Source: an uncultured Bacilli bacterium (GTDB lineage: Bacteria; Bacillota_I; Bacilli_A; RF39; UBA660). Taken from it: a stretch of DNA of 64,000 nt. Made by a program: the position numbers and the translations under genes. Shown piece after piece: positions 1 to 64,000 of this stretch. The stretch spans positions 30,823 through 94,822 of the forward strand of contig CAKOOO010000001.1 in assembly GCA_934098665.1 (NCBI GenBank). Direction: 5' to 3'. Each line of letters begins with the position of its first letter. Position 1 is the first letter of the stretch. The notes beneath the pieces are model-generated. The model was not told the DNA's origin, did no database searches, and worked only from the letters and a program-made list of their open reading frames with translations.

Positions 1-411
1 ACTATTTATATTAATTATCGATGGACTTATATCTTTTGCAATTTGTTCTAACTTTTCTATAAATGCTTCATATATAGATAAAGTATAGTTTTCATAACCA
101 TCCTCTATAATAATATCACTTACGTTTAAACCATTATTTATATTAAATAATGCATAAGCAATAATATTATTATCTAAAACATAATTAATAGTTTGAATAC
201 TTTTATCATATAATTTTTCTTTTATTTGACAGGCAAAAAAATAATTTGAATCAATTTTCATCAAAGACAAATTATTTTCTTTATTACATAAATAGTATTT
301 TGATATTAAATTAAATTTACTTTTAATAGTTTTTGATTCACTAAATTTATAGGCTTTTAACAAATATGACTTACATAAACTATCATTTACACTATTTATA
401 ATTACTTTCAT
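1..411 (-). CDS. hypothetical protein (first 137 codons; 3' end beyond window edge)
   Basis: Uninterrupted minus-strand frame from ATG at 411-409 (MKVIINSVNDSLCKSYLLKAYKF...) to position 1. It is absent from the ORF track only because the window edge cuts it. Lies directly downstream of rbfA. No family recognised. Confidence 0.4.
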   Translation of the reverse strand, partial: MKVIINSVNDSLCKSYLLKAYKFSESKTIKSKFNLISKYYLCNKENNLSLMKIDSNYFFACQIKEKLYDKSIQTINYVLDNNIIAYALFNINNGLNVSDIIIEDGYENYTLSIYEAFIEKLEQIAKDISPSIININS

Positions 412-429
412 AAAACCCCCAAAGTTAAA

Positions 430-777
430 TTAATTATCTTTACTATGTATTTTTTCGATAATTTTATCTATTTTACTTGCATATTCAATAGACTCATCAT
501 AAGAAAATTTTAAAAATGGAATATTTCTTGCATCAATTAAGGGAGCAAGTTTGCCTCTTATAAAAGAACTTGCTTCATTAACTTCTTTTTCAATTTCTTT
601 TTTTGATAAATCACTTAAGGAAGTAAAATATACTTTACAATAACTAAAATCTTTAGAAAGTGAGCATCCAGTTATAGTAATTTGTTTTAAAAGTTCATCA
701 TGACATTCTCTTTGAATTATCATAGGAATATACTTTTCAATATCGCTTTCAATTCTTTTTACATTTAAACTAGGCAC
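430..777 (-). CDS. rbfA: ribosome-binding factor A
   Basis: 115 aa small protein immediately after infB; its GTG start overlaps the infB stop. Has an RbfA-like core (...CKVYFTS...) and conserved infB-rbfA synteny. Confidence 0.85.
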   Translation of the reverse strand: MPSLNVKRIESDIEKYIPMIIQRECHDELLKQITITGCSLSKDFSYCKVYFTSLSDLSKKEIEKEVNEASSFIRGKLAPLIDARNIPFLKFSYDESIEYASKIDKIIEKIHSKDN

Positions 778-2875
778 GTTTAACTTCCTCCATTACAAAT
801 ACTTCGAAAATATCACCGGTTTTAAAGTCATCAAATTTATCAAGTGTTATACCACACTCAAAACCTTTTTTAACTTCTTTAGCTTGGTCTTTTCCTCTTT
901 GTATTGAGGATATTTTAGTTTCAATAACATATTTTCCATCACGAATAACTCTTACATTTGCATTATTTTTAACTATGCCATCAGTTACGTAAACACCTGC
1001 GATATTACCAACTTTAGAAAATTTAAATATTTGTCTAACTTCCGCAGAACCAATAACTTTTTCTTCGAATTTTGGATCAAGCATTCCTGTTAAGGCTGCT
1101 TCAACATCTTCGACAAGTTTATAAATAATTGTGTATGTTCTTATTTCAATATCATATTCTTTAGCCATTGCTTTTGCATCAGAAGAACTTGTTACATTAA
1201 AGCCAATTACAATAGCCTTTGAGGCAGATGCTAAAACTATATCACTTTCTGAAATAGGTCCAATACCACTTCTTATAACTTTTACCTTAACATCCTCAAC
1301 TTTAATGTTTTCAAGAGCGCTTTTAACGGCTTCCTCACTACCTCTTACGTCTGCTTTTAAAACAACAGCAACTTCTCTTTGACCACTATTAATATTATTA
1401 AATAGTTCGTCTAAAGATAAAGACTTCTTTTCATTTTTCTTTTCCTTTTCAGCATTTTTCCTTTTTTCAGCAACAGTTTTAGCTTCTTCAATAGTTTCAA
1501 ATGCCATAAATTTATCACCAGCTTTTGGTGTATCATTAAGGCCAGTAATTTCTACTGGAGTTGATGGACCAGCTTCAACTATATTTTCACCTTTATCATT
1601 TTTCATTGTACGAACCTTACCATATGTAGTTCCTACAACAACTGGATCTCCTAAACGTAAAGTACCATTTAAAATTAGGAATGATGCTATACCGCCTACA
1701 TTTTTATCAAGTTTTTCTTCAATAACTGCACCAAGTGCATATCTTTCTGGATTAGCTTTTAATTCTTTTACTTCCGCTATTGCAAGAATTGTTTCTAAAA
1801 GTGTATCAACACCTTCACCAGTTTTCGCAGATATATTTATAAATGGATATTCCCCACCCCAACTTTCAGGTGTAATACCATTTTCAGTCATTTCTGTATA
1901 AACTCTTTCAATATTTGCATCTGGTTTATCAATTTTATTTACCGCAACAATTATAGGAACGCCAGCGCTTTTTGCATGGTCAATAGCCTCTTTTGTTTGA
2001 GGCATAACACCATCATCGGCTGCAACTATAATAATAACAATATCAGTTACACTAGCACCTCTTGCACGCATTTGGGTAAAAGCTGCATGACCTGGAGTAT
2101 CAATAAATGTTATTTTTTCACCATTTTTTTCAGTTTGATAAGCTCCAATTGCTTGTGTAATACCTCCTGCTTCACCACTTGCAACATTAGAGGATCTTAT
2201 ATAATCTAAAAGAGTTGTTTTACCATGATCTACATGACCCATTATTGTAACTATTGCAGGTCTTGGACGTAAATCGCTTTCATTATCTACAACTTCATAA
2301 TTATCAAAATCTGATATATCTTGACTTTCTTTTTTCTTTAAAGTTTTATTATAATCAAGAGCAACTATTTCAGCATTTTCGAAATCAATAACCTGATTAA
2401 TTGAAAGCATTAAACCTAAACTCATTAATTTTTTAATAATATCATTTGTAGATATTTTAAGAGCATCAGCAAAATCTTTTACTGTCATATTTTCTGTATA
2501 TAAAATAATATTATCTTCATGAGAATTACTCATAAGTTTAGATTTATTTTTATACATTTGTTTTTTTAGATTTTTAAAATCTGCATCTTTACTATCTTTC
2601 TTTTTTAATTTTTGTTTACTTGTGGCAACCATTGAGTCTGTCTTATCAATATTCTCACTTTGAAGTACTTTTTCTACTACATCATCAATTTGATCTTCTT
2701 CTTCGTAAGTAGTTTCCTTATCTGTACTTATTAGATTAATAGTATTATCTATCATAATAATATCATCATCTGAAAGTACTGTGTTTGCATCTGCTTTAAT
2801 ACCTAGTTCACTACATTTTCTTAAAACTTCCGCTACTGATAAATTAACATCTTTTGCATAATCTTTTATATTCAT
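770..2875 (-). CDS. infB: translation initiation factor IF-2
   Basis: 701 aa with GTPase motifs GHVDHGKTTLLD, DTPGH and NKID, plus IF-2 C-terminal domains. Sits in the nusA-ylxR-infB operon context. Confidence 0.97.
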   Translation of the reverse strand: MNIKDYAKDVNLSVAEVLRKCSELGIKADANTVLSDDDIIMIDNTINLISTDKETTYEEEDQIDDVVEKVLQSENIDKTDSMVATSKQKLKKKDSKDADFKNLKKQMYKNKSKLMSNSHEDNIILYTENMTVKDFADALKISTNDIIKKLMSLGLMLSINQVIDFENAEIVALDYNKTLKKKESQDISDFDNYEVVDNESDLRPRPAIVTIMGHVDHGKTTLLDYIRSSNVASGEAGGITQAIGAYQTEKNGEKITFIDTPGHAAFTQMRARGASVTDIVIIIVAADDGVMPQTKEAIDHAKSAGVPIIVAVNKIDKPDANIERVYTEMTENGITPESWGGEYPFINISAKTGEGVDTLLETILAIAEVKELKANPERYALGAVIEEKLDKNVGGIASFLILNGTLRLGDPVVVGTTYGKVRTMKNDKGENIVEAGPSTPVEITGLNDTPKAGDKFMAFETIEEAKTVAEKRKNAEKEKKNEKKSLSLDELFNNINSGQREVAVVLKADVRGSEEAVKSALENIKVEDVKVKVIRSGIGPISESDIVLASASKAIVIGFNVTSSSDAKAMAKEYDIEIRTYTIIYKLVEDVEAALTGMLDPKFEEKVIGSAEVRQIFKFSKVGNIAGVYVTDGIVKNNANVRVIRDGKYVIETKISSIQRGKDQAKEVKKGFECGITLDKFDDFKTGDIFEVFVMEEVKRA

Positions 2876-2896
2876 GCATTACCATCCTTTCTTTTT

Positions 2897-3409
2897 TTAT
2901 CTACTTTTACCTTTTTCTATATCAAGATATCCTAAATCTAAAAGAATACTTGTTAAATCTCTTCCATCATATTTTTTTATTTCTATACTGCTATTTGAGG
3001 CAATTTCTTTTGATAAAGTTGCATCATAATTACTATTAAATACAACCTTTTTAATTCCACTATTAATTATAGAGTTCATACAGTCTTTACATGGAAATGT
3101 ATTTACATATATTGTAGAACCTACAGTTGATATACCATGTCTTGCCGCAAAAGCTATCGCATTTTGTTCTGCATGAGATGCTGGGCAAAGTTCTAAATAT
3201 TTTCCTGATGCGTAATCTGGCATTGCTCTTCTTCTACATCCCCCTAAATCTTCACAATGAGTTACTCCTCTTGCAGGCCCATTAAAGCCAAATGAAATAG
3301 GATTATCATCTTTAACAATAACAGCGCCTACTTTTCTTGAAAGACAAGTACTTCGAAGGGAAGCAAGATCTGCTATAGCCATATAATATTCTTCTTTAGT
3401 CGGTCTCAT
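2897..3409 (-). CDS. dCMP (deoxycytidylate) deaminase, ComEB-like
   Basis: 170 aa with the zinc-binding cytidine/deoxycytidylate deaminase motifs HAEQNA and PCKDC. Its start overlaps the ylxR stop. Confidence 0.85.
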   Translation of the reverse strand: MRPTKEEYYMAIADLASLRSTCLSRKVGAVIVKDDNPISFGFNGPARGVTHCEDLGGCRRRAMPDYASGKYLELCPASHAEQNAIAFAARHGISTVGSTIYVNTFPCKDCMNSIINSGIKKVVFNSNYDATLSKEIASNSSIEIKKYDGRDLTSILLDLGYLDIEKGKSR

Positions 3410-3659
3410 TTACTATCCTTTCTAAAGTATCATACAAACTATCATCAACCTTAACTTCTAATACTCTTTCTAATATTTTAGTTTTTTTAGCTTTATTTAT
3501 TACATTAATATCTTTTTTTAAGTAAGCTCCTTTACCATTACATTTACCTGTTTTATCATAAATTACTGTGCCATCGGGTGTTCTTACAACACGCATTAAA
3601 GAACTTTTTTCACATTTTTCATGACTAACAACACATGTTCTTAAAGGAATTTTTTTCAT
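3396..3659 (-). CDS. ylxR: YlxR/RnpM family RNA-binding protein (DUF448)
   Basis: 87 aa with the PLRTC...GKGAY pattern. Occupies the canonical slot between nusA and infB. Confidence 0.8.
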   Translation of the reverse strand: MKKIPLRTCVVSHEKCEKSSLMRVVRTPDGTVIYDKTGKCNGKGAYLKKDINVINKAKKTKILERVLEVKVDDSLYDTLERIVNETD

Positions 3660-4771
3660 TATTTATTTCCTTCTTCATTAATTTGTTTCATAGTTTTAAT
3701 TTCAAGATAATAATGTGTTAAACGAGAAGCAAGTTTAATATTGCTTCCTTTTTTACCAATAGCTGCGGAAAATTCATCATCACCAACAACTACTAAAGCT
3801 TTCTTTGCTTTTTCATCAATTATATTAACTATTGCATTTCTCGCAGGAACCATAGCATTTTTAATAAATGTAGCAGGATCTTCACTATATAAAACTAGAT
3901 CTATTTTTTCACTACCAAGTTCCTTTAAAATGCCTGCAATACGGCATCCTTTTTCACCAATACATGAACCAATTGGGTCAATTCTTTCATTATTTGAATA
4001 AACACAAACTTTACATCTAACACCCGGTTCACGAACAACTTGATATATTTCAATATCTCCATTAATAATTTCTGGTATTTCTTGTTCAAATAATCTTTTT
4101 ACAAAACCATAATGTTTTCTTGAAAGCATAATAACTGGTCCTTTAACTCCTAAAGTAACTTTAGTTAAATATACTTTAATATTTGAACCCATAACAATTT
4201 TTTCACCAGGAATTATTTCACTTTTAGGAAGCATTCCACGAGTTCTACCAAGGTCAATATAATAATTTCTTTGATCCTCTAAAGCAACCATACCAATCAT
4301 TACTTCGCCTTCTTTATCACTAAACTCATTAATAACGCTTTCTTTTTCAGCTTCTCTAATTTTTTGAGTTAGAACTTGTTTAGCAGTACCCGCAGCAACA
4401 CGACCAAAATCTTTTGGCGTAACTTCTTTTTCAATAGTGTCACCAACTTTAGCTTTAGGATCAATTTTTATCGCATCCTCTAAAAGTATTTGTGCGTCAA
4501 TATTTATTTCTGGTGGAATAACTATTTCATTACCTTCTTCATCAACACTTTCTTTTCCTTCATCAATTTCAGGAACAACTACTAAATAAGAGTAAACTTT
4601 AATATCGCCAGTTTCACGATTAATTTTAACAATTACATTTGTTTTAGAGTCAAAATTTTTCTTATAAGCAGTAGTAAGTGCAAGTGAAAGTCCATCATAA
4701 ATAACATCTTCACTGATATTTTTTTCTTTTGTAACAAGCTTTACAGCCTTAACTAATTCATTTGCATTCAT
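3659..4771 (-). CDS. nusA: transcription termination/antitermination factor NusA
   Basis: 370 aa with an N-terminal NusA domain, S1 and two KH regions. Lies between rimP and ylxR. Confidence 0.95.
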   Translation of the reverse strand: MNANELVKAVKLVTKEKNISEDVIYDGLSLALTTAYKKNFDSKTNVIVKINRETGDIKVYSYLVVVPEIDEGKESVDEEGNEIVIPPEINIDAQILLEDAIKIDPKAKVGDTIEKEVTPKDFGRVAAGTAKQVLTQKIREAEKESVINEFSDKEGEVMIGMVALEDQRNYYIDLGRTRGMLPKSEIIPGEKIVMGSNIKVYLTKVTLGVKGPVIMLSRKHYGFVKRLFEQEIPEIINGDIEIYQVVREPGVRCKVCVYSNNERIDPIGSCIGEKGCRIAGILKELGSEKIDLVLYSEDPATFIKNAMVPARNAIVNIIDEKAKKALVVVGDDEFSAAIGKKGSNIKLASRLTHYYLEIKTMKQINEEGNK

Positions 4772-4772
4772 T

Positions 4773-5021
4773 TTAATTACCTCTTTCTTTACTAGATATA
4801 TCTAGAATATAACTATCTTCAATATCACAATATTTATCCACTACTGGATTAATTATATGAGTAGCCTTTACTATCTCATCAATATCAATACCCCCAACTT
4901 TATCAAGTGTAACCTCTAAAAAGTTGTATTTTCCTTTCTTTTTATATGATATATCATAAACAAATATATCCATATCCTTAATTGCAATATTTATTTTTTC
5001 GATTAACATACTAAAATCCAA
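4773..5021 (-). CDS. rimP: ribosome maturation factor RimP, N-terminal domain only (82 aa)
   Basis: TTG start 6-7 nt after AGAGGGTGA. RimP-like N-terminal domain directly upstream of nusA. About half the usual length, and nusA starts 2 nt after its stop. Confidence 0.65.
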   Translation of the reverse strand: MDFSMLIEKINIAIKDMDIFVYDISYKKKGKYNFLEVTLDKVGGIDIDEIVKATHIINPVVDKYCDIEDSYILDISSKERGN

Positions 5022-5039
5022 AATATATCACCCTCTTTA

Positions 5040-5068
5040 ATAATAAAAGTGGGATTGCAAGCCCACTT
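5040..5068 (-). terminator. rho-independent terminator after the 608-aa membrane protein gene
   Basis: Minus strand reads AAGTGGG-CTTGCAAT-CCCACTT followed by TTTTATTATT. Confidence 0.6.
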
Positions 5069-5091
5069 AATTTGTCAAAAATATTTTAACA

Positions 5092-6918
5092 TTATTTTAC
5101 TGTTATGTCCATATTTTTTTCTTTATTTTTAATATTTAATAAATAAACCACCATAAAGGGCATTGGAAATATTATTGGCATAGCGTATCTAAAATAGGTA
5201 TTCGCAGGTCCCACTACGCAAAAAAGCAAAGAAATTATCATTGGAAGTAAAATAATTAAATACTTATAATTTTTATTTTTAATTAAATAAACTACCATAA
5301 TAATTAAAAGCCATACATTAAAGCCAATGCTTACGAATAAACCAAGCACTGGAACTACCCTATAAATTTCTGCATATGAAGATAAAAACTTTCTTAAAGA
5401 ACCTAATTTATTATAATGATAATTCACTAAATTATCTTCACATATTTTATTATAATATTTTGAATATATATACCAGTTTGTATCTCCTGGGTCAAAATAA
5501 CCATATATATTATTTAAAGTAGCATTTAAATATAAATAAGGATGATAAATTAAACCTTTAACCCATACTTTAAAATAAGATTTTAAATCGGATTTTGTAT
5601 AATATATATTAAATGTTCCTTTAACTGGGTCAGATAATGTTGGTTTATAATTTTTTTTAATTTTATCATAATCAAGTATTTTACTTATTATAATTTTATC
5701 ATTTTCAGATATATCTTCTTCTTTATATTTTATAAGTCTTGCAGTTTGCTGAAATGGAATTGATAAAACTTCTCTTATACTTGTTGGTGTAACACCAAGT
5801 TTTGGAAGTAATATATTTGTATAAGAATAATATATTACAAATAATGACATAGTTAAAATAGTTAAAATTTTTCTATTTTCCTTACTATAAATAAGTGCAA
5901 AAGGAAAAATCATTAATACTAAAAATATACCATTATTTCTAAATAAACATATAAATAAAAGTATTATAAAAAGTAATATAATATTTTTAATAGGAATTTT
6001 TTTATTTTTATAATTATCTATAAACTCTACTAAAGATATTATTAACCATATAATTAAAGTTGTATAAATAGTATCTTTATTTGTATTAACTAAATAAAAT
6101 GAAAAACATGGCATTATTATATATAAAATAAGCATTAAAAATAAATATTTATTAGAAATATTTTTCTTTTTTAAATAAGTAATTGTATAACATAATGTTA
6201 ATGTTAAAAATAAACCTTGAAAAAAAGTATATATAAATAAACCAAAATTATCATTTATTAAAAGTCTTCCTAGTTTTATACTCCATCCTAAAAGCATTGT
6301 ATGTAATACTGGATGATGATTTGTAATATGTACATTTGGATTAATTTGAATTGAATAACTTGTATATTTATTTGGTACATTAAATGCTTGCTTTATTTGA
6401 TTTGAGGGATCTGGTGATAATACTGCAGGATAAAAAGCAATATAATAAATGCTATAAAATATACATAAAATGATAAAACTTACTAAAAATGGATGTTTAT
6501 TAAAATATCTAATAAATTTATTTTCTTTTATATCAAAATCATTTTTATAGATTATAATAAGTTTTTTAGCTAAAGAATATATATTTATAATTAAATAATA
6601 TATTCCTATAAATCTTATTATAGTAAATAAAAACATAAAGTTTTTAAATAATATATTTAAACTAGATATATCTCTATAGCTTTGGCCTATTAAAACACAT
6701 AAACTAAAAAATAAACATAAATATTTATCACATTTATTTAAATTATTTTTATCTTTTTTAAATATAAAATAAAATATACATGAAAAAATAATAATTAATA
6801 TAACTAATTTAATACTAAATATACTTTGACCATAATATATTTTTTTATATGGTAAAAATAATGCTATACTAGATAATAAACTTATTAATATATTTATAAA
6901 CTTCTTTTTCATATCCAT
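5092..6918 (-). CDS. polytopic integral membrane protein, possibly a GT-C-type glycosyltransferase
   Basis: 608 aa with many hydrophobic helices throughout and one larger loop region. No catalytic motif recognised by eye, so the function is a guess. Confidence 0.55.
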   Translation of the reverse strand: MDMKKKFINILISLLSSIALFLPYKKIYYGQSIFSIKLVILIIIFSCIFYFIFKKDKNNLNKCDKYLCLFFSLCVLIGQSYRDISSLNILFKNFMFLFTIIRFIGIYYLIINIYSLAKKLIIIYKNDFDIKENKFIRYFNKHPFLVSFIILCIFYSIYYIAFYPAVLSPDPSNQIKQAFNVPNKYTSYSIQINPNVHITNHHPVLHTMLLGWSIKLGRLLINDNFGLFIYTFFQGLFLTLTLCYTITYLKKKNISNKYLFLMLILYIIMPCFSFYLVNTNKDTIYTTLIIWLIISLVEFIDNYKNKKIPIKNIILLFIILLFICLFRNNGIFLVLMIFPFALIYSKENRKILTILTMSLFVIYYSYTNILLPKLGVTPTSIREVLSIPFQQTARLIKYKEEDISENDKIIISKILDYDKIKKNYKPTLSDPVKGTFNIYYTKSDLKSYFKVWVKGLIYHPYLYLNATLNNIYGYFDPGDTNWYIYSKYYNKICEDNLVNYHYNKLGSLRKFLSSYAEIYRVVPVLGLFVSIGFNVWLLIIMVVYLIKNKNYKYLIILLPMIISLLFCVVGPANTYFRYAMPIIFPMPFMVVYLLNIKNKEKNMDITVK

Positions 6919-6947
6919 AGTATATCACCTTAATCATTTATTAGCAA

Positions 6948-6971
6948 TTTAAAAAATAGTCCTTTGACTAT
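6948..6971 (-). terminator. rho-independent terminator of surface-protein gene A1
   Basis: Minus strand reads ATAGTC-AAAG-GACTAT followed by a T-run, starting 4 nt after the stop at 6975. Confidence 0.6.
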
Positions 6972-6974
6972 CTT

Positions 6975-9128
6975 TTAATTTATTACAAAAGGATTAGTAT
7001 ATGAGCCATCTCCTGAAGATATTTCAGTGCCAGGTTTGATGGAAACGACCGAGCGCACACCCCCCGAGTAGTTCACGATGCTGTAGTAGCTCCACCCAGC
7101 GGAGTTCACTGCCCTGACGACGGCGCTGTAGATGCTGTTAAAGTAGTAGGGAGAACCAAGCCATACATATTGTCCATTATTAAAGTAATGACTACTTCCA
7201 TAATTTGCTAACCTTAATTCTGGTGCTGTTAATAATCCTATAGGATATTTTAATTGTGCTTTTGGATTATTTACACTAAATCTATCTGTTTCATTTGCAC
7301 ATGCCAAGTTTTTATTATTTTCATCATAGTTTTTAAATTCTAATGAAGTCGTTGTACTTCCGCCGTTTGGATTCCATCCATTTGAAGATAAATTAGTTAT
7401 GGTTCTATCATTACAAAATACTGTATCTTCTAGTTTACCTTCATATTTATCTTTTATATTTTTTTCATACCAACTATCTATATATGCTTTTATTGTACTA
7501 TCTTTTGTATTTACATCATTATCATATAGCATTTCATTTAAGGCATCATCTACAGATTTTCCATTTGTTAGCGTTATGTAATATGGAGTACCACCATCAA
7601 TAGCATATACATAATAAATTGATGTACAGCTATTACCATTTGTTAAGCATGTATAATGGTGTGTATTTACATTTGTTTTATTTGTACTCCATGTATCTGT
7701 ATTTATTGTCGTAGTATTAGTTAATGTATATGTTCCATTTGCATATGTAAATGATGAACCAAATACATAATCACTTCCATTGTCTGTTCCATCTACATCA
7801 CCATTTGACAGTGAGTAATAATAAATGTAATATCCACTATATCCCACTATATGATATACATTTGTACATGTTTCAGTTGTAGAACTACTATTACATGTGT
7901 ATTTTCCTACTAATGTACTTATATTTGAATCTGTTACATTTAATGTTGTCGCATTTGTTAATGTGTATTTTTTAGTGCTGTTATCATATGTTACTGCATC
8001 GGCATAAGCTTTTGTTCCACTGAAATATGTACTATTTACTATTGTTTTAGTTGAGTACGTATATACTTTGTTTTCATTATACATATATCCTACATATGCT
8101 AGTGAATTATCATTACTATTAAATTTACTTGTTCCTATTTGTGAATCTGTTCCTGTATTATTACATGTTTTTATTATGCTATTTACTTTTCCAAAACTAA
8201 ATATTACATTATTTCTTGTATTATTTCCACTCGTCCATGAATATTTTCTTGTAAAAACTATCTTTATTACATCTGATGTTGTTAAATCTTTAAAACTTAT
8301 TTGTCCTGTTATTATTCCCGTAAATTTACCTTGACTTACATCATCTTTAAATATTTCTACATTTATGTTATTTAAAGAATCATACATTGATAAATCAAAA
8401 TTTAAAACGTAGTTTCCATTTGATGGTGCTGTAAATGATATTGTTGAACTATTTGTTCCAGTATTTGTACTTGTCCATGTTTTATTTGTTTCATCAAAAT
8501 TATATGAATATGATGTATCATTAATTAAGTTTGAATATTCTGACTGATTTAATGATTCTGAAGTATAAAAATCTTTTTGAACGCCATTATATACTATTTT
8601 AACTCCACCGGTATCTGTAGTTCTTACTATTTTCCAACAATAGTTTGCAAAAAGTACATTGTTATTTTCTACATTGCCAGTATAGTAATATATATTATTT
8701 GCATATGTTGTTGTATCACCATAATCTGCTCCATTATATAGTTTTACAAATTCATCACCATTATTATATCTTTTCTTAACTATACCATATAAAGATGTAT
8801 CTTCCTTATAATCAAAATACAAATAGCATTTATCACTTCCTATAAATGAAAATGATACTGTTCCTGTAGAGTTATCATAACTAGTTACTTGTCCATTATT
8901 TTCACAATGCGTTTTTTCTTCATTTAATATATAATCACCTTTTGGTATATCTTTTGAACTAGACTTGGTATAATCAGTTGCACCATTTTCTTTTATCATT
9001 ATAGATAATTTTTCTTCTTTAATAGGTTTATTTTTACTCAAATTATTTTGTTTTAATTTATAGGTTAAAATTAAGCTTAAAACACCTACTATTAAAAATA
9101 CGAACAACACTATTTTTTTCTTTTTCAT
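6975..9128 (-). CDS. membrane-anchored variable surface protein, paralogue A1 (717 aa)
   Basis: N-terminal signal-anchor MKKKKIVLFVFLIVGVLSLIL. Shares a Cys-containing N-domain with the 24032 and 42194 genes and a ~600-aa core with the 30206 gene. C-terminal WLGSP...GGVRSVVSI...GDGSYTNPFVI module. RBS AAGAGGAG. Confidence 0.85.
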   Translation of the reverse strand: MKKKKIVLFVFLIVGVLSLILTYKLKQNNLSKNKPIKEEKLSIMIKENGATDYTKSSSKDIPKGDYILNEEKTHCENNGQVTSYDNSTGTVSFSFIGSDKCYLYFDYKEDTSLYGIVKKRYNNGDEFVKLYNGADYGDTTTYANNIYYYTGNVENNNVLFANYCWKIVRTTDTGGVKIVYNGVQKDFYTSESLNQSEYSNLINDTSYSYNFDETNKTWTSTNTGTNSSTISFTAPSNGNYVLNFDLSMYDSLNNINVEIFKDDVSQGKFTGIITGQISFKDLTTSDVIKIVFTRKYSWTSGNNTRNNVIFSFGKVNSIIKTCNNTGTDSQIGTSKFNSNDNSLAYVGYMYNENKVYTYSTKTIVNSTYFSGTKAYADAVTYDNSTKKYTLTNATTLNVTDSNISTLVGKYTCNSSSTTETCTNVYHIVGYSGYYIYYYSLSNGDVDGTDNGSDYVFGSSFTYANGTYTLTNTTTINTDTWSTNKTNVNTHHYTCLTNGNSCTSIYYVYAIDGGTPYYITLTNGKSVDDALNEMLYDNDVNTKDSTIKAYIDSWYEKNIKDKYEGKLEDTVFCNDRTITNLSSNGWNPNGGSTTTSLEFKNYDENNKNLACANETDRFSVNNPKAQLKYPIGLLTAPELRLANYGSSHYFNNGQYVWLGSPYYFNSIYSAVVRAVNSAGWSYYSIVNYSGGVRSVVSIKPGTEISSGDGSYTNPFVIN
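7041..7151 (-). other. GC-rich NNC-codon patch (candidate DGR variable region) in A1
   Basis: Hand count gives about 58% G+C in a ~25% G+C gene. 23 of 37 codons end in C (TAC, AAC, AGC, ATC, GCC, GTC, CGC), which is atypical of the surrounding AT-ending codon usage. Encodes PYYFNSIYSAVVRAVNSAGWSYYSIVNYSGGVRSVVS. Confidence 0.55.
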
Positions 9129-9174
9129 AAACTCCTCTTTTTGCCCGTAAATACGGCATTGAGTTTTTTTATAT

Positions 9175-9299
9175 TAGATACATTTAAGAAAATACGAACG
9201 CCTATTTACGTACCTTACATCTTAATAATACACTATTTTTTATAAATTTTAAAGTCTAAATAACGATTTTACGCTATATAATTTTCTTAAATGTATCTA
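9175..9299 (-). promoter_or_regulatory. invertible promoter cassette 1 (promoter faces gene A1: ON)
   Basis: Perfect 19-bp inverted repeats: TAGATACATTTAAGAAAAT at 9175-9193 and its reverse complement at 9281-9299. The 87-bp core carries, on the minus strand, TTTAAA (9253-9248), 17 nt, then TATTAT (9230-9225). The homologous core is inverted at loci 3 and 4. Confidence 0.8.
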
Positions 9300-9330
9300 C
9301 TAAAGGAAAATACGAACAAGGTAAATACTG

Positions 9331-9359
9331 GGTTTGTTTAAGATAAACCTATTTTTTTT
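9331..9359 (+). terminator. weak plus-strand hairpin + T-run just outside cassette 1
   Basis: GGTTT(G)-loop-(T)AAACC followed by TATTTTTTTT. Conserved at loci 2 and 4 with G-U-compatible changes that pair only in plus-strand RNA. Confidence 0.4.
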
Positions 9360-9382
9360 AATTTACAAAAAAAATGATGAAA

Positions 9383-11407
9383 TTATTCATCACATGTAGG
9401 GCATTTAACTTCACCATTTTTTATTACTAATAAATCATTACATTTTGGACATTTATCCCCTGTTGGTTTATACCATGATGCATATTTACATTTAGGGAAA
9501 TTATCACAACCATAAAATTCTTTACCTTTTTTAGTTTTTTTAACTATTATATTTCCATTACATTTTGGACATTTACAAATAATTTCTTTTTCTTCTTGTT
9601 TTTCATTTTTCTTAATATATTTACAAGTTGGGAAATTAGAGCAAGCTACGAATGTTCCATATTTTCCTTTTCTATATACTAAAGGGTTTCCACATTCAGG
9701 GCATATTTCACCAGTTTCTTCAGGCTTTTTCTTTTCCATATTTTTAAATGCATTATCGACAAGTGGTGAAAAATTGTCATAAAACTCTTTAAGCATTTTT
9801 TTATAGTCTTCACGTCCTTCGGCAATTTCATCTAAATCTTTTTCCATATTTGCTGTATATTTAACATTTACTATACTTGAGAAAAATTCTTGTAATTTAT
9901 CTGTTGTTTCAAAACCTACCTCTGTTGGAATAAACTTTTTATCCTCTAAAGTAACATATCCCCTATCTTTAATAGTTGAAATAATTGTTGCATAAGTTGA
10001 GGGTCTTCCTATACCCAGTGACTCTAACTCTTTAATAAGTGAGCTTTCTGTAAATCTTGCTGGTGGTTTTGTAAAGTGCTGAGTTTTAGTTATGTCATCA
10101 CTTACTATAATACCAGCTTTATAATTTTTAAAATCTGGTAATACTGTATCTTCTTGATCTTCGTAATCACTATATACTTTTAAATAACCATCAAAAGTAA
10201 GCACACTACCATTTGCTTTAAAACCATAGTCATTATTATCAAGAAGTACTGTAGTTGCATTAAATTTAGCATCTGCCATAAGTGAAGCTAATGCTCTATA
10301 ATAAATTAATCTATAAAGTTTATATTCATCTGGTGATAAAAACTTTTTAATTTTATCTGGTTCATAATTTATATTTGTAGGCCTAATACCTTCGTGAGCA
10401 TCTTGAACGTTTTCAGTTTTTTTGCTCTTTTTAACATAACCTACATAATTATCTCCAAACTTTCCCTTAATAAAGTTAAATGCAGAAGAAGTAAATTCAT
10501 CAGAAAGTCTTATGCTATCTGTACGCATATAAGTAATAAGGCCATGAAAACCATCCTCAAGTTCAATACCCTCATAAAGTTTTTGAGCTATTTTCATAGT
10601 TTTTGAAGCAGGATATCCAAGTTTATTTGAACTAACTTGCTGAAGTGTAGATGTTTTAAATACTTCTTTAGCAATTCTTTTCTTTTCTTTTTCTTCGACA
10701 CTTTTAATTGTAAATGAATTTGATAAACTATCAAGCACTTTATTTGCATCACTTTCAGTATTTATTTCAATAGCTTTTTCTTTATATGTTTCAAGGCTTG
10801 CTTTAAATTCTTTGAAGTCTGCCTCAATAGTCCAATATTCTTTAGGAATAAAAGCAAGTATTTCTCTTTCTCTATCTACAATAAGTTTTAAGGCAACAGA
10901 CTGAACTCTACCCGCGGATTTTCCTGATGTTTTTGACTGCATAACTTTACTTAATCTAAAGCCAATAATTCTATCTAAAAATCTTCGTGCTTCTCCAGAG
11001 TGAACTAAATTCATATCAATTCTTCGAGGATTTTTTAAAGCCTTTAAAACTACATCTTTAGTAATTTCATTAAATACAATTCTATCATATTTTTCATCTG
11101 GAACTTTAAGTTCATCATATAAATGCCATGAAATTGTTTCTCCCTCACGGTCTGGGTCGGTTGCAAGATAAATATGATCTGCTTTTTCAATTAAATCTTT
11201 TAAATATTTTACATCTTTCTTTTTTCCTTTAATAATTTCATAATTAGGTTTAAAATCATTTTCAATATCAATTCCTAGACCATATTTTCCAGATGTGGCT
11301 AAATCTCTAATATGACCTTTTGAGGATACTACTGTATAATTATCACCTAAATACTTAGAAATAGTTTTACATTTTGCGGGGGATTCTACTATAATAATAT
11401 TTTTCAA
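9383..11407 (-). CDS. topA: DNA topoisomerase I
   Basis: 674 aa with a TOPRIM N-terminus (IIVESPAKCKTI), a type IA core and C-terminal Cys4 zinc ribbons. Confidence 0.95.
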   Translation of the reverse strand: MKNIIIVESPAKCKTISKYLGDNYTVVSSKGHIRDLATSGKYGLGIDIENDFKPNYEIIKGKKKDVKYLKDLIEKADHIYLATDPDREGETISWHLYDELKVPDEKYDRIVFNEITKDVVLKALKNPRRIDMNLVHSGEARRFLDRIIGFRLSKVMQSKTSGKSAGRVQSVALKLIVDREREILAFIPKEYWTIEADFKEFKASLETYKEKAIEINTESDANKVLDSLSNSFTIKSVEEKEKKRIAKEVFKTSTLQQVSSNKLGYPASKTMKIAQKLYEGIELEDGFHGLITYMRTDSIRLSDEFTSSAFNFIKGKFGDNYVGYVKKSKKTENVQDAHEGIRPTNINYEPDKIKKFLSPDEYKLYRLIYYRALASLMADAKFNATTVLLDNNDYGFKANGSVLTFDGYLKVYSDYEDQEDTVLPDFKNYKAGIIVSDDITKTQHFTKPPARFTESSLIKELESLGIGRPSTYATIISTIKDRGYVTLEDKKFIPTEVGFETTDKLQEFFSSIVNVKYTANMEKDLDEIAEGREDYKKMLKEFYDNFSPLVDNAFKNMEKKKPEETGEICPECGNPLVYRKGKYGTFVACSNFPTCKYIKKNEKQEEKEIICKCPKCNGNIIVKKTKKGKEFYGCDNFPKCKYASWYKPTGDKCPKCNDLLVIKNGEVKCPTCDE

Positions 11408-13404
11408 TTTTTAGTCTCCTTTTCTTTTTCTAATGCACTAAATAAATATGCAAAGTAGTTACTTTTTATAGCATTACTACTCATATTCATTTTAGCATAA
11501 ATTTGTGAATTTATTTCTTTTATTTCTTCGTCAGTATATGTAAAGTCTGTAAAGTAAGTAATTTTTCCTGTAGATGAGTTGTAATAAGCATATTCATTTT
11601 TCCAAGAATAATCGTAAAAAACCACTATACTTTGATAGTCAGATGAAAATAAATCTTCTCCCATATAATATCTTGGATCATAATCTAAATCAAATAAATT
11701 AGCAATAGTGGGAACTAAATTAATATAACTTGTATATTCATCCATAGTTATAGTTTCTTTTAAAGAGCTATCATATATAATAAGAGGAACTTTTTCATTT
11801 TCATAGTTAGTTAAATCTCTATTAAGTATTTCATTTAAAATATCTAAATTTATTGCGTATGGGTAGTGATCACCAAATAAAACAATTATAGTATCATCTA
11901 AAAGATTTCTTTCTTTTAGACCATCTATTAAAACACCTATTGCATTATCTAGTTCAGTCATTTTAGATAAATATCTTTTAAGTTCTAATGAATAAGAAAC
12001 ATTTTCAAACTTATCTAAATATTTATCACCATACTCACTTTGTGATGAATAAGGCTGGTGCGTAGTAACTGTAGTAATATAACTCATAAAATTACCAGAT
12101 ATATCATCAAGTTTTTTAAGATATTCTTCCATTAAAGTTACATCACTAGGCCATGCACCATAAACATTTGAATAAGTCATATTAAGAGCATTAACATCAT
12201 AATAATTTTGACTACCCATGTTTGGATGAATTTTTGTTCTTTCATAATAAGTATTATCATAATCATGAAAACTATTTGTTATATAACCACTATTATTAAA
12301 TAAATTAAATATACTTTGTGGATATATATTATTTACATATAAATTTGATGTACAATTATTATAAATTGAATAAAGCGAAGTTATAGCGCTAAACTCATTA
12401 TTACCAGTAGCACAACTATTTCTTGGCGAATAATTATTTTTAAAATAATAACTTGAGGAATATAAACTATAAAAATTAGGAAAATATTGTTCATTTATTA
12501 TAATATCATTAACACTTTCCATCATAATAACTATTAAATTTTTATCCTTATATTTACCAGTAAACGCATTTTTACTAGGTAAGTCACTATCAATAAAATA
12601 TCTATTTAATGTATTTAAATTAGTATTTTGCTCATTATTAATAACATTTAGCCATAAAGTATCATCTTTATCACGAGTTTTATTATTATCATTATAAGCA
12701 AAAATAGTTTCATTTGCTATTTCATTTTCAACATACTTACTTTTTAAATCAAGAAGTGCATAAGATGTTATACCAAAATCTTTAATAGCTAAACTTGGAT
12801 TTGAAACATTTAAAAATAATTCTTTTAAAGAAAGTACTTGATATTTATCTGAATATTTTTCATTTAATGTATTATAATATGTTAATGAAGATAATGTAAA
12901 TATAATAAGTAAAATGCATATAACTATTTGATTTTCATAATAAAAACGTCTTTTTAATTTAAAATCTATTGGATGATTTAAGGATATAATTTTACTAACT
13001 ATAGTAATTAAAAGGCAAATTATAAAAGGTAAAAAAACTAAATAATACTCACCTTTAGAACTTTTTAAAAAATCAAATATATAGTTTTTTACAGCACCTA
13101 CTTGACTTACCGTATTAAAGGACATATAAACTCCTAAAAAGTTTAAAAATAAAATTTGGATAAATGAATAAATGCTATCAATTAATACAGTAAAAATAAT
13201 TAAAACTTTAGATATCTTTTTAGGAAATATTGAATAAACAAGGCTTAAAACTATTGAAATAATATTTACTCCTAAAAAAGTCCTAAAAAAAGATATGTTT
13301 GTTATACTTAATTTATTAATTAATCTAAATATAACTTCAATTAACATAAGACTTATTAAAAGTAAAAAATAGTTATTTAAAATCTTATTTTTATTTAATT
13401 TCAT
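11404..13404 (-). CDS. LtaS-family (sulfatase-like) lipoteichoic acid synthase / phosphoglycerol transferase
   Basis: 666 aa with an N-terminal multi-TM block followed by an extracellular sulfatase-fold domain (...VIMMESV..., ...LFGDHYPY...). Confidence 0.7.
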   Translation of the reverse strand: MKLNKNKILNNYFLLLISLMLIEVIFRLINKLSITNISFFRTFLGVNIISIVLSLVYSIFPKKISKVLIIFTVLIDSIYSFIQILFLNFLGVYMSFNTVSQVGAVKNYIFDFLKSSKGEYYLVFLPFIICLLITIVSKIISLNHPIDFKLKRRFYYENQIVICILLIIFTLSSLTYYNTLNEKYSDKYQVLSLKELFLNVSNPSLAIKDFGITSYALLDLKSKYVENEIANETIFAYNDNNKTRDKDDTLWLNVINNEQNTNLNTLNRYFIDSDLPSKNAFTGKYKDKNLIVIMMESVNDIIINEQYFPNFYSLYSSSYYFKNNYSPRNSCATGNNEFSAITSLYSIYNNCTSNLYVNNIYPQSIFNLFNNSGYITNSFHDYDNTYYERTKIHPNMGSQNYYDVNALNMTYSNVYGAWPSDVTLMEEYLKKLDDISGNFMSYITTVTTHQPYSSQSEYGDKYLDKFENVSYSLELKRYLSKMTELDNAIGVLIDGLKERNLLDDTIIVLFGDHYPYAINLDILNEILNRDLTNYENEKVPLIIYDSSLKETITMDEYTSYINLVPTIANLFDLDYDPRYYMGEDLFSSDYQSIVVFYDYSWKNEYAYYNSSTGKITYFTDFTYTDEEIKEINSQIYAKMNMSSNAIKSNYFAYLFSALEKEKETKN

Positions 13405-14296
13405 TATTATTCCTTTCTATAATTTCTTTAACAGGATTATATGTAGTCCTATAAATATCTAATATACCATATTTTTGTAATAATTCAAGATGTCTTTTGG
13501 TAGGATATCCTTTATGTTTTTTTAGTTCATACTCTGGATGCAATTTATCTATTTCATCCATTATATGGTCTCTTGTTACCTTTGCAAGAACTGATGCAGC
13601 GGCAATTGTTATACTTTTGGCATCACCTTTTATTATTGCTAAAGCATTTTCTCTTTTAAGGTCCATAGCATCTGTTATGATAAAATCTGGTTTTACATCT
13701 AAATTGTCAACTGCCTCATTCATTCCAAGTCTTGAGGATTCTAAAATATTTATTTCGTCAATTTTTTTATTATCAATAATACTTATACTATAACTTATGG
13801 CATCTTTTTTTATTATGTCAAAATATTTTTCTCTTTGTTTTTCAGAAAGTTTTTTAGAATCTGTTAACCCAGGAAGATTATAATCATTTGGAAGTACTAC
13901 ACTTGCACATACTACAGGTCCACATAAGGGGCCCCTTCCTGCTTCATCACAACCCGCAATTAAATTATAACCTTTTTCATGTAAAACATTTTCAAAGTGA
14001 TGATTATCTTTCATTAAAATTAAATCATTTATTTTTCTTTTAATAGTTTTATTTGTTTCTTTTTCATATAATGAATTTAAACTTTCAATATTAAAACCAT
14101 GAATAGTTTCATAATCACAAGATGAATTTACCACGTTAATAAGTTCATTATCTATTTTTTCTTCACCCATTAAAAAGATATAATCACACTCTTTTATAAT
14201 TTTGTAAAATAATAATGCAGTAGACCCTGTAATTATATATTTATCTTTATCTATATCTAAATTATTTAAAATGTTAATTATCTGTTTTTTCTTCAT
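13391..14296 (-). CDS. rnhB: ribonuclease HII with ~100-aa N-terminal extension
   Basis: 301 aa. The C-terminal 200 aa carry the RNase HII motif GCDEAGRGPLCGPVV. Conserved rbgA-rnhB synteny. Confidence 0.9.
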   Translation of the reverse strand: MKKKQIINILNNLDIDKDKYIITGSTALLFYKIIKECDYIFLMGEEKIDNELINVVNSSCDYETIHGFNIESLNSLYEKETNKTIKRKINDLILMKDNHHFENVLHEKGYNLIAGCDEAGRGPLCGPVVCASVVLPNDYNLPGLTDSKKLSEKQREKYFDIIKKDAISYSISIIDNKKIDEINILESSRLGMNEAVDNLDVKPDFIITDAMDLKRENALAIIKGDAKSITIAAASVLAKVTRDHIMDEIDKLHPEYELKKHKGYPTKRHLELLQKYGILDIYRTTYNPVKEIIERNNNEIK

Positions 14297-15134
14297 CTAG
14301 AGTAATTCCTTTTATTTTTCCCCCAATAAAATCATTATATATTCTTTCACTTACTTTTGTAAAGTCAGTTTCATTATTTTTAGTAAATCCCCATTTTAAA
14401 GATAATTTATCAAAAATTTCTATTACATCATTTCCATTAACATTATAAATATCCTTTAAAATGTTTGGATAATTTTTGATATAAAAACTTATTATATAAC
14501 TTGCTATATCATTAATATTTAATACTTCTTTTTTAATAGACCCAATAGAGGCCATATTATAAGCATAAGTCATATTATCAAGTTTAGGCCATAATATTCC
14601 CGGAGAGTCTAAAAGTGTTATACCATATTTTGTAGGAAGAAAATTTAAAGTTTTTGTTACACCTGGTTTATTTCCTACATTTTGGACTTTTTTACCTACC
14701 ATATTATTTATTAAAGTAGATTTACCTACATTTGGAATACCTATTACTAAAGCCTTTATTTCTTTTTGTTTTAAACCTTTACTTTTCCTTTTTTCCTGAA
14801 TATATGATGTACATTTTTTTGTAGCGTCAAAAAGTTTTTTAAAATCTTTATTGTTTTTTAAATCAAGTAGTAAAACTTCATAACCTAAATTTTGATAAAA
14901 TGAAACAAAATAATTTGTTTTCTTTTCATCACATAAATCTTTTTTAGTCATAACAAGTATTTTAGTTTTACCCTTTATTATTTCATTTATATCCTTTATC
15001 ATCGTAGATAATGGACATCTTGCATCGACAACTACATAAACTATATCAATTAAATTAATATTTTCAAGTATTTGTCTTTTTGTTTTAGCCATATGTCCTG
15101 GATAATAGTTTATTTTTGTTATATTTTCATCCAT
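14274..15134 (-). CDS. rbgA: ribosome biogenesis GTPase A (YlqF/RbgA)
   Basis: Circularly permuted GTPase (YPGHMAKT..., TKKDL, GIPNVGKST). I chose the start at 15134 (MDENITK) because AGGAAGTGA lies 4-5 nt upstream; the ORF track starts 10 codons earlier. Confidence 0.9.
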   Translation of the reverse strand: MDENITKINYYPGHMAKTKRQILENINLIDIVYVVVDARCPLSTMIKDINEIIKGKTKILVMTKKDLCDEKKTNYFVSFYQNLGYEVLLLDLKNNKDFKKLFDATKKCTSYIQEKRKSKGLKQKEIKALVIGIPNVGKSTLINNMVGKKVQNVGNKPGVTKTLNFLPTKYGITLLDSPGILWPKLDNMTYAYNMASIGSIKKEVLNINDIASYIISFYIKNYPNILKDIYNVNGNDVIEIFDKLSLKWGFTKNNETDFTKVSERIYNDFIGGKIKGITLDEEKTDN

Positions 15135-15689
15135 TTTATTCACTTCCTTTTTATTTAGTTTCATTTTAAAAAAATACTTTCTAATTACACTTTTTAACTA
15201 AATGATATTATATCATTGTTTTGTCTTTTAATAAAGTCTAATGCTTTAAAATATTTATCTTCGCATTCCGCAATTTCATCAAACTATTGAATTGCTAACT
15301 CAGTATCACAAAACTTCCGTTTCACCGATATTCTCTCCGAGCTACACCCATTACTTGTGTCTGTGGCTGTGCAGGAGTATCTTTAATAATGCACTATCTC
15401 TAACAGGAATGTACTTGATGAATGTGTATCAAATTTTCAAAAAATATTTCTTGCTCTTCTAAAAATAAAATAAAAAGGTGTAGAAAGTATTAACTTTCTC
15501 TCACCTGTTTCCACACTCAAATTTAACTTTTAAAGTCATAATTTCTATAGAATTATAATATAGAAATATTGCTACCTCTTATGAAAAATTAACTAATAAT
15601 GCGTTTATCATCATTCATCATCTTCATTACTAAAAATCTCGTTTGCTATAGCAATTACTGCCATTACATCCGTAAATCTAAAATGATTA

Positions 15690-16009
15690 AATTATCTTTT
15701 TTTATGTTTTAAAAAAAAACAAAATATAGTTTTCTTCAAAAAAATATTTAATTAAAAAATAATCACTAGCATACTTATCAAAAATATAAATCATAACTTC
15801 ATTTTTTCCATAAACCTCTTTAGGTACCTTTATCCTCTGATTAACATTAAACATTCCATCAGTTACTTTGTCTTTGAAAGTGAAAGTCCTCTATCAAACA
15901 CATCCGTAACACTTAAATAGCACACAAATATTCCCACTAAAACTGTACAAATAGATATAATTATTACTGAATACTTTTTTCTTTCAATTAAATTCTTATA
16001 ATATTTCAT
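15690..16009 (-). pseudogene. frameshifted small membrane-anchored protein gene
   Basis: ATG at 16009 after GGAAAGG opens a 48-codon frame (MKYYKNLIERKKYSVIIISICTVLVGIFVCYLS...). That frame stops, and the coding-like sequence continues for 57 codons in another frame (TDGMFNVNQRIKVPKEVYGKNEV...). Confidence 0.3.
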
Positions 16010-16084
16010 AATTTACAACCTTTCCCTCTACTCTAATAATATTCCATCATTAAATAATAAAAAAAGATAGACATTTACGTCTAT

Positions 16085-17911
16085 CTAGTTATTAAATTTT
16101 CTTTTATAAAGTACTGCTCCAGCAAGTCCTAATAATGACACACCGGTAGTAATAATCCAAGTACTAACATTATCTAATGTATTAGGATTTTCCAAATTAT
16201 TACCACCAATAACATACGTACTAAAATGATCAGTTTCAAATACTAAATAATCACCTTCTATTTTTACATCATGTTTCTCTATCTCACCATTATCTTTAAC
16301 ATAATAAGCAGTTAAATCTAATTTTCTAAGTTCATCATTAAGAGGTACATAAACCTTAAATACACCATTTTCTAATTTAGAAATATTTTTATTTATTGAA
16401 TCAGAAAATAATTTTAAATCTACTACTAAACCATTATTAATATTTACTTTCTTTAAGAACTCTTTATATTCATCACTTTTAGCATCAATAACTACCGTAT
16501 TAATTTTAGAATCTAGTGGCACTTCTGAAGAATCAGTTTTAATTGAAATATCAGTTAAAGCATCTACTGTATTCATTACAGGTGTTCTCATTTTTGATGA
16601 ATCCTTAGCAATAAAATAATAATATTCTTCTTCACCAATAGTAACTTTATAGTATTCACCAAGTGTTTTATTAACATCAACTATATCTTTTAAAGATAAT
16701 CCTCCAAAATCATTAATATCAGCAATTTGTCCAGCATATTCTATTTTTACATTTGCTTTTGGAATATATTTATTAACTCTATCTAAAGCCGCTTTAATAT
16801 AAGCTTCTCTAGTATTTTCGGTTTCATCTGGTACATATAAAACGTTATTTTGTTTTACACCAGTAGTATCAACATAAGAATATATAACTCCATCAAATAA
16901 TAGATTTAAGAAACCAAAACAACCACTTGTAAATTGATCATCCCATCCAGCTCTTGTGTCTAACTTAGTTCCAATATTCATATATCCAATCTTATTTTGA
17001 AATTCAGAAGAATAATTAATTATTGAATTAACTGAATCAATCCACTCTCCAAAACTAGGAAAAGCATATTTATAATTAATTGTTTCTAAATCTTCCATCA
17101 AAAATAAATGGTCTTCTATATTTTGATTATCAACTACAAACGTCTTAGCATAACCATCTAATCTATTTTTTATTTTTAAATTAGGTGTTGCAAATTCAAA
17201 AGTAGTTTCGTAAGTCTTTTTTCTATAAGTTTTTACCTTATCAGAGATATTAATCATGCATTTATTTTTCTCATAGCATCCACCAAAAATACTATATTTA
17301 TCAGTATCATATTTACTCAAAGCTGAAGTAATAGCTGTATCAGAAAATATAGAATCATCTAGTGGATCAACACTAGCAACTTTTACTTTACCATCTTTAA
17401 GCATAGAATTATATATTGCATCCATTTCGGTAAAATCAAAATTATCGTTAAAGTTAAATCTTGTAATATCAAAATAAATATCCCTATCATCTAATGTATA
17501 TTTACTATACATATTTCTTAATGTCTTATTATCAGCATCTACTAGCTTGCTTTCCATCATACTGTTGCCATCTTCACCACTGATTGTTACACCAGCCATA
17601 AGCTCTGCACCAGTATAAGTTTTCTTAAAATTCTTAAAGTCTGATGTTAATGTGTAAGTATACTCTTCATCAGCATTAAGATTAAAACCAGTAATAACAA
17701 ATGAATACTTGCTGCCCTCTTGACCATTCATTGAATATTCAATATACTCACCAATATTAGTAACAGCACTGTATGAAGCACTACCTCCCATATCATTTTG
17801 CCCATTACACTTAATATCGCTGTAAGTTATATAAGATTCATCAGCAAATACTATTGTCGGCAAAAATAAAATAGCAACCAAAATCCCTAAAAAGTGTTTT
17901 ACCCTTTTCAT
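16085..17911 (-). CDS. secreted surface protein with C-terminal sorting-signal-like tail
   Basis: 608 aa with signal peptide MKRVKHFLGILVAILFLPTIVFA. The C-terminus is ...LENPNTLDNVSTWIITTGVSLLGLAGAVLYKRKFNN: motif, hydrophobic helix, basic tail. Confidence 0.7.
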   Translation of the reverse strand: MKRVKHFLGILVAILFLPTIVFADESYITYSDIKCNGQNDMGGSASYSAVTNIGEYIEYSMNGQEGSKYSFVITGFNLNADEEYTYTLTSDFKNFKKTYTGAELMAGVTISGEDGNSMMESKLVDADNKTLRNMYSKYTLDDRDIYFDITRFNFNDNFDFTEMDAIYNSMLKDGKVKVASVDPLDDSIFSDTAITSALSKYDTDKYSIFGGCYEKNKCMINISDKVKTYRKKTYETTFEFATPNLKIKNRLDGYAKTFVVDNQNIEDHLFLMEDLETINYKYAFPSFGEWIDSVNSIINYSSEFQNKIGYMNIGTKLDTRAGWDDQFTSGCFGFLNLLFDGVIYSYVDTTGVKQNNVLYVPDETENTREAYIKAALDRVNKYIPKANVKIEYAGQIADINDFGGLSLKDIVDVNKTLGEYYKVTIGEEEYYYFIAKDSSKMRTPVMNTVDALTDISIKTDSSEVPLDSKINTVVIDAKSDEYKEFLKKVNINNGLVVDLKLFSDSINKNISKLENGVFKVYVPLNDELRKLDLTAYYVKDNGEIEKHDVKIEGDYLVFETDHFSTYVIGGNNLENPNTLDNVSTWIITTGVSLLGLAGAVLYKRKFNN

Positions 17912-17959
17912 TTCATCCTCCTATAATAATAGGGTAACACATATTATTAATTTAATCAA

Positions 17960-18346
17960 TTACCAAATTAAAGAGCAGACGTCAAATCTGATTTTACTTA
18001 ATTGTGTTGCTCTTAATGAATTTACTCTATATCCAACTGATATTATGGCATCTAAATTATAAAATTCAATATTTCTCTTAACACTTCTATTTTCTTCTTT
18101 TTGAACTAATTCTATTTTGGAATAAGTTGAATCTTTATCTAACTCATTTTCATTATAGATATTAATTAAATGCTTTGCTATTGCCGGTTGTTCTACATTA
18201 AATAATTCCGCAATAGTTTTTTGAGTCATCCATAAAGTTTCATTTTCATATCTTACTTGTATGCCTTTGTCTTTTTCTTGAAGTTTGAATGTTATAAATT
18301 TTTCAGTGCTACTTCTAATTATTAAATCTTTTGCCATTGTTATCAT
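17960..18346 (-). pseudogene. RhuM-family gene fragment (N-terminal ~113 aa only)
   Basis: Matches the RhuM N-terminus (...WMTQKTIAELF...YNLDAIISVGYRVNSLRATQ). Homology is lost where QFRxWAT should follow, and a stop comes soon after. Confidence 0.6.
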
Positions 18347-18518
18347 CTTCTTTGTCTAAAATAATAGTTTCCCATAAATCACTCTTACATAATTTTTATT
18401 AAAAATTGTAAAAAGGATTTTAATTAAAAGTTTTATAAAATAAGGGGTTTTAAGAGAGTTTATATAAGTCGTTCTTTACCAGTTGATTAAACTTTTATTA
18501 AACCCCATACCATTATTT

Positions 18519-19373
18519 TCACTCATTTTTTTCACCTTCTTTATTGTTTCCTAATAATTTTATCTTTTCAGCATTATTAAGTATATCTAATTGATACTTT
18601 GCAATTTCATTTAATATTTCAAATCTCTCTTTCTTACTTTTTCCTTCCTTAATTAATTCAGCATTATGTGATTCTAAGTTTGATAATACTGTTAATTCAT
18701 TTATTGAAGCATAATCTCTAACATTAGAATTCTTTGCTAAACTAGGATTAAGTTCTCTCCATTTTTTAGCCGTTGTATTAAAGAGCACTACATTTAGAAT
18801 ATCAGCCTCTTCAGCATACTTTAACCATTCACTATCTTTATAATAGTTATTATCAGGCAATATATAGTTTTTAATTGCATCGGTATGAATTAAATAATTG
18901 TTTTTAGTTAATATTCTTTTAACATCCCATTCTCTATTTTCATTTTCTAATGTCTTTAGTCTTTCAAATTCTTTTATCAAATATAATTTAAAAACAGGAC
19001 TAATAGATGAAGCAAATTCAAAAGCAATATCTTTATGAGCATAAGTTCCGCCGTACTTACCACGTTTGGAATATATACCAATTGCATTTGTTTTTTCACA
19101 CCATTCAGTAACACTTAATGTAAATGTGTGAAGCCCTGCACTTTTTCTAAACCCGTCGAATTCGACGGAATTAAAATCTGGATTATAAATTGATTCCCAA
19201 GTTCCTAAAAATTCTAAAGTAATTCTATTTCTTAACCAGTTTCTTATAATGTCATCAGTTTTTGATTTTCCTTCTTTGTATTTACCAAAATCAGAAATGC
19301 AAATATAATCATTATCATTAATGCTTGTTATATTAACTTTTATATTTTGAACTTCAATTGTTTTATTTATCAT
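18519..19373 (-). CDS. KilA-N domain protein
   Basis: 284 aa with a KilA-N-like N-terminal half (...YICISDFGKYK...WLRNRITLEFLGTWE...GGTYAHKDIAFEFASSISP...). Confidence 0.7.
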   Translation of the reverse strand: MINKTIEVQNIKVNITSINDNDYICISDFGKYKEGKSKTDDIIRNWLRNRITLEFLGTWESIYNPDFNSVEFDGFRKSAGLHTFTLSVTEWCEKTNAIGIYSKRGKYGGTYAHKDIAFEFASSISPVFKLYLIKEFERLKTLENENREWDVKRILTKNNYLIHTDAIKNYILPDNNYYKDSEWLKYAEEADILNVVLFNTTAKKWRELNPSLAKNSNVRDYASINELTVLSNLESHNAELIKEGKSKKERFEILNEIAKYQLDILNNAEKIKLLGNNKEGEKNE

Positions 19374-19559
19374 ATATTCACCTCCACTAACTATTTTAAT
19401 ATAAATTACATAGGGGTTGAAACGTCGTAATCACCTCTCTATGTCTATCATAAATAATACCAAAATTACTATATTTTCATCAAGTTTTAGTTGTTTTGCT
19501 CTTTATCTTGTTATAAAAACTATTTATTACTTTCCTCTAATAATAAATCAAAATCTGAT

Positions 19560-19936
19560 TTAAATAATTTCTGCAGTAGTTTGATGTGATACGGCAAAGT
19601 GCATTTTGTTTTGAAGCATTTTAAAAAATTTAATTGTTGTAGGAGATGTTTTATCATAATCCACACTTGTTGCATAAAAATCAGTAACTTTTTGATAAAA
19701 TCGTCTTTCTGATAATCTTATTTCTCTTATTTCGGCAAGTAAAGAATCATAATAGTCTTCATCAAAGAACACACCATTTGCCATTCTTTTTTTTATCTAT
19801 TATATAGTCTTTTTTTGAAAACTCTTTTAATATATAAGTTGCCCACCTTCTAAATTGGATGGCTCTATCTGAATTCAAATATTAGAAATTCTGCACTACT
19901 ACTTCTTACAATTAAATCTTTTGTCACTTTTATCAT
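19560..19936 (-). pseudogene. RhuM-family pseudogene (internal deletion, C-terminal truncation)
   Basis: MIKVTKDLIVRSSSAEFLIFE is followed by a frame break. Homology resumes at ...NSDRAIQFRRWATYILKEF...FFDEDYYDSLLAEIREIRLSERRFYQKVTDFYATSVDYD... and ends early at TTAEII*. Confidence 0.6.
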
Positions 19937-20128
19937 CTCCTTTAACTAAAGTTTTTATATATTTATCACTTTTTTTACCAGTTTTTATTGGCTTGTTGAT
20001 TCCAACAACCCAATTTTTCATTATTACCTTTCTATTTATTTATGTTTGTTATATTTTCTTTCTAACTAACGCATCTTTCATAAATAAAGTATAGCACAGT
20101 TTTAAATTTAAAAAAAGAAAATAATTTT

Positions 20129-20638
20129 TTATAGGACTATTTTCTTTCCATTTTCACAATGCGTAAAAAAATTTTTTACATTAATTCCATATTTAGGTTT
20201 TTCATATTCATAAATAGCTAAATACTCTTTATTAAATTTGTCTATATTATTACCTTTTATAAAATTATTTTTTATGTCATTTAAGGCATCTTTTTCATTT
20301 TGATACTCATATATTCCTTTATATTTTTCAAAAGCATGTTCAAAATAATAAAATTTATCATCCTTTTCATAAATTAAAAAAGCATGAGTTGGACAAGTAA
20401 TTTTTGTATAATAAACTATAAAATAAGTTTTAACTTTATAATTATACTTTTCAAATAAATATCTTTGAAGTTCAACTTGGTCCCAACATACACCAGTCAT
20501 AGTATTTAAAAGTTCTTTTGGTGACTGAAGTTTATATAATTTTGCAAAGTCATCATCAATAATAGTATGAACATTACCATTTTTATCTACATAACCATAA
20601 CTAATATTTTCTAGAATATTCATAATATCAATTTCCAT
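20129..20638 (-). CDS. hypothetical protein, possibly a transglutaminase-like/papain-fold protein
   Basis: 169 aa with a GVCWDQVELQRYLF... Cys motif followed by HAFLIY and EHAF. Weak call made by eye. Confidence 0.4.
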   Translation of the reverse strand: MEIDIMNILENISYGYVDKNGNVHTIIDDDFAKLYKLQSPKELLNTMTGVCWDQVELQRYLFEKYNYKVKTYFIVYYTKITCPTHAFLIYEKDDKFYYFEHAFEKYKGIYEYQNEKDALNDIKNNFIKGNNIDKFNKEYLAIYEYEKPKYGINVKNFFTHCENGKKIVL

Positions 20639-20710
20639 AATATCACCCTTTACAAAAATATTTTATCATAAATTTGCAAAATAAAAAGCCCTAACTTGGG
20701 CTTTAAGTAA

Positions 20711-21148
20711 TTAACAAACGCAGTCTACATAGCAATCAGTTAAGCATCTAATGCAACATAGACAAGAGCAGTCCATTGTGAAAAATGAATTTGTGGAAAC
20801 ATATGGATTTAAAGAAGTTTCATCTGGATTTGTAGCAAGAACTCTAAATGTACAACAATTTCCTTCGATTTTTTCAACCCTAAATACTGTAGAGCATGTA
20901 TCACTTGAAGTACCTGCCGGACAAGCTACAGCCTCTTTAGCTACTGGCATTGACCAAGGCTGTCCATTTGCACAACATGTATAAAGCATTACTGGTCTTG
21001 TATTACAAATAAGGCAGTTTGCACCCCCACCAAGCATTGGTCTATCACATGTATCTAAACAGTTTTCAGGGCAAGCATTATCTTGAAGCACAAGAATAAC
21101 TGATAGTATTTCATTTATGCAATTACCGCTTTTTTTTGCGTTATTCAT
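20711..21148 (-). CDS. cysteine-rich spore coat/exosporium protein, CotY/CotZ-like
   Basis: 145 aa with 19 Cys. Colinear with Bacillus CotZ as I recall it (...LQDNACPENC..., TVFRVEKIEGNCCTFRVL, C-terminal DCSCLCCIRCL). Confidence 0.65.
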   Translation of the reverse strand: MNNAKKSGNCINEILSVILVLQDNACPENCLDTCDRPMLGGGANCLICNTRPVMLYTCCANGQPWSMPVAKEAVACPAGTSSDTCSTVFRVEKIEGNCCTFRVLATNPDETSLNPYVSTNSFFTMDCSCLCCIRCLTDCYVDCVC

Positions 21149-21253
21149 AAAATAATCACCCTCTCTTTTACTTTCATTATAATTTATGTGAAAAAATATA
21201 AAACGTGATTTACATAAATAAAATATTTTGATAAAATTACTATTGGAGGAAAT

Positions 21254-21577
21254 ATGTTAAATAATATTTATGTACAATATGCTATTATAGCAATTATTAT
21301 CACATTAATTGTGTTAGTGGTTTTAAAATTAAGAAAGAAAAACTTTAATATTGAAGCAAATAAACTTATTACCTATCTTGGTGGTAAAGATAATATAATT
21401 AATGCAGAATGTAATATGAGTAGATTTAAAGTCATTTTAAAAGATACCTCTGTAGTGGATAAAGAAGGTATTCAAAGACTTGGTGCTCAAGGAATTGTAG
21501 AAATTGATAACCAACTTAAAATAATTTTTGGTAAAGATGCCAAAGCACTTAAAAAATATATTAGCGATATTGTCTAA
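21254..21577 (+). CDS. membrane-anchored PTS EIIB-like domain protein
   Basis: 107 aa. One N-terminal TM helix, then GGKDNIINAECNMSRFKVILKD, resembling the glucose-family EIIB fold (GGxxNI...C.TR.R). Confidence 0.5.
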   Translation: MLNNIYVQYAIIAIIITLIVLVVLKLRKKNFNIEANKLITYLGGKDNIINAECNMSRFKVILKDTSVVDKEGIQRLGAQGIVEIDNQLKIIFGKDAKALKKYISDIV

Positions 21578-21586
21578 TATATTTTT

Positions 21587-21886
21587 TTATAACTTAATAA
21601 TATTTTTTATATCACTAATTTTAATTTTTTCATTAGTAATAGTAAGTAAATAATTATCTGTTTTACCTACGACAGTGGCTTCTTTAACATCACTTTCTAA
21701 AAAAATCTTACATCTTGATTTATAAACAAAATTTTTCGAAGAAAAAATATCATTAATCTTTGCTTTAATACTTTTACTATTATCCTCTAAAAAAGATGAT
21801 TTTCCATAAAACCTATCTTGTGAATTATTAAGTTTCTTTTTAATTTCAAAAGCAGATACACTTGGTAATTTGTCCATTTTCTTCAC
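21587..21886 (-). CDS. hypothetical protein
   Basis: 99-aa ORF. No family recognised. Confidence 0.4.
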   Translation of the reverse strand: MKKMDKLPSVSAFEIKKKLNNSQDRFYGKSSFLEDNSKSIKAKINDIFSSKNFVYKSRCKIFLESDVKEATVVGKTDNYLLTITNEKIKISDIKNIIKL

Positions 21887-21933
21887 CCACTATAATATAT
21901 GATATTTTTTTAAAATTAGACAATAATATAATT

Positions 21934-22998
21934 ATGAAGAAAAATAAAATAATAATTATAATATGTATTTTACTTTTAAGTGTAATTAGCATTATTAATA
22001 TTTATAATGCAAAGTATTTAAATATTTTATATAAAAATTATTATATTAAGCAAATTATATGGACTATATTAGGTATTTTAATAATGATTATAATAAGTAA
22101 ATTAAATATAAAAAATATTTTTAAATTAAGCTATATATTTTATATAATAAATATAATTTTACTTATTTTAGTATTGATAATTGGTAAAGAAATAAATGGT
22201 AGTAAAGGATGGTTAAACTTTAAAATAATTTCTTTTCAACCAAGTGAACTACAAAAACTTTCTTTAACACTTTTACTTATAAATACAGTTTTAAAAAAAG
22301 AAGATAATAAAATTATATTTTTAAAATTATTTATTTTTACGTTTATTCCATCATTACTTGTTTTTATAGAACCTGATACGGGAGCTGTAATATTTTATAT
22401 TATAATATTTTTAACTATTTTATTTTGTAAAAAGTTTAGTAAAAAAACTTATATTTATTTATTTTTAAGTTTATTTATTTTATCATTATCATTTGTTTTT
22501 ATTTTTAAATATCATCCGTATTTACTTAAAAAGGTTTTAGGAAAAGGATTTTATTACCGTATAAACCGCATTTTAAATTATAAAGAAAGTTATCAAATGG
22601 ATATGGCACTTACAAATATTTTTAGCGTGGGATTAATAAGAAATGGTTTTAATAAAATACTTTTATATGTACCCGAAGGTGTTACTGATTTTATATTTGC
22701 ATTTTCCATTGGAAATTTTGGTTATATTTTATTTTTTATAATAGTAGTTATTTATTTAATAATTCTATTAAACTTATCTTATTTAATTAAACCATATAAT
22801 GATAAAAAAACTAATTATTTGATAATTAGTTTCATTGTTTCTTTTTTTGCAAACATTTTTATAAATATATTAATGAATTTAGGCCTTATTCCTATCATAG
22901 GTATAACTTTACCTTTTTTATCTTATGGTGGAAGTAATATGATTTTATATTATCTATATATAAGTATTATATTTAATTTAACTAATAAGGATATTTAG
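21934..22998 (+). CDS. SEDS-family peptidoglycan polymerase (FtsW/RodA/SpoVE)
   Basis: Multi-TM protein with SEDS motifs (ISFQPSELQKL, EPDTGA, PEGVTDFIFA, LPFLSYGGSN). Start placed at MKKNKIII (21934); the track ORF extends further upstream into the neighbouring gene. Confidence 0.85.
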   Translation: MKKNKIIIIICILLLSVISIINIYNAKYLNILYKNYYIKQIIWTILGILIMIIISKLNIKNIFKLSYIFYIINIILLILVLIIGKEINGSKGWLNFKIISFQPSELQKLSLTLLLINTVLKKEDNKIIFLKLFIFTFIPSLLVFIEPDTGAVIFYIIIFLTILFCKKFSKKTYIYLFLSLFILSLSFVFIFKYHPYLLKKVLGKGFYYRINRILNYKESYQMDMALTNIFSVGLIRNGFNKILLYVPEGVTDFIFAFSIGNFGYILFFIIVVIYLIILLNLSYLIKPYNDKKTNYLIISFIVSFFANIFINILMNLGLIPIIGITLPFLSYGGSNMILYYLYISIIFNLTNKDI

Positions 22999-23203
22999 GC
23001 ATATAGTATGAATAAGAATAATTTGCTGATGGATAATATGGATTAAAACCATTATTTACTGGAGCAGCATTAACTATTGGTCTAGGTCTTGAAAGACCTA
23101 CGACTGCTGAACCAGCAAGGCCTCCTAATAAAAATGGCACGAAAAATCCCCTATTATCATTTAAGTAAACTGGCCTTGGCATTTTGTATGGATAATTTAT
23201 CAT
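22982..23203 (-). CDS. small Tyr/Pro-rich protein with a central hydrophobic segment
   Basis: 73 aa with locally raised G+C. The composition (YPY, NPYYPSANYSYSYY) resembles coat-type proteins. Speculative. Confidence 0.35.
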   Translation of the reverse strand: MINYPYKMPRPVYLNDNRGFFVPFLLGGLAGSAVVGLSRPRPIVNAAPVNNGFNPYYPSANYSYSYYMPKYPY

Positions 23204-23287
23204 TTAATTCACCCTTTCTAAAATATGCTATGTAACTATTAAATAATAGTTAAAACAAAAGCCTATAAAAGCATATATTTAATTATA

Positions 23288-23638
23288 ATGATTAGAAATT
23301 TTCCACCAAATTACGATCCTAATCTTTTTTCAATGGTTGCTGCGATCGCTGGAGCTATAGCCTCTGGTGATTTTGATGATTATGAACTTAACTCAATTGG
23401 TAACTGGGTTATTCTTTTTGGTCAGTATCTTTTAACATTTGCAGCCCAGCAACAACTTATTGAGCAAAGAATTGAAGGACATAACATAAATATAAATTCT
23501 AGAAAAGCTAAACAAGGTGGAAGTCCATATGATACAGGAAGAAGTAACCAAAATGTTCGTAGTGAAGTTGACTATCTTTTAAAAGCGCTTGAGAAAATAG
23601 AAAAAGAATTAAAAGATTTAAAAAATAATTCTAGTTAA
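23288..23638 (+). CDS. hypothetical protein
   Basis: 116-aa ORF, divergent from the 22982 gene. No family recognised. Confidence 0.45.
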   Translation: MIRNFPPNYDPNLFSMVAAIAGAIASGDFDDYELNSIGNWVILFGQYLLTFAAQQQLIEQRIEGHNININSRKAKQGGSPYDTGRSNQNVRSEVDYLLKALEKIEKELKDLKNNSS

Positions 23639-23678
23639 TTATACTTTTGTAACATTTTGACATGTTCTGTCGAAGTCA

Positions 23679-23706
23679 TTGATTAATATTTTTTTATATG
23701 TATAAT
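23679..23706 (+). promoter_or_regulatory. sigma-A-type promoter of the small-ORF transcript (copy 1)
   Basis: TTGATT (23679-23684), 16 nt ending in TG, then TATAAT (23701-23706). The predicted start falls at the GAACGTG 5' arm. The equivalent promoter is conserved in copy 2. Confidence 0.5.
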
Positions 23707-23714
23707 AACTACTT

Positions 23715-23983
23715 GAACGTGATGGAACTGGCGTTGCCACCAAATTTCAGGGGGTTAAATATCTGAAAGGAGGATGATGTTTATGACGAAGAAAAAGATT
23801 ATTAATTTCCTATTCTTTTGCATACTATTTCTCATGAGTCTTTACAGCTTTGAGACAATAGAAAACGCCGTCCATGTTTTAATAAAGTTATTTAGACTTT
23901 TAAAAGAGTTTATTTTAGCTTTATTAACATAGATAGCGTTATCTAATCTAACCAATTAGGCAACGTGAAATTCTATCACGTTC
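23715..23983 (+). other. small structured transcript closed by a 5'/3' end helix (copy 1)
   Basis: 5' arm GAACGTGATGGAACTGGCGTTGCC (23715-23738) pairs with 3' arm GGCAACGTGAAATTCTATCACGTTC (23959-23983): 9+4 bp, an internal loop, then 7 bp. An AACATA/TATGTT hairpin follows. Confidence 0.5.
23783..23932 (+). CDS. 49-aa Lys-rich hydrophobic peptide (type I toxin-like)
   Basis: AAGGAGGA lies 8 nt upstream of the ATG. Encodes MTKKKIINFLFFCILFLMSLYSFETIENAVHVLIKLFRLLKEFILALLT. Too short for the supplied ORF track. Confidence 0.45.
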   Translation: MTKKKIINFLFFCILFLMSLYSFETIENAVHVLIKLFRLLKEFILALLT

Positions 23984-24031
23984 ACCTATTAATAATATAA
24001 CATATTTTTATGTTTTAATACAAACTATTTT

Positions 24032-25621
24032 TTAACTTTCTACTACATATGGATTATTCCACGTACCATCGCCTGATAAATTTACATCTTTTGATATTGA
24101 GATGACAGGGCGTATGGCATACCAAGTATTAGATGCATAAACACTTTGTGTGGCGTTATTAATATATACAGCAACTTCAATAAGACTATTTGTACTATTC
24201 CAGTAATACGATGTTCCTAACCAAAAACCAGCATTTGCATTTAGATACATATTTGATATAGCATTTTTAAAATCACTTCCAGCTAAAACTAATTCATCTG
24301 CTGTTAATAATCCAACCGGAATATTTAATTTTCCATTACCATTAGTCGTACTTACTGTAAATTTATCTTCACTATTAGGGCACAGCAAACTTGGACTTGC
24401 TGACACATATAATCTTTGATATGCATCAAAATAATAAGAATATGTAGGGTTAGACATCCAAGTTGTTCTTGTAGTCCTATCATTACAAAATATTTGTTCA
24501 GCAATAGCATCATTTAATTGATTTAAATTAGTATAATTATTGTACCAGTTTTCAATATACAATTTTATGTTACTATTATTTTGACTACCATGTTGTTCAC
24601 CAAGCGTATACATAAATCCGCCATATTCTGTGTTTGAAGCCGTATTATTAAATGGATTTATGCCAATATAATTATTATATGTTGTTAAAACAACCTTTGT
24701 ACTTTCAGTTGGTTCAGTAATTCCTGAGTAAATTAATCTTATTGAACCATCTCCATTTATTCTGACAATACGCCAATATATATCTTTCCCTAAAATTCCA
24801 GTTTGAGAACAACTACCACTAGATGGCTTTGTAGAAGAAAGAGAAGTAGCATCCATACACGCATAAGCATCACTTGTATATTTTCCAAATTTTAACCAGT
24901 TATTATCTACGGCTCCTCTAAAATAGTAAGATGTTCCTAAGTCATCTTCGATTGCATACATTCCTTCATTTTCAGTTGCTGCAATTGTAAAATCTGGTGT
25001 ATCTTTTGCTTCAATTGCATCTTTTCCACCATTATTATTTAAAATTAATAACACTGCTGATGACATAAAACTTATTTCATCAGATACTTTAACATTACCT
25101 GTGGCATCCTTTACCCACAAATATGGTGTATCACTTGTTATTGATGTAGATAGTGTATATGGTGTTGTTGGTATATTAAGCCACTCTTCAGGTTCAATAT
25201 CACTACTACTTGAAAGTCCATAACTTTTTAACATTACATTATCATTAAGTGTTACTGTTAAAATATCATTTTCTACTTTTAAGTCATCACTAATTGTTGG
25301 TGCTATGCTATCTTCATCAAAATATAATGTACATCTATCACTTCCTATAAAACTAAAACCCACTACACCACTAACATTATCATAACTTGAAATTTCCCCA
25401 TTATTTTCACAAAAACTTTTTTCTTTATTAAGTAAATAACTTCCTTTAGGAATATTTTTTGAATTTGTATAACTACTTGAATTATTTTCTTTTACATATA
25501 TTGCATAACTTTTATTTACTAACTTATTTTTATTTAAATTTATCTTTTTATTATATATAAAAATAATACTTAAAACTCCTATCAATAAAAATACGAACAA
25601 CACTATTTTTCCCTTTTTCAT
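24032..25621 (-). CDS. membrane-anchored variable surface protein, paralogue B1 (529 aa)
   Basis: Signal-anchor MKKGKIVLFVFLLIGVLSIIF. N-terminal ~185 aa homologous to the 42194 gene. C-terminal FWLGTSYYWNS...AIRPVISI...GDGTWNNPYVV module. RBS AAGAGGAG. Confidence 0.85.
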   Translation of the reverse strand: MKKGKIVLFVFLLIGVLSIIFIYNKKINLNKNKLVNKSYAIYVKENNSSSYTNSKNIPKGSYLLNKEKSFCENNGEISSYDNVSGVVGFSFIGSDRCTLYFDEDSIAPTISDDLKVENDILTVTLNDNVMLKSYGLSSSSDIEPEEWLNIPTTPYTLSTSITSDTPYLWVKDATGNVKVSDEISFMSSAVLLILNNNGGKDAIEAKDTPDFTIAATENEGMYAIEDDLGTSYYFRGAVDNNWLKFGKYTSDAYACMDATSLSSTKPSSGSCSQTGILGKDIYWRIVRINGDGSIRLIYSGITEPTESTKVVLTTYNNYIGINPFNNTASNTEYGGFMYTLGEQHGSQNNSNIKLYIENWYNNYTNLNQLNDAIAEQIFCNDRTTRTTWMSNPTYSYYFDAYQRLYVSASPSLLCPNSEDKFTVSTTNGNGKLNIPVGLLTADELVLAGSDFKNAISNMYLNANAGFWLGTSYYWNSTNSLIEVAVYINNATQSVYASNTWYAIRPVISISKDVNLSGDGTWNNPYVVES

Positions 25622-25667
25622 ACACTCCTCTTTTTTCCCGTAAATACGCCATACTTTTTTCTTATAT

Positions 25668-25793
25668 TAGATACTTTTAAGAAAATTGTACATCGATTTT
25701 ACGTATCTTACTATTAAATTATACATTAATTTTCATGATTTTTAAACCCTTTTTAACGATTTTTTCTTGTTCGTTTTTTCTTAAAAGTATCTA
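25668..25793 (-). promoter_or_regulatory. invertible promoter cassette 2 (promoter faces gene B1: ON)
   Basis: Perfect 18-bp inverted repeats: TAGATACTTTTAAGAAAA at 25668-25685 and its reverse complement at 25776-25793. On the minus strand the core carries TTTAAA (25746-25741), 17 nt, then TATAAT (25723-25718). Confidence 0.8.
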
Positions 25794-25824
25794 CTTTAGG
25801 AAAATACGAACAAGATAATTACTG

Positions 25825-25852
25825 GGTTTATTTGATATGAACCTATTTTTTT
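25825..25852 (+). terminator. weak plus-strand hairpin + T-run just outside cassette 2
   Basis: GGTTTA-TTTGATA-TGAACC (one G-U pair) followed by TATTTTTTT. Confidence 0.4.
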
Positions 25853-26105
25853 AATTTGCATAAAAAAGGCCCCAAAAAAGGAGCACTTAAAAATATTTAT
25901 AAAAATTTTAATTATATTTGTCATATAGTATTAAAGGTCACTGATAAAAGTAATAAATCAATTAAGAAAATTATTCAAATTAATTTAAACTGCTTTGATA
26001 GATATGGCGATGATAAATTTTTATATAAAACAGTGTTATGTGAAGTTTCAAGTCATAAACAGTATTTCGATTTAATCGAAATAGATGATATAAGCCTTTT
26101 AACCT

Positions 26106-29100
26106 CTATAAAGTTCTTTCTAGACCTTCATTTGTTTCAAGCATATTTAAATAATTATTTACATTTGAATTTAGCATACCTAAATTTTGGGGATATTCAG
26201 CACTAATGGTCTCAAGTAATTTTTTAGTTTCTGAAACATTTCTATCAAGAATAGCCTTAAATAAACTCATAACATTATTTGTAAGTTCGTTTGCTTTTTG
26301 CGCTGATGTAATGCCCATATTTATTGCAACTTCACTACCTATTAAAGGAAGTAAATCATCTCTTGCCATTTCAAGAGCATTTATTGTAACAAAATGATTT
26401 ATAATAATTTGATTTATTTTAAATAGTTCTTGATTTAAAAGCGTTCTTGTAACATTAAATCTATTATTTTTTTCTTTCATTATCTGTTGCATCGTATTTA
26501 CCTCTAAAAAAGAAGCATAAGTAAGTGCATCTTCTGGATTAATTTTACTTAGCTTTTCATTTAAAATATTTAAAATTTCATTTGATTTTTTTGAATATTC
26601 ATTATTTTTATGAAAATAAATTGTGATATATTTTCTTATTAAATCAAATGTTAATAACTCTTTTGAAAGAATTTTTATATTATCATTAATAGCATTTTTT
26701 AAAGTACTTATATCTGTAATACTTTTTTCTTCTTCATAAGGTTCCACTAGAAAAGACCAAAAACTTTTTTTAGGTTTATTTTTTTTAGATAGTAAATCAT
26801 TTATTGTTTGAATAGACAAACTAGCACTATTTATAGATAATGCCTTTCTTTCTTCACTCGAAAGGACTTCATACTCAGCATTTAAACTTTTACCAAAATT
26901 CATAACAGAATTTAAACTTTGAATATCAATATTCTCAACTTCTAAATTGTTTAAGTTTTCAATAGTTTCTGAAAGTGATGGAACATATCTTTTAGTATTT
27001 GTAAGTTCATATAAAAGTGCTTTTTTATTATTTATTAAATCATCAAAATAATTACTTTCTATTAGATTTATTAATATATTTTGTAAACTATTTTTATATT
27101 TATGGCCATTAACTTCCGTAATAAAATAATTTTCTAAGGATACAAAATTTTCTAAATTAATATCATTATAAGCAAATTCACTATTAAAAATGCCAAATTT
27201 TTCTATAATACTTTCTTTAGTTATACCATATTTTTCTAAAGATTTTTGGTAAAAATAAATTGCATCATTATCAAAATTCATAGATATAAATTCATATAAC
27301 ATATTTACTTTTATATTAGTTAAATTTATTTTGCATAGTTTTTCAAGTAATTGTAAAGTAGCATTATCATTTTCTATACATAACATTTTTTTATAATCAT
27401 CATATTTTTTCTTATTTGATACCCTATTAATTTCTTTATCCATATTTTCTTTAATTTCATCTATAGTTTTACCCATAAATAATTTTTTTAAAATTAGACT
27501 ATTATCTTTTTCTTCTTCAAAAAGTTTATATAAAGTTTTTAATATGCTTTTTTCTAAATATGAACCAAAAACTTTTTCAACCTCTATAGGATAATCAACA
27601 TTATTAAATTTTTGTTTTAAAGTTGTATTTACTCTTCCATCAGAAAGATTAATTTCTAAATAATTATCACATGAAAATATAAAACTAACATTATAAATAT
27701 CCTTGAGTGTTTTTTTAAGACTATTTTCATCTAAACCAGTATTTTTCAAAACATCAGATAAAGCGTTTACTATATTTGATTTAAATGAGTATAAAGTTAG
27801 CATTATTGAAAATACTTTTAAATCAGTTTTTGATAAAACGTTATTTACAACTTCACAAGATTCTAATTTTTCATAAATTTCATATGATGTATTAAAAAAC
27901 TCTTTATAAGTTTTATCTTTATCTTTGTAAATTCTTTCGTAAGATTCTTCATTTTCTTTCATTTCTAAAAGTTTATAATAATTTATAACATCACTATCTA
28001 GATTATTAGTTTTATTTTTTGTAAATGTATTAAATAAATTCATTATAAAATCACTACTTGTCATAAATTTTAATTTGTCTTTAGCATCTTTATAACCTAT
28101 TAATATTTCATTTAAATATGTTTGATAGTCTATATATTGAGAGTCACTTAATACAATACTATATTTAGATAAAATCATTTCAAGAGTAATTCCATTTTCT
28201 AAAAAATATTTTGATAGTTTGCCATTATTTTGATAATCAAATATGATAAGTGTTAAATACATATTATCATTAGGATAAAGCCTTTTATTATGAGTATTAA
28301 CGCTATTATACATAGCACATATCAATTGATAATCACCTTTTTCTTTTGGAACAGTATCAGCATAAAATTCTGTAATAATTTCCTCTTTTGAAGGAGTGAG
28401 CAAAATACTTTTAGCTTTTTCTTTAGTTAGCCCTGCATTTAAAAATATTTTTTCAACCTCCACTGAGTTAGTTACATTTCTATTAAATAATGCTAAAAAT
28501 AATTCATTTATATTTTTATATTTTAAATATTTTTCAAAATAATATTTTACTAGTGTATAATCTACCTTTTCATTTTCTATAAAAGTACTATATTTTTCTT
28601 TATTTACAATATCAAATTCATAAGTGGAAAGTTTATTTTGAATTTCTTTACAAGAACTAGTTAAAAGTATAGACATTAAAATTGTAATACTTGATAAGTC
28701 ATTATAGTCACTAAAGTTATCTTTTGCTTTTTGAAATATTATAGATGCATTTTCTACGACTTTAATAACATCAATACTTGCCTTTTCATATAAATCATTT
28801 CTGATTTCACTTATATAGTTCATTTCCATATTATTAATGTTATTATCATAAGGCAATATTTTTGCTACACTTACTTGAGGTATAAAGCAATATTCAATAT
28901 TATTCATTTTATAGCATTGCATTACAACCCTTTTATAAATTTTTAAAGGAGATAATGTTATATAGTCAATTTCATTATTTAAAAAGCAAAAATAAGAATT
29001 TAAATTATTAAACAATTCTTCATAATTAGTATTTGGATTGTATGAGGACAATTTGATATTCGCAAGTTTGTGTTCCTCGATGACACCACTATAATAATTA

Positions 29101-29351
29101 GTTTTTTCAAAATAAACATCATTTTTTAAAATATCTTTTGAGTGTGAACTATAAGGCGTAGTATTAAAAATTTTAATCATTAATACTGCTAACTTGCTTT
29201 CTTCAATGGAAAAATATATATTTTTTCTGCAACCACAAACTAAAATATTTCTTAAATACAAATCTTCATATTTTGAATAATTTTTCAAAACTGTAAATAC
29301 AAAATCTTTTGTTTCTTTTGGAACAAGTTCCATAAATTTTTGATAATTCAT
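26106..29351 (-). CDS. large uncharacterised cytoplasmic protein; C-terminal ~350 aa TelA/YaaN-like
   Basis: About 1080 aa with no TM segments or signal peptide. Start placed at MNYQKF (29351), 5 nt after GGGGT. The C-terminal helical region resembles the toxic-anion-resistance TelA family; this is from memory and not verified. Confidence 0.6.
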   Translation of the reverse strand: MNYQKFMELVPKETKDFVFTVLKNYSKYEDLYLRNILVCGCRKNIYFSIEESKLAVLMIKIFNTTPYSSHSKDILKNDVYFEKTNYYSGVIEEHKLANIKLSSYNPNTNYEELFNNLNSYFCFLNNEIDYITLSPLKIYKRVVMQCYKMNNIEYCFIPQVSVAKILPYDNNINNMEMNYISEIRNDLYEKASIDVIKVVENASIIFQKAKDNFSDYNDLSSITILMSILLTSSCKEIQNKLSTYEFDIVNKEKYSTFIENEKVDYTLVKYYFEKYLKYKNINELFLALFNRNVTNSVEVEKIFLNAGLTKEKAKSILLTPSKEEIITEFYADTVPKEKGDYQLICAMYNSVNTHNKRLYPNDNMYLTLIIFDYQNNGKLSKYFLENGITLEMILSKYSIVLSDSQYIDYQTYLNEILIGYKDAKDKLKFMTSSDFIMNLFNTFTKNKTNNLDSDVINYYKLLEMKENEESYERIYKDKDKTYKEFFNTSYEIYEKLESCEVVNNVLSKTDLKVFSIMLTLYSFKSNIVNALSDVLKNTGLDENSLKKTLKDIYNVSFIFSCDNYLEINLSDGRVNTTLKQKFNNVDYPIEVEKVFGSYLEKSILKTLYKLFEEEKDNSLILKKLFMGKTIDEIKENMDKEINRVSNKKKYDDYKKMLCIENDNATLQLLEKLCKINLTNIKVNMLYEFISMNFDNDAIYFYQKSLEKYGITKESIIEKFGIFNSEFAYNDINLENFVSLENYFITEVNGHKYKNSLQNILINLIESNYFDDLINNKKALLYELTNTKRYVPSLSETIENLNNLEVENIDIQSLNSVMNFGKSLNAEYEVLSSEERKALSINSASLSIQTINDLLSKKNKPKKSFWSFLVEPYEEEKSITDISTLKNAINDNIKILSKELLTFDLIRKYITIYFHKNNEYSKKSNEILNILNEKLSKINPEDALTYASFLEVNTMQQIMKEKNNRFNVTRTLLNQELFKINQIIINHFVTINALEMARDDLLPLIGSEVAINMGITSAQKANELTNNVMSLFKAILDRNVSETKKLLETISAEYPQNLGMLNSNVNNYLNMLETNEGLERTL

Positions 29352-29384
29352 AATTACCCCCATAAAGTGAAATTATTGTACCAT

Positions 29385-29409
29385 AAAAAAAAGGATATTT
29401 CAATTATCC
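29385..29409 (-). terminator. rho-independent terminator of the DUF218 gene
   Basis: Minus strand reads GGATA-ATTGAAA-TATCC followed by T8. Overlaps the stop codon at 29404-29406. Confidence 0.55.
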
Positions 29410-30141
29410 TAATATTAGAAATTTTACAAAAGCAAGGGCTTCCCTTAAAAGGTTATTTGGAAGATAGTATTCGTTAGAACCCGCAGGTAATCCTTTAGCA
29501 TTTACGCCATATTTTTTGCCTATCAAAAGAGCTCTATACATATGAAAATTATTTGTAACTATTCCAATAGTTTTATTATCACGGGTTAATTTTTTTGAAT
29601 TAATTAAATTTTCTTTAGTAGTATGGCTTTTATCTTCAATAATTATTCTTTCTTCATTAATACCATTTTCTATTAAATATTTTTTCATAATACTTGCTTC
29701 GGTATACTTTTCATTATTACCTTTGCCACCACTTACAATTACAAAAGTATTTTCATTTTCTTTCAAATAACTTACTGCTTTATCAAGTCTATATTTTAAA
29801 ACTATGCTTGGTTTATCATCATTAACTTGGGCTCCTAAAACAATGATATAATCTAAATTATTTACATTTTTTATATTCATTTTACTTATAATTAAACTTT
29901 CAATAATTAAAAAAATACCTAAACATATAGCTAAAATAATAATAAATATTTTTTTAAAAGTTTTATGTTTATCAAAAAAATTAATTTTTATTAAAATAAA
30001 CATGGTAAGAAAAAATATACTTATTAAAAACCATATTAAATAAAATAATGTTCCAGAATTAACATTTAAAATAGATATACCATATAAAAATGTAATAACA
30101 CATAAAACTAAATTTATTATTAATAATATTTTTCTTTTCAT
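29404..30141 (-). CDS. YdcF/ElyC-like DUF218 membrane protein
   Basis: N-terminal TM helices followed by a DUF218-like domain (IIVLGAQV..., VIVSGGKGN, HTTKEN, IVTNNFHMYRA). Start taken at MKRKILL (30141). Confidence 0.7.
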   Translation of the reverse strand: MKRKILLIINLVLCVITFLYGISILNVNSGTLFYLIWFLISIFFLTMFILIKINFFDKHKTFKKIFIIILAICLGIFLIIESLIISKMNIKNVNNLDYIIVLGAQVNDDKPSIVLKYRLDKAVSYLKENENTFVIVSGGKGNNEKYTEASIMKKYLIENGINEERIIIEDKSHTTKENLINSKKLTRDNKTIGIVTNNFHMYRALLIGKKYGVNAKGLPAGSNEYYLPNNLLREALAFVKFLILG

Positions 30142-30205
30142 ATCTATATTATAACTAAATTTTATTAAAAAAAATACTACTTTTTTTACATTAAGTAGCA
30201 TTTAA

Positions 30206-32689
30206 TTACTCTATTACAAAAGGATTTGTATATGAGCCATCACCTGATGATATTTCAGTTCCAGGTTTGATGGAAACGGCAGAGCGCACACCCCCCTCGC
30301 GGCCCACGTTTTCGTTCCAGCTACTGGAGCTCACTCCCAAGACGGCGGAGGTGTTAATGCCGAATCTGTAGGGAGAACTAAGAAAAACATTTTGGCCATT
30401 ATCAAAGTAATGACCATTTGAATTTGAATATCCCGCTAAACTTAATTCTGGTGCTGTTAATAATCCTATAGGATATTTTAACCTTGCTTTTGGATTATTT
30501 ACACTAAATCTATCTGTTTCATTTGCACATACTAAACTTTTATTCCTTAGACTATAATTTTTAAATTGTAATTCAGTTGTTGTACTTCCTCCATTTGGAT
30601 TCCAACCATTTTGTGATTCATTATCCATTGACCTATCATTACAAAATACTGTATCTTCTAGCCTATCATCATATTTATCTTTTATATTTTCTTCATACCA
30701 ACTATCTATATATGCTTTTATTGTACTATCTTTTGTATTTACATCATCGTTATATAACATTTCATTTAAAGCATCATTTACTGATTTTCCTCCAGTTAAG
30801 GTTATGTAATATAACGTTCCATTAGAATCATAATATACATAATAAACGGAGGTACAGCTATTACCATTTGTTAAACATGTATAATGATGAGTATTTACAT
30901 TTGTACTACTTGTACTCCATGTATCTGAATTTATTGTTACTGTATCAGTTAATGTATATGTTCCATTATATGTAAATGATGAACCAAATACATAATTACT
31001 TCCATTATCTGTTCCATCTACATCTCCTTTTGACAATGAGTAATAATAAATATAATTTGATTTATATCCTACTATATAATATACATTCGTACATGTTTCT
31101 GTTATAGAACTACTACTACAAGTATATTTTCCCACTAATGAACTTATATTTGACCATGTTACATTTAATGTTGTTGCTGTTGCACTATCAAGTGTATATT
31201 TACTCATACTACTATCATATATTACTGCATCGGCATATGCTTTTGTTCCATCGAAATATTCATTATTTACTATTGCTTTACTTGAAGGTGTATATACTTT
31301 GTTTTCATTATACATGTATCCCACATATGCTGGTGAATTATAATTACTATTAAATAGAGTTGTTCCTATTTGTGAATTATCTCCTATATTATTACATGAT
31401 TTTATTATACTATTAACTCTACCAAAACTAAATATTACATTATTTCTATCTCCTATCGTCCATGAATATTTTCTTGTATATATAATTTTTATTACATTTG
31501 ATGTAGTTAAGTTTTTAAAAACAATTTGTCCATTATCTGTTCCTGTAAATTTTCCTTGACTTACGTTATCTTTAAATATTTCTACATTTATACCATATTC
31601 ATAATCATTCATTGATAAATCATAATTTATTACATAATCTCCATTTGATGGTGCAGTAAATGATATTGTTGAACTATTTGTTCCAGTATTTGTACTTGTC
31701 CACATTTTATTTGTTTCATCAAATGTATATGGATATGTAGCATCATTACTTAAATTTACATATTCTGACTGACTTAATGACTCTGAAGTATAAAAATCTT
31801 TCTGTACACCATTATATACTATTTTAACTCCACCAGTATCTGTAGTTCTTACTATCTTCCAGCAGTAGTTTGCAAATAAAACATTATTATTTTCTACATT
31901 GCCATCAAAATAATATATATTATTTGCATATGTTGTTGTATCGCCATAATCTGCTCCATTATATAGTTTTACATATTCATCATTTGCATTATATCTTTTA
32001 GCAATTGCATTATATAAAGTTGGTTCTAATTCTTCAACTGTACAACTATTATTTTCTACATATATTGTTCCTGTAAACGATTTATCTACTAGTTGTGACT
32101 GGTCTAAATTTAAATTATAGTATCTTCCTGTTATATTTATATCTTGTATAGTACTTGTTCCACTACTTTTAATGGTGGCTCCTTTTACAAGTATTTTTTT
32201 TGCTCCTACTGTAGATGTTTTTGGTGTCCATGAGCTATCATAAGCAAAATTAGTTTCATTTACATAACTATTTGTTCCACTTGGGCTTTCTACTTGCATC
32301 GTAATTTCTTTTGTAGCTCCACTTGTTACATTTACTGTGTTTCCATATATTTCACTATCAAGATTATATTCATATACTACATCATATGTACATGTTGTTG
32401 TTACGTTTGGTGCTCCAGTTAAATTAACAGTAAGCGTTGCTGTATTTTCTGCGGCTAGTCCAGTATTTCCCTTAAACATACCACTTTTAGGTACTATTAC
32501 ATTTAAATTTGCACTTGTGGCAATAAAAGAGGTATTACCTATATCATTTGCATAAATATTTACCGCTACTTTATTTTCTAAATTTACTGTAAACATCCCA
32601 AAATATGCAAATGATGCCCCAATTAATATTAGAAGTAATACTAAACATGCTATAGCACTTTTTATAGTTATTTTCTTTTTATTTTTCAT
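30206..32689 (-). CDS. variable surface protein, paralogue A2 (827 aa) with a different N-terminal module
   Basis: Residues ~224-827 are closely similar to A1 residues ~104-717. The N-terminal ~220 aa are unrelated to A1 and begin MKNKKKITIKSAIACLVLLLILIGASFAYFG, resembling a TasA/camelysin SipW-type signal peptide. Confidence 0.85.
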   Translation of the reverse strand: MKNKKKITIKSAIACLVLLLILIGASFAYFGMFTVNLENKVAVNIYANDIGNTSFIATSANLNVIVPKSGMFKGNTGLAAENTATLTVNLTGAPNVTTTCTYDVVYEYNLDSEIYGNTVNVTSGATKEITMQVESPSGTNSYVNETNFAYDSSWTPKTSTVGAKKILVKGATIKSSGTSTIQDINITGRYYNLNLDQSQLVDKSFTGTIYVENNSCTVEELEPTLYNAIAKRYNANDEYVKLYNGADYGDTTTYANNIYYFDGNVENNNVLFANYCWKIVRTTDTGGVKIVYNGVQKDFYTSESLSQSEYVNLSNDATYPYTFDETNKMWTSTNTGTNSSTISFTAPSNGDYVINYDLSMNDYEYGINVEIFKDNVSQGKFTGTDNGQIVFKNLTTSNVIKIIYTRKYSWTIGDRNNVIFSFGRVNSIIKSCNNIGDNSQIGTTLFNSNYNSPAYVGYMYNENKVYTPSSKAIVNNEYFDGTKAYADAVIYDSSMSKYTLDSATATTLNVTWSNISSLVGKYTCSSSSITETCTNVYYIVGYKSNYIYYYSLSKGDVDGTDNGSNYVFGSSFTYNGTYTLTDTVTINSDTWSTSSTNVNTHHYTCLTNGNSCTSVYYVYYDSNGTLYYITLTGGKSVNDALNEMLYNDDVNTKDSTIKAYIDSWYEENIKDKYDDRLEDTVFCNDRSMDNESQNGWNPNGGSTTTELQFKNYSLRNKSLVCANETDRFSVNNPKARLKYPIGLLTAPELSLAGYSNSNGHYFDNGQNVFLSSPYRFGINTSAVLGVSSSSWNENVGREGGVRSAVSIKPGTEISSGDGSYTNPFVIE
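30272..30373 (-). other. GC-rich NNC-codon patch (candidate DGR variable region) in A2
   Basis: Hand count gives about 62% G+C, and 19 of 34 codons end in C. Encodes PYRFGINTSAVLGVSSSSWNENVGREGGVRSAVS. It sits at the same position as the A1 patch, but the sequence differs and is 3 codons shorter. Confidence 0.55.
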
Positions 32690-32811
32690 AAAAACTTCTT
32701 TCCTTTCTTTAGTATGTTATTTATTATTTAAATAAATACGAACAATTAAAATTTTTTCAAAATTTAAATCTTAATTTTTTCCCGTAAGTACGCACGTCTT
32801 TTTTCTTATAT

Positions 32812-32936
32812 TAGGTAGATTTAAGAAAAATACATAACGTAATTTCGTTATTTAGACTTTAAAAATTACAAAAAATGATGTATTATTTAATAGTAAGGTA
32901 CGTAAAATCGAAGTAAGATTTTCTTAAATCTACCTA
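32812..32936 (+). promoter_or_regulatory. invertible promoter cassette 3 (promoter faces away from gene A2: OFF)
   Basis: Perfect 18-bp inverted repeats: TAGGTAGATTTAAGAAAA at 32812-32829 and its reverse complement at 32919-32936. The core carries, on the plus strand, TTTAAA (32858-32863), 17 nt, then TATTAT (32881-32886). The core is the reverse complement of the locus 1 core. Confidence 0.8.
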
Positions 32937-33035
32937 CTTTAGGAAAATACGAACAAGATAAACACTTAAGAAAATGAAAATTAATAAATTTTTTAAATTT
33001 ACATAAAAAAATTAAAGTAAATTACTCTAATTTTC

Positions 33036-33587
33036 TTATTTATTAACTCCATATTTTTTAGTAATAGGATCTAAAAATAATTCATTTTTTAAGGGATATA
33101 TTGTTAAAAGTAAATAAAAAGCAAATATAATAAATAAAATAATGCAACCTAAATAATTTAAAACAAATATTTCTTTAACATTATTTATTATATAATAATA
33201 AAAGTACTGGGAAACAAATACCGCTATATAAAAAATTAAAATATCTATAACTAAATAACTTTTTTTAGTAAACATTTTATAACCATAAAAAAGTATTGGA
33301 ATAAGTAAAATAACTATAATAATTGAGATAGATTTTGCAAAAAAATAGTTTATAGGTAAATTTATGCCTTCGAAAATTCCTAATAAAAATGAAGCAGAAA
33401 GTGCCATCTTAATATGTTCCCAAGTACTTTCATTTACTGCTGAAAAAATAGATGAAATTTTATTTTTATTAAATAACTTATATGTAAAATGAAAAAATGT
33501 ACCTAATATACTAACAAATAAAAAACCAATAATTAAATTCATAATATATGATATGAAAAAAAGTGCTACTTTATTCAACAGTAACAC
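33036..33587 (-). CDS. small polytopic membrane protein
   Basis: 183 aa with about 5 TM helices and an NESTWEHIKM motif. Overlaps the glmS stop, so the true start may be an internal Met. Confidence 0.55.
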   Translation of the reverse strand: MLLLNKVALFFISYIMNLIIGFLFVSILGTFFHFTYKLFNKNKISSIFSAVNESTWEHIKMALSASFLLGIFEGINLPINYFFAKSISIIIVILLIPILFYGYKMFTKKSYLVIDILIFYIAVFVSQYFYYYIINNVKEIFVLNYLGCIILFIIFAFYLLLTIYPLKNELFLDPITKKYGVNK

Positions 33588-35322
33588 TTTTTGCTAAATT
33601 TCTTGGTTTATCTATATCTTCACCTTTTAATAAGGCAACTTTATATGCAAGTAGTTGAAGACTTGCAACAACAAGTATAGGGTCTATAATACTATTTATA
33701 TGAGGTACTTTTATTTTATCATCATAAAAATCTCCCTGTATATCTAAACTTGTTATAAATAGTGAATATGCTCCCCTTGCATGAACTTCTTTAACATTAC
33801 TTATTGTTTTTAAAGCCAAATTTTCATCTGTAATTATACTCATTACTGGAGTATCATTTTCAATAAGGGAAATTGTACCATGTTTAAGTTCTCCAGAGGC
33901 AAATGCAGATGAGTTTATATAGCTTATTTCCTTTAATTTAAGGCTTCCTTCTTCGCAAAGGCCATAATCTATTCCCCTACCAATAAAGAAAGCATCTTTT
34001 TTATTATATATTTTTTTTGCGTATTTTTGATAGTCTATGTCAAATACAGTATCAAGTGCTTCATTTACTTTATAAAAATCATTTAAATCATTTACACCTC
34101 CCATTTTAAGGGCAATAAGTGTAAGAAGTAAATATTGAGCAGTAAATGCTTTAGTCGTTGCTACCGCTATTTCTGTTCCAGCTTTAATATATAATACTTT
34201 ACCTGCTTCTCTAGCTATCGAAGAACCTACTACATTTACAATAGCAAGAGTATCTATACCATCATTTTTAGTAATTCTAAGGGCCTCTAAAGTATCAGCA
34301 GTTTCACCAGATTGAGAAATAAATACTACTAAAGTATTCTTATCATAAAAATGTTTTTGATATCTAAATTCACTTGCTAAAAATACTTCACACTTAATAC
34401 TTGCATATTCTTCGAATACTTTTTTAGCAATATCTGCAGTATAACTTGCACTACCACAACCTACAAAATAAATATTTTTATATTTTTTAAACTCAGGCAT
34501 ATTTTCATTAAAATGACCATCAGTAATATAATGATTTAAAATATTATTAATAACTATAGGTTCTTCATGAATTTCCTTAAGCATAAAATGCGGATAATCA
34601 CCTTTCATTACATCATTACTTGTACCTTCAAAAGTTAAAAGTTTTTTCTTTAATAAATTTAAATTACTATCATAAATATATTCTTTATCAGAAATTTTAA
34701 CTATTTCATCATTTTCAAGTAAATAAAATTTATTTGTATATTTAAGTGCCGCTGTCATATCTGATACTAAAAAATATTCATTATTCTTTTTTGCAAGTAT
34801 TAAAGGAACATTTTTTCTAGCACCATATAAAGTATCAGGTTCATCTTCATTAATAATTGCAAGAGCATAACTTCCTTTTATATCGTTTTTAAGTCTTGCT
34901 AAAGTTTTAAGCATATCATGATTTTCATTATATAAATGATTTATATATCCACATAATATTTCTGTATCTGTTTCACTTTTTAAATTAACATTAATTATTT
35001 CCTTTAAATCTTTATAATTTTCAATAATACCATTATGAACAAGAGTTATTTTACCTTGTTTATGAGGATGTGCATTAATATCTGTTACTCCCCCATGAGT
35101 TGCCCATCTTGTATGAGCTATGCCAATGTTTCCATAGTCATCACTAGTAACTAAATTTTCAAGATTTTTAACCCTTCCTATAGTTTTTTTAATAGTTATT
35201 TTACCCCCATTTATATAAGCAAGTCCTGCTGAATCATAGCCTCTATATTCAAGTGATTTTAAGCCATTTAATAAAACAGGAATACTATTTTGGTTTCCTT
35301 TGTAACCAACAATTCCACACAT
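33571..35322 (-). CDS. glmS: glutamine--fructose-6-phosphate aminotransferase
   Basis: 583 aa with the N-terminal nucleophile MCGIVGY, two SIS domains and a C-terminal ...AKSVTVE. Preceded by the glmS ribozyme. Confidence 0.97.
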   Translation of the reverse strand: MCGIVGYKGNQNSIPVLLNGLKSLEYRGYDSAGLAYINGGKITIKKTIGRVKNLENLVTSDDYGNIGIAHTRWATHGGVTDINAHPHKQGKITLVHNGIIENYKDLKEIINVNLKSETDTEILCGYINHLYNENHDMLKTLARLKNDIKGSYALAIINEDEPDTLYGARKNVPLILAKKNNEYFLVSDMTAALKYTNKFYLLENDEIVKISDKEYIYDSNLNLLKKKLLTFEGTSNDVMKGDYPHFMLKEIHEEPIVINNILNHYITDGHFNENMPEFKKYKNIYFVGCGSASYTADIAKKVFEEYASIKCEVFLASEFRYQKHFYDKNTLVVFISQSGETADTLEALRITKNDGIDTLAIVNVVGSSIAREAGKVLYIKAGTEIAVATTKAFTAQYLLLTLIALKMGGVNDLNDFYKVNEALDTVFDIDYQKYAKKIYNKKDAFFIGRGIDYGLCEEGSLKLKEISYINSSAFASGELKHGTISLIENDTPVMSIITDENLALKTISNVKEVHARGAYSLFITSLDIQGDFYDDKIKVPHINSIIDPILVVASLQLLAYKVALLKGEDIDKPRNLAKSVTVE

Positions 35323-35347
35323 AAAAAATTTCCTTTCTTGTTTTATT

Positions 35348-35478
35348 AAATACCTCTTTGTTATAATTTATATTTTATTTTTTCAAAGTATTTTACGAAG
35401 TAAAACTTCTCCGCTTACACATCCGCTGAAAAATCGACAATGTAAGTCCTCGTCACCTATAACCGGCCATGCGCTATT
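35348..35478 (-). ncRNA. glmS ribozyme: glmS ribozyme/riboswitch
   Basis: Minus strand reads AGCGCAUGGCCGG...GUGACGAGGACUUACAUUGUCGAUUUUUCAGCGGAUGUGUAAGC.... This matches the conserved glmS ribozyme core (AGCGCC..., GACGAGG, AUCGAAUUUUCGGCGGAUGCC). It sits in the 5' UTR of glmS. Confidence 0.8.
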
Positions 35479-35519
35479 ATAAAAAAATACTCCTTTCGCT
35501 TTCTATAATTTCTAAAAAG

Positions 35520-35548
35520 ATTATACCACACATAATAATTTTTACCAA
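35520..35548 (-). promoter_or_regulatory. sigma-A-type promoter of the glmS leader
   Basis: Minus strand reads TTGGTA, 17 nt, then TGgTATAAT (extended -10), about 40 nt upstream of the ribozyme start. Confidence 0.55.
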
Positions 35549-35586
35549 ATTTTTTCATTAAACTATACATTAATTATGTAAATAAC

Positions 35587-35614
35587 TTGCAAATAGTAAT
35601 TAATTTGCTATAAT
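35587..35614 (+). promoter_or_regulatory. sigma-A-type promoter of the tandem HExxH genes
   Basis: TTGCAA (35587-35592), 16 nt, then TATAAT (35609-35614). Lies 30 nt upstream of the ATG at 35644. Confidence 0.5.
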
Positions 35615-35643
35615 AATATTTACGAAAAAGAAAGGCTGAAAAC

Positions 35644-36615
35644 ATGGAATTGAAGCAACCCATAAATGATTTATATAAACATTGTCACTATGCTAAACAT
35701 ATTAATTATAATAGTTTAAATGAACAAATTGAAAAAGAAAACTTTTATTTAAATAATAATTTTATTTATGAAGAAATGATAAACAGTTTTTTAGATAATA
35801 ATGAGCAAGTTCATAATAAAAAAACTAAATATAATGAACATTTAAATGAAGATGATTTATTTACTTTAACTTATGATTTTTTTAAAAATTTAGATAGTGA
35901 TATTTTTAAAACATTTACTATTTTATTTAATAATAAAGAAAATAACATAAGTTTTATAAAAGATAAAATTAATTCTAGATATATTGGCTACACTAAAAAG
36001 TATCCAAATAATTTTATTAAAATTGAAATGATTAAAAATAATAATATAACGGATTTATATACCCTTGTACATGAATATGGTCATGCAATAAATCATTTAA
36101 ATAATGATTTTAACTATACTTTATATAGAAAACCTTTTTCAGAAATTGAAAGTACATTTTTAGAAATTTTATTATCAAATTATTTAGAAAAAAATGGATT
36201 TAATCAAAAAGATATTTTATATTATAATAATTTTAAGTTTGATAGCATATATAAAGATGCCCTTTTTATGAAAGCTAAATATTTATTTTTAGATTTTCAA
36301 AATTTAAATCATTTAAATTGTCATAATAAAAATTATTATAAAGAAATTAAGCATATGGTAAATATTTCAAAAAAAGATATTAAATATTTATATAGTATAA
36401 ATTCTTATGAACTTCTTCCTTATGTAGTAAGTCCTTTATATGCTTTTGAACTTTATGATATGTATTTAAAATCAAAAGAAAAAGCTATGAGTGTATATAA
36501 AAAAATAATTTCTTTTGATAGCCCATCATCAATAGATATAATAAAAAATTTAGAAAGTTTTTATTTATACCCTAATGAAACTGATACATGTATAAGATAT
36601 TTAAAAAGGAAGTAA
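35644..36615 (+). CDS. HExxH zinc metallopeptidase-like protein (half-size, M3/PepF-like motif region)
   Basis: 323 aa with HEYGHAINH followed about 25 residues later by SEIESTFLE, an HExxH...E arrangement as in M3 oligoendopeptidases. No signal peptide. Confidence 0.5.
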   Translation: MELKQPINDLYKHCHYAKHINYNSLNEQIEKENFYLNNNFIYEEMINSFLDNNEQVHNKKTKYNEHLNEDDLFTLTYDFFKNLDSDIFKTFTILFNNKENNISFIKDKINSRYIGYTKKYPNNFIKIEMIKNNNITDLYTLVHEYGHAINHLNNDFNYTLYRKPFSEIESTFLEILLSNYLEKNGFNQKDILYYNNFKFDSIYKDALFMKAKYLFLDFQNLNHLNCHNKNYYKEIKHMVNISKKDIKYLYSINSYELLPYVVSPLYAFELYDMYLKSKEKAMSVYKKIISFDSPSSIDIIKNLESFYLYPNETDTCIRYLKRK

Positions 36616-36616
36616 T

Positions 36617-37522
36617 ATGAAAGTAAATGTTAATGAATATAAAAATAAATTAAGAAAAAAAATATATATTGATAATAAAAATATTAGTTTTAATCCAAAT
36701 ATAACTAGGGTTATAGAAAACTTTGCTTGTGTAAATAAGGCATCTGACTGGAAAGAAAATTCAGTAGTAAGTTTAACTAAAAATGACATATTTGATCTTA
36801 CTTATGATTTTTATAAAAGTTTTTTAGATAAGAATCTTTTTAATATATTTGAGTGTTATTTTAAAAACAGAAATGAAAATATTTATTTTTTAAAAAAATC
36901 AAAATATAATCTCGAAGGATATACAGATGAAAATAACATAATTAAAATAATTAACAATAATAAATATAATTATATTATCCTTGATACACTTATTCATGAA
37001 ATTGGTCATGCTATAGCAAATATTTATAACGATAAAAATTGTAATTTAGATTATAAGCTAGCTTATAGTGAAATAGAAAGTATTTTTCCAGAATTTTTAT
37101 CAACTATGTTTATTAATGAAAAAGAATATTCACAAACTATTTATAATTCATATTTATCATTATGTAACTTAAATAACATTTTAAATTATAAACTTGAGGT
37201 ATATTACTATATGAAAAATAATAACATAGATATAAATAATAAAGATTTATTTTTTAAACTTAATAATGATTTAGGTTGTGACTATGAATGTCTAGCTCAA
37301 ACTTATGAAACATCATTTAATTATTATCTTCCCTATACTATTGGTTCAGCTTATGCATTTTTTCTAATTAATATTTATATTGATGATAAAGACTATGCTT
37401 TAAAACTTTATAAAGATATACTAAATATGCATTTTTATAATGAAAGATATTATGAAAAATATTTAAGTAATAATGGTATATATCCAAACTATTCTTGTAA
37501 ACTTTTTAGGGTAAAAAAATAA
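36617..37522 (+). CDS. HExxH zinc metallopeptidase-like protein, tandem paralogue
   Basis: 301 aa with HEIGHAIAN...SEIESIFPE. Colinear with the preceding gene and starts 1 nt after its stop. Confidence 0.5.
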   Translation: MKVNVNEYKNKLRKKIYIDNKNISFNPNITRVIENFACVNKASDWKENSVVSLTKNDIFDLTYDFYKSFLDKNLFNIFECYFKNRNENIYFLKKSKYNLEGYTDENNIIKIINNNKYNYIILDTLIHEIGHAIANIYNDKNCNLDYKLAYSEIESIFPEFLSTMFINEKEYSQTIYNSYLSLCNLNNILNYKLEVYYYMKNNNIDINNKDLFFKLNNDLGCDYECLAQTYETSFNYYLPYTIGSAYAFFLINIYIDDKDYALKLYKDILNMHFYNERYYEKYLSNNGIYPNYSCKLFRVKK

Positions 37523-37546
37523 TAAAAAAGAATGATTTTCTCATCC

Positions 37547-37690
37547 TTAATTATTATTACTATTATTTGTTAAAGAATACATATTTTTCATCTTGAACTT
37601 TTTACCTTTGTTATTACCTAAATACATATAAGTACCTAGACCTGCGCCAGTTATTGCCATGCCAAGCATCATATATCCGATTTTTTTCAT
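37547..37690 (-). CDS. 47-aa small membrane protein
   Basis: GAGGTG lies 5 nt upstream of the ATG at 37690. Encodes MKKIGYMMLGMAITGAGLGTYMYLGNNKGKKFKMKNMYSLTNNSNNN. Below the ORF-track length cutoff. Confidence 0.4.
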   Translation of the reverse strand: MKKIGYMMLGMAITGAGLGTYMYLGNNKGKKFKMKNMYSLTNNSNNN

Positions 37691-37729
37691 TTAACACCTC
37701 TACTTATAGTATGAGATGTTTTTTTTATT

Positions 37730-39928
37730 TTATTCATTAAAATACCCTTGAAGATACTCTTTTAAAGAAGTTTTTCTTTTACTTGAATAGTTATTTTGAA
37801 TAGCCCTTATAAAAGAAGATGGATCCCCTATAATAGTTAAACTTTTTTTGGCACGAGATACACCTGTATAAATTAACTTATTATAAAGCATAATATTATA
37901 TCCTTTTGATATTGGCATAATAACATGTTCAAATTCACTACCTTGACTTTTATGAATTGTTATTGCATAAGCAAGAGTTATATTTTTTAAATCTTTTTTT
38001 TCATAAAAAACTATATTACCATCAAAATCTATTGTAATTTTTATTTTACCATCACTACCCGTAAAAATATTTATTATTTTACCTATATCTCCATTAAAAA
38101 CATTATTATCGGCATCATTAATAAGTTGAAGTACTTTATCTTTTACTTTATAAGTTTTATCACCATATTTAATAGAATATAAACTATCATCCTTATTATA
38201 AATTTTTTCTAAATAAAGATTTAAATTATCAATACCATTTATCCCTTTATACATTGGTGCAAGCACTTGCATTTTAGTTTCATCGATACCTTTTGTAAGA
38301 GCATATTTTGCCGCATTTACTACTTTAGATAAAATTTCCTGTTCGGGGCACACTATAAATGAATAATCGTCTCTTTTTATAGTAAAGTCATCTTCGAGAT
38401 TCTGAGCTTTAATATCTTTAGCAAGATAAGGTATATATGAATTATCACTTTGCCTATAAATAGTTGAAAGAATATTAAAACTTATTACATCACTATCTAT
38501 TAAATCATGTAATACAAGACCTGGGCCTACTGAAGGAAGCTGGTAGATATCCCCTACTAAAATAAGTTTTATATTTGAGTTATAAGCACAAAGTAGACTT
38601 CTCATTAAACTAACATCTATCATTGAGCATTCATCTACAATAACAAGTTTATGGTATAGTTTATTATGTTCATTATATTCAAATGTACCATCTTCTTTAT
38701 GCCAGCGAAGTAGTCTATGTATAGTACAGGCTCCAAGGCCTGTTGCACAAGAAAGTTTTTTCGAAGCTCTACCTGTTGGTGCAAGAAGGGTAATATTACT
38801 AATTATCTCTTCATTATTAAAATTATGTTTTTTAATATAAAATTTTACTATTGCTTCAATAATTGTTGTTTTACCAGTTCCTGGACCACCAGAAATAATA
38901 GATATATTTTCAGTTAAACTATTTTTTATAGCCTCAAGTTGTTCTTTAGAATATTCTTTACCTGTTTCATTAGAAATTAACTTTATTTGCTCATCAAAAT
39001 CATTAATTTCTTCTTTTTTTTGTTTATCAATTAAATATAAATATCTTGCAATATCTTTTTCTTCATCATAATATTTTTTTAAATAATATCTTAACCCATC
39101 TTTAATAATTAAATTATCATTTATAAGACTTTCTAAATAATTATCAAAGTCTTCATCACTTAAGGTTATTTCATAATTTGCATTTAAATATTTATATATT
39201 TCATCTTTATAATAATATGTAGATCCATCAGAAAAAGATATATCACAAAGTGTATTTAAAAGGCACTGTTTACATCTTAAAGGACTATCTTTAGAAATTT
39301 TATTTTTGTATATATCATCAAGTTTTTTAAATTCAAAAATGTCCTTTAAAAGATATAAATTACCTTCGATTATAGGCGTTATATCACTATAATGTTTATT
39401 TAATACTTTTGATGCTTCCTCATAATTAAAGCCAAAAGAAATAAGAGTTTTAATAAGTGTTTCATTCATTTCAAAACGCTGAAGACTTCCATATATTTTA
39501 GCACTTTTTAAAGTAGTCATCCCCTTAACTTTAAATAAATTATTAATATCCTCGGTAATAAGTTTTATAGCATTAACACCTAAAGTGTCCACAATTCTTT
39601 TAGCAAATACTTTTGAGCAGCCTTCAACAAAAGGGCTTTCAAAAAATTTAATTAACTCTTCTTTAGTAGTGGGCATAACTACCTCTATTCTATAAGAATT
39701 AAATTGCCATGAATATTTTGGATGATTAATTAAAGAGCCATATATTTTATATTTTGCATCTAAATTAAGATTTGGAAAACTACCTGTTACATGTATTATG
39801 TTACTCACTTTACCTTTTAAAAAAGTTTCATCATTTTCATCAAGTTTAAAAAGAGTAACATAATAGTTACTATCCTTGTTTTCGTAAATAATTTTTTTAA
39901 ATTTTCCAACAATATATTTTTCTTCCAT
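37730..39928 (-). CDS. recD2: RecD2-type ATP-dependent DNA helicase
   Basis: 732 aa with Walker A (SGGPGTGKTT), VDECSM, and SF1B helicase motifs through ...TIHKSQGSEF. Confidence 0.9.
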   Translation of the reverse strand: MEEKYIVGKFKKIIYENKDSNYYVTLFKLDENDETFLKGKVSNIIHVTGSFPNLNLDAKYKIYGSLINHPKYSWQFNSYRIEVVMPTTKEELIKFFESPFVEGCSKVFAKRIVDTLGVNAIKLITEDINNLFKVKGMTTLKSAKIYGSLQRFEMNETLIKTLISFGFNYEEASKVLNKHYSDITPIIEGNLYLLKDIFEFKKLDDIYKNKISKDSPLRCKQCLLNTLCDISFSDGSTYYYKDEIYKYLNANYEITLSDEDFDNYLESLINDNLIIKDGLRYYLKKYYDEEKDIARYLYLIDKQKKEEINDFDEQIKLISNETGKEYSKEQLEAIKNSLTENISIISGGPGTGKTTIIEAIVKFYIKKHNFNNEEIISNITLLAPTGRASKKLSCATGLGACTIHRLLRWHKEDGTFEYNEHNKLYHKLVIVDECSMIDVSLMRSLLCAYNSNIKLILVGDIYQLPSVGPGLVLHDLIDSDVISFNILSTIYRQSDNSYIPYLAKDIKAQNLEDDFTIKRDDYSFIVCPEQEILSKVVNAAKYALTKGIDETKMQVLAPMYKGINGIDNLNLYLEKIYNKDDSLYSIKYGDKTYKVKDKVLQLINDADNNVFNGDIGKIINIFTGSDGKIKITIDFDGNIVFYEKKDLKNITLAYAITIHKSQGSEFEHVIMPISKGYNIMLYNKLIYTGVSRAKKSLTIIGDPSSFIRAIQNNYSSKRKTSLKEYLQGYFNE

Positions 39929-41160
39929 TACACAGTTAATTTATAAATTTCTCCTTTTATAAGTTTTTCATTAGTTTTTACAAGTAAATAATTTGAAGTA
40001 TGACCTATTGAATAATCATCAGTTACTTCTTCGATTATTACATCCATTTTCTTTCCCTTAAATTTATTATAATAATTTTTTTCAAGTTCATTTGAAAGTT
40101 CCATAAGTTTTTTTACTCTTTCATGTTTTACATTTTCTTTTACTTTTCCACTCAACATGCTAGCTTTTGTTCCTTTTCTTTCTGAATATGGAAACACATG
40201 TACTTTTGAAAAATTGATTTTTTTAACAGTTTCTATTGTTTCTAAAAACATTTCTTCAGTTTCTCCGGGAAAACCCACTATAATATCTGTGGTTATAGAA
40301 ATATCAGGTCTTACTTTTCTAATTTCATTTATTTTTTCTATAAAATAATTTAAATCATATTTTCTATTCATCATTTTTAAAATACATTTACTACCAGACT
40401 GAATTGGTATATGAATATGATTACATATTTTATCATTTATTTTAAGTTCATTTATAAATTTATCACTAATTTGTGTAATTTCTATAGAGGACTGTCTTAT
40501 ACGTAAAAGATTATCTATTTCACTCATTTTTTTAATTAAATCAGTTAAATCTTTACCATCATCATAATATGAACCTGTATCAATACCCGTTAAAACGATT
40601 TCCTTAAAGCCATTATTTGCAAGTGTTTGGGCTTCATTTATAGCAAGAGAAAATTTTTTGCTACGAGTCATACCTCTTACAAAAGGAATTACACAATATG
40701 AACAAAAATTATCACAACCATCTTCGATTTTTATATAAGCTCTAGTATGGTCAAATGATGTTATTTCCATGTTTTCAAATGGTAATGCACGAGTTTTAGC
40801 AATATATTCAAGGGGAGTCCTTTTATCTAAATACTCATTAATAACATTTACTATATTATGTTTATTAATATTTCCCATTAGAATATCTATATCATATTCT
40901 TCATAACTACCTTTATTATTTTGAACAGAACAACCACATACCACTAAAATAGCATTAGGATTTTCCCTTTTAAGTCTTCTTACTTCCTTCATACTTTTTT
41001 TATCTGATGTATCTGTAACCGTGCATGTATTTAAAATTAAAATATCACATTTTTTATTTTCATTACAAAAAGAAAACCCATTTTTTATTAAGGCTTCCTT
41101 CATAAAATTACTTTCATAACTATTTACTTTACAACCAAGTGTAATAATATTAAATTTCAT
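39928..41160 (-). CDS. mtaB: MiaB-like radical-SAM tRNA methylthiotransferase (MtaB/YqeV family)
   Basis: 410 aa with an N-terminal UPF0004 Cys triad (GCKVN...NTC...GC), radical-SAM CDNFCSYC and a TRAM-like C-terminus. Confidence 0.7.
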   Translation of the reverse strand: MKFNIITLGCKVNSYESNFMKEALIKNGFSFCNENKKCDILILNTCTVTDTSDKKSMKEVRRLKRENPNAILVVCGCSVQNNKGSYEEYDIDILMGNINKHNIVNVINEYLDKRTPLEYIAKTRALPFENMEITSFDHTRAYIKIEDGCDNFCSYCVIPFVRGMTRSKKFSLAINEAQTLANNGFKEIVLTGIDTGSYYDDGKDLTDLIKKMSEIDNLLRIRQSSIEITQISDKFINELKINDKICNHIHIPIQSGSKCILKMMNRKYDLNYFIEKINEIRKVRPDISITTDIIVGFPGETEEMFLETIETVKKINFSKVHVFPYSERKGTKASMLSGKVKENVKHERVKKLMELSNELEKNYYNKFKGKKMDVIIEEVTDDYSIGHTSNYLLVKTNEKLIKGEIYKLTV

Positions 41161-41172
41161 AAAACCACCCTT

Positions 41173-41694
41173 TTAATTTAAACTTTTTTGTAACTCTTTT
41201 AAAGTTTTTAAAAATTCTTCTTCTTTTCTCAAACTCATTAAATGAACTTCCATTTTAATTGGTTCACTTTTTTTAACATTTATTAAATTATTTAAATCAA
41301 CTTTTTTAACTAAAACATCACCAGTTTTATCTTCATCTAAATAGTTAAGTTCATATTGACCTGTATTTGATAAAAGTTCATCATAACTTATTATTGCTTT
41401 TTCTTCCTCTTCTTTTTCATAAGGTGTAAAGTCAATTGGTTTAACATTTTTAAGTGCTGTTGCTATTTCTTTTAAATCATTATCTTTAATATTATCAATA
41501 TTAGGATTATTGTTTACTTTTTCAATTTCATTTAATACTAAATTTTCACTTTCCATATCATTGCCATTTACTTTTATAAAATATATTAAAGACACCACTA
41601 GTACGATTAAAAATACTACTGTAAAAAAGAAAACATAATCAATAAATGCTAAACTTTTTAAAAATACTATTATATCATTAAGCATATTATACAC
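41173..41694 (-). CDS. hypothetical membrane-anchored protein
   Basis: 173 aa. One N-terminal TM helix followed by an acidic, Lys-rich soluble part. Confidence 0.5.
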   Translation of the reverse strand: MYNMLNDIIVFLKSLAFIDYVFFFTVVFLIVLVVSLIYFIKVNGNDMESENLVLNEIEKVNNNPNIDNIKDNDLKEIATALKNVKPIDFTPYEKEEEEKAIISYDELLSNTGQYELNYLDEDKTGDVLVKKVDLNNLINVKKSEPIKMEVHLMSLRKEEEFLKTLKELQKSLN

Positions 41695-41846
41695 CTTCCA
41701 TAAAACTATTGTAGCAGTATTTATCTTATTTTTAAAGTATTTTTTTATTTATTTACTTTCATATTGTAAAGTGTGTAAAGGTGCATAGATTATTATACAT
41801 TGATATTAAAGTTTATGTAACATTTTGACATGTAATGCCCTATCGC

Positions 41847-41874
41847 TTACAATATTAAAAATATATTTTATAAT
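41847..41874 (+). promoter_or_regulatory. sigma-A-type promoter of the small-ORF transcript (copy 2)
   Basis: TTACAA, 16 nt, then TATAAT (41869-41874). Same position relative to the GAACGTG 5' arm as in copy 1. Confidence 0.45.
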
Positions 41875-41881
41875 ATCTTTT

Positions 41882-42148
41882 GAACGTGCAAGAATGGCGT
41901 TACCTTCTAAATTTTTGGGGTTTTGGATAACAAAATCTAGAGATGAGGAATGTATGTGAAAAAGAAAACGTATGAAAGACTACTTTTCTGGATCATATTA
42001 CTTTCTTGGTTATAACATATCAAGACAAAATAAGAAGCGTCATCCGTAGTTTACTAGATTTCATCATTTGCTTACTGCAACTTTTGATTTCTAGTATAGG
42101 ATAACGCTATCTTCAAGAAATTCTAGGTAACATTAATCTATCAAGTTC
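41882..42148 (+). other. small structured transcript closed by a 5'/3' end helix (copy 2)
   Basis: 5' arm GAACGTGCAAGAATGGCGTTACC; 3' arm GGTAAC...CAAGTTC. Copy 2 pairs GTTACC with GGTAAC where copy 1 pairs GTTGCC with GGCAAC, a compensatory double change. Confidence 0.45.
41956..42015 (+). CDS. 19-aa Lys-rich hydrophobic mini-ORF (truncated relative to copy 1)
   Basis: GAGGA lies 6 nt upstream of the GTG. Encodes (M)KKKTYERLLFWIILLSWL. Nucleotide homology to copy 1 continues beyond its stop, so this copy may be degenerate. Confidence 0.3.
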   Translation: MKKKTYERLLFWIILLSWL

Positions 42149-42193
42149 CTCATTTATAATATATCACTTTTATATAAATTTATGCACGTGTTT

Positions 42194-43642
42194 TTAACCA
42201 ATATGATATGGACTGGTTTGAGAACCAGTGCCACCTACTATTTTTATAGCATCACTATCTAAATAGAAAGTTGGACGGACTGCAAACTGGTTGCTTCCGA
42301 CAAGGTAGTTATAGTTGTAGCTGATGTTCACAAACCCTGGCGAAAACAAAATAGCAGCATTATTCGAATTCGAAGAAAAAGGGGAAAGAAGCCATTCTCC
42401 ACTACTTACAAAACTACTTTGTGATGTAAACAACCAATCATTATTATAACAATCACTATATGATGAATCGTCCCAATAATATAATGCTTTTGCTCTACAA
42501 CTTGACTTATTTGTTGTAGAACCTCCCACTGTGGCATAACCATAATCACTTGGGTACATTAATCCAATTTTTGCAAATATACTGCTTGGATTACCACTAT
42601 ATATTGCACTTGTATTTCTTTCCTCTGTATAAATACCTTCTGCCGTTAAAGTACCATAATTCGATGAACTCGCTCCACCTAAATGCCATTTTGCATTTGC
42701 TACCCCACTAGATAGTTTACTATTTACATTTGAAGTGCCTAATATAGTAGTTAAATATGTACCATTAATTTCAGTTTTTAATGATACGATCTCCCAATTA
42801 TTTGTTCCTGATGAATTCCAATACTTTCCACTTGTTCCACCATAGTTATTTGTATCTATTACTTTTAATAGTTTTTTAGTTCCACTACTATTTGTTCCAT
42901 CACTTGAATACTCTTCATCAAATAATCCAATTATTCTAAATAATAATGAAGTACTTGAACATGTACCTTCTTTTTGATTATCTAAACATATGTAGTTATT
43001 TGGATTAGCTCCTTCATATCTTATTCCATTTTCGTCAAATATATCTGTATTGTTTGCTACCATTAATGTTTCAAATGATGTTCCAAGTGATATTGTAAAT
43101 TCTTTTATAGTTTTATTTCCTGCACTATCTTTTACCCATAGAAAATACGTACCTTCACTTTCTATAGTAATATTTAAATTATAGGTTGTACCAGTTATTT
43201 GTGTCCAACTTGTTGGCTCTACATTATTACTCATACTTAATCCATATCCAACCAAATTATTATTATCTGATAATGTAGCGGTTAATATATTTTCATTTAC
43301 TGTTAAATTATTTATTGTTGGTGCTATGCTGTCTTCATCAAAATATAAAGTACATCTATCACTTCCTATAAAACTAAAACCCACTACACCACTAACATTA
43401 TCATAACTTGAGATTTCTCCATTATTTTCACAAAAACTTTTTTCTTTATTAAGTAAATAACTTCCTTTGGGAATACTTTTTGAATTTGTATAACTACTTG
43501 AATTATTTTCTTTTACATATATTGCATAGCCTTTATTTACTAACTTATTTTTATTTAAATTTACTTTTTTATTATAGATAAAAACCATACCTAAAATCCC
43601 TATTATTAAAAATACGAACAACACTATTTTTTTCTTCTTCAT
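42194..43642 (-). CDS. membrane-anchored variable surface protein, paralogue B2 (482 aa)
   Basis: Start placed at MKKKKIVLFVFLIIGILGMVF (43642) after AAGAGGAG; the track ORF begins 10 codons upstream. N-terminal region homologous to B1. C-terminal EWLLSP...FAVRPTFYL...GGTGSQTSPYHIG. Confidence 0.85.
   Translation of the reverse strand: MKKKKIVLFVFLIIGILGMVFIYNKKVNLNKNKLVNKGYAIYVKENNSSSYTNSKSIPKGSYLLNKEKSFCENNGEISSYDNVSGVVGFSFIGSDRCTLYFDEDSIAPTINNLTVNENILTATLSDNNNLVGYGLSMSNNVEPTSWTQITGTTYNLNITIESEGTYFLWVKDSAGNKTIKEFTISLGTSFETLMVANNTDIFDENGIRYEGANPNNYICLDNQKEGTCSSTSLLFRIIGLFDEEYSSDGTNSSGTKKLLKVIDTNNYGGTSGKYWNSSGTNNWEIVSLKTEINGTYLTTILGTSNVNSKLSSGVANAKWHLGGASSSNYGTLTAEGIYTEERNTSAIYSGNPSSIFAKIGLMYPSDYGYATVGGSTTNKSSCRAKALYYWDDSSYSDCYNNDWLFTSQSSFVSSGEWLLSPFSSNSNNAAILFSPGFVNISYNYNYLVGSNQFAVRPTFYLDSDAIKIVGGTGSQTSPYHIG
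42272..42351 (-). other. shorter AAC/NNC-codon-rich patch in B2
   Basis: GTG AAC ATC AGC TAC AAC TAT AAC TAC CTT GTC GGA AGC AAC CAG TTT GCA GTC CGT CCA encodes FVNISYNYNYLVGSNQFAVRP. AAC/TAC/AGC codons are unusual for this genome. Weaker than the A1 and A2 patches. Confidence 0.35.
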
Positions 43643-43688
43643 ACACTCCTCTTTTTGCCAGTAAATACGCACGTCTATTTTCTCATAT

Positions 43689-43813
43689 TAGGTAGATTTA
43701 AGAAAATTACATAACGTAATTTCGTTAAAAAGGGTTTAAAAATTATAAAAATTAATGTATAATTTAATAGTAAGGTACGTAAATACGAGATAGAATTTTC
43801 TTAAATCTACCTA
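43689..43813 (+). promoter_or_regulatory. invertible promoter cassette 4 (promoter faces away from gene B2: OFF)
   Basis: Perfect 20-bp inverted repeats: TAGGTAGATTTAAGAAAATT at 43689-43708 and its reverse complement at 43794-43813. The core carries, on the plus strand, TTTAAA (43735-43740), 17 nt, then TATAAT (43758-43763). The core is the reverse complement of the locus 2 core. Confidence 0.8.
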
Positions 43814-43844
43814 CTTTAGGAAAATACGAACAAAGTAGATACTG

Positions 43845-43872
43845 GGTTTATTTGATATAAGCCTATTTTTTT
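43845..43872 (+). terminator. weak plus-strand hairpin + T-run just outside cassette 4
   Basis: GGTTTA-TTTGATA-TAAGCC (one G-U pair) followed by TATTTTTTT. It lies downstream of the OFF-oriented promoter. Confidence 0.4.
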
Positions 43873-43943
43873 AATTTATACTAAAAAACCACTAAAAATA
43901 GTGTTCTTTAAAACAAAAATATTGAAAATATATAAGCAAAATG

Positions 43944-44798
43944 CTACTTTATTTTTAAAATAATTTTATCAAAAAATGGATAACATAAACTTAAAATAAG
44001 TGATGTAATATAAACTCCTATATTAATGTCAAAAAATGAAAATAAAAATGTAAATAAGCCTAGGGCAAAACCATAAATATAGTTTCCACCTTTTGTATAT
44101 GGTGTAAAAATAGATATAGTATTTAAATAAACAAATGCAAATATTAAATTATTATTTAAAGTAAAATTTATATCAGCATTATTACCTAGTAAAAATGAAA
44201 TTGTTATAAGAACATAATATACTACAAAAGCTGTTATAGGAATATGTTTTTTATATTCAAATTTAGTTATTAAATAGATAAAAGATAGTATACTATAAAT
44301 TGTTAATGTATTAGATATTCCCCCACTTCCACATCCAAATAAATAATTTGTTAATGTATAATTGTGAACTACACTTTCTTCATATATATTTTGATAGCTT
44401 AAATTTTTAAATAAATAAGAAGTAATTATATATAAAATCATATATATAAGTGGTATATTTAATTTTTTAAATTTATATAAAATATTTAATAATACTAAAA
44501 GTACTATAAAAACTATAATATTTGTTTTCGCAGGGGTAATTATGCTTATAAAAATATTTAAAAGAAGTCTATATGATATAAAATCCTCTTCAAAAAGTTT
44601 TTTTAAAATATAGGTAGTTATAATAGAAATGCATACTAAAAATGGTACTTTAAATAAACTAAATAAATTAATTAAATCTTTTTTATAAAGAAGTATACCA
44701 TTTTTATAAAAACCATAAAGTGCAAATGGAATCATTAATAAAAGTAATAATTTAATAAAACTTTTACTATCATTTTTAGCTCTTAAATAAACATTCAT
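43944..44798 (-). CDS. RnfD/NqrB-like polytopic membrane protein
   Basis: 284 aa, about 8 TM helices, translationally coupled to the RnfC-like gene upstream. Family call made by eye only. Confidence 0.45.
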   Translation of the reverse strand: MNVYLRAKNDSKSFIKLLLLLMIPFALYGFYKNGILLYKKDLINLFSLFKVPFLVCISIITTYILKKLFEEDFISYRLLLNIFISIITPAKTNIIVFIVLLVLLNILYKFKKLNIPLIYMILYIITSYLFKNLSYQNIYEESVVHNYTLTNYLFGCGSGGISNTLTIYSILSFIYLITKFEYKKHIPITAFVVYYVLITISFLLGNNADINFTLNNNLIFAFVYLNTISIFTPYTKGGNYIYGFALGLFTFLFSFFDINIGVYITSLILSLCYPFFDKIILKIK

Positions 44799-45937
44799 TT
44801 TTCACTCCTTAAATATTTTCTTAAGTTAATTTTACATGGACAAATATATGAGCATAGTCCACAGTCTATACAGCTTTTGCTTTTAATACCTGTGTCCATA
44901 ACTTTTTTAGGATTAACTTTAACAGGACATATTTTATAGCACATACCACACAAATTGCATTTTTCTTCTTTAAAAGTATCTTTATTTGTTATAATAAGTC
45001 CCTTTGTATTTTCAGTAATAACTTCTTTATCTAGATCTATTTCATAACCTGTCATTAAACCATTACAAATATAAAGAGCATTATCAAATTTTTTTATGTT
45101 TAATTTTTTTAGTACATCTTTAATAAGACTACCATTTTTAACGTTTACAACAAAACTTTTTGGTAAAAAAGGACTTACTATACTTACAAAAGTTGTATAT
45201 GATAGTTCATCATTTAAAAGTTTATATATTTTATATAAATCACTTGCACTTATAACTAAACTATCTTCATTTAATAAATTCATATTTTCAAGTAAAAAAT
45301 AGTCTTGTGCTAAAAGATAATAATCATTAATTAAAGATAAATTTATTTTAGGATAAGTACCTATTTTTGATAAAAATAAATTTATATTATCTGTATCATT
45401 ACTTTTAATAGATATAAATGCATTATCAATTTGAAATATATTTACAAAATCATCAATTAATTTAAGAAGTTTGTTTGCATATTTTTTTAAAATAAATGGA
45501 TTATTTTGAATATATGGTTCATCTTCCATACCATTAATAATAAGATTTTTTATATTCTTATTTTCAAGCATTTTTGCAAATGAAAGATAATTATTTTCAG
45601 ATAAAGTACTTATAATATTTGCTCTTGTAAGTGTTACATTTTTATTATTTATTTTTTCTTTTTCTTCATAAGTATTTTCAATAACTACACATTTAGTTTT
45701 TTTATTATAAATATTTAAAAAAGTAGTTCCTTTTATAACACCTGATATAGGGCTTTTAATTTTATTTAGTTTGTTTTCAACAACAATTTCATTAATTAAA
45801 ACTTTATCATCTTGTTTTTTTAAAAGTTCAAAGCCATCATATATTGGTAAATATACATAATCAGGATTTAAATATTCATAAATATCATTATCAAATAATA
45901 TATTTAATTTTTTTTCTAATTTAATTAATTTTCTCAT
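44795..45937 (-). CDS. RnfC-like protein with C-terminal 2x[4Fe-4S] ferredoxin motifs
   Basis: 380 aa with CNLCGMCYKICP and CIDCGLCSYICP. INGMEDEPYIQNNPF resembles RnfC INGAECEPY. I did not see a clear NADH/FMN glycine-rich motif. Confidence 0.5.
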   Translation of the reverse strand: MRKLIKLEKKLNILFDNDIYEYLNPDYVYLPIYDGFELLKKQDDKVLINEIVVENKLNKIKSPISGVIKGTTFLNIYNKKTKCVVIENTYEEKEKINNKNVTLTRANIISTLSENNYLSFAKMLENKNIKNLIINGMEDEPYIQNNPFILKKYANKLLKLIDDFVNIFQIDNAFISIKSNDTDNINLFLSKIGTYPKINLSLINDYYLLAQDYFLLENMNLLNEDSLVISASDLYKIYKLLNDELSYTTFVSIVSPFLPKSFVVNVKNGSLIKDVLKKLNIKKFDNALYICNGLMTGYEIDLDKEVITENTKGLIITNKDTFKEEKCNLCGMCYKICPVKVNPKKVMDTGIKSKSCIDCGLCSYICPCKINLRKYLRSEK

Positions 45938-45956
45938 AAACTAATGATAACATACT

Positions 45957-47717
45957 TTAGTTTTCATTTAAATATTTTTTTAACTCCATAGCTATTTTTT
46001 CAGGAATTATTTTTTTAAGTTCCTTTATATCCGCATTTTTTATTTTTTCAATACTACCATAAGTTTTAAGTAAATTATTTATTCTACTTGAACCTAAACC
46101 TTCAACATTTGCAAGCATACTTTTAAGCATACCTTTACTTCTTATAGTTTTATGATAAGTAATAACAAATCTATGTACTTCATCTTGTATTCTTGTTAAA
46201 TAATTAAATACATCTTCATGGTTAGTTAAATCATAGGTTTTATATGTATCGCTATCTAAAAGAGCATTTGTATGATGATGATTGTCCTTTTTTAAACCAA
46301 CAACTTTAATATTTAAATTTAAAGTATTAAGAACTTCTTTACAAGCATTTATTTGATTTAAACCACCATCTAAAATTATTAAATCAGGTATTTCCTCATT
46401 TTCTACAATACATCTAAAATATCTTCGATAAATTACTTCTTTCATCATATGATAATCATCATTTTTGTCTACACTAATTTTGTATTTACGATAATCATTT
46501 TTACTTGGTTTACCATTTTTAAAGACAACCATTGCACCAACAGAAAATGAGCCAAAAAGGTTTGAATTATCAAATGCATCTATACGATATAAACTATTCA
46601 TATTAAGAATTTTTCTTAAATTTTCATTTGCTTCGAATACTCTTTTTTCATCATTTTTAAATCTTTCTAAACTATTATCTAAAGTTATTTTAGCATTTTC
46701 ATATGAAAGACTTAATAGTTTTTTCTTATTTCCCTTTATAGGTTTAATAAAAGTTACTGATAAAAGTTTTTCCAAAACAGACGTGTCAATTTCGCTTGGT
46801 ACAATTATTTCTTTAGGAATTTCATGTTTTTGATAAAATGAATATAAATAACTTATTATCTGTTCTTCATTAGTTTCAATTGGTACAATAATATTATTAT
46901 GACTTCCAAGTAGTTTACCAGACCTTATGAAAAGTATTTCAATAGAAAGATAGCCTTTATAATAGTAATATGCTACTACATCACGGTTTACAAAATCATT
47001 TGACTGAACTTTTTGCTTTTCGGTAATATAGTTTATATAATCAAGTTCATTTTTGAGTTCTAAAGCTTTTTCATAATTTAAATTTTCAGAGAAAAACTCT
47101 ATTTTTTCATTTATCTTTGAGGTAATTATTTTATCATTGCCCCTTAAAAAGGAAAGAATTTCATTTTCCATTGTTTTTATTTTTTCTTCATTAGTATTTT
47201 TTACGCAATATCCAAGACACTCACCAATATGATAATAAAGGCATACTTCTTTAGGCTTTCCCTCACATTTTTTAAGAGGATATAATCTATTTAAAAGTGA
47301 TACTATTTTCCTTGCCGCATAAGCATTTGGATATGGTCCAAATAAAAGTTTTTTATCACTTTTTTTAACATTTGTATATCTAGATACTTTTAAAAGTGGA
47401 TATGGCTTTTTAACATATTCAATATATGGATAAGTTTTATCATCCTTAAGTAAAATATTATATTTTGGATTATATTTTTTTATTAAATTTATTTCCAATA
47501 TAAAACTTTCAGTTTCTGTTTTTGTAACAATATACTGAAAATGATGTACTTCACTAACCATTAAGGCTGTTTTACCTGTAACAGTTCCTCGAAAATATGA
47601 ATGAAGTCTTTTATTTAAATCTTTGGCTTTTCCAACATAAATAATTATTCCATCACTATTAACCATTTGATATGAACCTGGTGCATGTGGAACTAGTTTT
47701 AATTCTTCCTTAAACAT
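45957..47717 (-). CDS. uvrC: excinuclease ABC subunit C
   Basis: 586 aa with an N-terminal GIY-YIG domain (GSYQMVNSDGIIIYVGKAKDLNKRLHSYF), UVR and endonuclease V-like domains, and C-terminal HhH. Confidence 0.95.
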   Translation of the reverse strand: MFKEELKLVPHAPGSYQMVNSDGIIIYVGKAKDLNKRLHSYFRGTVTGKTALMVSEVHHFQYIVTKTETESFILEINLIKKYNPKYNILLKDDKTYPYIEYVKKPYPLLKVSRYTNVKKSDKKLLFGPYPNAYAARKIVSLLNRLYPLKKCEGKPKEVCLYYHIGECLGYCVKNTNEEKIKTMENEILSFLRGNDKIITSKINEKIEFFSENLNYEKALELKNELDYINYITEKQKVQSNDFVNRDVVAYYYYKGYLSIEILFIRSGKLLGSHNNIIVPIETNEEQIISYLYSFYQKHEIPKEIIVPSEIDTSVLEKLLSVTFIKPIKGNKKKLLSLSYENAKITLDNSLERFKNDEKRVFEANENLRKILNMNSLYRIDAFDNSNLFGSFSVGAMVVFKNGKPSKNDYRKYKISVDKNDDYHMMKEVIYRRYFRCIVENEEIPDLIILDGGLNQINACKEVLNTLNLNIKVVGLKKDNHHHTNALLDSDTYKTYDLTNHEDVFNYLTRIQDEVHRFVITYHKTIRSKGMLKSMLANVEGLGSSRINNLLKTYGSIEKIKNADIKELKKIIPEKIAMELKKYLNEN

Positions 47718-47791
47718 ACTTTTTTCTCCCTATAAAAATATTATACTACAAAAATACTTAAAAATAAGATATAATTTTTATGAGGTATATT

Positions 47792-48139
47792 ATGTTATTA
47801 AATGAGTATGAATTAACTATTAAAAAATCTAAATTTATTGGTTTACTATATAAAATAGATAAAGTGGAAGATGTAAAAAATATAATAAATGAATTAAAAA
47901 AAGAGCACCCTAAAGCAAACCATTTTCCTTATGCTTTTATACTAGATAATAAAGCTGGCAAAACTGATGATAAAGAACCTCATAATAGTGCGGGAATGCA
48001 AATATATAATATGCTTAAATATAGTAATTTATGTGCTCATTTACTTGTTATAATAAGATACTTTGGTGGAACTAAACTTGGTGCAAGTAACCTTTTAAGA
48101 GCTTACCTTGAAGTTGCCAAAAATACTATTAAAAAATAA
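47792..48139 (+). CDS. IMPACT/YigZ-family N-terminal domain protein
   Basis: About 115 aa with ...DDKEPHNSAGMQIYNML... and IRYFGGTKLGASNLLRAY. Start taken at MLLNEY, 5 nt after GAGGT. Lacks the usual C-terminal domain. Confidence 0.65.
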   Translation: MLLNEYELTIKKSKFIGLLYKIDKVEDVKNIINELKKEHPKANHFPYAFILDNKAGKTDDKEPHNSAGMQIYNMLKYSNLCAHLLVIIRYFGGTKLGASNLLRAYLEVAKNTIKK

Positions 48140-48156
48140 TGTAACTTTAATAATCA

Positions 48157-48189
48157 TAAAAAAAATCACAAATTAATGTGATTTTTTTA
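48157..48189. terminator. bidirectional rho-independent terminator
   Basis: A-run, ATCACA-AATTAA-TGTGAT, T-run. Lies between two convergent genes. Confidence 0.7.
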
Positions 48190-49944
48190 TTAGTTCATTT
48201 TTTTCTTAAGTATTAATGCAGTTGCTCCTAAAAGTGCTAAACTCATAAGAGTAACTGAAGTATAAACTAAAATTCCATCAACTGTATTAGGATTTTCTAC
48301 TTTATTAGTTGTATTAGAATTTTCTACTTTATCAGTTGTATTAGGTTTTTCTACTTTATCAGTATTATCTTTAGTTTCAGTTTTTTCTGGAGTATAGAAA
48401 CTAAGTTCAAATGTAGAGAAACTTTCTGTTTCAATTTCAATATATTTTTGTCCATTTTCTTCCTTAATTTCATATTCTTTAGTATCAATTACTGTTTCTC
48501 CATTTTTATGTACTACTTTTGCATGTGTAAATGTAATTTCATTAGGAACCGCAACTTTAACTTTTATTTTACCAGTTATTGCTTCATTTGGAAGTACTTT
48601 AGCTTCTTGATTAATTATATAATAAGGTTTAATATCAAGAACTAAAACACCTTTTTCTTTATCATAAGATTTAATTTCAGTAGACATTTTAACTTCAATT
48701 AAAGTGTTTTCTACTCCCTCGATTTTAGATGAATCTATAGCATCTTTTAACCCTGTAACAGTATCAGTAAGTTTTGCATCAGTTAATTCTTTAGCAACTT
48801 TTTCGTCTACTTTATCACTAACTTTAACTTCTGGAGTAGTAACAACTAATTCACCTTTGTTTTCACTTACTATAGTATACATTTCACCATTTTTAACAGC
48901 TTTTACACCTGTTACTAGTTTTACTCCACCTTTTTTAGCAACTATTTCATCAGTAAATGAACCACCAGAAATTTCAATTTCATCAGGTTTCAACATATCA
49001 ATGTTTCCATAGAATCTTCCACCTTTAACCTCAACTGAAGTTACTAGTTTACTATTTACAACATCATCTGCATTTTTTTGTGCTATGTAATGATAAATTG
49101 AATTTCCATATGCTGAATGGTATTCCCCACCTTCAATAGTAAGTTCAATATTTCCAGCATATCCATTATTTGATTCAATAGCAATTGCAGCACCCGTGGC
49201 ATTAATACCATCGCCATTATATGTACCTTTAACTTTCTCTCCAGTAGCATATATTGTAGCATTCTTAATATTAATTTTTCCGGCTTTTATACCAAATCCA
49301 CCTTTATCGCCTTCAATTGTAGCTCCATCAATATTCCAAATTGCATATCCAGCTGCATATAGTCCATAATCCTTACTAATAAATTTAGCAGTATTATAAA
49401 TGTTAATAACAGGACAATTTTTTATCCTTTTATTATTTCCACTTATAGTAAATGCAGGTTGTGGAACTTCACTAACAGATTTAAATGTACCTTTAAGATT
49501 TACTGTAACACCAAAAGCATCCCAGCTAATATATGTTCCATAATCTCCTTCTAAAGTTACATTTTCATCAACAGTAAGTGATGACCAATTTGTATCATTT
49601 TCATCTTCTGAACCATAAATAACAACTGGAGCAGCAAGATGCATAGTACCATTAATAGTACCTTTACCTGTAATTGTTAAGTAACCTTTATTAACTTTAA
49701 TTCTATTGTTTTGAGTTAAAATGTTATGATCATTTAAATCAAGTGTAACAGTTTTACCATCATTAACATTAATATCGCCAGTTAAAGTTAAATTTTCAGT
49801 TAACTTAGCCTCGCCGCCATTTTTAAAGACTTCGGCAAGTTCGTCTTCTGTTTTAACTTCTTTAGTTTCCGCAAATACAATTGAGGGCAAAATCATTGCA
49901 AAAACCATTACTAAAGTTAAAACAACTCTTTTTAGGTTTTTCAT
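48190..49944 (-). CDS. secreted surface protein (beta-helix-like repeats) with C-terminal sorting-signal-like tail
   Basis: 584 aa with signal peptide MKNLKRVVLTLVMVFAMILPSIVFA. C-terminus: DKVEKPNTT DKVENSNTT NKVENPNTVDG, a hydrophobic helix, then KKKMN. Confidence 0.7.
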   Translation of the reverse strand: MKNLKRVVLTLVMVFAMILPSIVFAETKEVKTEDELAEVFKNGGEAKLTENLTLTGDINVNDGKTVTLDLNDHNILTQNNRIKVNKGYLTITGKGTINGTMHLAAPVVIYGSEDENDTNWSSLTVDENVTLEGDYGTYISWDAFGVTVNLKGTFKSVSEVPQPAFTISGNNKRIKNCPVINIYNTAKFISKDYGLYAAGYAIWNIDGATIEGDKGGFGIKAGKINIKNATIYATGEKVKGTYNGDGINATGAAIAIESNNGYAGNIELTIEGGEYHSAYGNSIYHYIAQKNADDVVNSKLVTSVEVKGGRFYGNIDMLKPDEIEISGGSFTDEIVAKKGGVKLVTGVKAVKNGEMYTIVSENKGELVVTTPEVKVSDKVDEKVAKELTDAKLTDTVTGLKDAIDSSKIEGVENTLIEVKMSTEIKSYDKEKGVLVLDIKPYYIINQEAKVLPNEAITGKIKVKVAVPNEITFTHAKVVHKNGETVIDTKEYEIKEENGQKYIEIETESFSTFELSFYTPEKTETKDNTDKVEKPNTTDKVENSNTTNKVENPNTVDGILVYTSVTLMSLALLGATALILKKKMN

Positions 49945-50031
49945 TAATTCCCTATCCTTTCTAGCTTAATGTTATCATAAGTTAGCAAATTATACAATAA
50001 TAAAAAGCAAAAAAATTAGTCTAACTGTAAA

Positions 50032-50814
50032 CTAATTTTTATTTATAACATTTATATAGTTGTAAGGTATTTCAATATTATTTTTATCAAACACTTTCTT
50101 TAAATTTTCATTTAATTGACAACTATTTTCAAAACTTTCAGATAAATCTTTACCCCATACATAACATCTAAGTATTATTGAGGAACTATCCCATCTTATT
50201 ACTTTAACATTTACTTCATAATCATCTTTATATAATTTTTTAAGTTCTTCCTTTGCAAGTTTTATAGCCTTATCTATATCAGCTGAATAAGATATACCAT
50301 ACTCACAAAAAGTGCAATGTTTACTTTCATTATAATCATAATTTTCAATTGTAAGGGTATTTAAAACACTATTAGGAATAATATATCTTTGATTGTTATA
50401 TCCTTTTATTATAGTATGTCTCATTGATATTTCAAGTACAGTTCCCGAAATATCTTTTTCTAAAATGTGAACTTTATCACCAACCTCAATTGGATGAGAA
50501 AATAAAAGAGAAATACTACCAAATAGATTCTTAAGAGCTTCTTGAGCCGCTAAACCTAAAATAGTAGTTAATATACCTACTGCAGAAAGTAATGTAACAG
50601 AAAGTGATTTAAACATTTTAAATTTTGATAAGCAAAGTGTTACACCTATACCAAATATAATTACCGTTTTAAGTCTATTAAAAAATATTAAAACCGTTTT
50701 TAAATTCTTATTATTTTTTTTATCCATTACTTTTTTAATAAATTTATCAATTACTAAATTTATTATATAACTTATTAAAAGTATTACCACAATACTTATT
50801 ATTTGTTCTAACAT
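50032..50814 (-). CDS. MscS-family small-conductance mechanosensitive channel
   Basis: 260 aa. Three N-terminal TM helices followed by an MscS beta-domain-like region (...FSHPIEVGDKV...GTVLEISMRHT...). Confidence 0.7.
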   Translation of the reverse strand: MLEQIISIVVILLISYIINLVIDKFIKKVMDKKNNKNLKTVLIFFNRLKTVIIFGIGVTLCLSKFKMFKSLSVTLLSAVGILTTILGLAAQEALKNLFGSISLLFSHPIEVGDKVHILEKDISGTVLEISMRHTIIKGYNNQRYIIPNSVLNTLTIENYDYNESKHCTFCEYGISYSADIDKAIKLAKEELKKLYKDDYEVNVKVIRWDSSSIILRCYVWGKDLSESFENSCQLNENLKKVFDKNNIEIPYNYINVINKN

Positions 50815-50884
50815 ATTATCACCATACTTATTATATAATTTATAAAAAAAAGAAACAAGTTTATTTTACTAGTTTCTTAGAAAA

Positions 50885-51637
50885 TTAATATTCATCATAA
50901 AAACCTTTAGCATATAGTTTTTGTTTAGTAAGCATTTTTGCTTTATCTAAAGGATATTTTTTTATAAATTTATTATATATTTTTTCATATTCTTTTTGAT
51001 ATATTTCTTTATCAGAAAACTGTATATTATTTAAATAAATATTAAAATTAGTATAACCTAAGTTTCTTAAATCAGCACTTACTTTTTGAATAAACATTTT
51101 TTTTGAAAGTCTCTTATTAGTTTTAAGTTTTTTATTAATTATTTTATTTATTCTTTCTTCATTAATATCATCAAATAAAGTTAAATACTTTGAAATGTCT
51201 TCTTTTTTAAAACCATTTTTCAAAAGCTGTCTTTTAACTTTTTCTGGTCCATCTAAAGAAAGATTTATTTTATCATTTATATATGATTTTATATAAAGTT
51301 CATCATTTAAATAGCCTTGCTTTTTAAGTAATTCTATAATTTTATCTTGCTCTTTTTTTAATATGAATAAACTATTTAGTTTTTTTCTAATTTCATTTTC
51401 TGTTCGAAGACGAAAACTTACAAATTTTATTATTTTATAATATGCATCATAAAAGCTATTATCTTTTTTAATATTTTCAAATAAAACATTATCTATTTCT
51501 TTTTTTGAAAAAAGCAAGTATTTTATAATTGTATCTTGATATAAATTATATTTTTCATTATCAATTGTTACTACATACTTACCATTTTTATTTACTTTAA
51601 TATTTTGAATTTTCAAATTAATTTTGTTCCTCTGCAA
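50885..51637 (-). CDS. recX: RecX-family regulatory protein
   Basis: 250 aa of repeated three-helix RecX-like units (...ENEIRKKL...LLKKQGYLNDELY...QLLKNGFKKEDI...). Confidence 0.7.
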   Translation of the reverse strand: MQRNKINLKIQNIKVNKNGKYVVTIDNEKYNLYQDTIIKYLLFSKKEIDNVLFENIKKDNSFYDAYYKIIKFVSFRLRTENEIRKKLNSLFILKKEQDKIIELLKKQGYLNDELYIKSYINDKINLSLDGPEKVKRQLLKNGFKKEDISKYLTLFDDINEERINKIINKKLKTNKRLSKKMFIQKVSADLRNLGYTNFNIYLNNIQFSDKEIYQKEYEKIYNKFIKKYPLDKAKMLTKQKLYAKGFYDEY

Positions 51638-52604
51638 GATAATTTGATGCTACTTCATCTAAATCTTTTATTAAAGCATCAACATCTTTCTTTTCACTTA
51701 TTCTTGCTCCAGATGCATATTGATGTCCACCACCATTATATTTTGAAGCAACCTCATTTATAATTGGTCCTCTTGAGCGAATATTAACTTTATATATTTC
51801 ATTTCTTTCATCATAAGTGATAAAACACCAAACGTTTAGTTCTTCGATGAAATTAAAATTATTAATTAGCACTGAAGCAGCAGATAAATCTACTTTATAT
51901 TCTTCGACTACTTTATTATCAATTAAAATATAGCCAAACTTATTATCAGTAATTACTAAATTATTTATTATATAAGCCTCAAACTTACACTCATTAAAAC
52001 TTTTTTGATATAAATTTCCATAAAGATTTGTAAAATCAAGATTATAATCTTTACATAATTTAGCAGCCATTTCAAAAGTACCAACTGTCGTATTTTTAAA
52101 TAAAAATCTTTCACTATCAGAAACTATTCCTAAAAATAATTTTTCTGCAATTTCTTTATCCATATTAAGTTTTGTTTCATAAATAAGATTTGCAACCATT
52201 TCACAGGTTGAAGAATAATCACTTGATGTAAAATCAGCAGTACCTATGATATCTTCTTTAGGATGATGGTCTATTTTAACAATGTCTTTATAATCTAAAT
52301 CATCAGTTCCATCTACTCTATAAAAGTTAGGTACGTCAAGTACTATCAAAAGGCAATTTGTCAGACTATTAAAATCTGGTTTATCTAAAGAGCCTAAATA
52401 TTTAAATTTACTTACTCCAGCGCCTACTGCATAAACTCTTTTATTTGGAAATGTAAGTTTAATAGAATCACGAAGAGCAATTTGACTTGCAACAGCATCT
52501 GGATCTGGTCCAATATGTCTTGCAAGCACTATCTCATCATATTTTTTTATTAACTTAAATATCTTTTTGTATATTTCCTTATTTATATTAATCACCCATT
52601 TCAA
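51618..52604 (-). CDS. nrnA: DHH/DHHA1 phosphoesterase (NrnA-type nanoRNase/pAp phosphatase)
   Basis: 328 aa with DHH motifs (HIGPDPDAVAS, LDVPN, IDHHP) and DHHA1 GGGHQYASG. Confidence 0.85.
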   Translation of the reverse strand: MKWVININKEIYKKIFKLIKKYDEIVLARHIGPDPDAVASQIALRDSIKLTFPNKRVYAVGAGVSKFKYLGSLDKPDFNSLTNCLLIVLDVPNFYRVDGTDDLDYKDIVKIDHHPKEDIIGTADFTSSDYSSTCEMVANLIYETKLNMDKEIAEKLFLGIVSDSERFLFKNTTVGTFEMAAKLCKDYNLDFTNLYGNLYQKSFNECKFEAYIINNLVITDNKFGYILIDNKVVEEYKVDLSAASVLINNFNFIEELNVWCFITYDERNEIYKVNIRSRGPIINEVASKYNGGGHQYASGARISEKKDVDALIKDLDEVASNYLAEEQN

Positions 52605-53778
52605 TTTTTAACTTCATTGTATCTTGGGCAATTAAAAGTTCTTCATTAGTTGGTAAAATGTAAACTGGAATACTAGAGTCTTCAGCAGAAATTTTCTTAT
52701 ATTCTCCACGAACATTATTTAACGTATCATCAAGTTTTACACCTAATGATTTAATTCTATCAACAACCATTTTTCTCATTCTTGCACTGTTTTCACCAAC
52801 ACCAGCAGTAAATACTATAGCATCAGCTCCACCAAGCATATTGTTATACACAGCAATATAATTAGCAATTTTTTGTGCATACATATTTTCCGCTAAAACA
52901 GCCATTTTATTTCCTTCCATTGCGGCATTTTCAACATCTCTTGCATCTGATGATATTCCTGATACTCCTAAAAAACCACTCTTCTTATTTAAATCATTAG
53001 TAATTTCAGAAATAGTTTTACCAGTTTTGTTACATACATATTCTAAAATAGATGGATCGATATCACCACATCTTGTTCCCATCATAACACCTGCAAGTGG
53101 AGTAAATCCCATTGAAGTATCTACTACTTTGCCTTCATCAATAGCACAAAGTGATGCACCATTTCCAATATGGCAAGTAATAACTTTTAATTCTTCATTT
53201 TCAAGTTTTTTGCAAAGTTCTCCATATACAAATCTATGACTTGTTCCGTGGAAACCATATTTTCTTACACCATATTTTTCATACCATTCATAAGGTACTG
53301 GATATAAGAAATGTTCTTCATCCATTGTTTGATGAAAACCTGTATCAAATACCCCAACATTTATTACTCCAGGAAGAGCTTTCATAAATGCCTCAACTCC
53401 AAGAAGGTTTGCGGGATTATGTAGTGGTCCAAGTTCGTTATATTTACTTATTCTTTTAACTACATCTTCATTTAAAACTACTGGATGAGTAAATTCTGCT
53501 CCTCCGTGTAGTATTCTATGGCCTATACCTTCGATTTCATTTAATGATGAAACAATATGCATATCCACTAAATCTTTAATTAAGCATTCAACTGCTACAG
53601 AATGATCCTTTAGATATACTTCCTTTCTTGTTTTTTCACCATCATATTTAATTGTATAGAAACTATCTTTTAGACCTATTTTTTCAAATACACCACTTGC
53701 AATAGCTTCAGTTTTAGGAAGTTCAAATAAAGTAAATTTTAAAGATGAACTACCTGCGTTTATTGATAATATTTTCAT
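52588..53778 (-). CDS. ackA: acetate kinase
   Basis: MKILSINAGSSSLKF start at 53778 after GAGGTG; the track ORF begins 19 codons upstream without an RBS. Acetate/propionate kinase signatures are present throughout. Confidence 0.95.
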   Translation of the reverse strand: MKILSINAGSSSLKFTLFELPKTEAIASGVFEKIGLKDSFYTIKYDGEKTRKEVYLKDHSVAVECLIKDLVDMHIVSSLNEIEGIGHRILHGGAEFTHPVVLNEDVVKRISKYNELGPLHNPANLLGVEAFMKALPGVINVGVFDTGFHQTMDEEHFLYPVPYEWYEKYGVRKYGFHGTSHRFVYGELCKKLENEELKVITCHIGNGASLCAIDEGKVVDTSMGFTPLAGVMMGTRCGDIDPSILEYVCNKTGKTISEITNDLNKKSGFLGVSGISSDARDVENAAMEGNKMAVLAENMYAQKIANYIAVYNNMLGGADAIVFTAGVGENSARMRKMVVDRIKSLGVKLDDTLNNVRGEYKKISAEDSSIPVYILPTNEELLIAQDTMKLKIEMGD

Positions 53779-54163
53779 TTCTTTCACCTCAAAATTATTA
53801 TACAAGAAAAAAGTAGTTTTTGCTACCTTTTTCATTTTATTTACTTATTTTTTTTATCAATGTTTTTATTTTATACAAATGAATGCAAAATATTTTTTTA
53901 AAACTACGATAAAATAATATAAATGTTTAAGCATTTAAAAAAAACTTCACTAGGAAGATTTTTTAATACTATTAATATTACATGAAGATGTCTTTGAATA
54001 TATATCATAATTATTAACTTTATCTTTTCTTTGAGAAGATAAATTAAATCCATAATCATTAAAATATTCATTTAAAAGTTTTTCATTTCTATTTTCCATA
54101 ACAATTTTTGATGATTTATAATATCTTTTATTCATATAATTATTATGGTTTTTTATTTAAAAA

Positions 54164-55345
54164 TTATAACAAATCTTCATAAGTTTTATCATTTATATTT
54201 AAAGTAATTACTTTTTCATTTTTTATAGCTTCATAAATTAAATTATCTTTATCCACTAAAAGTTCATATTCTTTAGCAAGTTTTAAATCCGGATGAATTA
54301 CTGGATGTTTAGGTACAAATATGGTACAACAATCCTCATATGGTCTTATGGAAATATCATAAGTACCTATTTTTTTAGCTAAATCAATTATCTCTAATTT
54401 ATCAAAACAGCATACTGGTCTAATAACTGGTTTTTTTATTGATTCATTTATAACTTCCATACTTTTTAATGTTTGAGATGCTACTTGGCCAACACTTTCA
54501 CCATTAATAATAACATGAGCATTAACTCTATTTGCAATAATTGCAGAAATTTGATACATAAATCTTCGCATAATCGTAATTAAATAAAAATTAGGTATAT
54601 TTTTAATAATTTCCTCTTGAATATGGGTAAAATTTATAACATGAACTTTTATATTACCATTATAAATCGAAAGTTTTTTTGCTAAATCAAATACTTTTTC
54701 TCTTGCCATATCTGATGTATGAGGTGGTGAATCAAAATAAATTGCCTCAAGTCTAATTCCTCTTTTCATAGCAAGATATCCTGCCACTGGAGAATCTATT
54801 CCTCCAGAAAGCATTAAAAGTCCTTTACCAAGTGTTGAAACTGGATAACCACCTAAACCTTTTATACCATCAAAATATACAAGTACCTCATTTATTCTAA
54901 CTTCAACAAAAATTTCTAAATCATACCCTGTCATTAATACTTTTTTATTTTCTATATTTTTTAAAATATATGAACCAATTATTTTTGATATATCCACTGA
55001 AGAAATTTCATAATGTTTATCACTTCTTTTAGTGGTAACTCTAAATGAATTAAAATCTATGTTTTTTATTAAAGAAAGTATATTTTCCTTAATAATGTCA
55101 ATATTTTTATCTTTAAAAATATAACCTATCATAATTTCATGAATACCAAAAACATTTAAAAGTTTATTTTTTACTTTTTCTATTTCATCAGTATAAATAA
55201 CCATTCTACCAATATCTGAAACTATTTTATAATTAATGTCATTTAAACTTTTTTCTATATTATGTTTTAATGTTTTAATAAAAAAATTTATATTATCACT
55301 TTTGGTAGAAAGTTCTGCATATTTTATAATTATTACTTTTTCCAT
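54164..55345 (-). CDS. thiI: tRNA 4-thiouridine synthase ThiI
   Basis: 393 aa with a THUMP domain and the PP-loop SGGIDSPVA. Next to a cysteine desulfurase, as in Bacillus. Confidence 0.93.
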   Translation of the reverse strand: MEKVIIIKYAELSTKSDNINFFIKTLKHNIEKSLNDINYKIVSDIGRMVIYTDEIEKVKNKLLNVFGIHEIMIGYIFKDKNIDIIKENILSLIKNIDFNSFRVTTKRSDKHYEISSVDISKIIGSYILKNIENKKVLMTGYDLEIFVEVRINEVLVYFDGIKGLGGYPVSTLGKGLLMLSGGIDSPVAGYLAMKRGIRLEAIYFDSPPHTSDMAREKVFDLAKKLSIYNGNIKVHVINFTHIQEEIIKNIPNFYLITIMRRFMYQISAIIANRVNAHVIINGESVGQVASQTLKSMEVINESIKKPVIRPVCCFDKLEIIDLAKKIGTYDISIRPYEDCCTIFVPKHPVIHPDLKLAKEYELLVDKDNLIYEAIKNEKVITLNINDKTYEDLL

Positions 55346-56482
55346 TTAATCCCCCTTAACTAAACTATTTAGTGCTTCATAATTTTTATCAAATATACAT
55401 AAAAATTTATCTATTTCTTCGGTAGTTGTTAAACTTGAAAGGCTTATTCTAATCGTATGAGATGCCCTATCTTTATCATGATAAAGAGCATAAACTGACT
55501 TTGATAAAAGCCCAGATGCACAAGCCGTATTTGTAGAAACATAAACTTCATCATTATCAAGTGCATGAATAAATGTTTCTGGTTTAATATTCATAAGCGA
55601 AATATTAAGTATATGTGGAATTGAATATTTTGTTTTATTAATTAACACACCATCATACTTTTTTAAATGAAGACAAATTCTTTCATTTAATAAATTAATA
55701 TATTTTTCTTTTTTCTCAATTCCTGTTAAAGCAAGTCTTAATGCTTTAGAAAAGCCCACAATTAAAGGAAGTGCTGGCGTGCCAGGTTTTAAATCATTAC
55801 TTTTTCCACTTCCAAATATTAAAGGTTTAATTTTAACCATACTATTTTTATAAAGCATAGCAATTCCTTTTGGACCATATATTTTATGGGAGGAAATTGT
55901 TGCTAAATCAGTATCTAAAAGTGATACCGAAATTTTACCTACTGCTTGGGTCATATCACTATGTAATATTACTTTAGGATTTTCTTTTTTTATTATCTGT
56001 CTTATAAGTTTAAGAGGTTGCCTAATACCAAGTTCACTATTAACACAAGCAATACTTACTAAAATAGTGTCTGGTCTGATTAACCTTTTTAATTCATCAA
56101 AATCGACAAGACCATCATTATTTACATTTACATAACTTATTTCAAATCCTATTGATGATAAATAATCACATATATCATAAACATCAGGATGTTCAAGTGT
56201 TGAAACAATAATATGTTTACCAGTTTTAAAATAAGCAAGTGCCACTCCAATTATAGCAAGATTATTACTTTCTGTTGAAGATGATGTATAAGTTATTTCA
56301 CTTTCTAATATATTAAGTTCATTTGCAATTTGTTTTGTTGCACTATTTAAAAGATTTCTAGATTTTATTCCAAGTCCATTTAACGAATTTGCATTGCCAA
56401 TAAACTCTCTAGTAACTTTATTTATAGTATCTTGAACCTCTAAAGATACTGGTGTTGTTGCACTATAATCTAAATAAATCAT
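55346..56482 (-). CDS. class V aminotransferase-fold cysteine desulfurase (NifZ/IscS-like)
   Basis: 378 aa with the PLP-lysine motif SSHKIYGPKG and the active-site loop ...STNTACASG. Adjacent to thiI. Confidence 0.88.
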   Translation of the reverse strand: MIYLDYSATTPVSLEVQDTINKVTREFIGNANSLNGLGIKSRNLLNSATKQIANELNILESEITYTSSSTESNNLAIIGVALAYFKTGKHIIVSTLEHPDVYDICDYLSSIGFEISYVNVNNDGLVDFDELKRLIRPDTILVSIACVNSELGIRQPLKLIRQIIKKENPKVILHSDMTQAVGKISVSLLDTDLATISSHKIYGPKGIAMLYKNSMVKIKPLIFGSGKSNDLKPGTPALPLIVGFSKALRLALTGIEKKEKYINLLNERICLHLKKYDGVLINKTKYSIPHILNISLMNIKPETFIHALDNDEVYVSTNTACASGLLSKSVYALYHDKDRASHTIRISLSSLTTTEEIDKFLCIFDKNYEALNSLVKGD

Positions 56483-56491
56483 ATATCCCCC

Positions 56492-58243
56492 TTAATCTTT
56501 AAAATTTTCTAGTAATTTTTTATGAATACCTGGTTCAACTATATTTATTGCACTTATAGCTTGCTCAAGACATAATTTATAATTACCTTTATAAAATGAA
56601 TTTTCAGCTTTTGTTAAACCAAAATCAACATCTTTATTTACTACTCTATATCTATTACCATACACAATTGCCATTTCAGCCATTTTAGCGGTCTTTGTTG
56701 TTTCATTTATTGTATTATATACTTTTAAAACTAAATCTCTTGCAGTATCAACACGCATATTTAATATTTTAATGGATATAGGTCTTTTTTCAAGTTCTGA
56801 AACCATTTCTTTTATAGCAAGTGTAGCCTCAGCAAATTCAACATAATAATTTTTAGGTATAACGGGTAAATTATACTCTTTTGTTTTACTTTTACTTTTT
56901 TTCAAAATATCTTCGATTTCTATAAGTTGATCTCTTGCACGTAGCTCATCATCTTTTAAACTACTTAACGTTTCAAGAGTATGATTTAACCTTTCTTCAT
57001 TTTTTAAAAGTTTACTATTAATGTTTTCCATTTCACTTGCAAGACGCGAATATGAAAGTGTTTTATTTCTAAATAGTTCAATAACATGATCATAACTATT
57101 ATGATTATCCACCAAATTATCTTTTATTTCTGTAATTACGGCAACTTCATCATCTGTTAAGTCATAACTATATTTTAGTTCACCAATTTTTTTATATAGT
57201 TCACTAGAAATTTTTTCAAGTTTAGAAAGTTTAATTCCAATAGAACGCATATAATCATCAAAAAGATTTTTAGAAAGTTTTTCTTTATCAAAATCAGCAT
57301 ATAATGAATCAAAATAATCATGCATTGTTTTAAGTTCAAAAATAGAGTCCTCTACATCAAGTACATTTAATCTTTGAAATATATCCACGATTTTCTTTTG
57401 TGCTTCTTCAATATTATACTCAATATTTAAATAGTCTAAATTATAACCACTTTGAAGCATTTTTTTATAAATAAGTTTAATATCTTCGATTTTTTTAGGA
57501 ATTAAATTTTCACCATATAAAACAATGGTTTTAGTATCATTAATAATCTCTTTTAAATTAGACACAATATCATCAATTGCTTTAACAATTTTTGGTGCTT
57601 CAGTATAAGCATTTTTATCCATCGCTTCTTCGAAACTTGCAAATAATTTATCAACATTTTCAAACTGAAGTTCAATAGGAACTTTTATTTTACTATATCC
57701 TTCCATATCTTCTTTATAAGTATTAATAACTTCACGATATTCTGCTTTAAGTTTAGTAATTTTTTCACGATTTCTTTCTTCACTTAATGTTATCTCTTTT
57801 ATTTCATCAAGTAAAAAATTTGACTTTGTTTGTAAATAATTTAAATCCATTTCTGTTTTAATAATCGAAGATTTTAAATTTTGATAATCTTTTGTTTCAA
57901 AATATCCTTGAACATCAGTTATTAAATCAGTTATTTTAGGAATGTCTTCATTTTTTATTTCATTAAATCTTTTTTGCCAATTGTTATATTTTTTTCTTAA
58001 ATCATCATTATTTATAAGTGATTCTACTTTATTAAGTTCAGAAAGTATCCCTGCTGATATAATTAAATTTTTTTGACGTTCTAATTCATTAATTTGTGAT
58101 TGATATTTCTTTTTTGTTTTATTTGATATCACAAGCAAAACAATAACAATGATAATCATTGCTAGAAAATAATAACCAATAGCAAATAACATAAACATCT
58201 CTCTAGTCATCCATTTTCTTCCTTTGTATTTTAATTTTACCAT
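56492..58243 (-). CDS. ezrA: septation ring formation regulator EzrA
   Basis: 583 aa. One N-terminal TM helix followed by a long coiled-coil. ezrA/cysteine desulfurase/thiI synteny as in Bacillus. Confidence 0.85.
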   Translation of the reverse strand: MVKLKYKGRKWMTREMFMLFAIGYYFLAMIIIVIVLLVISNKTKKKYQSQINELERQKNLIISAGILSELNKVESLINNDDLRKKYNNWQKRFNEIKNEDIPKITDLITDVQGYFETKDYQNLKSSIIKTEMDLNYLQTKSNFLLDEIKEITLSEERNREKITKLKAEYREVINTYKEDMEGYSKIKVPIELQFENVDKLFASFEEAMDKNAYTEAPKIVKAIDDIVSNLKEIINDTKTIVLYGENLIPKKIEDIKLIYKKMLQSGYNLDYLNIEYNIEEAQKKIVDIFQRLNVLDVEDSIFELKTMHDYFDSLYADFDKEKLSKNLFDDYMRSIGIKLSKLEKISSELYKKIGELKYSYDLTDDEVAVITEIKDNLVDNHNSYDHVIELFRNKTLSYSRLASEMENINSKLLKNEERLNHTLETLSSLKDDELRARDQLIEIEDILKKSKSKTKEYNLPVIPKNYYVEFAEATLAIKEMVSELEKRPISIKILNMRVDTARDLVLKVYNTINETTKTAKMAEMAIVYGNRYRVVNKDVDFGLTKAENSFYKGNYKLCLEQAISAINIVEPGIHKKLLENFKD

Positions 58244-58272
58244 AAAACGAAAAAAAAAAGAATATGATTTTA

Positions 58273-58301
58273 TTGATTTTTTTTATATTTTATATTATAA
58301 T
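58273..58301 (+). promoter_or_regulatory. candidate promoter of tRNA-Arg
   Basis: TTGATT, 17 nt, then TATAAT. Lies 19 nt upstream of the tRNA 5' end. Confidence 0.4.
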
Positions 58302-58320
58302 TAATTTGCTTTTGAGAAAT

Positions 58321-58397
58321 GCGCCCATAGCTCAACTGGATAGAGCGTTTGACTACGGATCAAAAGGTTGGGGGTTCGAATCCCTTTGGGCGTACCA
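58321..58397 (+). tRNA. trnR: tRNA-Arg (anticodon ACG)
   Basis: Folded by hand: acceptor GCGCCCA/TGGGCGT, D-arm GCTC/GAGC, anticodon stem TTTGA/TCAAA with loop CTACGGA, T-loop TTCGAAT, encoded CCA. Confidence 0.9.
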
Positions 58398-58425
58398 ATT
58401 TTATAATGTACACGCAAAAATTTAT

Positions 58426-58453
58426 TTGCAAAATGGAAATTATATGATATAAT
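58426..58453 (+). promoter_or_regulatory. candidate promoter of tRNA-Pro
   Basis: TTGCAA, 16 nt, then TATAAT. Lies 11 nt upstream of the tRNA 5' end. Confidence 0.4.
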
Positions 58454-58464
58454 AAGTTTGTTTT

Positions 58465-58541
58465 CGAGAAGTAGCACAGTTTGGTAGTGCACTACGCTTG
58501 GGACGTAGGGGTCGCAGGTTCAAATCCTGTCTTCTCGACCA
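58465..58541 (+). tRNA. trnP: tRNA-Pro (anticodon UGG)
   Basis: Folded by hand: acceptor CGAGAAG/CTTCTCG, D-arm GCAC/GTGC, anticodon stem CTACG/CGTAG with loop CTTGGGA (G37), T-loop TTCAAAT, encoded CCA. Confidence 0.9.
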
Positions 58542-58550
58542 TTTAATAAT

Positions 58551-58576
58551 AACTAGGAATTTCCTAGTTTTTTTTA
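58551..58576 (+). terminator. rho-independent terminator after the tRNA pair
   Basis: AACTAGGAA-T-TTCCTAGTT followed by T7. Confidence 0.7.
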
Positions 58577-59077
58577 TTTTTCTTTTTGAACCATTTTTAC
58601 ATCACTAATATATACATATGAATTTTTATCAATATCATAAACTATTTTATATAGATTTTTTAAATTTTTTTTATTTGTATTAATTATTAACAATTGTCTT
58701 TCTATTTTGTCATAATTATTATTTAAATCTAAAATAGAAAATTTATAATTATTTTCATATAAAGTATTAAATAAAATACTATTATTTTTTTCTGTAATTA
58801 CGTTGATATTAACTGATGTTTTTATAAAATTATTTGATATATATGAACCAATTAAATTTCCAGTGGAATATCCAAGTGCATAACTTATTGGTATCCATAT
58901 AGAATTTAAATTTACATTTAAAGCTTGCCTTGCCACCATAAACCAAATTAAAACTTCAAAAAAAGAAATTACAGTTGAAAATATAGTTTTTCCCTTTAAT
59001 GTATAAAAAGTTCTAATAGTATTTAATGAAACATCAAGTATTCTTGCAAAATATATTTGTATGCATAAACTAATCAT
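58574..59077 (-). CDS. UPF0316 (YebE-like) membrane protein
   Basis: 167 aa. ...[20 protein letters not shown]...[10 protein letters not shown]... matches the UPF0316/DUF2179 family pattern as I recall it. Confidence 0.65.
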
Positions 59078-59850
59078 TTAATAAGCCTTCTTACTTTAGC
59101 AAGAGCACATTTTTCAATTCTTGATACTTGAGCTTGAGAAATATTTAAAGTATCCGCTATTTCGGTTTGTGTTTTACCAATTACATAACGCTCTAATAAA
59201 ACGTTTTTTTCTCTTGTATTAATTTTTTTTAGTGCTTTATATAAAGATATCATTGTATCTTTATCTACATTACTTCCCCTTGTGTCCGCAAGTTGGTCCT
59301 CTAGATAGATAGTATTATCACCATCACTATAAATTGGTGCAAAAATGCTAACTGGATCTTTTAATGAATTCATCGCAAAACCAACGTCATATTCACTCAT
59401 ATTTAAAGATGATGCAATAACACATGTTGTAGGTTCTTTTCCATACTTATTAATATACTGTTCTTTAAATCTTAATATTTTATAAGCGTCATCTTTTATA
59501 CTTCTTGCAATACGCATTTGGGTATTATCTCTTAAATATTTTTTTATTTCGCCAATGATAAGCGGAACTGCATAAGTAGAAAGTTTTAAATTATATGATA
59601 AATCGAAATTATCTATTGCCTTGATTAAACCAATTACCCCTACTTGAAATAAATCATCTTGATTTATACCAGATTTATTAAAACCCTTAAGCACTGATAA
59701 AACTAATTTTAAATTTCCATTAACAAGATCCTCTTTTGCAAGTTTATCTCCATTATGATATAAATTAAATAACTTTATATTTTCTTCATGAGTTAAACAT
59801 TTAAGTTTACTTGTATTTATACCTGTAATATCTACTTTGTAATTACTCAT
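59074..59850 (-). CDS. sigG: sporulation sigma factor SigG
   Basis: 258 aa. Colinear with Bacillus SigG, including the diagnostic N-terminus (KVDITGINTSKLKCL vs KVEICGVDTSKLPVL), LVNGNLKLVLSV, DDLFQVGVIGL, STYAVPLIIGEIKKYLRDN and ISQAQVSRIEK. Confidence 0.85.
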   Translation of the reverse strand: MSNYKVDITGINTSKLKCLTHEENIKLFNLYHNGDKLAKEDLVNGNLKLVLSVLKGFNKSGINQDDLFQVGVIGLIKAIDNFDLSYNLKLSTYAVPLIIGEIKKYLRDNTQMRIARSIKDDAYKILRFKEQYINKYGKEPTTCVIASSLNMSEYDVGFAMNSLKDPVSIFAPIYSDGDNTIYLEDQLADTRGSNVDKDTMISLYKALKKINTREKNVLLERYVIGKTQTEIADTLNISQAQVSRIEKCALAKVRRLIK

Positions 59851-59869
59851 ATCTTTTTCCTTTCAAAGA

Positions 59870-59899
59870 TATTTTGGCAAAAAATAAAGATTTTTATTC
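59870..59899 (-). promoter_or_regulatory. candidate forespore (sigma-F/sigma-G type) promoter of sigG
   Basis: Minus strand reads GAATA (59899-59895), 18 nt, then CAAAATA (59876-59870). Compare the Bacillus sigma-G consensus GHATR-N18-CATxHTA (one mismatch). About 20 nt upstream of the RBS. Confidence 0.4.
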
Positions 59900-59953
59900 A
59901 AAATAAAAAGTGTGAAACTTTTTTATATGTTTTTCTTATTAAAAGTTTCACAC
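59900..59953 (-). terminator. terminator hairpin, copy A (after the fic-like gene)
   Basis: 13-bp stem GTGTGAAACTTTT/AAAAGTTTCACAC with an 18-nt loop, followed on the minus strand by TTTTTATTTT. Near-identical copy at 60920-60974. Confidence 0.6.
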
Positions 59954-59958
59954 AATAT

Positions 59959-60891
59959 TTAAATTTTACGATAGCATTTATTCATTAGAAAGTTCATAAT
60001 TTCATCATCAATGTCACTTTCATAATACTTTATAAGTAGATTTTTATATTCTGAAACTAAATTATCTGGTATAACTATTAAACCTTTTCCTTTGCTAATT
60101 AAATAATGATTAGCAAATATTACTGAAGTTCTTTTATTTCCATCAATAAACATTTGAGATTTAACTACATATAATAATAATTTAATACTTTTTTGAACAT
60201 CATCAATATCTAAACTAAGAATATTATTTAAATTATCTTTTATATCAGCCTCAATTGGAAGTTCAGGTGTCCAAGACGTACCACCAATTTTAACTGGAGT
60301 TGTTCTAAGACTTCCCGCTAAATAATAAAATCCTTCCTCAACAAATTTATTTATAGAACATAAAATATTATAATCAGTTTTACTTAAAATAACATTTTTA
60401 TTTAATATAAATTCCCAAGCGTGTTTTAAATTAACAACTTTTAATATATCATCAACAATCATATTATTTACTTTATTACCATTTATAATATTTTCTATTT
60501 CAGAAAGTGTTGTAGCAATTCCCTCAAGTATTGCTTGATTATAAATCGTATCTACTAAATGTTTTCTTGCAAAATCAATATTTTTAGCAACATCTAAAGG
60601 TAAATCTTCATCAAAATAATTTAGTTTATTTAATTCTTTTTCTATATTACGAATAGATTTTTTTAATGTTTTAGCTTTAATATTATTATTTAACACTAAA
60701 TTATATAATTCTTCTGTGTATTCACCCACATATTTTGTGGATTGTAAGCCATCCTCTTTTGTATGCAAATAGATATATTTTTTGCTATCTTTTTCTCTAA
60801 TTTCAATAGCTCCATATACAAGTTCATTAAGTAAAGTTACATATTGTCTTTTTTGATTCAATAAATTTAATATTTTTATTTGATTTTCCAT
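59959..60891 (-). CDS. Fic/Doc-family protein with a degenerate active-site motif
   Basis: Start taken at MENQIKIL (60891) after GGTGGTG. The C-terminal motif is QMFIDGNKRTSVIF; compare Doc HxFxDGNKRT, where His is replaced here by Gln. Confidence 0.6.
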   Translation of the reverse strand: MENQIKILNLLNQKRQYVTLLNELVYGAIEIREKDSKKYIYLHTKEDGLQSTKYVGEYTEELYNLVLNNNIKAKTLKKSIRNIEKELNKLNYFDEDLPLDVAKNIDFARKHLVDTIYNQAILEGIATTLSEIENIINGNKVNNMIVDDILKVVNLKHAWEFILNKNVILSKTDYNILCSINKFVEEGFYYLAGSLRTTPVKIGGTSWTPELPIEADIKDNLNNILSLDIDDVQKSIKLLLYVVKSQMFIDGNKRTSVIFANHYLISKGKGLIVIPDNLVSEYKNLLIKYYESDIDDEIMNFLMNKCYRKI

Positions 60892-60919
60892 ATCAACACC
60901 ACCGCTATCATTATACAAC

Positions 60920-60974
60920 AAAAAATAAAAAATGTGAAACTTTTTTAATATTTTTCTTATTAAAAGTTTCACAC
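60920..60974 (-). terminator. terminator hairpin, copy B (upstream of the fic-like gene)
   Basis: 12-bp stem TGTGAAACTTTT/AAAAGTTTCACA with the same loop as copy A, followed on the minus strand by a T-run. Confidence 0.55.
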
Positions 60975-60977
60975 TAA

Positions 60978-61178
60978 TTATCTTCGATATAAATTATATC
61001 TATATTCTCTTTCAGCCTCATGTTTTAAATAATTTGCATCTTTACAAATATCTTTCATAATTTTTTCTTTACTACAAATTCTATCTTCGCTTGCCTTAAA
61101 TTCTGCATAGATGTATATTCTTTTACAAGGAACCTCTAAACTATTTAAGGCCTCTTTTATAAAATTTAACATTACCAA
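60978..61178 (-). CDS. 66-aa hypothetical ORF (possibly a gene remnant)
   Basis: ORF with no convincing RBS. It is followed by terminator copy B, and the region upstream (61179-61551) is non-coding. Confidence 0.3.
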   Translation of the reverse strand: MVMLNFIKEALNSLEVPCKRIYIYAEFKASEDRICSKEKIMKDICKDANYLKHEAEREYRYNLYRR

Positions 61179-61551
61179 GTTTTAAAAGTAATACTATTAA
61201 ACTATTTAATATACTTTTTAAGAATATAAGGTTTACCAAATTTTCTTTTATTAAGAATCCTCTTTAATGTCCAATTCTTATTAAATGTTTAAAATCTAAT
61301 TTTAATACATTAAAAAACTTAGACATTTCTATCTAAGTTTAAAATTTTTTTTCGCTTTTAATTGCAGCTTGTACCACAGTTTAGTTCGGAATGCTTTGAT
61401 ATTTTTTTTCAACTAATTGACTTAACGTTTTTTCTTTTAAATTTTTTTATAAAAATAGGGCTCTATCCTAAAATAGACCCCTTACAAAAATGATTTAACA
61501 TTTTTTCCTTGCATAGATAATATATCATAAACATTTATCTATGTCAAACTA

Positions 61552-62541
61552 TTACTCCAAATTTTCTTTATAATTTTTCTCAATAATTTTATCAAAATAA
61601 TTATATATGGATTTCAATAGTCCATTATTATTATAGTATTTTCCATTCAAAATTATTCTTCCATAAAATAATTTTGTAATATCGTGTTTTACATTATTTT
61701 TTACGCCATCACTACTTACTATAATATTAAATATATATAAAGTATATGTAATTTGTCTTATTCTTGAATTAGAAAGTTTAGTATTTCTATTCTCTTTCCC
61801 AATATCACAATCCTTTAAATAATTAATAACTAACGTATCAGCTCTATGTGTATTGTCTTTTTTGTCTAGTTCACATAATACACAAGAATTATGAGCAACA
61901 GCATTTCTAAGTTTATTTACTTCTCTTAAAATAAATATATATTTATTATCGTCTAAAACATAATGTTTAGTAAAGAAATCAAAAAAATTAATCAATTCAC
62001 CAAATGTGATTATTTCAAGAAATTCCCAAATAGGTATATTTTCTATTTTAGTATCTTTATCTAAATCGTATTTAGAAAATATTTTTTGATAATACTCATT
62101 TGAAACTTTTTTTCTAATACTTTCATGCATTCTTTTAGGACGTTCCTTGTCATTAAAATCTTTTTTCAAATATAAATTAACAATTTTATAACCATCTTCT
62201 TCTGATATTTTCTCAATAGTATTTAGTATTCTTATTTTTAAATAATGTTCTATATCAATTATCATTTTAAATAATACTAATCTAGTTCTATAGTCTATAA
62301 TAGATAAATCTTTTAAATATGCAAAATCTAAATCTATATATTTTCCTTCAAGCTCACCACATTGATATTTAACAAAATTATTTTTATATGATGTTACATT
62401 ATAATAGTTATTATTCTCTTTTAAATATATTTCAGCATCTTGTTCTGAGTAACATTCAAATTTAATGTTTTTATTTTTCAAATAAGGAACCATATCAGAT
62501 ATTTTCATCATTGGTCTTAATATCAAAGTTTTATTATTCAT
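61552..62541 (-). CDS. Abi_2 (AbiD/AbiF-like) abortive-infection family protein
   Basis: Start taken at MNNKTLIL (62541) after AGGAGGG. Typical Abi_2 layout (...YLKENNNYYNVTSYKNNF..., IIDYRTRLVLFKMIIDIEHYLK, KLRNAVAHNS). Confidence 0.75.
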   Translation of the reverse strand: MNNKTLILRPMMKISDMVPYLKNKNIKFECYSEQDAEIYLKENNNYYNVTSYKNNFVKYQCGELEGKYIDLDFAYLKDLSIIDYRTRLVLFKMIIDIEHYLKIRILNTIEKISEEDGYKIVNLYLKKDFNDKERPKRMHESIRKKVSNEYYQKIFSKYDLDKDTKIENIPIWEFLEIITFGELINFFDFFTKHYVLDDNKYIFILREVNKLRNAVAHNSCVLCELDKKDNTHRADTLVINYLKDCDIGKENRNTKLSNSRIRQITYTLYIFNIIVSSDGVKNNVKHDITKLFYGRIILNGKYYNNNGLLKSIYNYFDKIIEKNYKENLE

Positions 62542-62652
62542 AATTACCCTCCTATTTGGATTTTTTAATAGATAATTATATTTTATCATAAATATTAATA
62601 TTTTTTTACTTTAGATACAAAAAAAACTGAGATTTTTTCCTACTACAATGGT

Positions 62653-63891
62653 TTATCTATGCATTCCATTATGTTCATTTGTTGGTAAAATCATATGATC
62701 AGAATACGTTCCATCATTTGATTGAAAATTATAATCTACTGGTTCTTTCATCATTTTTTCATACTCTTCTCGTAATGCTTGTAGTGAACCCTTTTCAGGT
62801 GAGTTTTGATTATTTATTTCTTTAGAATTACTATTTATTATTCCTTGTAATTCTTGCATGACATCTTTATTTAAACAAATATTATTTGGATCAATATTTA
62901 ATTGTAACAATTTACTTTTTAATTTTCCAACAATCGAATTAACAAATTCATAATCAACTCTTTGTATAGCTGATAATAAATAAGATACTCCTTGATAGTA
63001 TGAAACTTTATCTCGTTTGGCTTTATAGTAATCTTTACCACTATCATTCATCAAACTATCATCTACTAAATCTTTTGCAAAAACAGGGGTTATTCCATCA
63101 GATCTTACTGACATATTTGGGTGTGTATTAACCCAATCTCTTACAGACTCAACTAAAACTTGTGATACATTATCAGACATCAATCCTGTAAAACTTTCCT
63201 TGCCTTGTAGTTGTTTATTTTCTTGTGCATAGCCAATCCAATTATCAATATTATTTGTAAATTCGTGCGGTCTATTAATCTGACTAATTAATTTGGGATT
63301 ATTAATTGCAACTGCATTTAATACATCAATTGTATTTTTCAATTCATTTGAACTTGAATAAATAACAATAAAATCCTTTGGTCCTTGAATATGTGAGGTA
63401 TTAATTTTAAAATAAAAAGGTAATTTTCTATTTTCAAATTCTTTAATAAGTTTTTCACTAAATTGTGCTATCACTTTTGCATTTGCATTTATATAAAACC
63501 TATGACTAATCTCATTTTTCCCATATCCACCATTATTTGTTAATTGACTTGATTGAAAAGTATACCATCCTAACTGATTATTTGAAATTGGATTAGTATA
63601 TGTAGTATTTCCGTTTTCGTCTGTTTTTGTGATAGGTTTCATAGTATTAATTGCTTGAAAATGCTTTGAAGCACGATTAACAAATTCATTGATATAATCA
63701 AAATCTTGACTAGAACTTGCACTTTCTTTTGATGAATTTAAATATTGCTTAAATATGTTTTTTAAATGCTCAACATCACTATTTTGGTGTAATTGTGAAG
63801 TCATGTTTTGAAATTCTAAAATCATTTTTTTAACAAAATCTTCATTTACTGATTTGTTATTACTATTAATTAATTTATCTATTGTTATCAT
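62653..63891 (-). CDS. hypothetical protein, possibly HopA1-like effector-family fold
   Basis: Start taken at MITIDKL (63891) after GAGGTG. HRFYINANAKVIAQFSEKLIKEFENRKLPFYFKIN...DFIVIYSS resembles the HopA1-family core pattern. Weak call from memory. Confidence 0.35.
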   Translation of the reverse strand: MITIDKLINSNNKSVNEDFVKKMILEFQNMTSQLHQNSDVEHLKNIFKQYLNSSKESASSSQDFDYINEFVNRASKHFQAINTMKPITKTDENGNTTYTNPISNNQLGWYTFQSSQLTNNGGYGKNEISHRFYINANAKVIAQFSEKLIKEFENRKLPFYFKINTSHIQGPKDFIVIYSSSNELKNTIDVLNAVAINNPKLISQINRPHEFTNNIDNWIGYAQENKQLQGKESFTGLMSDNVSQVLVESVRDWVNTHPNMSVRSDGITPVFAKDLVDDSLMNDSGKDYYKAKRDKVSYYQGVSYLLSAIQRVDYEFVNSIVGKLKSKLLQLNIDPNNICLNKDVMQELQGIINSNSKEINNQNSPEKGSLQALREEYEKMMKEPVDYNFQSNDGTYSDHMILPTNEHNGMHR

Positions 63892-63899
63892 CTTACACC

Positions 63900-64000
63900 T
63901 CACATCTTATCAATATTTTCTAAAAAAGTATTTAATGATTTATACCACTCAAACATACCAAGTTTTCTATTTTGATATCTAATTAGTTCTTCTTCATTAT
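63900..64000 (-). CDS. hypothetical protein (C-terminal 33 codons; 5' end beyond window edge)
   Basis: Open minus-strand frame ...NEEELIRYQNRKLGMFEWYKSLNTFLENIDKM* runs in from the window edge. Its stop overlaps the next gene's RBS region. Confidence 0.35.
   Translation of the reverse strand, partial: NEEELIRYQNRKLGMFEWYKSLNTFLENIDKM

Follow-up and report, generated by a model that had tools for sequence, protein, structure and literature searches.

Gene A1 lies in the 64-kb stretch of DNA from an uncultured Bacilli bacterium that was analysed here (the window), and it carries close to its 3′ end a short patch far richer in G and C than the rest of the gene. The locus raises the question of how this patch arose and whether it is still being rewritten. 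The original prediction had taken it for the variable region (VR) of a diversity-generating retroelement (DGR). Our analysis indicates that the patch was very probably written by a DGR at some time, and that it is probably static or orphaned at present. The overall explanation that we favour, and consider fairly likely, is a DGR-written VR that is now orphaned and frozen, with no machinery in this region of the genome. The gene and its patch are located as follows.

Gene A1: 6975–9128, minus strand; open reading frame with its translation, 717 aa.
VR1: 7041–7163, minus strand; codons W656–S696 of the 717 of A1, with a GC-rich core at 7041–7154 that is the patch of the original prediction.

The patch at 7041–7151 is 111 nt long with 58.6% GC, and the whole window has 24.8% GC. 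On the minus (coding) strand, 23 of its 37 codons are of the form NNC versus 6% in the remainder of A1. A recount showed that the coordinates, GC content, coding-strand reading, and NNC count given earlier were all exact. When codons 659–697 are taken, NNC codons make up 24 of 39 compared with 41 of 678 (6%) elsewhere in the gene (Fisher p = 1e-17), and GC3 is 0.85 versus 0.11 in the rest of A1. A GC content of 0.62 per 100 nt was attained at two sites only in the window, the VR1 patch and 30203–30418. The second gene of interest is a paralog.

Gene A2: 30206–32689, minus strand; paralog of A1, 827 aa (P0012 in the table of homologs).
VR2: 30272–30385, minus strand; codons F769–S806, a second GC-rich NNC patch that the original prediction had missed.

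The blastn comparison of A2 with A1 gave 84.1% nucleotide identity over 1816 nt (the last 1.8 kb). A2 has the same C-terminal domain as A1 and a different N-terminal region, and VR2 occupies the position in A2 that is equivalent to that of VR1 in A1. VR2 has 60% GC, and 20 of its 36 codons are NNC versus 4% elsewhere in A2 (Fisher p = 7e-17). The spacing from SP to GVRS is 29 codons in VR1, where 15 of the 29 are of the form [A/T/G]NC, as AAC template codons predict. In VR2 the same spacing is 26 codons, three below VR1, and because of this difference in length the two cannot both stem from a single template. The non-variable scaffold of VR1 is TGGCTTGGTTCTCCC..TT[TC]...GCC...GTCAGGGCAGTGAACTCCGCTGGGTGG...GTG...TCGGGGGGTGTGCGCTC.

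A search for homologs of A1 returned 2928 proteins at E ≤ 1e-3, which place A1 in a large family of DGR targets from gut bacteria. The WL.SP-to-GVRP segment is the sole hypervariable stretch in the family alignment. At 58 homologous loci this segment has a GC content of 0.33–0.64 (at least 0.42 in 53 of them), and the sequence just upstream is at about 0.27. The family consensus is WLGSPxxFxxxxAxVxxVxxxGxxxxxVxxxxGVRP. The Asn-rich template consensus, obtained from 37 template-encoded short ORFs, is WL.SPNNFNNNNAN..NVNS.GNLNNNNVNN.NGVRP, and the family's variable positions fall on the template Asn codons. The identity of A1 to cassette-adjacent family members is 44–63%. In these relatives, the template repeat (TR), Avd, and the reverse transcriptase (RT) follow in this order directly past the target gene, and VR1 aligns with the TR-homologous segment of the intact cassettes. 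The VR signature that had been claimed for the patch was borne out by its NNC-rich composition at the 3′ end of the gene together with this homology to the VRs of intact cassettes.

Individual cassettes illustrate the arrangement. Locus L013 has a VR, then a TR encoding WLASPNNFNNNNANVRMTNSDGLTNNNVNNSMGVRPS, and then an Avd-like ORF. At L074, the target is followed by a TR with 96/119 identity and mismatches nearly all at A, by Avd, and by a 512-aa RT with the motif IGAMISQ...YMDD. Additional cassettes were found at L094–L115. Loci L104–L109 served as a positive control: three different VRs occur in six places while the RT protein is identical, and the 23–27 in-repeat mismatches fall, every one, on template adenines. 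Loci L112 and L113 have the same RT and VRs that are one codon apart in length, from which the length of a VR may change under a working DGR. The cassettes of this clade are chromosomal, beside housekeeping genes. No relative of the target family was found among 2.9 million viral contigs, and a phage origin of the family was rejected on this ground.

[quoted passage not shown] As in that system, the VR of A1 lies at the 3′ end of the target ORF, and the relatives of A1 have an AAC-rich template with adenine-specific substitutions, TR/VR homology that terminates in a GC-rich stretch, and Avd together with an RT bearing the IGxxxSQ and YMDD motifs. Unlike BPP-1, the setting of the A1 family is chromosomal, not phage, with the order target-TR-Avd-RT in the relatives; no hairpin lies 4–34 bp past the VR, intact cassettes carrying one about 45 nt past the stop codon instead; and the window itself is without any DGR machinery.

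In A1, a membrane helix at the N-terminus is followed by a central beta-sandwich domain, and VR1 is part of the C-terminal domain. The AlphaFold model has a mean pLDDT of 87.7 and shows a helix at residues 6–30. Foldseek with full-length A1 gave CBM/jelly-roll matches, mostly from the central domain, and a model of the C-terminal domain only was too poor for use (pLDDT 40), so the C-type-lectin-like fold proposed for this domain could not be demonstrated. A PDB sequence search with A1 revealed no relative. The proposed assignment to the DUF1566/Lcl-like class failed, since neither A1 nor A2 had a Pfam match, and nor did the C-terminal 187 aa, with the cutoff relaxed to E ≤ 10. Another domain, DUF6273 (PF19789; gathering score 23.5 bits), has no match in A1 itself. 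A1 with Asn codons restored scored 16.5 bits (E = 0.008), which is sub-threshold, and the cassette-linked target in L094 scored 22.2 bits against the same cutoff. The template-encoded peptides of the A1 family match profile positions 129–171 of 172 at 26–30 bits, above the gathering score. In Faecalibacterium prophage DGR targets with DUF6273, the VR is at the C-terminal end of this domain (PMC11792537). The A1 family is like them in that its template peptides match this C-terminal end, and both come from gut Firmicutes. It is unlike them in that A1 and A2 score below the Pfam threshold and have different N-terminal and central domains, and in that both genes are cellular, among housekeeping genes, with no relative in the 2.9 million viral contigs.

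The original prediction had also pointed to a G/C-rich end of the patch that resembles an initiation of mutagenic homing (IMH) element. Two features describe this end.

IMH-like end: 7041–7067, minus strand; GC-rich 3′ end of VR1, GGGGGGTGTGCGCTCGGTCGTTTCC, which VR2 matches except at two positions.
Motif at the 3′ end of VR2: 30282–30296, minus strand; match to GGGGGGTGTGCGCTC.

The motif GGGGGGTGTGCGCTC at 7051–7065 in VR1 recurs in the window only at 30282–30296 in VR2 when up to 3 mismatches are allowed, and the chance expectation is none. In active relatives, TR/VR homology stops at the equivalent GGTGGCGTGCGCCCTGCA(A/G)TTTC. The string GGGGGGTGTGCGCTC...GTTTCC, present in both VRs, is at the same position and is a putative IMH or IMH*. 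The two differences between VR1 and VR2 within this end would fit template adenines. Judged by sequence, the IMH-like end that had been claimed corresponds to the end of TR/VR homology in the cassettes of relatives and is a candidate IMH.

The space behind A1 is where a cassette would be expected from the relatives.

Downstream gap: 6919–6974, minus strand; 56 nt from the A1 stop codon to the next gene (DUF6020), at the site of the spacer, hairpin, TR, Avd, and RT of relatives.

All that this gap contains is an inverted repeat of 6 bp, AT-rich and with a T-run, and a promoter-like site at 6947–6919. No terminator was called in it, and no similarity to TR, Avd, or RT was found there. Behind A2, a DUF218 gene begins 4 nt past the stop codon, and therefore there is no space for a cassette or a hairpin.

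About 45 nt past the target stop codon, all intact cassettes carry a covarying 10-bp hairpin whose loop is ACCC, and no copy of this family hairpin, GAAAACCCTTTC, was found near A1 or A2 or elsewhere in the window. Phage DGRs are reported to need a hairpin or cruciform 4–34 bp past the VR, with a stem of 7–10 bp and a loop of 4 nt (Guo et al. 2011, PMC3240598). The family hairpin sits about 100–130 nt from the VR end, beyond this range. No inverted repeats of at least 6 bp were found within 30 nt after VR1 or VR2. An active relative likewise lacks a hairpin immediately after its VR, so the classical hairpin criterion may not hold for this clade. The family hairpin is intact in cassettes with shown or possible activity, disrupted in a static cassette, and absent in the window. 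It may have a role in homing.

The machinery was searched for in and around the window. An ungapped scan, blastn-short, and a 15-mer search with 3 mismatches matched VR1 and VR2 to each other only, with no third TR-like copy in the 64 kb. No template was revealed in the window by an Asn-rich frame scan or by a TR-leader motif search, and tblastn with the family RT and Avd gave no match there at E ≤ 1e-3. The repeat scans and tblastn thus upheld the earlier statement that the window has neither a template repeat nor an RT. The flanks, about 7 kb on the left and about 6 kb on the right (about 13 kb in total), contain housekeeping and defence genes only and no cassette. In the family as a whole, an adjacent TR was found in just 2 of the 48 loci having at least 1.5 kb of downstream sequence, and RT fragments in three, which indicates that cassette loss is common.

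VR1 and VR2 could instead be live remote targets of an intact cassette that lies elsewhere on the same chromosome, over about 10 kb outside the window, and rewrites them in trans, either rarely or under certain conditions. We regard this as unlikely, although there is precedent for it in chromosomal, non-phage DGRs. In Treponema denticola, the DGR serves TvpA and seven remote targets, and other chromosomal DGRs reach targets more than 100 kb off (Wu et al. 2018, PMC5758913). Targets can be at distances above 100 kb, and fragmented assemblies cause such remote ones to be missed (PMC8144416). The present case is like that of Treponema in having paralogous surface-protein genes with VRs scattered in the chromosome far from an RT, which is the precedent for action in trans. 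It differs in that the remote VRs of Treponema match a single TR except at adenines, and A1 and A2 have no TR found, unequal VR lengths, and no variation among strains. The chromosomal location of the clade's cassettes beside housekeeping genes also suits a live remote target, as do the GC-rich 3′ end common to VR1 and VR2 and the pair L112 and L113, with one RT and VRs a codon apart. In addition, neither patch has decayed (GC3 0.75–0.85), unlike the L116 allele, which is down to 39.5% GC and 5 NNC codons of 38. This comparison indicates that the rewriting was evolutionarily recent.

The variation data are on the other side. No difference in the A1 protein occurs among 7 contigs, nor in A2 among 6, each from at least five samples and with the window's own assembly included; samples ERZ28613791, ERZ4560067, ERZ27287290, and ERZ27287225 are among them. 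VR1 and VR2 are each invariant in every contig and sample found, in consensus assemblies, which hide minority variants; the cassette-linked relative of the positive control has three VRs in six places. Near-identical cluster members vary outside the VR only, at residues 20 and 272 in A1 and by 12 changes at residues 109–412 in A2. Identical patches in related strains, named in advance as evidence against the original prediction, are thus what we observed, both being invariant while the same genes vary elsewhere. Stasis is shown over a short time only, since the strains whose VRs agree are very closely related and carry mosaic recombination tracts. A live cassette would moreover have to provide two templates, or one with length slippage in the AAC runs, since VR1 and VR2 differ by three codons. 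The hairpin of every intact cassette is missing at both genes, and every TR found in the family directly follows its own target.

Wider searches did not reveal a distant cassette either. The template pattern GTGNNCNNCNNGGGGGGTGTGCGCTC gave two chance matches in GC-rich MAGs among species-representative genomes, and no match in JGI metagenomes or viral contigs; these collections evidently do not include the source strain, so the scans carry little weight. A profile of the template peptide found 37 short ORFs in the protein database, and none of these called ORFs has the scaffold predicted for a template of VR1 or VR2. Of 1352 RT clusters, the best 120 include none on the window's own 175,345-bp contig, and the four clusters that were looked up did not come from this species or from these samples. 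The evidence leans against current DGR activity on the patches, including activity by a trans-acting element.

According to a second alternative, which we consider very improbable, no retroelement was ever involved, and the segment was brought in through recombination or gene conversion from a foreign homolog richer in GC, or was shaped by selection for residues such as Tyr, Ser, Gly, and Val. Recombination is indeed evident here. Conspecific strains (InfB protein identical, flanks 97–100% identical) have entirely different alleles at the A1 locus, 722 and 712 aa long, which shows that whole alleles are exchanged, and the variants of A2 are mosaic. P0002 appears to be a hybrid: its N-terminal region matches A1 over about 277 residues (by eye, on printed sequences), and its C-terminal end differs from that of A1 and is identical to that of P0125. 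However, recombination moves a VR and leaves its origin unexplained. Residue selection would be expected to use the genome's preferred TAT, AGT, and AAT and not TAC, AGC, and AAC, and the decayed L116 allele shows AT-adapted coding. The compositional limits of the segment coincide with the TR/VR repeat limits of intact cassettes, and the agreement of the family's variable positions with template Asn codons likewise argues against both versions. Finally, the patch might be a nucleic-acid element embedded in the gene (a regulatory site, a structured RNA, or the scar of a mobile element) and not a product of protein diversification. Its sharp compositional limits and its G-run would suit this idea, which can nevertheless practically be dismissed: the patch has no Rfam match at E ≤ 1 (two weak matches beside it are far under gathering scores), keeps the reading frame, and contains or precedes no inverted repeats of at least 6 bp. 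Moreover, both paralogs and dozens of homologs have the island at equivalent codons, and the protein scaffold there (F, A, V, V, G, V, GVRP) is conserved.

The reading that we prefer, a VR written by a DGR and since frozen, can be put as a sequence of events. A DGR RT would have copied an AAC-rich (Asn-codon-rich) template repeat into cDNA, with random bases opposite the template adenines. The cDNA would then have taken the place of the last ligand-facing segment in A1, a surface protein. The expected result is a GC-rich scaffold broken by NNC codons inside a gene of 25% GC, and A2 would carry a second VR of this type. We infer that retrohoming produced VR1 and that VR1 is no longer rewritten. 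Strain variation at the A1 locus comes from recombinational replacement of whole alleles, each with its own old or young VR, and one allele still carries a piece of cassette spacer: in the L118 allele, 146 nt remain that match the spacer behind the target in the intact cassette L013 at 85–88% identity.

DGR-written VRs are a kind already known, and VR1 and VR2 are new members of it. In AT-rich genomes, the GC and NNC composition is a reliable, tool-free marker of DGR-written sequence. Here it revealed two VRs that cassette-centred DGR finders would miss, because RT and template are not nearby. A DGR-type patch alone does not imply ongoing hypermutation. The template still adjoins only about 4% of family members. 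For gut microbiome surveys this means that target families are possibly much larger than the set of active DGRs, and that calls of activity need comparisons of strains or reads. Decayed RTs, spacer remnants, and broken hairpins are seen in relatives. As a tentative general model, for which the case is still somewhat short of even, DGRs in this AT-rich gut Firmicute lineage might act as transient writers: a cassette behind one copy of a surface-protein gene writes a VR and is lost, strains exchange the frozen VRs by homologous recombination as a library of alleles and paralogs, and the hairpin about 45 nt past the target decides whether a copy can be rewritten. The conserved post-target hairpin is a testable candidate for what renders a copy rewritable in this clade, and fixed alleles, which recombination moves between strains, seem to be where the diversity of this surface protein is stored.

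The window has an overall GC content of 24.8%, and a value of at least 0.62 GC per 100 nt is reached at only two of its sites, 6978-7197 and 30203-30418. The features concerned are the following:

7041-7151, minus (coding) strand: GC-rich patch VR1, the candidate variable region of A1; 111 nt, 58.6% GC, NNC codons 23 of 37
6975-9128, minus strand: A1 ORF, 717 aa, with the patch in its C-terminal part
30206-32689, minus strand: A2 ORF, 827 aa, paralog of A1 with 84% nucleotide identity across the last 1.8 kb

The original prediction had described the first patch from its composition; its minus-strand reading, GC content and NNC count were reproduced exactly. The patch is real, and a second, equivalent one in A2 (VR2) had been overlooked. 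VR2 lies at the equivalent C-terminal position, has 60% GC and contains 20 NNC codons out of 36, versus 4% in other A2 codons. In A1, codons 659-697 include 24 NNC codons out of 39, compared with 41 of 678 in the remaining codons (Fisher p = 1e-17), and GC3 is 0.85 there versus 0.11 in the remainder of the gene. This signal is far above chance expectation. Both patches end in GGGGGGTGTGCGCTC, a candidate IMH element, and a scan of the window allowing up to 3 mismatches gave no match to it beyond the two patch ends. Between the conserved SP and GVRS there are 29 codons in VR1 and 26 in VR2; because the lengths differ by three codons, a single template cannot write both.

A search for A1 homologs returned 2928 matches, nearly all in gut metagenome assemblies. 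The family alignment is conserved save for one stretch, WLGSPxxFxxxxAxVxxVxxxGxxxxxVxxxxGVRP. The GC content of this stretch across 58 related loci ranges over 0.33-0.64 (at least 0.42 in 53 loci), compared with about 0.27 immediately upstream, so the GC-rich patch is a family property. Several relatives carry a complete diversity-generating retroelement (DGR) cassette directly 3' of the target gene. In contig L013, a repeat with the translation WLASPNNFNNNNANVRMTNSDGLTNNNVNNSMGVRPS lies 0.6 kb downstream of the variable region (VR) and is followed by an Avd-like ORF. Contig L074 has the order target, template repeat (TR), Avd and a reverse transcriptase (RT) of 512 aa with IGAMISQ…YMDD; its TR and VR are identical at 96 of 119 positions, and almost every mismatch is at a template A. 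Further cassettes, adjoining housekeeping genes, were found by RT look-ups. One identical RT protein occurs in six places (L104-L109) with three distinct VRs; within the repeat these differ from the template at 23-27 positions, every one an adenine of the template. These loci are a positive control, an active element of this DGR clade.

A template-peptide profile detected 37 short ORFs, whose consensus is WL.SPNNFNNNNAN..NVNS.GNLNNNNVNN.NGVRP, and the variable columns of the A1 family are exactly the template Asn codons. VR1 retains the scaffold F, A, V, R, V, N-S, G, V, GVR with correct spacing, and 15 of its codons have the form expected of mutated AAC. The coincidence of variable columns with template Asn codons, together with the scaffold and AAC-type codons of VR1, argues that the A1 patch was very probably written by a DGR. 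The proposed variable region was thus supported by codon signature, position and homology to proven targets. The suggested DUF1566 resemblance found no Pfam match; the A1 and A2 proteins matched no entry in Pfam or NCBIfam. The template peptides match the C-terminal end of DUF6273, a domain described for DGR targets from Faecalibacterium prophages, in which the VR lies at the domain's C-terminus (PMC11792537). In kind, the A1 patch is a standard DGR target, ordinary for gut Firmicutes, and the window holds two such VRs.

The cassettes of relatives differ in state. In L094-L103 (L094: VR 3924-4049, TR 4361-4483) the RT is intact, and the VR is identical across 10 samples and exceeds its own template by one codon; this appears to be a stalled DGR. 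In two NCBI genomes (L112:324-446 and L113:324-443), the same RT protein accompanies VRs that differ in sequence and by one codon, an indication that the AAC runs of templates vary in length, perhaps through slippage. A C-terminal MutS_I domain is common in RTs of this clade (L074:9267-10805 and many RT clusters), and a chromosomal mutS gene stands beside two cassettes (L094 and L114 neighbourhoods); Wu et al. (2018) reported weak MutS_I similarity in just three RTs (PMC5758913). An inverted repeat, GGATTAAAC…GTTTAATCTAGGATT, is conserved just upstream of the TR (L013:4943-4975, L074:8545-8580; also in the L094 and L104 spacers). Gene-calling programs often translate it as MFNLGLC, the leader of short 'TR ORFs'.

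In all intact cassettes, a 10-bp hairpin (N6-GAAA, loop ACCC or ATCC, TTTC-N6') lies about 45 nt past the stop codon of the target:

L013:4526-4549: hairpin
L074:8514-8537: hairpin
L104:4228-4251: hairpin
L111:2716-2739: hairpin
L114:5191-5214: hairpin

Of the ten stem pairs, six have compensatory changes, and pairing is kept in 87% of cells, versus 23-49% with the partners slid. The L094-type cassette, whose VR is static, has a disrupted stem, and no copy of the hairpin occurs in the window. BPP-1 retrohoming was shown to need a hairpin located 4-34 bp beyond the VR (Guo et al., PMC3240598). Compared with that one, the hairpin of these cassettes lies at a greater distance and its loop differs, so we only infer its role; as a candidate competence element, it is worth follow-up.

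A1 and A2 lie in ordinary chromosome. The neighbourhood of A1 reads infB, nusA, a DUF6020 gene, A1, topA and a sulfatase-family gene, and that of A2 a DUF218 gene, A2 and glmS. The sporulation genes SpoVIF and CotZ lie nearby and, with the sample names, indicate a spore-forming, AT-rich Firmicute from human gut. The next gene follows 56 nt after A1 and 4 nt after A2. In the confident AlphaFold model of A1 (pLDDT 87.7), an N-terminal helix precedes middle domains rich in beta structure, and the C-terminal part is alpha/beta. Fold searches bearing on the predicted C-type-lectin fold gave mostly hits to the central jelly-roll domain, modelled as a beta-sandwich at residues ~185-320 (about 8170-8575); its top structural matches are the carbohydrate-binding modules CBM35, CBM86 and CBM29 and other jelly-roll lectin-like domains. 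A defence/toxin-type cluster (Fic, Abi_2, HopA1, AAA_33) occupies the right window end and beyond (59959-64000; L090:4845-9892). A RhuM-family gene lies where Hadza contig L002 stops (about window 18.5 kb), which suggests a strain-variable island there.

The original prediction had found neither a template repeat nor an RT in the window, and the searches agreed. Sensitive local alignment gave no third copy of VR1 or VR2, tblastn using RT and Avd queries from relatives gave no hit, and scans of the window revealed no Asn-rich template-like frame and no conserved template leader. Beyond the left and right window ends, contigs of other samples add ~7 kb and ~6 kb, respectively, with housekeeping and defence genes only. 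A1 is like DGR targets generally in VR position, codon signature and homology to proven targets, but the cognate template, RT, Avd, downstream hairpin and strain hypervariability were not found in available sequence.

The exact A1 protein occurs in 7 contigs from at least 4 ENA samples besides the window's own assembly, and the exact A2 protein in 6 contigs. Members of the 90% cluster of A1 differ at residues 20 and 272, and in the A2 cluster up to 12 residues differ, none of them outside 109-412. VR1 and VR2 are unchanged among them, an outcome the original prediction had counted against itself, and strain-level hypervariability was not found in the contigs compared. Present evidence for VR1 and VR2 points to stasis. 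It is possible that an unseen cassette elsewhere acts on them in trans; chromosomal DGRs with remote targets are known (PMC5758913; PMC8144416). The A1 patch, very probably a genuine DGR-written VR, has most likely lost its writer and is kept as a fixed allele.

In strains whose InfB is identical and whose flanks share 97-100% identity, the A1 locus has a different allele throughout, of 722 or 712 aa (L116:3731-5899, L118:3638-5776), with identity of 0.43-0.93 over the entire gene and sharp boundaries at the gene ends. In L001 and L002, the flanks are ~1.2% diverged from the window, yet a 4.3-kb tract (about 6200-10500) that takes in A1 together with the beginning of DUF6020 and a portion of topA has zero differences, which suggests that the A1 allele was recently imported by recombination. 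Invariant VRs and whole-allele differences indicate that the species varies this protein by allele exchange, not by rewriting of the patch. The alleles are of different ages: the VR of L118 is fresh (56% GC, NNC 20 of 38), as are VR1 and VR2, and that of L116 is decayed (39.5% GC, NNC 5 of 38, with TAT, GAT and AAT codons).

After the L118 stop codon, 146 nt (L118:5777-5922) are 85-88% identical to the post-target spacer of the intact cassette L013, with a degenerate hairpin stem. This remnant is direct evidence for an origin of A1-locus alleles from cassette-linked copies. It also follows cassette-less family members (L014, L023, L027, L031, L039, L065 and L067) and occurs in L032, where the contig end is too near to tell cassette presence. 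Among 48 family loci whose downstream sequence is 1.5 kb or longer, only 2 have an adjacent template and three have RT fragments, so cassette loss is the rule in the family. The fragments (L023:2245-2706, L027:1912-2373, L051:9050-9202; residues 78-165 and 427-498) lack the catalytic core and directly follow family members with GC-rich VRs; these are decaying cassettes. The resulting picture of DGR targets that are written, lose their writer and then recombine is worth follow-up.

Follow-up and report, generated by a model that had tools for sequence, protein, structure and literature searches.

Four paralogous genes in a 64-kb stretch of DNA from an uncultured Bacilli bacterium (64,000 nucleotides; hereafter, the window) are each preceded by an invertible cassette with a promoter-like site, and two of them, A1 and A2, carry near their 3′ ends a GC-rich patch with the properties of a DGR-type variable region (VR). 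We propose, with a probability of about 0.65, that these genes are inverton-switched paralogues whose VRs were written by a DGR and are now frozen. A preliminary description of the same DNA had portrayed a two-tier system, in which on/off switching is combined with possible sequence hypervariation. Of these tiers, the inverton tier is active, as orientation polymorphism between samples demonstrates, while the second tier appears to be historical or at most episodic. The genes and their associated elements occupy the following positions of the window.

6975 to 9128, minus strand: A1 gene (717 aa), with a transmembrane anchor at residues 6 to 28, a two-Cys beta domain at residues ~41 to 107, a lectin-type module interrupted by a CBM-like jelly roll (~187 to 320) and by a beta-rich region, and, at the C terminus, a VR.
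7037 to 7163, minus strand: DGR-type VR of A1, with hypervariable codons at 7059 to 7148 and the G-rich end GGGGGGTGTGCGCTC.
9175 to 9299: invertible promoter (putative) of A1, 125 bp, with 18-bp perfect inverted repeats TAGATACATTTAAGAAAA; ON in the window.
24032 to 25621, minus strand: B1 gene (529 aa), with an anchor and two-Cys domain like those of A1 and, at the C terminus, a compact module of the lectin type.
25668 to 25793: invertible promoter (putative) of B1, 126 bp; ON in the window.
30206 to 32689, minus strand: A2 gene (827 aa), with a distinct N-terminal module of ~205 to 220 aa (signal GASFAYF) followed by an A-type core.
30270 to 30390, minus strand: DGR-type VR of A2, with hypervariable codons at 30290 to 30370; 9 nt shorter than the VR of A1.
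32812 to 32936: invertible promoter (putative) of A2, 125 bp; OFF in the window.
42194 to 43642, minus strand: B2 gene (482 aa), with a partly decayed VR-like patch at 42281 to 42379.
43689 to 43813: invertible promoter (putative) of B2, 125 bp; OFF in the window.

All four open reading frames were confirmed on the minus strand in an ORF check of the window, with the ATG at 43642 as the best start of B2. BLASTP matches between the encoded proteins bear out the earlier view of a mosaic family built from shared modules. The core common to A1 and A2 is indeed highly similar (75% identity between residues 88 to 716 of A1 and 206 to 826 of A2), and the N-terminal anchor and two-Cys domain are, as described, common to A1, B1, and B2 (34% identity between A1 and B1 over residues 1 to 239; 38% identity between B1 and B2 over their full length). 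The C-terminal module, which had been assigned to all four proteins, was recovered in A1, B1, and A2 (36% identity between residues 543 to 716 of A1 and 349 to 527 of B1; 26% identity in the C-terminal match of B1 to A2); B2 carries it at the level of motifs only, and A2 and B2 do not match by BLASTP. Protein P0013 corresponds to A1 without residues 187 to 320, the CBM-like jelly roll. Gene conversion between A1 and A2, a possibility raised in the preliminary description, has left no recent tracts: the longest identical run between the two genes is 56 nt, and identity varies from 60 to 92% per 100 alignment columns. Inversion, shuffling of modules, and replacement of alleles are the sources of present diversity.

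The preliminary description did not recognize the family as a characterized one, and we found that neither the four window proteins nor 37 A-type members of the family match any Pfam or NCBIfam family. None of these proteins matches PF19789 (DUF6273) at E ≤ 0.1, and sub-threshold DUF6273 matches occur only in the B2-type relatives P0024 (21.4 bits) and P0074 (18.7 bits; cut-off, 23.5 bits). A PDB sequence-profile search found nothing. The AF2 model of full-length A1 (pLDDT 88.6) retrieved CBM-like matches in a Foldseek search that was dominated by the jelly-roll domain. When the C-terminal 198 residues were modeled alone (pLDDT 67), the domain was truncated, its first hairpin, CWKIVRTTDTGGVKIVYNG, being located ~360 residues upstream. 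Foldseek searches of PDB and BFVD with this low-confidence model returned no significant match. With the poor fragment model and the jelly-roll-dominated full-length search, structure searches did not confirm a lectin fold for the module that bears the VR. The family, which comprises >2,900 homologues, nearly all of them metagenomic and from uncultured gut and rumen Bacilli, is uncharacterized and combines a membrane anchor and a small two-Cys beta domain with an optional CBM-like jelly roll and, at the C terminus, a DUF6273-like (C-type-lectin-like) module. Based on these sequence features, we infer that the four proteins are paralogues anchored at the cell surface by their N termini, and suggest that they probably act as adhesins or ligand binders.

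In A1 and A2, the GC-rich patches that the preliminary description had reported coincide with the only two stretches of at least 60% GC in the 64 kb (6985 to 7185 and 30213 to 30403, at the 3′ ends of the two genes). A weaker patch in B2 had been overlooked (GC3 of 0.52, versus 0.13 elsewhere in B2), and the equivalent position in B1 has decayed to background composition (GC3 of 0.19). The VR of A1 reaches 63% GC. GC3 is 0.87 in the VR of A1 and 0.78 in that of A2, versus 0.10 to 0.11 in the remainder of the two genes (0.11 in A1), and NNC codons constitute 56 to 63% of the patches (63% in A1) versus 4 to 6% elsewhere. Given the difference in GC3, the patches are not a product of chance, and such high GC3 values in a genome of 25% GC argue for recent re-templating of the VRs, which counts against the frozen reading. 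Across the family, the tails of the proteins are hypervariable precisely in the interval between WLxSP and GVRP, and the fixed and variable positions of the window patches fit this pattern.

We regard the patches as DGR-type VRs because relatives carry a TR, Avd, and RT beside the same gene. In these target-TR-Avd-RT cassettes, the RT (found in L051, L067, and L069) matches RVT_1 (E = 1.5e−16), has the motif IGAMTSQ...YxRYMDD, and possesses an extra MutS_I-like C-terminal domain. The vast majority of mismatches between TR and VR (92 to 95% in L024, L051, and L069) are at adenines of the TR. The TR of the relatives encodes WLASPNNFNNNNANVRNVNTDGNLNNNNVNNTGGVRP. The VR of A1 can be aligned with such TRs, and the window patch aligns codon for codon with the TR-templated VRs, whose GC3 values (0.67 to 0.90) are similar to those of A1 and A2.

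In the species of the window, however, the DGR layer looks dormant, that is, historical or at most episodic. No TR, RT, Avd, or AAC-rich tract is present in the window, and no TR, RT, or AAC-rich tract was found in the 6 to 10 kb beyond either end (~80 kb in total), where the 10 kb to the left and ~6 kb to the right contain housekeeping and toxin-like genes only. The window also has no second copy of the VR of either A1 or A2. A search for a TR with degenerate patterns in IMG/VR and JGI metagenomes returned nothing, which is uninformative because the species itself is absent from both collections. The VRs of A1 and A2 show no differences across all assemblies, contigs, and cluster members found. 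Given the lack of a TR or RT in ~80 kb, the 9-nt difference in length between the two VRs, and their invariance, hypervariation in the window is not shown. The earlier suggestion of possible hypervariation is therefore supported as to the origin of the patches, which are DGR-type VRs with a TR, Avd, and RT in relatives, and is not supported as to their operation here.

The same observations weigh on the most serious alternative, in which the two tiers are both real: a DGR located elsewhere in the genome would act in trans, on rare occasions or conditionally, to rewrite the VR of A1, of A2, or of both, and the invertons would gate expression of the products. The invariance of the VRs in A1 and A2 extends to ten clusters of close relatives, which have no VR changes versus up to 38 changes elsewhere, and the same test detects variation at the cis cassette of L069, our positive control (16 of the 17 between-sample differences in this target are inside the VR). 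Moreover, with their 9-nt difference in length, the two VRs cannot be served by one TR and would require two, and none of the best 120 RT homologues is on a contig of the same size as that of the window. (P0227, a candidate from the RT-homologue search, was rejected, as it belongs to a species from another sample set, STEW19.) On the other hand, trans targeting of paralogues does occur in the family, as one TR of the MAG CAKOMR matches four VRs, spread over three contigs, with adenine-biased mismatches (81 to 100% of mismatches at adenines for the three further VRs of this MAG). L024 has a TR without an adjacent RT, the VRs of A1 and A2 resemble freshly templated ones in composition, and the negative searches cover ~80 kb of the genome. 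On balance, we consider rewriting in trans unlikely, albeit less so than the other alternatives below.

Evidence for the switching layer comes from the cassettes themselves. Each of the four genes is preceded by one cassette of 125 to 126 bp with perfect inverted repeats of 18 to 19 bp; the 64-kb window has no further copies, and cassettes were found solely directly upstream of family genes. The perfect repeats are shared at a constant spacing of 107 to 108 bp and therefore are not due to chance. The extended sites (25 to 26 of 30 positions identical) flank 89 to 90 bp. Each cassette end consists of a pair of ~10-bp half-sites in inverted orientation, TTTTCCTAAA and TTTTCTTAAA, separated by an asymmetric spacer of 9 nt, which is the same within one cassette and different from cassette to cassette. 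This anatomy points to a tyrosine recombinase. No recombinase ORF is present in the window or in the 6 to 10 kb read beyond either end, and we infer that such an enzyme, with its gene at another place in the genome, flips the cassettes. The sole candidate comes from the relative L004, where a XerD-like recombinase gene is located 109 nt from a cassette; it scores slightly under the XerD equivalog cut-off and may be just the housekeeping enzyme.

Two of the four cassettes demonstrably switch, with both orientations found in natural populations. The A2 cassette is OFF in three assemblies (the window, L081, and L082) and ON in four (L083, L084, L085, and L221), and the B1 cassette is ON in three assemblies (the window, L087, and L090) and OFF in three (L086, L088, and L089). 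The A1 cassette is ON in all five assemblies and the B2 cassette is OFF in all four. In five of five samples, the states of A2 and B1 appear to be anticorrelated. The A2 and B1 flips, which come from different metagenomes, are exact reverse complements of 125 and 126 bp, respectively, with identical flanks and with proteins identical to those of the window. The host is an uncultured human-gut bacterium, and the switches flip between people. The earlier claim that each gene has its own invertible promoter is thus upheld by the four cassettes and by the orientation polymorphism, with the promoter identified as a consensus match.

In a second alternative, the cassette inverts but is not a promoter, and instead is an orientation-dependent terminator or UTR switch (as in Clostridioides difficile cwpV) or a non-regulatory mobile inverted-repeat element. 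Nine cassettes, representing five lineages at the species level and including both orientations, have conserved inverted repeats and, inside them, a conserved extended −10 element (TGnTAnnnT). The −10 element occupies a constant position inside the invertible segment (9/9 cassettes), several cassettes have an upstream −35-like hexamer, and, as judged by consensus match only, these elements point to the gene in the ON state. For instance, A1 has the promoter-like hexamers TTTAAA-17-TATTAT on the gene strand (9253 to 9225), while the promoter-like site of A2 faces away from its gene in the window. Such matches are to a consensus in AT-rich DNA, where shuffled sequence gives 1.7 to 2.9 matches per region, and this favors the non-promoter reading, as do the conserved CGTAAATACG and CGTATTTACG motifs that flank the gene-proximal site of the cassettes and have no explanation. 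Against it stand the conservation and constant placement of the −10 element, the lack of promoter-like sites beyond the segment in scans of two upstream regions (A1 and A2), and the restriction of the cassettes to positions directly upstream of family genes. A hairpin in the ON-state 5′ UTR was rejected, having a folding energy of only −2.5 kcal/mol and essentially no covariation. We therefore view a non-promoter cassette as improbable. Least probable is a GC-rich patch unrelated to DGRs, created by horizontal transfer or by amino-acid or codon bias in a Tyr/Ser/Asn/Gly-rich loop: although the window has no TR or RT and the patch is static between samples, its codon-for-codon alignment with TR-templated VRs indicates homology, and both the NNC excess and the match to the family-wide pattern of fixed and variable positions argue against such an origin.

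Under the preferred reading of switched paralogues with frozen VRs, a site-specific recombinase would flip the promoter cassette of each gene and, because each gene has its own cassette, ON and OFF states would be independent gene by gene. At some earlier time, a DGR would have written the WLxSP-GVR(P/S) binding loop in A1 and A2 and, more faintly, in B2, as DGRs continue to do in relatives. With no DGR encoded nearby in this species and with VRs that are fixed across hosts, the diversity made by the retroelement would be frozen into a small repertoire of paralogues, to be deployed by promoter inversion and renewed through module shuffling and whole-allele replacement.

The capsular polysaccharide loci of Bacteroides fragilis, inverted by the serine recombinase Mpi, and Escherichia coli fimS, inverted by FimB and FimE, are invertible promoters. 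Like them, the cassettes described here are short, putatively promoter-bearing segments between inverted repeats directly upstream of genes for surface structures, occur at several unlinked loci per genome with a common repeat consensus (implying one global invertase), and are reversibly ON or OFF, with mixed states in gut populations. In contrast to these systems, our cassettes belong to uncultured low-GC Bacilli, have an unrelated repeat sequence, and control single protein genes rather than polysaccharide or fimbrial operons; unlike Mpi sites, they resemble tyrosine-recombinase core sites with a locus-specific spacer. The RecV-dependent switches of C. difficile control cwpV, flagellar genes, and cmrRST, and the cwpV switch is located downstream of its promoter and works via a terminator. 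As in that member of the Firmicutes, a tyrosine recombinase encoded elsewhere would flip several short elements upstream of surface-protein genes, but, unlike in cwpV, the promoter itself appears to be inside the invertible element. In the vsa, vsp, and vpma systems of Mycoplasma, site-specific inversion moves a single expression site or promoter among the genes of a cluster. These systems likewise involve multi-copy surface-protein families of wall-poor or low-GC Bacilli-related bacteria, individual paralogues that are switched, and a Xer-like tyrosine recombinase (putative in our case), whereas each of our dispersed genes has its own flip-flop promoter and encodes an unrelated protein.

With DGR targets of the C-type-lectin fold, such as Mtd of Bordetella phage BPP-1, Treponema denticola TvpA, and the phage "tentaclins" with DUF6273 (PMC10743442), the family shares a VR at the end of a lectin-type module, NNC codons templated from AAC, a G-rich end after the VR, and, in relatives, the canonical target-TR-Avd-RT arrangement with adenine-specific mismatches. 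It differs from these targets in that the window has no TR, Avd, or RT and its VRs are constant between hosts, the window module is under the Pfam threshold for DUF6273, and the RT of relatives carries the MutS_I-like domain. The window targets are also under inverton control. Such control of DGR-type targets appears not to have been described, as we found no account of it in the literature.

Among the programmed routes by which gut bacteria vary their surface, invertons and DGRs are the two best known, and each is usually described without the other. In the present case, a large family that has no name carries the signatures of both on the same genes. If the VRs were rewritten in trans after all, programmed hypermutation of a ligand-binding loop would be combined with independent ON/OFF control of each mutated copy, and a bacterial system would make a receptor repertoire together with the clonal pattern in which it is expressed. 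Under the frozen-repertoire reading that we favor, the data suggest an evolutionary hand-over, in which diversity made by a retroelement was fixed in paralogues that promoter flipping then deploys and recombination reshuffles, and provide a testable case for the domestication or loss of hypermutation systems. The family is a probable major adhesin or antigen family of organisms that are typical of non-industrialized gut microbiomes.

Inversion of the putative promoter cassettes upstream of the four mosaic surface-protein genes, which the preliminary description had proposed, is firmly established by comparison of assemblies, with both orientations seen for A2 and B1. The genes, their cassettes and the variable regions (VRs) discussed here are:

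6975-9128 (-), gene A1; cassette 9175-9299; VR 7037-7163 (-)
24032-25621 (-), gene B1; cassette 25668-25793
30206-32689 (-), gene A2; cassette 32812-32936; VR 30270-30390 (-)
42194-43642 (-), gene B2; cassette 43689-43813

The decisive evidence is cassette orientation across assemblies that encode exactly the window's own proteins. For the A2 cassette, the window, L081 and L082 show the OFF state, and L083, L084, L085 and L221 show the ON state (promoter-like site towards the gene); for the B1 cassette, the window, L087 and L090 show ON, and L086, L088 and L089 show OFF. Between identical flanks, the 125- or 126-bp segment of one state is the exact reverse complement of the other. The A1 cassette is ON in five of five assemblies, and the B2 cassette is OFF in all four. 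In the five samples readable for both, the B1 (25668-25793) and A2 (32812-32936) switches are always opposite (A2 OFF/B1 ON in three, A2 ON/B1 OFF in two), too few to separate coupling from chance.

All four cassettes consist of a 125-126 bp segment between perfect inverted repeats of 18-19 bp, and the arms of the extended sites match at 25-26 of 30 positions; no further cassette of this kind occurs in the window. From the outside inwards, each arm comprises one half-site (TTTTCCTAAA), an asymmetric spacer of 9 nt (e.g., GTAGGTAGA) and a second half-site (TTTAAGAAAA); when reverse-complemented (TTTTCTTAAA), the inner half-site agrees with the outer one at 9 of 10 positions. In all nine cassettes the two arms have the same spacer, which varies from cassette to cassette (TAGATACA, TAGATACT, TAGGTAGA, TATATACA, TATATAGA, CTGGTAGA). 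Core sites of tyrosine recombinases such as Cre, Flp and Xer are two inverted binding elements flanking a short homologous crossover region, and by analogy we infer that the cassette arms are laid out in the same way. A match to the extended -10 consensus inside the segment (TGTATTAT, TGTATAAT, TGGTATACT and similar) is kept in all nine cassettes, several of which also have a -35-like hexamer; in the window, the match points towards A1 and B1 but away from A2 and B2. Two conserved motifs flank the gene-proximal recombination site (window 9148-9165 and 9195-9215, with equivalents in the other cassettes): CGTAAATACG lies within the segment, and CGTATTTACG belongs to the 5′ UTR. Similar GTATTT motifs also lie outside the distal site. 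Because support for RNA structure in these motifs is negligible, they may be accessory protein-binding sites.

The same type of cassette lies 5′ of family genes in four more lineages (L004, L010, L011 and, twice, L012), in both orientations. Remoter relatives mostly have no cassette, and a few carry unrelated inverted-repeat pairs at the same place. Such long pairs, 127-172 nt apart, precede family genes of distant lineages in L019, L023 (MAG CAKOIF) and L066 and may be independently acquired invertons. No recombinase gene is present in the window or within 6-10 kb beyond either end. At L004, the gene for a XerD-like tyrosine recombinase ends 109 nt from the cassette, which is a lead to the invertase, not proof.

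The second proposed layer of variation concerned the GC-rich patches at the 3′ ends of A1 and A2, which are the sole stretches of at least 60% GC in the 64 kb; B2 has a weaker patch that had been overlooked. In a comparison of over 100 homologues, the stretch of some 30 residues between WLxSP and GVRP is hypervariable and rich in Y/S/N/G/D, with conserved flanks. Three of 77 related loci (L051, L067 and L069) encode, directly 3′ of the family gene, a reverse transcriptase (RT) with an IGAMTSQ...YxRYMDD motif (RVT_1, E = 1.5e−16), and L051 and L069 show the complete order of a diversity-generating retroelement (DGR): target, template repeat (TR), Avd-like ORF of 119-122 aa and RT. In L024, L051 and L069, a repeat of 90-120 nt 3′ of the gene departs from the gene's own patch almost exclusively at repeat adenines (92%, 94% and 95% of the mismatches, respectively). 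The TR encodes WLASPNNFNNNNANVRNVNTDGNLNNNNVNNTGGVRP, and the A1 and A2 patches align with the TR codon for codon. The share of NNC codons is 63% in the VR of A1 and 56% in that of A2, versus 4-6% in the remainder of both genes. VR GC3 is 0.87 in A1, 0.78 in A2, 0.52 in B2 and 0.19 in B1 (remainder of each gene, 0.10-0.13), and A1 and A2 fall within the range of the relatives' DGR-linked VRs (0.67-0.90). This codon alignment and matching composition identify the A1/A2 patch as a DGR-type variable region; from its composition, the corresponding position in B1 seems to be a decayed copy.

At three more loci of its MAG, VRs match the L024 TR as well, and adenines account for 81-100% of the mismatches; one TR has therefore served multiple dispersed paralogues. 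This TR (L024:11721-11811, MAG CAKOMR) lies just 3′ of a family gene in a position syntenic with A1, adjoining rimP-nusA-infB; it has no Avd or RT nearby, and its matches include VRs on other contigs. The RTs adjoining family genes (L069:12936-14393, L051:3175-4671 and L214:4001-5318) have a C-terminal region like MutS domain I (PF01624, E = 5e−5), a Pfam pair precomputed for many RT homologues; in L214, where the RT is split, the cassette adjoins the genuine mutS gene.

We see no sign that hypervariation operates now in A1 or A2. Neither the window nor its flanks (6-10 kb beyond either end) contain a TR, an RT or an AAC-rich tract, and a single TR cannot template both VRs because one is 9 nt longer than the other. 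Seven contigs, drawn from several cohorts, encode an invariant A1 protein; its 90% cluster has one other member, with two differences that are both outside the VR, as are all differences in the four-member A2 cluster. Ten clusters of close relatives show zero VR changes versus up to 38 substitutions elsewhere. The comparison has power: of the 17 positions that set the L069 target, with its DGR cassette in cis, apart from the rest of its cluster, 16 are in the VR. Our conclusion is that earlier DGR activity produced the VRs of this lineage and that they are now frozen; less probably, a rare or conditional DGR encoded elsewhere in the genome still acts in trans. The high GC3 of the VRs argues that the most recent templating was not ancient.

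The four ORFs are real, and BLASTP bears out their modular kinship, including the common core of A1 and A2 (75% identity over ~630 residues) and the anchor plus two-Cys domain of A1, B1 and B2. The C-terminal module ascribed to all four is detectably homologous in A1, A2 and B1 (26-36%) and is present in B2 at motif level only, A2 and B2 having no BLASTP match. The family has no match in Pfam, NCBIfam or PDB sequence searches and no annotation in any source checked. A confident full-length model of A1 (pLDDT 88.6, pTM 0.80) has a transmembrane helix (residues 6-28), a small beta domain (~41-107) and a beta-rich body. Foldseek matched it to carbohydrate-binding jelly-roll modules (CBM4-2, CBM86, CBM35, C1q-like; ~150 columns, E = 1e−4 to 1e−3), which we assign to residues 187-320 because the homologue P0013 is A1 without exactly that block. 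The VR-bearing module resembles DUF6273 by motifs (a W-x-I-V-R hairpin, then WLxSP, then VRP) and fails formal membership; the top structural match of its fragment model, the Thomasclavelia ramosa IgA peptidase, is weak (E = 0.09). DUF6273 is the N-terminal domain of that peptidase (PMC12402451); it is also reported to be C-type-lectin-like and, in phage tentaclins, to be targeted by DGRs (PMC10743442). We infer that the family proteins are surface exposed and ligand binding.

Mosaicism extends well outside the window: the homologues P0002 and P0259 have A1-type and A2-type N-termini, respectively, on cores that are 94% identical, and C-terminal tails are swapped between family clusters. In another metagenome, the A1 locus holds a second allele (L092:3731-5899; 722 aa, 65% identical) with a decayed VR (GC3 0.21) between flanks 98-99% identical to the window, and the locus is therefore a hot spot of within-species replacement. 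Between A1 and A2, no recent gene-conversion tract is evident.

The window has ~25% GC and nearly all of its genes on the minus strand. The family genes neighbour Firmicute chromosomal housekeeping genes (infB, nusA, rimP, topA, rnhB, ylqF, glmS and its ribozyme, recD2, uvrC, ackA, thiI, ezrA and a sigma factor gene) as well as spore-related genes. Proteins identical to the window's occur in human-gut metagenome assemblies only (Hadza and other cohorts). In the GTDB species set, which lacks the window's own species, the nearest genomes are MAGs with the labels uncultured Bacilli, Anaeroplasmataceae and Mycoplasma sp. CAG:472, and their identity to A1 is no more than 67-68%. Further features of the window are:

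15306-15386 (-), pemK RNA, a borderline Rfam match (35.0 bits; gathering score 34.8)
16085-17911 (-) and 48190-49944 (-), two proteins predicted to be secreted and to have a membrane anchor at the C-terminus, unrelated to the family; in the latter, 27-nt tandem repeats (48250-48384) encode KVENxNTTD units
17960-20000, two small ORFs whose starts carry copies of a 73-nt segment (18288-18360 and 19878-19950, 79% identity), close to a KilA-N domain protein (18519-19373)
20711-21148 (-), a very Cys-rich 145-aa protein in locally GC-enriched DNA (20875-20981, 49% GC), which may be a spore-coat or exosporium component
35339-35486 (-), an ordinary glmS ribozyme 5′ of glmS (RF00234, 60.5 bits)
59959-63903, a small toxin-/defence-like island of Fic (59959-60972), Abi_2 (61552-62589) and a HopA1-like protein (62653-63903), with an AAA_33 protein just past the window end

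Invertons and DGRs are both well known, and full-text literature searches found no paper on DGR targets under invertible promoters. What appears to be new here is the combination of DGR-type targets with inverton control, in which the phase-variation layer is firm and hypermutation most probably belongs to the past.

Follow-up and report, generated by a model that had tools for sequence, protein, structure and literature searches.

Candidate invertible promoters with a common 29-bp site architecture upstream of a predicted surface-protein family in an uncultured human-gut Bacilli bacterium

Four paralogous genes (A1–A4) of an uncultured, very AT-rich Bacilli bacterium from the human gut are very likely each controlled by their own invertible promoter, with site-specific recombination providing combinatorial phase variation of the encoded proteins. 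The four loci lie in a 64,000-nucleotide stretch of DNA (the window), in which the minus-strand genes A1–A4 are each located downstream of their own cassette (Table 1). Cassettes are termed ON when the promoter-like element of their core is directed toward the gene and OFF when it points away from it.

Table 1. Features of the four cassette loci (positions in the window; retrieved loci carry L numbers)
Feature	Position	Strand	Remarks
Cassette 1, including both 19-bp repeats	9175..9299	−	putative promoter toward A1 (ON); 87-bp core
Cassette 2	25668..25793	−	ON in window; 18-bp arms, 90-bp core; flipped in L005
Cassette 3	32812..32936	+	OFF in window; 18-bp arms, 89-bp core; ON in L007–L009
Cassette 4	43689..43813	+	OFF in window; 20-bp arms, 85-bp core; OFF in L010, L035–L039
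Cassette 1, gene-proximal site	9164..9192	.	TTTTTTTATAT-TAGATAC-ATTTAAGAAAA; site-model scan
Cassette 1, gene-distal site	9282..9310	.	TTTTCTTAAAT-GTATCTA-CTAAAGGAAAA; site-model scan
Cassette 2, sites	25657–25685, 25776–25804		site-model scan
Cassette 3, sites	32801–32829, 32919–32947		site-model scan
Cassette 4, sites	43678–43706, 43796–43824		site-model scan
Promoter-like TTTAAA-17-TATTAT, core 1	9225..9253	−	hexamer scan; gene-ward
Promoter-like TTTAAA-17-TATAAT, core 2	25746–25718	−	hexamer scan; gene-ward
Promoter-like TTTAAA-17-TATTAT, core 3	32858–32886	+	points away from A3
Promoter-like TTTAAA-17-TATAAT, core 4	43735–43763	+	points away from A4
Hairpin and T-run pointing away from gene, locus 1	9330..9359	+	read off the sequence
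Equivalent outward hairpins and T-run	about 25824–25852 (locus 2), 43844–43872 (locus 4)		from sequence
Fixed 5'UTR of A1	9129..9174	−	conserved motif M GCCGTATTTACGGG at 9145–9156; ribosome-binding site AAAGAGGAG
12-mer AAATACGAACAA just beyond distal site, locus 1	9308..9319	+	exact-copy count
A1	6975..9128	−	717 aa; predicted N-terminal membrane helix and all-beta ectodomain
A2	24032..25621	−	529 aa; paralog
A3	30206..32689	−	827 aa; paralog; N-terminal module differs
A4	42194..43642	−	482 aa; paralog
DUF6020 membrane protein	5092..6918	−	56 bp downstream of A1

The terminal inverted repeats are perfect at all four cassettes (19, 18, 18 and 20 bp, respectively); at cassette 1 the left arm TAGATACATTTAAGAAAAT (9175–9193) has its exact reverse complement at 9281–9299. 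These cassettes represent the top-ranking inverted repeats of the whole window: it holds four perfect inverted repeats with arms of 16 bp or more and a 60–130 bp loop, whereas 100 sequences simulated under a second-order Markov null model gave 0.02 on average and never more than 1. Reverse-complementing cores 3 and 4 brings all four cassettes, flanks included, into end-to-end alignment. While the flanks are fixed in orientation, cores 1 and 2 are reverse-complemented relative to cores 3 and 4, core-to-core identity amounting to 66–81 % with cores 3 and 4 flipped versus 50–59 % in the opposite orientation. An earlier note made from the sequence of this stretch had already described the opposing orientation of the two core pairs, the repeat coordinates and arm lengths, the 87-bp core at locus 1 and three further copies, all of which agree with the present analysis, as do both positions given there for the core segment TTATTTAGACTTTAAAA (minus strand, 9263–9247; plus strand, 32848–32864). 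The conserved layout and flanks that it reported were likewise recovered, except that the right-flank sequence of locus 1 is CTAAAGG rather than CTTTAGG. A scan of genome contigs with the flank pattern CTACTNNAGGAAAATACGAAC yielded two chance-like matches only, in Anaerolinea and Peribacteria MAGs.

The perfect repeats of 18–20 bp proved to be part of a larger recombination site. Each cassette end forms a 29-bp near-palindrome composed of TTTTCnnAAAT, a 7-bp asymmetric spacer and ATTTnnGAAAA, the outer arm of which sits in the fixed flank and is imperfect. Scanning 305 kb (the window and the loci then fetched) with this model, a hit requiring agreement at 15 or more of the 18 specified arm positions, recovered every cassette plus a few isolated chance matches; the cassettes of three species all agree with the model at 15–18 of these positions. 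Among the 20 distinct site pairs in these 305 kb, the spacers are perfectly reverse-complementary in 19, the exceptional pair (L029) carrying a single spacer mismatch. The spacer occurs in seven versions (TAGATAC, TAGGTAG, TATAAAG, CATATAC, TATATAG, CTATTAC and CTTATAC), which vary between cassettes at four of the seven positions and are the same within a cassette. The start-to-start distance of the paired sites is 118–119 bp, or 320–322 bp in a long class, and 118 bp is, to our knowledge, among the shortest lengths of invertible promoters described. One long-class pair upstream of P0114 (L023/L024) was missed by the perfect-repeat search and found by the site model, and two further long-class cassettes, located by the model as well, are present in L031, a locus syntenic with the window. 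Since it found cassettes that the perfect-repeat search had overlooked, the site model is predictive.

When the two alleles of a flipped pair are compared, the inner arms have traded places and the outer arms remain, which confines the crossover to the 15-bp AAAT-N7-ATTT. At locus 1 of strain L034, the same A-to-T change is found in both inner arms and the repeat is still perfect; in L032, a spacer mismatch (TAGATAC vs TAGATAT) coincides with an arm change, and this cassette may be locked ON. One spacer is common to loci 1 and 2 and another to loci 3 and 4, which renders larger rearrangements between cassettes conceivable; none was seen between the spacer-sharing cassettes. A sequence within the signal-peptide codons that resembles the distal outer arm was considered as a third recombination site and rejected, as it falls below the site-model threshold; it is absent in the species harbouring homolog P0037.

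Loci retrieved from independent human-gut metagenome assemblies by exact-protein look-up display the cassettes in alternative orientations. At locus 2, the 90-bp core shared by the window and L004 recurs in L005 as its exact reverse complement, and the 300 bp adjoining the core on each side show 0 mismatches; the strains compared at this locus differ by 61 SNPs over 7.5 kb. Locus 3 is OFF in the window and L006, whereas L007 and L009 possess the flipped (ON) core between identical flanks and the strain variant L008 is also ON. Hence, the alternative state predicted by the earlier reading as promoter-flip phase variation is present in independent assemblies for loci 2 and 3, the orientation differences being those between different samples. 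Locus 1 is ON in all seven sequences (window, L001–L003 and L032–L034) and locus 4 OFF in all six complete assemblies (L010, L035–L039), the opposite orientation of these two loci being absent among the sequences examined. A related species harbours P0037, a homolog with 57 % identity to A1, in a row of three cassette-plus-gene units, and ten assemblies show two of the three tandem cassettes in both orientations. In this species, L015 and L020 share 100 % identity over 5.1 kb except for two flipped cassettes, and L021 carries a mixed combination of states; neighbouring cassettes thus flip independently. Identical loci with reverse-complemented cores and unchanged flanks mean that inversion is observed, beyond inference, and because the k-mer length of the MEGAHIT assemblies (k = 141) exceeds the 125-bp cassette, the flips cannot have been produced by the assembler. 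Contig ends at cassettes were discarded as a sign of within-sample heterogeneity, since multi-copy repeats break assemblies anyway. Presumably, the cassettes also switch within a single clone.

The promoter hexamers and their 17-nt spacer, noted earlier as conserved, are kept in all four cores (TTTAAA-17-TAT(T/A)AT). Hexamer matches as such are not rarer than in shuffles of 25 % GC DNA (2–3 found vs 3.6–4.5 expected), so that the weight of the element lies in its conservation, its position and the lack of any other upstream candidate at loci 1, 3 and 4. At these three loci no consensus promoter match other than the in-core element occurs from the upstream terminator to the start codon, and the fixed upstream flank (~60–80 bp, from the terminator of the preceding gene to the cassette) contains no promoter-like match. 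A TTGAAA-18-TAAATT element is located inside cassette a of the P0037 species (L018). Judging from these sequence features, the in-core element would transcribe the neighbouring gene only when facing it.

At loci 1, 2 and 4, a hairpin plus T-run pointing away from the gene lies on the upstream side of the distal site, where it stands back to back with the terminator of the preceding gene; locus 3 has no equivalent. The copy at locus 4 folds into a hairpin followed by U7, and the outward hairpins as a group fall under the GC threshold of the terminator scan. In L031, a strong terminator with a 13-bp stem of unrelated sequence occupies the same place. Such an outward hairpin would halt transcripts exiting an OFF-state cassette, and an outward-facing terminator is only sensible if transcription begins within the core. 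On the gene side, the proximal site is followed in 3' direction by a conserved GCGTATTTACGGG motif, the ribosome-binding site and ATG. The ON-state leader is predicted to fold into a hairpin (z = −2.0 and −3.0) around the proximal site, with the ribosome-binding site remaining accessible. An RNA stem between a motif at the core end and the 5'UTR motif does fold, but its pairing is poorly kept at loci 2 and 3; as the motif is palindromic, a protein-binding site explains it equally well.

According to the mechanism proposed here, a recombinase encoded elsewhere in the genome would bind the two 29-bp sites bounding each cassette, which are inverted relative to each other and 118–119 bp apart, and strand exchange inside the spacer would turn the ~90-bp core. 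The core would hold a sigma-70-like promoter, with ribosome-binding site and start codon staying in the fixed flank. In the ON state (loci 1 and 2 in the window) this promoter would read through the proximal site into the gene, and in the OFF state (loci 3 and 4) outward into the hairpin and T-run abutting the distal site. Since the arms are common to the cassettes and the spacers, in which partners need identity, are different, one recombinase could flip all cassettes with each switch being independent. The outcome would be combinatorial phase variation of mosaic, membrane-anchored, beta-rich surface proteins.

Pfam searches with every ORF of at least 80 aa detected no recombinase in the window, in accordance with the initial reading, and none is encoded within ~10 kb of any cassette examined; the search also covered the ORFs flanking the cassettes in L026–L030, the Pfam tables of all fetched loci and 10 kb of contig beyond the left end of the window. 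The lack of a recombinase gene near the cassettes suggests an unlinked enzyme, like Mpi of Bacteroides fragilis and RecV of Clostridioides difficile. Given that the inversion is real, a tyrosine recombinase is the most likely candidate, an assignment made with fair though not high confidence from the inverted conserved arms and the 7-bp asymmetric centre that matches within pairs and is free between pairs. The lox, FRT and dif sites consist of inverted arms of 11–13 bp around an asymmetric overlap of 6–8 bp that must match between partners; the present sites correspondingly possess inverted arms of ~11 bp and a pair-matched asymmetric overlap of 7 bp.

The main rival, a serine invertase of the Hin/Gin or Mpi type that would flip the cassettes by cutting at a central dinucleotide, appears rather unlikely. 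The sites are dyad-symmetric and, with ~29 bp, near the size of hix-type sites (26 bp). Moreover, the recombinase appears to be unlinked here, as it is in B. fragilis, for which the sources cited describe one unlinked serine recombinase (Mpi) serving many promoter switches (PMC5903667, PMC2268961). The variable asymmetric centre, however, comprises an odd number of 7 bp and is identical within a cassette, from which geometry we infer a tyrosine overlap of 6–8 bp rather than a 2-bp serine crossover, and no invertase gene is adjacent to the cassettes. Serine inversion of the Hin/Gin type furthermore requires an enhancer in cis, for which (Fis-type) the 118-bp segment has no room, its 90-bp core being occupied by the putative promoter. 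Less probable still is a segment that inverts and acts, in a cwpV-like manner, via RNA structure or termination in the 5'UTR of transcripts that start at an invariant promoter further upstream: the fixed flank there is short and devoid of promoter-like matches at loci 1, 3 and 4, and the conserved terminator facing out of the cassette calls for a transcription start in the core, even if the long hairpin around the proximal site in the ON-state leader would suit such a mode of action, hexamer matches say little about promoter function in DNA so rich in A and T, and C. difficile has switches that work otherwise than by promoter orientation (PMC5903667).

The orientation differences might also reflect rare fixed strain polymorphisms that arose via general RecA recombination in the absence of any programmed switch. 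This is very improbable considering that repeats of 18–20 bp are short for RecA-mediated exchange, that the design of conserved arms and variable spacers and the fixed 118-bp spacing persist across species with different repeat sequences, that both inner arms co-vary in L034, and that a single strain background (the 100 % identical 5.1 kb) displays three combinations of two cassettes. It would, on the other hand, agree with the occurrence of both orientations between samples only and with the repeat mismatches in some cassettes (L029, L032), of which some copies may be frozen. Scarcely credible is an assembly artefact, or a miniature transposable element inserted either way round. Inverted repeats may lead an assembler astray, the cassettes exist in multiple copies, and several contigs (L008, L030, L040 and L041) terminate at or within one, but the flipped contigs stem from assemblies with a k-mer longer than the cassette. 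A re-inserted element would not be expected to leave its imperfect outer half-sites with the flanks while the interior alone flips, target-site duplications are absent at the cassette borders, and the cassettes hold a constant position, always upstream of paralogous genes. Promoter inversion by site-specific recombination is therefore retained as the preferred explanation.

Judged by their sequences, the proteins encoded downstream of the cassettes are mosaic paralogs. Residues 110–716 of A1 and 222–826 of A3 are 77 % identical, the N-terminal 200 aa of A4 are 70 % identical to A2, and the C-terminal 180 residues of A2 share 36 % identity with the C-terminal part of A1; an N-terminal module of ~105 residues is common to A1, A2 and A4. 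Sequence searches against Pfam, NCBIfam and PDB returned no match for A1–A4. The AlphaFold model of A1 (pLDDT 88.5) predicts a membrane helix at residues 5–31 followed by an all-beta multidomain body, for which Foldseek retrieved weak generic matches over ~150 residues (jelly-roll, carbohydrate-binding-module, MAM, C1q/BclA-like and lectin folds). A separate model of the C-terminal 198 residues was discarded (pLDDT 51), and DUF6273 (C-type-lectin-like; PMC10743442), known from a small number of longer homologs, could not be mapped onto the shared part. A surface location of A1–A4 is plausible, this reading drawing solely on the predicted N-terminal helix and the beta-rich fold. At least 2,921 homologs were found in metagenomes, nearly all of them ENA gut metagenomes, and all lack names or annotation.

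The gene for a DUF6020 membrane protein directly downstream of A1 is probably co-transcribed with it, and the same pairing occurs in L001–L003 and L032–L034. In another species, a homolog heads a cluster of glycosyltransferase, ABC-transporter and DUF6020 genes, which hints at a connection to cell-envelope glycopolymers. The acetate kinase of the organism shares 92 % identity with that of a Bacilli MAG. The organism carries sporulation and cell-wall genes (CotZ, SpoVE/FtsW, SpoVIF), and the source contigs derive from Hadza and other human-gut cohorts.

The flanks also share the 12-mer AAATACGAACAA, of which the window contains eight exact copies, all at the four loci. Beside the copy just beyond the distal site (at loci 2–4 at 25802, 32945 and 43822), each locus has a second one 211–213 bp downstream (9096, 25589, 32734 and 43610); with one mismatch allowed, 11 were found versus 1.0 expected by chance. 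The downstream copy corresponds to the LFVF codons in A1, A2 and A4, while that of A3 lies in the leader, in an otherwise decayed copy of the paralogs' start region. The OFF promoter could be imagined to yield a ~100-nt terminated transcript; through its AAAAUACGAACAA segment, this RNA would be antisense to the conserved first codons (UUGUUCGUAUUUU, LFVF residues) of paralog mRNAs and to the same motif in the A3 leader. Duplex energies calculated for the outward OFF-state transcript and the 12-mer range from z −1.3 to −3.7. If true, the OFF-state promoter would not be silent and would mediate cross-talk or mutual exclusion among family members. Such antisense cross-talk is unlikely: the P0037 species lacks the motif, and the 12-mer pairs are accounted for equally well by flanks inherited from a common ancestor. 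Similarly doubtful is the wider notion of a lineage-wide "spacer-addressed" inverton system of uncultured gut Bacilli, in which one unlinked tyrosine recombinase would recognise the conserved 11-bp arms, locus-specific 7-bp overlaps would keep the 118-bp switches independent of one another, and the OFF RNA would give cross-talk or mutual exclusion.

Private invertible promoters flipped by site-specific recombination, as favoured here for A1–A4, leave the understanding of phase variation unchanged, since invertible promoters of surface families are established in Bacteroides, C. difficile, Escherichia coli and Mycoplasma penetrans. The type of switch itself is well known; novelty lies in how the sites are built, in the very short fixed length of the segment, and in the lineage and gene family concerned. 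The result is a clean, sequence-defined set of phase-variable gene candidates in an uncultured gut lineage, and the site model can be used to map the regulon, to type ON and OFF states in metagenomic reads and to find the recombinase by co-occurrence.

Large-scale catalogues of invertons exist for gut bacteria, among them Firmicutes (e.g. PMC11602134). With E. coli fimS (FimB/FimE) the present cassettes would have in common a promoter flipped by a tyrosine recombinase, inverted half-sites (around a short repeat in fimS) and a surface structure switched on or off; fimS, however, occupies just one locus of ~300 bp, has its recombinase genes next to it and is served by known bending proteins, as compared to four or more loci, a 118-bp segment and an apparently unlinked recombinase here. 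Inverted arms around a short asymmetric overlap that sets orientation are also typical of the lox, FRT and dif core sites and of the sfx sites of the R64 shufflon, the latter with a 7-bp spacer, the resemblance being one of geometry alone and not of sequence. In cwpV of C. difficile the promoter is fixed outside the switch, which acts on termination, whereas the putative promoter lies inside the segment here. The RecV switches of this species (cwpV/Cdi1, flgB/Cdi4; PMC5903667, PMC5386303) resemble the present ones in belonging to a Bacillota gut organism with an unlinked tyrosine recombinase and several short invertible segments with AT-rich repeats, one of which controls a cell-wall protein; they differ in that mostly unrelated repeats serve unrelated genes, as opposed to one site family and one paralogous gene family. 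The capsular-polysaccharide invertons of B. fragilis provide a parallel for many dispersed invertible promoters with related repeats and an unlinked global recombinase in a gut commensal whose switches remodel the cell surface. Yet Mpi is a serine recombinase, while the 11-7-11 geometry suggests a tyrosine enzyme here, and large polysaccharide operons rather than single protein genes are controlled in this different phylum.

Closest in logic appears to be the mpl (P35) family of M. penetrans, described in the accounts cited as comprising 38 genes for lipoproteins, the majority of them behind an invertible promoter of their own that a tyrosine recombinase flips (Horino et al. 2003, 2009, via PMC2268961, PMC8593674). 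In contrast to mpl proteins, A1–A4 have no lipobox cysteine and are thus not lipoproteins, possessing a predicted N-terminal membrane helix instead, and they match no Pfam or NCBIfam family. The present host further differs by its sporulation and cell-wall genes, and the same accounts place candidate recombinase genes of M. penetrans near mpl genes, whereas none is located near the cassettes here. What the two systems would share is a very AT-rich genome of the same broad class (Bacilli/Mollicutes, in GTDB terms) and, above all, paralogous surface-protein genes that each have a small private invertible promoter and switch independently, as represented here by the four loci of the window, three tandem ones in L013–L022 and two in L031.

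The 12-mer AAATACGAACAA is present in eight exact copies in the window, all of which are confined to the four invertible promoter cassette loci (loci 1–4) preceding the predicted surface-protein genes A1–A4. These copies form direct repeats spaced 211–213 bp apart, with cassette, leader and start codon located in between. The downstream copy provides the LFVF codons of A1, A2 and A4, and is kept in the non-coding leader of A3. Outward RNA from an OFF-state cassette (promoter directed away from the gene) would be antisense to this downstream copy. Additionally, a palindromic motif (core GTATTTAC/T) was detected at similar distances on either side of both recombination sites, reading CCGTATTTACGG in the leader and CCCAGTATTTACC upstream, and is kept across three species despite differing repeats. 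It could represent an accessory-protein site or arm-type site, or else one half of a 5' leader hairpin.

Features in the window and long-class cassettes of other metagenome assemblies
Feature	Position	Strand	Remark
AAATACGAACAA pair, locus 1	9096-9107 / 9308-9319		
AAATACGAACAA pair, locus 2	25589-25600 / 25802-25813		
AAATACGAACAA pair, locus 3	32734-32745 / 32945-32956		
AAATACGAACAA pair, locus 4	43610-43621 / 43822-43833		
Palindromic motif, fixed leader	9145-9156, 25638-25648, 32782-32792, 43659-43669		loci 1–4
Palindromic motif, upstream flank	9322-9333 and equivalents		
Palindromic motif, core ends	e.g. 9201-9211		
glmS ribozyme/riboswitch	35339-35486	(-)	60.5 bits
Two secreted proteins	16085-17911, 48190-49944	(-), (-)	C-terminal NPNT(L/V)D, then hydrophobic stretch and basic tail
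Two tandem paralogous ORFs	35644-36615, 36617-37522	(+), (+)	HE(Y/I)GHAI (HExxH) motifs; opposite strand
Genes of mobile or defence appearance	17960-19373, 59959-63903		RhuM fragment, KilA-N, Fic, Abi_2, HopA1-like protein
pemK RNA match	15306-15386	(-)	borderline
Long-class cassettes	L023 9619-9968; L024 1171-1520; L031 9620-9968, 12190-12540		

Among the other assemblies, a strain variant of locus 1 (L032, 3540-3700) has mismatched spacers (TAGATAC vs TAGATAT) as well as an altered arm (ACTTAAGAAAA) and may represent a natural locked-ON allele; a similar spacer mismatch of one base was found in L029 (5617/5735). In related species, A-family homologs are preceded by a long class of cassettes, which measure 320–322 bp from site to site and possess the same arms as the others; L031, which harbours two of them, is syntenic with the window.

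Gene and flank arrangements also vary. In one strain (L038, 2621-4819), the locus 4 cassette precedes not the 482-aa A4 but a 304-aa gene and, after it, RlmN; here the same switch has a different downstream gene arrangement. Contig L008 (1-60) displays locus 3 in the ON orientation with an upstream flank similar to that of locus 1, and contig L009 (1-48) opens on 5' coding sequence of A3 in reverse-complemented form. Each is either an artefact of the contig end or a trace of larger inter-cassette rearrangements.

Elsewhere in the window, the glmS ribozyme/riboswitch is located immediately upstream of the glmS gene (33571-35322). The two tandem ORFs, which carry HExxH motifs and are matched by neither Pfam nor NCBIfam, may constitute an undescribed metallopeptidase pair.

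A3 itself looks like a fusion, its new N-terminal module (residues 1–221) being situated downstream of a decayed copy (32690-32800) of the region that ancestrally comprised ribosome-binding site, start and signal peptide. The ASFAYFG N-terminus of A3 is shared by a 551-aa protein in L029 and by the product of the 242-aa gene in L013–L022. The signal of the A3 module (...ASFAYFG) resembles a SipW-type motif, and the C-terminal ends of the two secreted proteins, for which Pfam yielded no match, resemble a sortase-B-type sorting signal.

Follow-up and report, generated by a model that had tools for sequence, protein, structure and literature searches.

B1 is preceded by a short segment of DNA enclosed by inverted repeats, which raises two questions: is this segment an invertible promoter that switches B1 on and off, and what kind of recombinase would flip it? 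We examined the window, that is, the whole 64,000-nucleotide stretch of DNA in which B1 lies, together with related loci from metagenomes. The window has a GC content of about 25%, and it comes from a human-gut lineage of very low GC (about 25%) that has not been cultured and is represented by metagenomes only.

Four homologous cassettes with composite sites

A scan of the whole window for inverted repeats placed four homologous cassettes at the top of the list (Table 1). Perfect 16-mer inverted seeds at a spacing of 30-200 bp numbered 15 in the window, all of them inside the four cassettes, compared with a mean of 0.08 in 100 first-order Markov simulations. In cassette 2, upstream of B1, the sequence TAGATACTTTTAAGAAAA faces its exact reverse complement across a 90-bp core. 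The initial annotation had described these perfect 18-bp repeats and their core, and both were reproduced in full when coordinates and sequence were re-derived. The repeat extends imperfectly to 29 nt on each side (90% complementary), the extent of the two putative recombination sites. It had also been noted that CTTGTTCGTTTTTT inside the distal repeat is the inverted partner of AAAATACGAACAAG outside it, and that the recombination site might extend beyond the 18-bp repeat or be a composite. We recovered this pair as two 24-nt arms (25762-25785 and 25795-25818; 88% complementary), and it proved to be one case of conserved outer motifs; the distal flank motif GAAAATACGAACAAG, for example, pairs in cassette 2 with the inner CTTGTTCGTTTT (25767-25779). 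The distal flank of the cassettes also carries CTTGTTCGTATTTTC, part of which was imposed by the search pattern used.

The suggestion of a composite site was borne out. At all eight sites of the window, 11-bp arms surround a 7-bp asymmetric centre (11-7-11) and further conserved motifs lie outside the arms. The outer arms are degenerate, and the perfect repeat corresponds to the centre plus the inner arm. The two sites of a cassette share one centre; it reads TAGATAC in the first pair of cassettes (1 and 2) and TAGGTAG in the second (3 and 4). The same geometry was kept in 14 of 14 distinct cassettes from several clades, with centres 118-119 bp apart (119 bp in cassette 2) despite diverged cores. 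As a separate observation, the 18-bp repeats of cassettes 3 and 4 are identical to each other.

The core of cassette 2 had been proposed to carry a promoter on its minus strand aimed at the ATG of B1. A promoter scan found this predicted sigma-70-type promoter with 10 of 12 consensus matches, and its position is conserved across cassettes. Indeed, the -35, the -10 and a TG before the -10 hold their positions in 14 cassettes that come from several related organisms and have otherwise diverged; the core also conserves tACGTAAA..CG, located downstream of the -10. Consensus promoter matches are no commoner here than in shuffled AT-rich sequence, so the case for promoter function comes from conservation and context. 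With regard to context, the scan gave no promoter-like site facing B1 in the OFF allele of cassette 2, and the intrinsic terminator of the upstream gene is predicted to insulate B1 from read-through transcription. In the OFF state, transcription that runs outward may be terminated at the hairpin followed by T7 on the plus strand. A search of Rfam returned no known RNA element at the cassette 2 switch.

Global alignment showed that cores 1 and 2 are colinear, as are cores 3 and 4, and that the first pair is reverse-complementary to the second. The initial annotation had placed the B2 cassette in the opposite state to that of B1, on the basis of a comparison made by hand. Core 2 matched the reverse complement of core 4 at 72/90 positions (score 52.5), whereas the forward, colinear arrangement that would speak against opposite states reached only 54/104 (score -1.5); the proposal therefore stands. 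The promoter of cassette 1 is aimed at the 717-aa gene, that of cassette 3 is aimed away from the 827-aa gene, and that of cassette 4, a mirror image of the one in cassette 2, is aimed away from B2. Promoter consensus and conservation are the grounds for reading cassette 2 as ON and cassette 4 as OFF.

Table 1. Features of the B1 locus (cassette 2) and of the other three cassettes; positions are those of the window
Feature	Position	Strand	Description
B1 (529 aa)	24032..25621	-	ATG at 25621; N-terminal transmembrane helix, then beta-rich domains
Ribosome-binding site of B1	25625..25630	-	GAGGAG, read from sequence
Leader motif	25637..25649	-	GCGTATTTACGGG (coding strand); conserved; inverted partner of ACGTAAAATCG in core
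Gene-proximal recombination site (putative)	25657..25685		29-bp quasi-palindrome, TTTTCTTATAT / TAGATAC / TTTTAAGAAAA, 11-7-11
Gene-proximal perfect inverted repeat	25668..25685		18 bp; 7-bp centre TAGATAC plus 11-bp inner arm TTTTAAGAAAA
Invertible core	25686..25775		90 bp; exact reverse complement in metagenome contig L002
Predicted promoter of cassette 2	25746-25718	-	TTTAAA-17-TATAAT
Gene-distal perfect inverted repeat	25776..25793		18 bp
Gene-distal recombination site (putative)	25776..25804		TTTTCTTAAAA / GTATCTA / CTTTAGGAAAA, 11-7-11
Conserved distal flank motif	25800..25814		GAAAATACGAACAAG; found at 4/4 cassettes of the window
Weak hairpin, then T7	25823..25852	+	faces away from the switch; conserved at cassettes 1, 2 and 4
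Intrinsic terminator of upstream gene (26106-29363)	25869..25884	-	65 bp upstream of the distal site
Cassette 1	9175-9299		perfect repeats; full sites 9164..9310; repeat 19 bp, core 87 bp
717-aa gene of cassette 1	6975-9128	-	
Cassette 2	25668-25793		perfect repeats; repeat 18 bp, core 90 bp
Cassette 3	32812-32936		perfect repeats; full sites 32801..32947; repeat 18 bp, core 89 bp
827-aa gene of cassette 3	30206-32689	-	
Cassette 4	43689-43813		perfect repeats; full sites 43678..43824; repeat 20 bp, core 85 bp
Predicted promoter of cassette 4	43735-43763	+	
B2, gene of cassette 4	42194-43642	-	

Cassettes 2 and 3 are inverted in independent metagenomes

Independent gut-metagenome contigs were retrieved by exact protein sequence look-up. 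One contig carrying B1 (L001; ERZ28613791) is identical to the window. In another (L002; ERZ27287290), flanks and repeats are 100% identical to the window and the 90-bp core is exactly reverse-complemented. Cassette 2 is thus invertible, as had been proposed. Similarly, cassette 3 was found in the window orientation in two contigs (L024, L025) and with an inverted core in three (L026, L027, L028). Inversion polymorphism of cassettes 2 and 3 therefore occurs in nature. Cassettes 1 and 4 were seen, at three places and one place respectively, in the window orientation only. Two related species showed both orientations at loci of their own, the first in L019 and L042 vs L052, and the second in L038, L039, L009 and L010 vs L003-8, L041, L045 and L058. 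The orientation of an assembly is the consensus of a possibly mixed population, and many contigs (L009-L012, L048, L049, L051, L053, L056) break off within the switch, which is what a mixture of the two orientations in one population should produce. Because both orientations are present in independent assemblies, we regard the cassette as a real on/off phase-variation switch.

Some of the related loci depart from the common form. At ~3100-3240 of L054, a single 11-7-11 site (TTTTCTTAAAT/TATATAC/ATTTAAGAAAA) is all that lies between the distal flank and the leader: the promoter core is missing, and the downstream ORF is short. The locus resembles a scar left by a deletion, or a copy that is locked OFF and decaying. 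In another set of loci (L031, L033, L037, L050, L057; L029, L059; and the L030-type loci) the inner arms have diverged, leaving a perfect repeat of at most 13-14 bp. All cassettes of this kind were seen in the OFF orientation only, and they may be slow or locked switches. A divergently oriented unit lies just upstream of the switch in relatives (L064, 3440-3720; L019, 4880-4953; and L063, in two copies). It comprises a TTGCAA-17-TATAAT promoter, a GC-richer, possibly structured leader and a 49-aa hydrophobic ORF, and is absent from the window.

A probable promoter switch, presumably flipped in trans

We consider it highly probable that cassette 2 is an invertible-promoter (inverton) phase-variation switch, in which a recombinase acting in trans flips the only promoter of B1. 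According to this model, a recombinase encoded elsewhere would recombine the two inverted 29-bp sites, with their centres 119 bp apart, and so flip the 90-bp segment that carries the sole B1 promoter. In the state seen in the window, this promoter would read through the proximal site and a leader of ~90 nt into B1 (ON). After a flip it would point away from the gene, and B1 should be silent because a terminator closes the upstream gene. We infer that transcription of B1 depends on orientation. The same recombinase would presumably serve all four cassettes of the window and their counterparts in related genomes, and each cell would then display one combination of mosaic membrane-anchored family members.

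Two other explanations of the cassette itself were weighed against promoter inversion. Opposite orientations at the same locus between 100% identical flanks (at two loci of the window and in two further species), breakpoints exactly at the repeats, and the occurrence of the element upstream of one gene family only all speak against a static palindromic element, MITE-like or REP-like, that was inserted either way. The orientations could also be artefacts, since short-read assemblers can mis-orient DNA between inverted repeats, but at 18 bp the repeats fall below the length of typical assembly k-mers (k141 contigs) and were therefore read through during assembly. Even with the single orientation of cassettes 1 and 4 counted in its favour, we regard a static or artefactual origin as extremely improbable. 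The other explanation accepts that the segment inverts and proposes that it acts after initiation, through leader structure, termination or mRNA stability, with the promoter outside the core; the cwpV and flgB switches of Clostridioides difficile are an example of post-initiation control. In the predicted ON mRNA, GCGTATTTACGGG and ACGTAAAATCG form a long imperfect hairpin with the proximal site at its tip (-15.1 kcal/mol, z = -2.7), which would suit such a role, but this hairpin follows automatically because the recombination site is palindromic, and it leaves the ribosome-binding site unpaired. Conserved CGTAAATACG-like motifs flanking both sides of each site, and the lack of statistical enrichment of consensus promoter matches, would also be in keeping with control after initiation. 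However, the -35, spacer, TG and -10 are fixed in position while the rest of the core diverges, and no gene-facing promoter-like site was found between the terminator and the switch. We judge control after initiation to be improbable and retain inversion of the promoter as the preferred reading.

Which type of enzyme flips the promoter can be approached from the geometry of the sites. Inverted arms flank a 7-bp asymmetric centre that is identical in both partner sites, and these are features of the core-type sites of tyrosine recombinases (R-H-R-Y catalytic domain), in which the overlap region spans 6-8 bp. Tyrosine recombinases such as lambda Int fit an odd spacer, whereas serine recombinases cut with a 2-bp stagger at the centre. 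With an odd spacer of 7 bp, each site has its dyad axis on a base pair. A 7-bp overlap cut by a tyrosine recombinase would agree with this, and a symmetric 2-bp serine cut would not. On this basis, we lean somewhat towards a tyrosine recombinase with a 7-bp overlap. Catalysis by a serine recombinase, either a small invertase resembling Mpi or Hin or a large serine recombinase, appears unlikely, although several observations would fit it. Large serine recombinases have extended sites, to which the conserved motifs found 20-30 bp from the centre bear a resemblance, and 9 kb upstream of one gene under a related switch there is a gene for such an enzyme (Resolvase + Recombinase + Zn_ribbon_recom; L060/L061 1-1156(-), cut by the locus edge). 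In addition, Mpi of Bacteroides fragilis, a global promoter invertase, is described as a trans-acting serine recombinase (PMC2268961, PMC11602134). Against this, 11-bp arms, a 7-bp spacer and a dyad on a base pair recur in every clade and are incompatible with a central 2-bp stagger, and large serine recombinase genes are absent near all the other loci. Moreover, a 119-bp loop is too short for an enhancer-dependent invertasome of the Hin type.

Searches for a gene encoding the favoured tyrosine recombinase, or any other, covered the window and its relatives. Pfam analysis of 40 of the 57 window ORFs of at least 80 aa gave no recombinase, and returned housekeeping, peptidase-like and defence-like genes only. 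Motif regexes and phmmer, run on ORFs of at least 100-140 aa from the window and ~440 kb of related loci, also found no recombinase, the phmmer probes being approximate XerD, Cre and Hin sequences. Related loci contained no recombinase gene within about 5 kb of a switch, and clustering of 272 ORFs from these loci produced no candidate. The only recombination gene in the later loci besides the large serine recombinase encodes an IS transposase. Two ~300-aa ORFs at 35644-37522 were considered as recombinases and rejected, as they carry HExxH motifs. Presumably, one recombinase encoded elsewhere acts in trans on all cassettes.

Cassettes 1 and 2, and likewise cassettes 3 and 4, have identical 7-bp centres and therefore one enzyme could also catalyse recombination between loci, so that inversions or deletions of 10-16 kb look chemically possible. 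The strict 118-119-bp spacing suggests, speculatively, a tight phased synapse, possibly with a DNA-bending factor at the outer motifs. A bolder reading, which we think doubtful, is that the cassettes belong to a genome-wide regulon under an undescribed recombinase and site family, specialised for an unusually tight, strictly kept 118-119-bp synapse, with 11-7-11 sites, outer CGTAAATACG-like accessory motifs on all four arms and possible inter-locus exchange. If true, promoters, N-terminal modules and chromosome segments would be reshuffled in a Mollicutes-like gut lineage.

Known switches, the B1 family and the genomic setting

Literature searches found no description of this switch system. 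The closest analogues of the switch set are the mpl switches of Mycoplasma penetrans and the Mpi regulon of B. fragilis; it belongs to neither of these systems. As outlined in PMC2268961, the mpl genes (P35 family) of M. penetrans are many paralogous surface-protein genes at several loci, each with its own invertible promoter; they switch ON and OFF independently (Horino et al. 2003, summarised in PMC2268961), and candidate tyrosine recombinases lie near the mpl clusters. Here, too, the regulated genes are paralogues, and every one of them is served by an invertible promoter of its own. The mpl invertible element is reportedly about 135 bp long with short inverted repeats, and the element here is also very short. 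In contrast to the mpl products, the proteins here have an N-terminal transmembrane anchor and are not lipoproteins, and they show no significant similarity to M. penetrans families (MpPF26, E = 0.14); they are not of the P35 family. Further differences are that the host here has cell-wall and spore-coat genes and that no recombinase lies near its loci.

In B. fragilis, according to the accounts in PMC2268961 and PMC11602134, dispersed promoters with related inverted repeats, which serve capsular-polysaccharide and surface-protein genes, are inverted in trans by Mpi. Both cases involve a gut commensal with multiple dispersed invertible promoters and a recombinase that, here presumably, acts in trans. 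The Mpi repeats follow a consensus different from the sites here. In addition, single protein genes and not polysaccharide operons are controlled here and, unlike for the serine recombinase Mpi, the 11-7-11 sites argue for a tyrosine recombinase.

Other systems share fewer features. The fimS element of Escherichia coli (314 bp, 9-bp repeats) is a single locus with adjacent genes for the tyrosine recombinases FimB and FimE; its half-sites flank a short identical core, and it exerts ON/OFF control of a surface structure. The cassettes resemble it in having an invertible promoter, half-sites around a short identical core and a connection with the cell surface, but they measure 119 bp from centre to centre, are multi-copy and have no adjacent recombinase. 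In C. difficile, one trans-acting tyrosine recombinase, RecV, serves several short switches upstream of surface-protein genes; most of these act after initiation, by termination in the leader, and the repeats of one locus do not resemble those of another. The low-GC Gram-positive gut host and the short switches before surface-protein genes are in common, whereas here a conserved promoter lies inside the core and one site consensus is found throughout. The Hin/Gin/Cin/Pin serine invertases use 26-bp sites with a central 2-bp crossover and a recombinational enhancer, and the invertase gene lies inside or beside the segment. By comparison, the spacer here is an odd 7 bp, the searched ORFs contained none with a resolvase domain, and the 90-bp core is too short to hold a gene. 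The mechanism proposed for B1 is thus a compact example of a known strategy and introduces no new principle. What is added is direct in vivo evidence of inversion, a definition of the sites and the finding that such switches precede the genes of a large family of membrane-anchored proteins that lacks annotation.

All four switch-controlled proteins of the window have an N-terminal transmembrane helix followed by beta-rich domains, and in the family proteins no lipobox Cys follows the N-terminal hydrophobic segment. Pfam and PDB sequence searches gave no match for these proteins. The AlphaFold model of B1 was poor (pLDDT 61), and Foldseek with this model gave no match at E <= 0.001, returning weak Ig/FN3-like arrays only. 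More than 3700 homologues of the B1 family were found, almost all from gut metagenomes. Each of the four family members of the window carries a cassette and, conversely, of the metagenome switches whose downstream DNA could be read, 26 of 26 stand before a family member. Promoter switches that flip in nature, and that each precede a member of this family, mark it as a group of variable surface proteins on which host, immune or phage selection probably acts.

The family is mosaic. The part common to B1 and B2 is limited to the N-terminal ~198 aa, at 70% identity. The proteins of cassettes 1 and 3 (717 aa and 827 aa) share 611 C-terminal aa (77% identity), and the 717-aa protein shares the N-terminal module with B1 and B2. 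At the DNA level, loci 1, 2 and 4 have in common a module of 570-630 bp that takes in the 5' coding region and leader as well as the switch and its upstream flank. The initial annotation had called B1 and B2 the most closely related pair. Since their sharing is confined to the N-terminal ~198 aa and the 5' module, this is true of the 5' modules only and not overall, given the longer and closer match between the 717-aa and 827-aa proteins.

Species-representative genomes were also searched by DNA pattern; the strict form gave no matches and the relaxed form one contig. This contig belongs to 'Mycoplasma sp. CAG:472' (MAG), the closest public genome and the only species-representative genome with the switch. 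It encodes an 851-aa family member with an OFF switch at a site syntenic with cassette 4, and the radical-SAM (UPF0004) gene beside that switch is 78% identical to that of the window. Beyond this genome, the source samples were Hadza and further human-gut metagenomes. The host lineage carries a Mollicutes-relative label at NCBI. The site consensus and the fixed 118-119-bp spacing make switch states measurable in existing gut metagenomes, and provide a handle for seeking the responsible recombinase.

The chromosomal context of the cassettes includes housekeeping genes (infB, nusA, topA, recD2, and glmS together with its ribozyme), as well as a CotZ-like gene and genes for the cell wall. The glmS ribozyme/riboswitch (Rfam RF00234, 60.5 bits) lies at 35339-35486(-), upstream of glmS (33571-35322). 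A match to the Rfam 'pemK RNA' at 15306-15386(-), upstream of genes for a GTPase and RNase HII, scored 35.0 bits against a gathering threshold of 34.8. The tandem paralogous ORFs with HExxH motifs at 35644-37522(+) encode 323 and 301 aa without a Pfam match; they lie in the lowest-GC stretch of the window (about 20%) and are among its few plus-strand genes. Two tRNA genes (58321-58538(+)) and a sigma-factor gene (59074-59850) are followed by Fic, Abi_2 and HopA1-like genes (59959-63903), and the region is possibly an island for defence or accessory functions; the Abi_2 protein of the window has no record in the public collection. At 16085-19373, KilA-N and RhuM-like genes adjoin a 608-aa ORF without a family match, and this region may be the remnant of a prophage or island.
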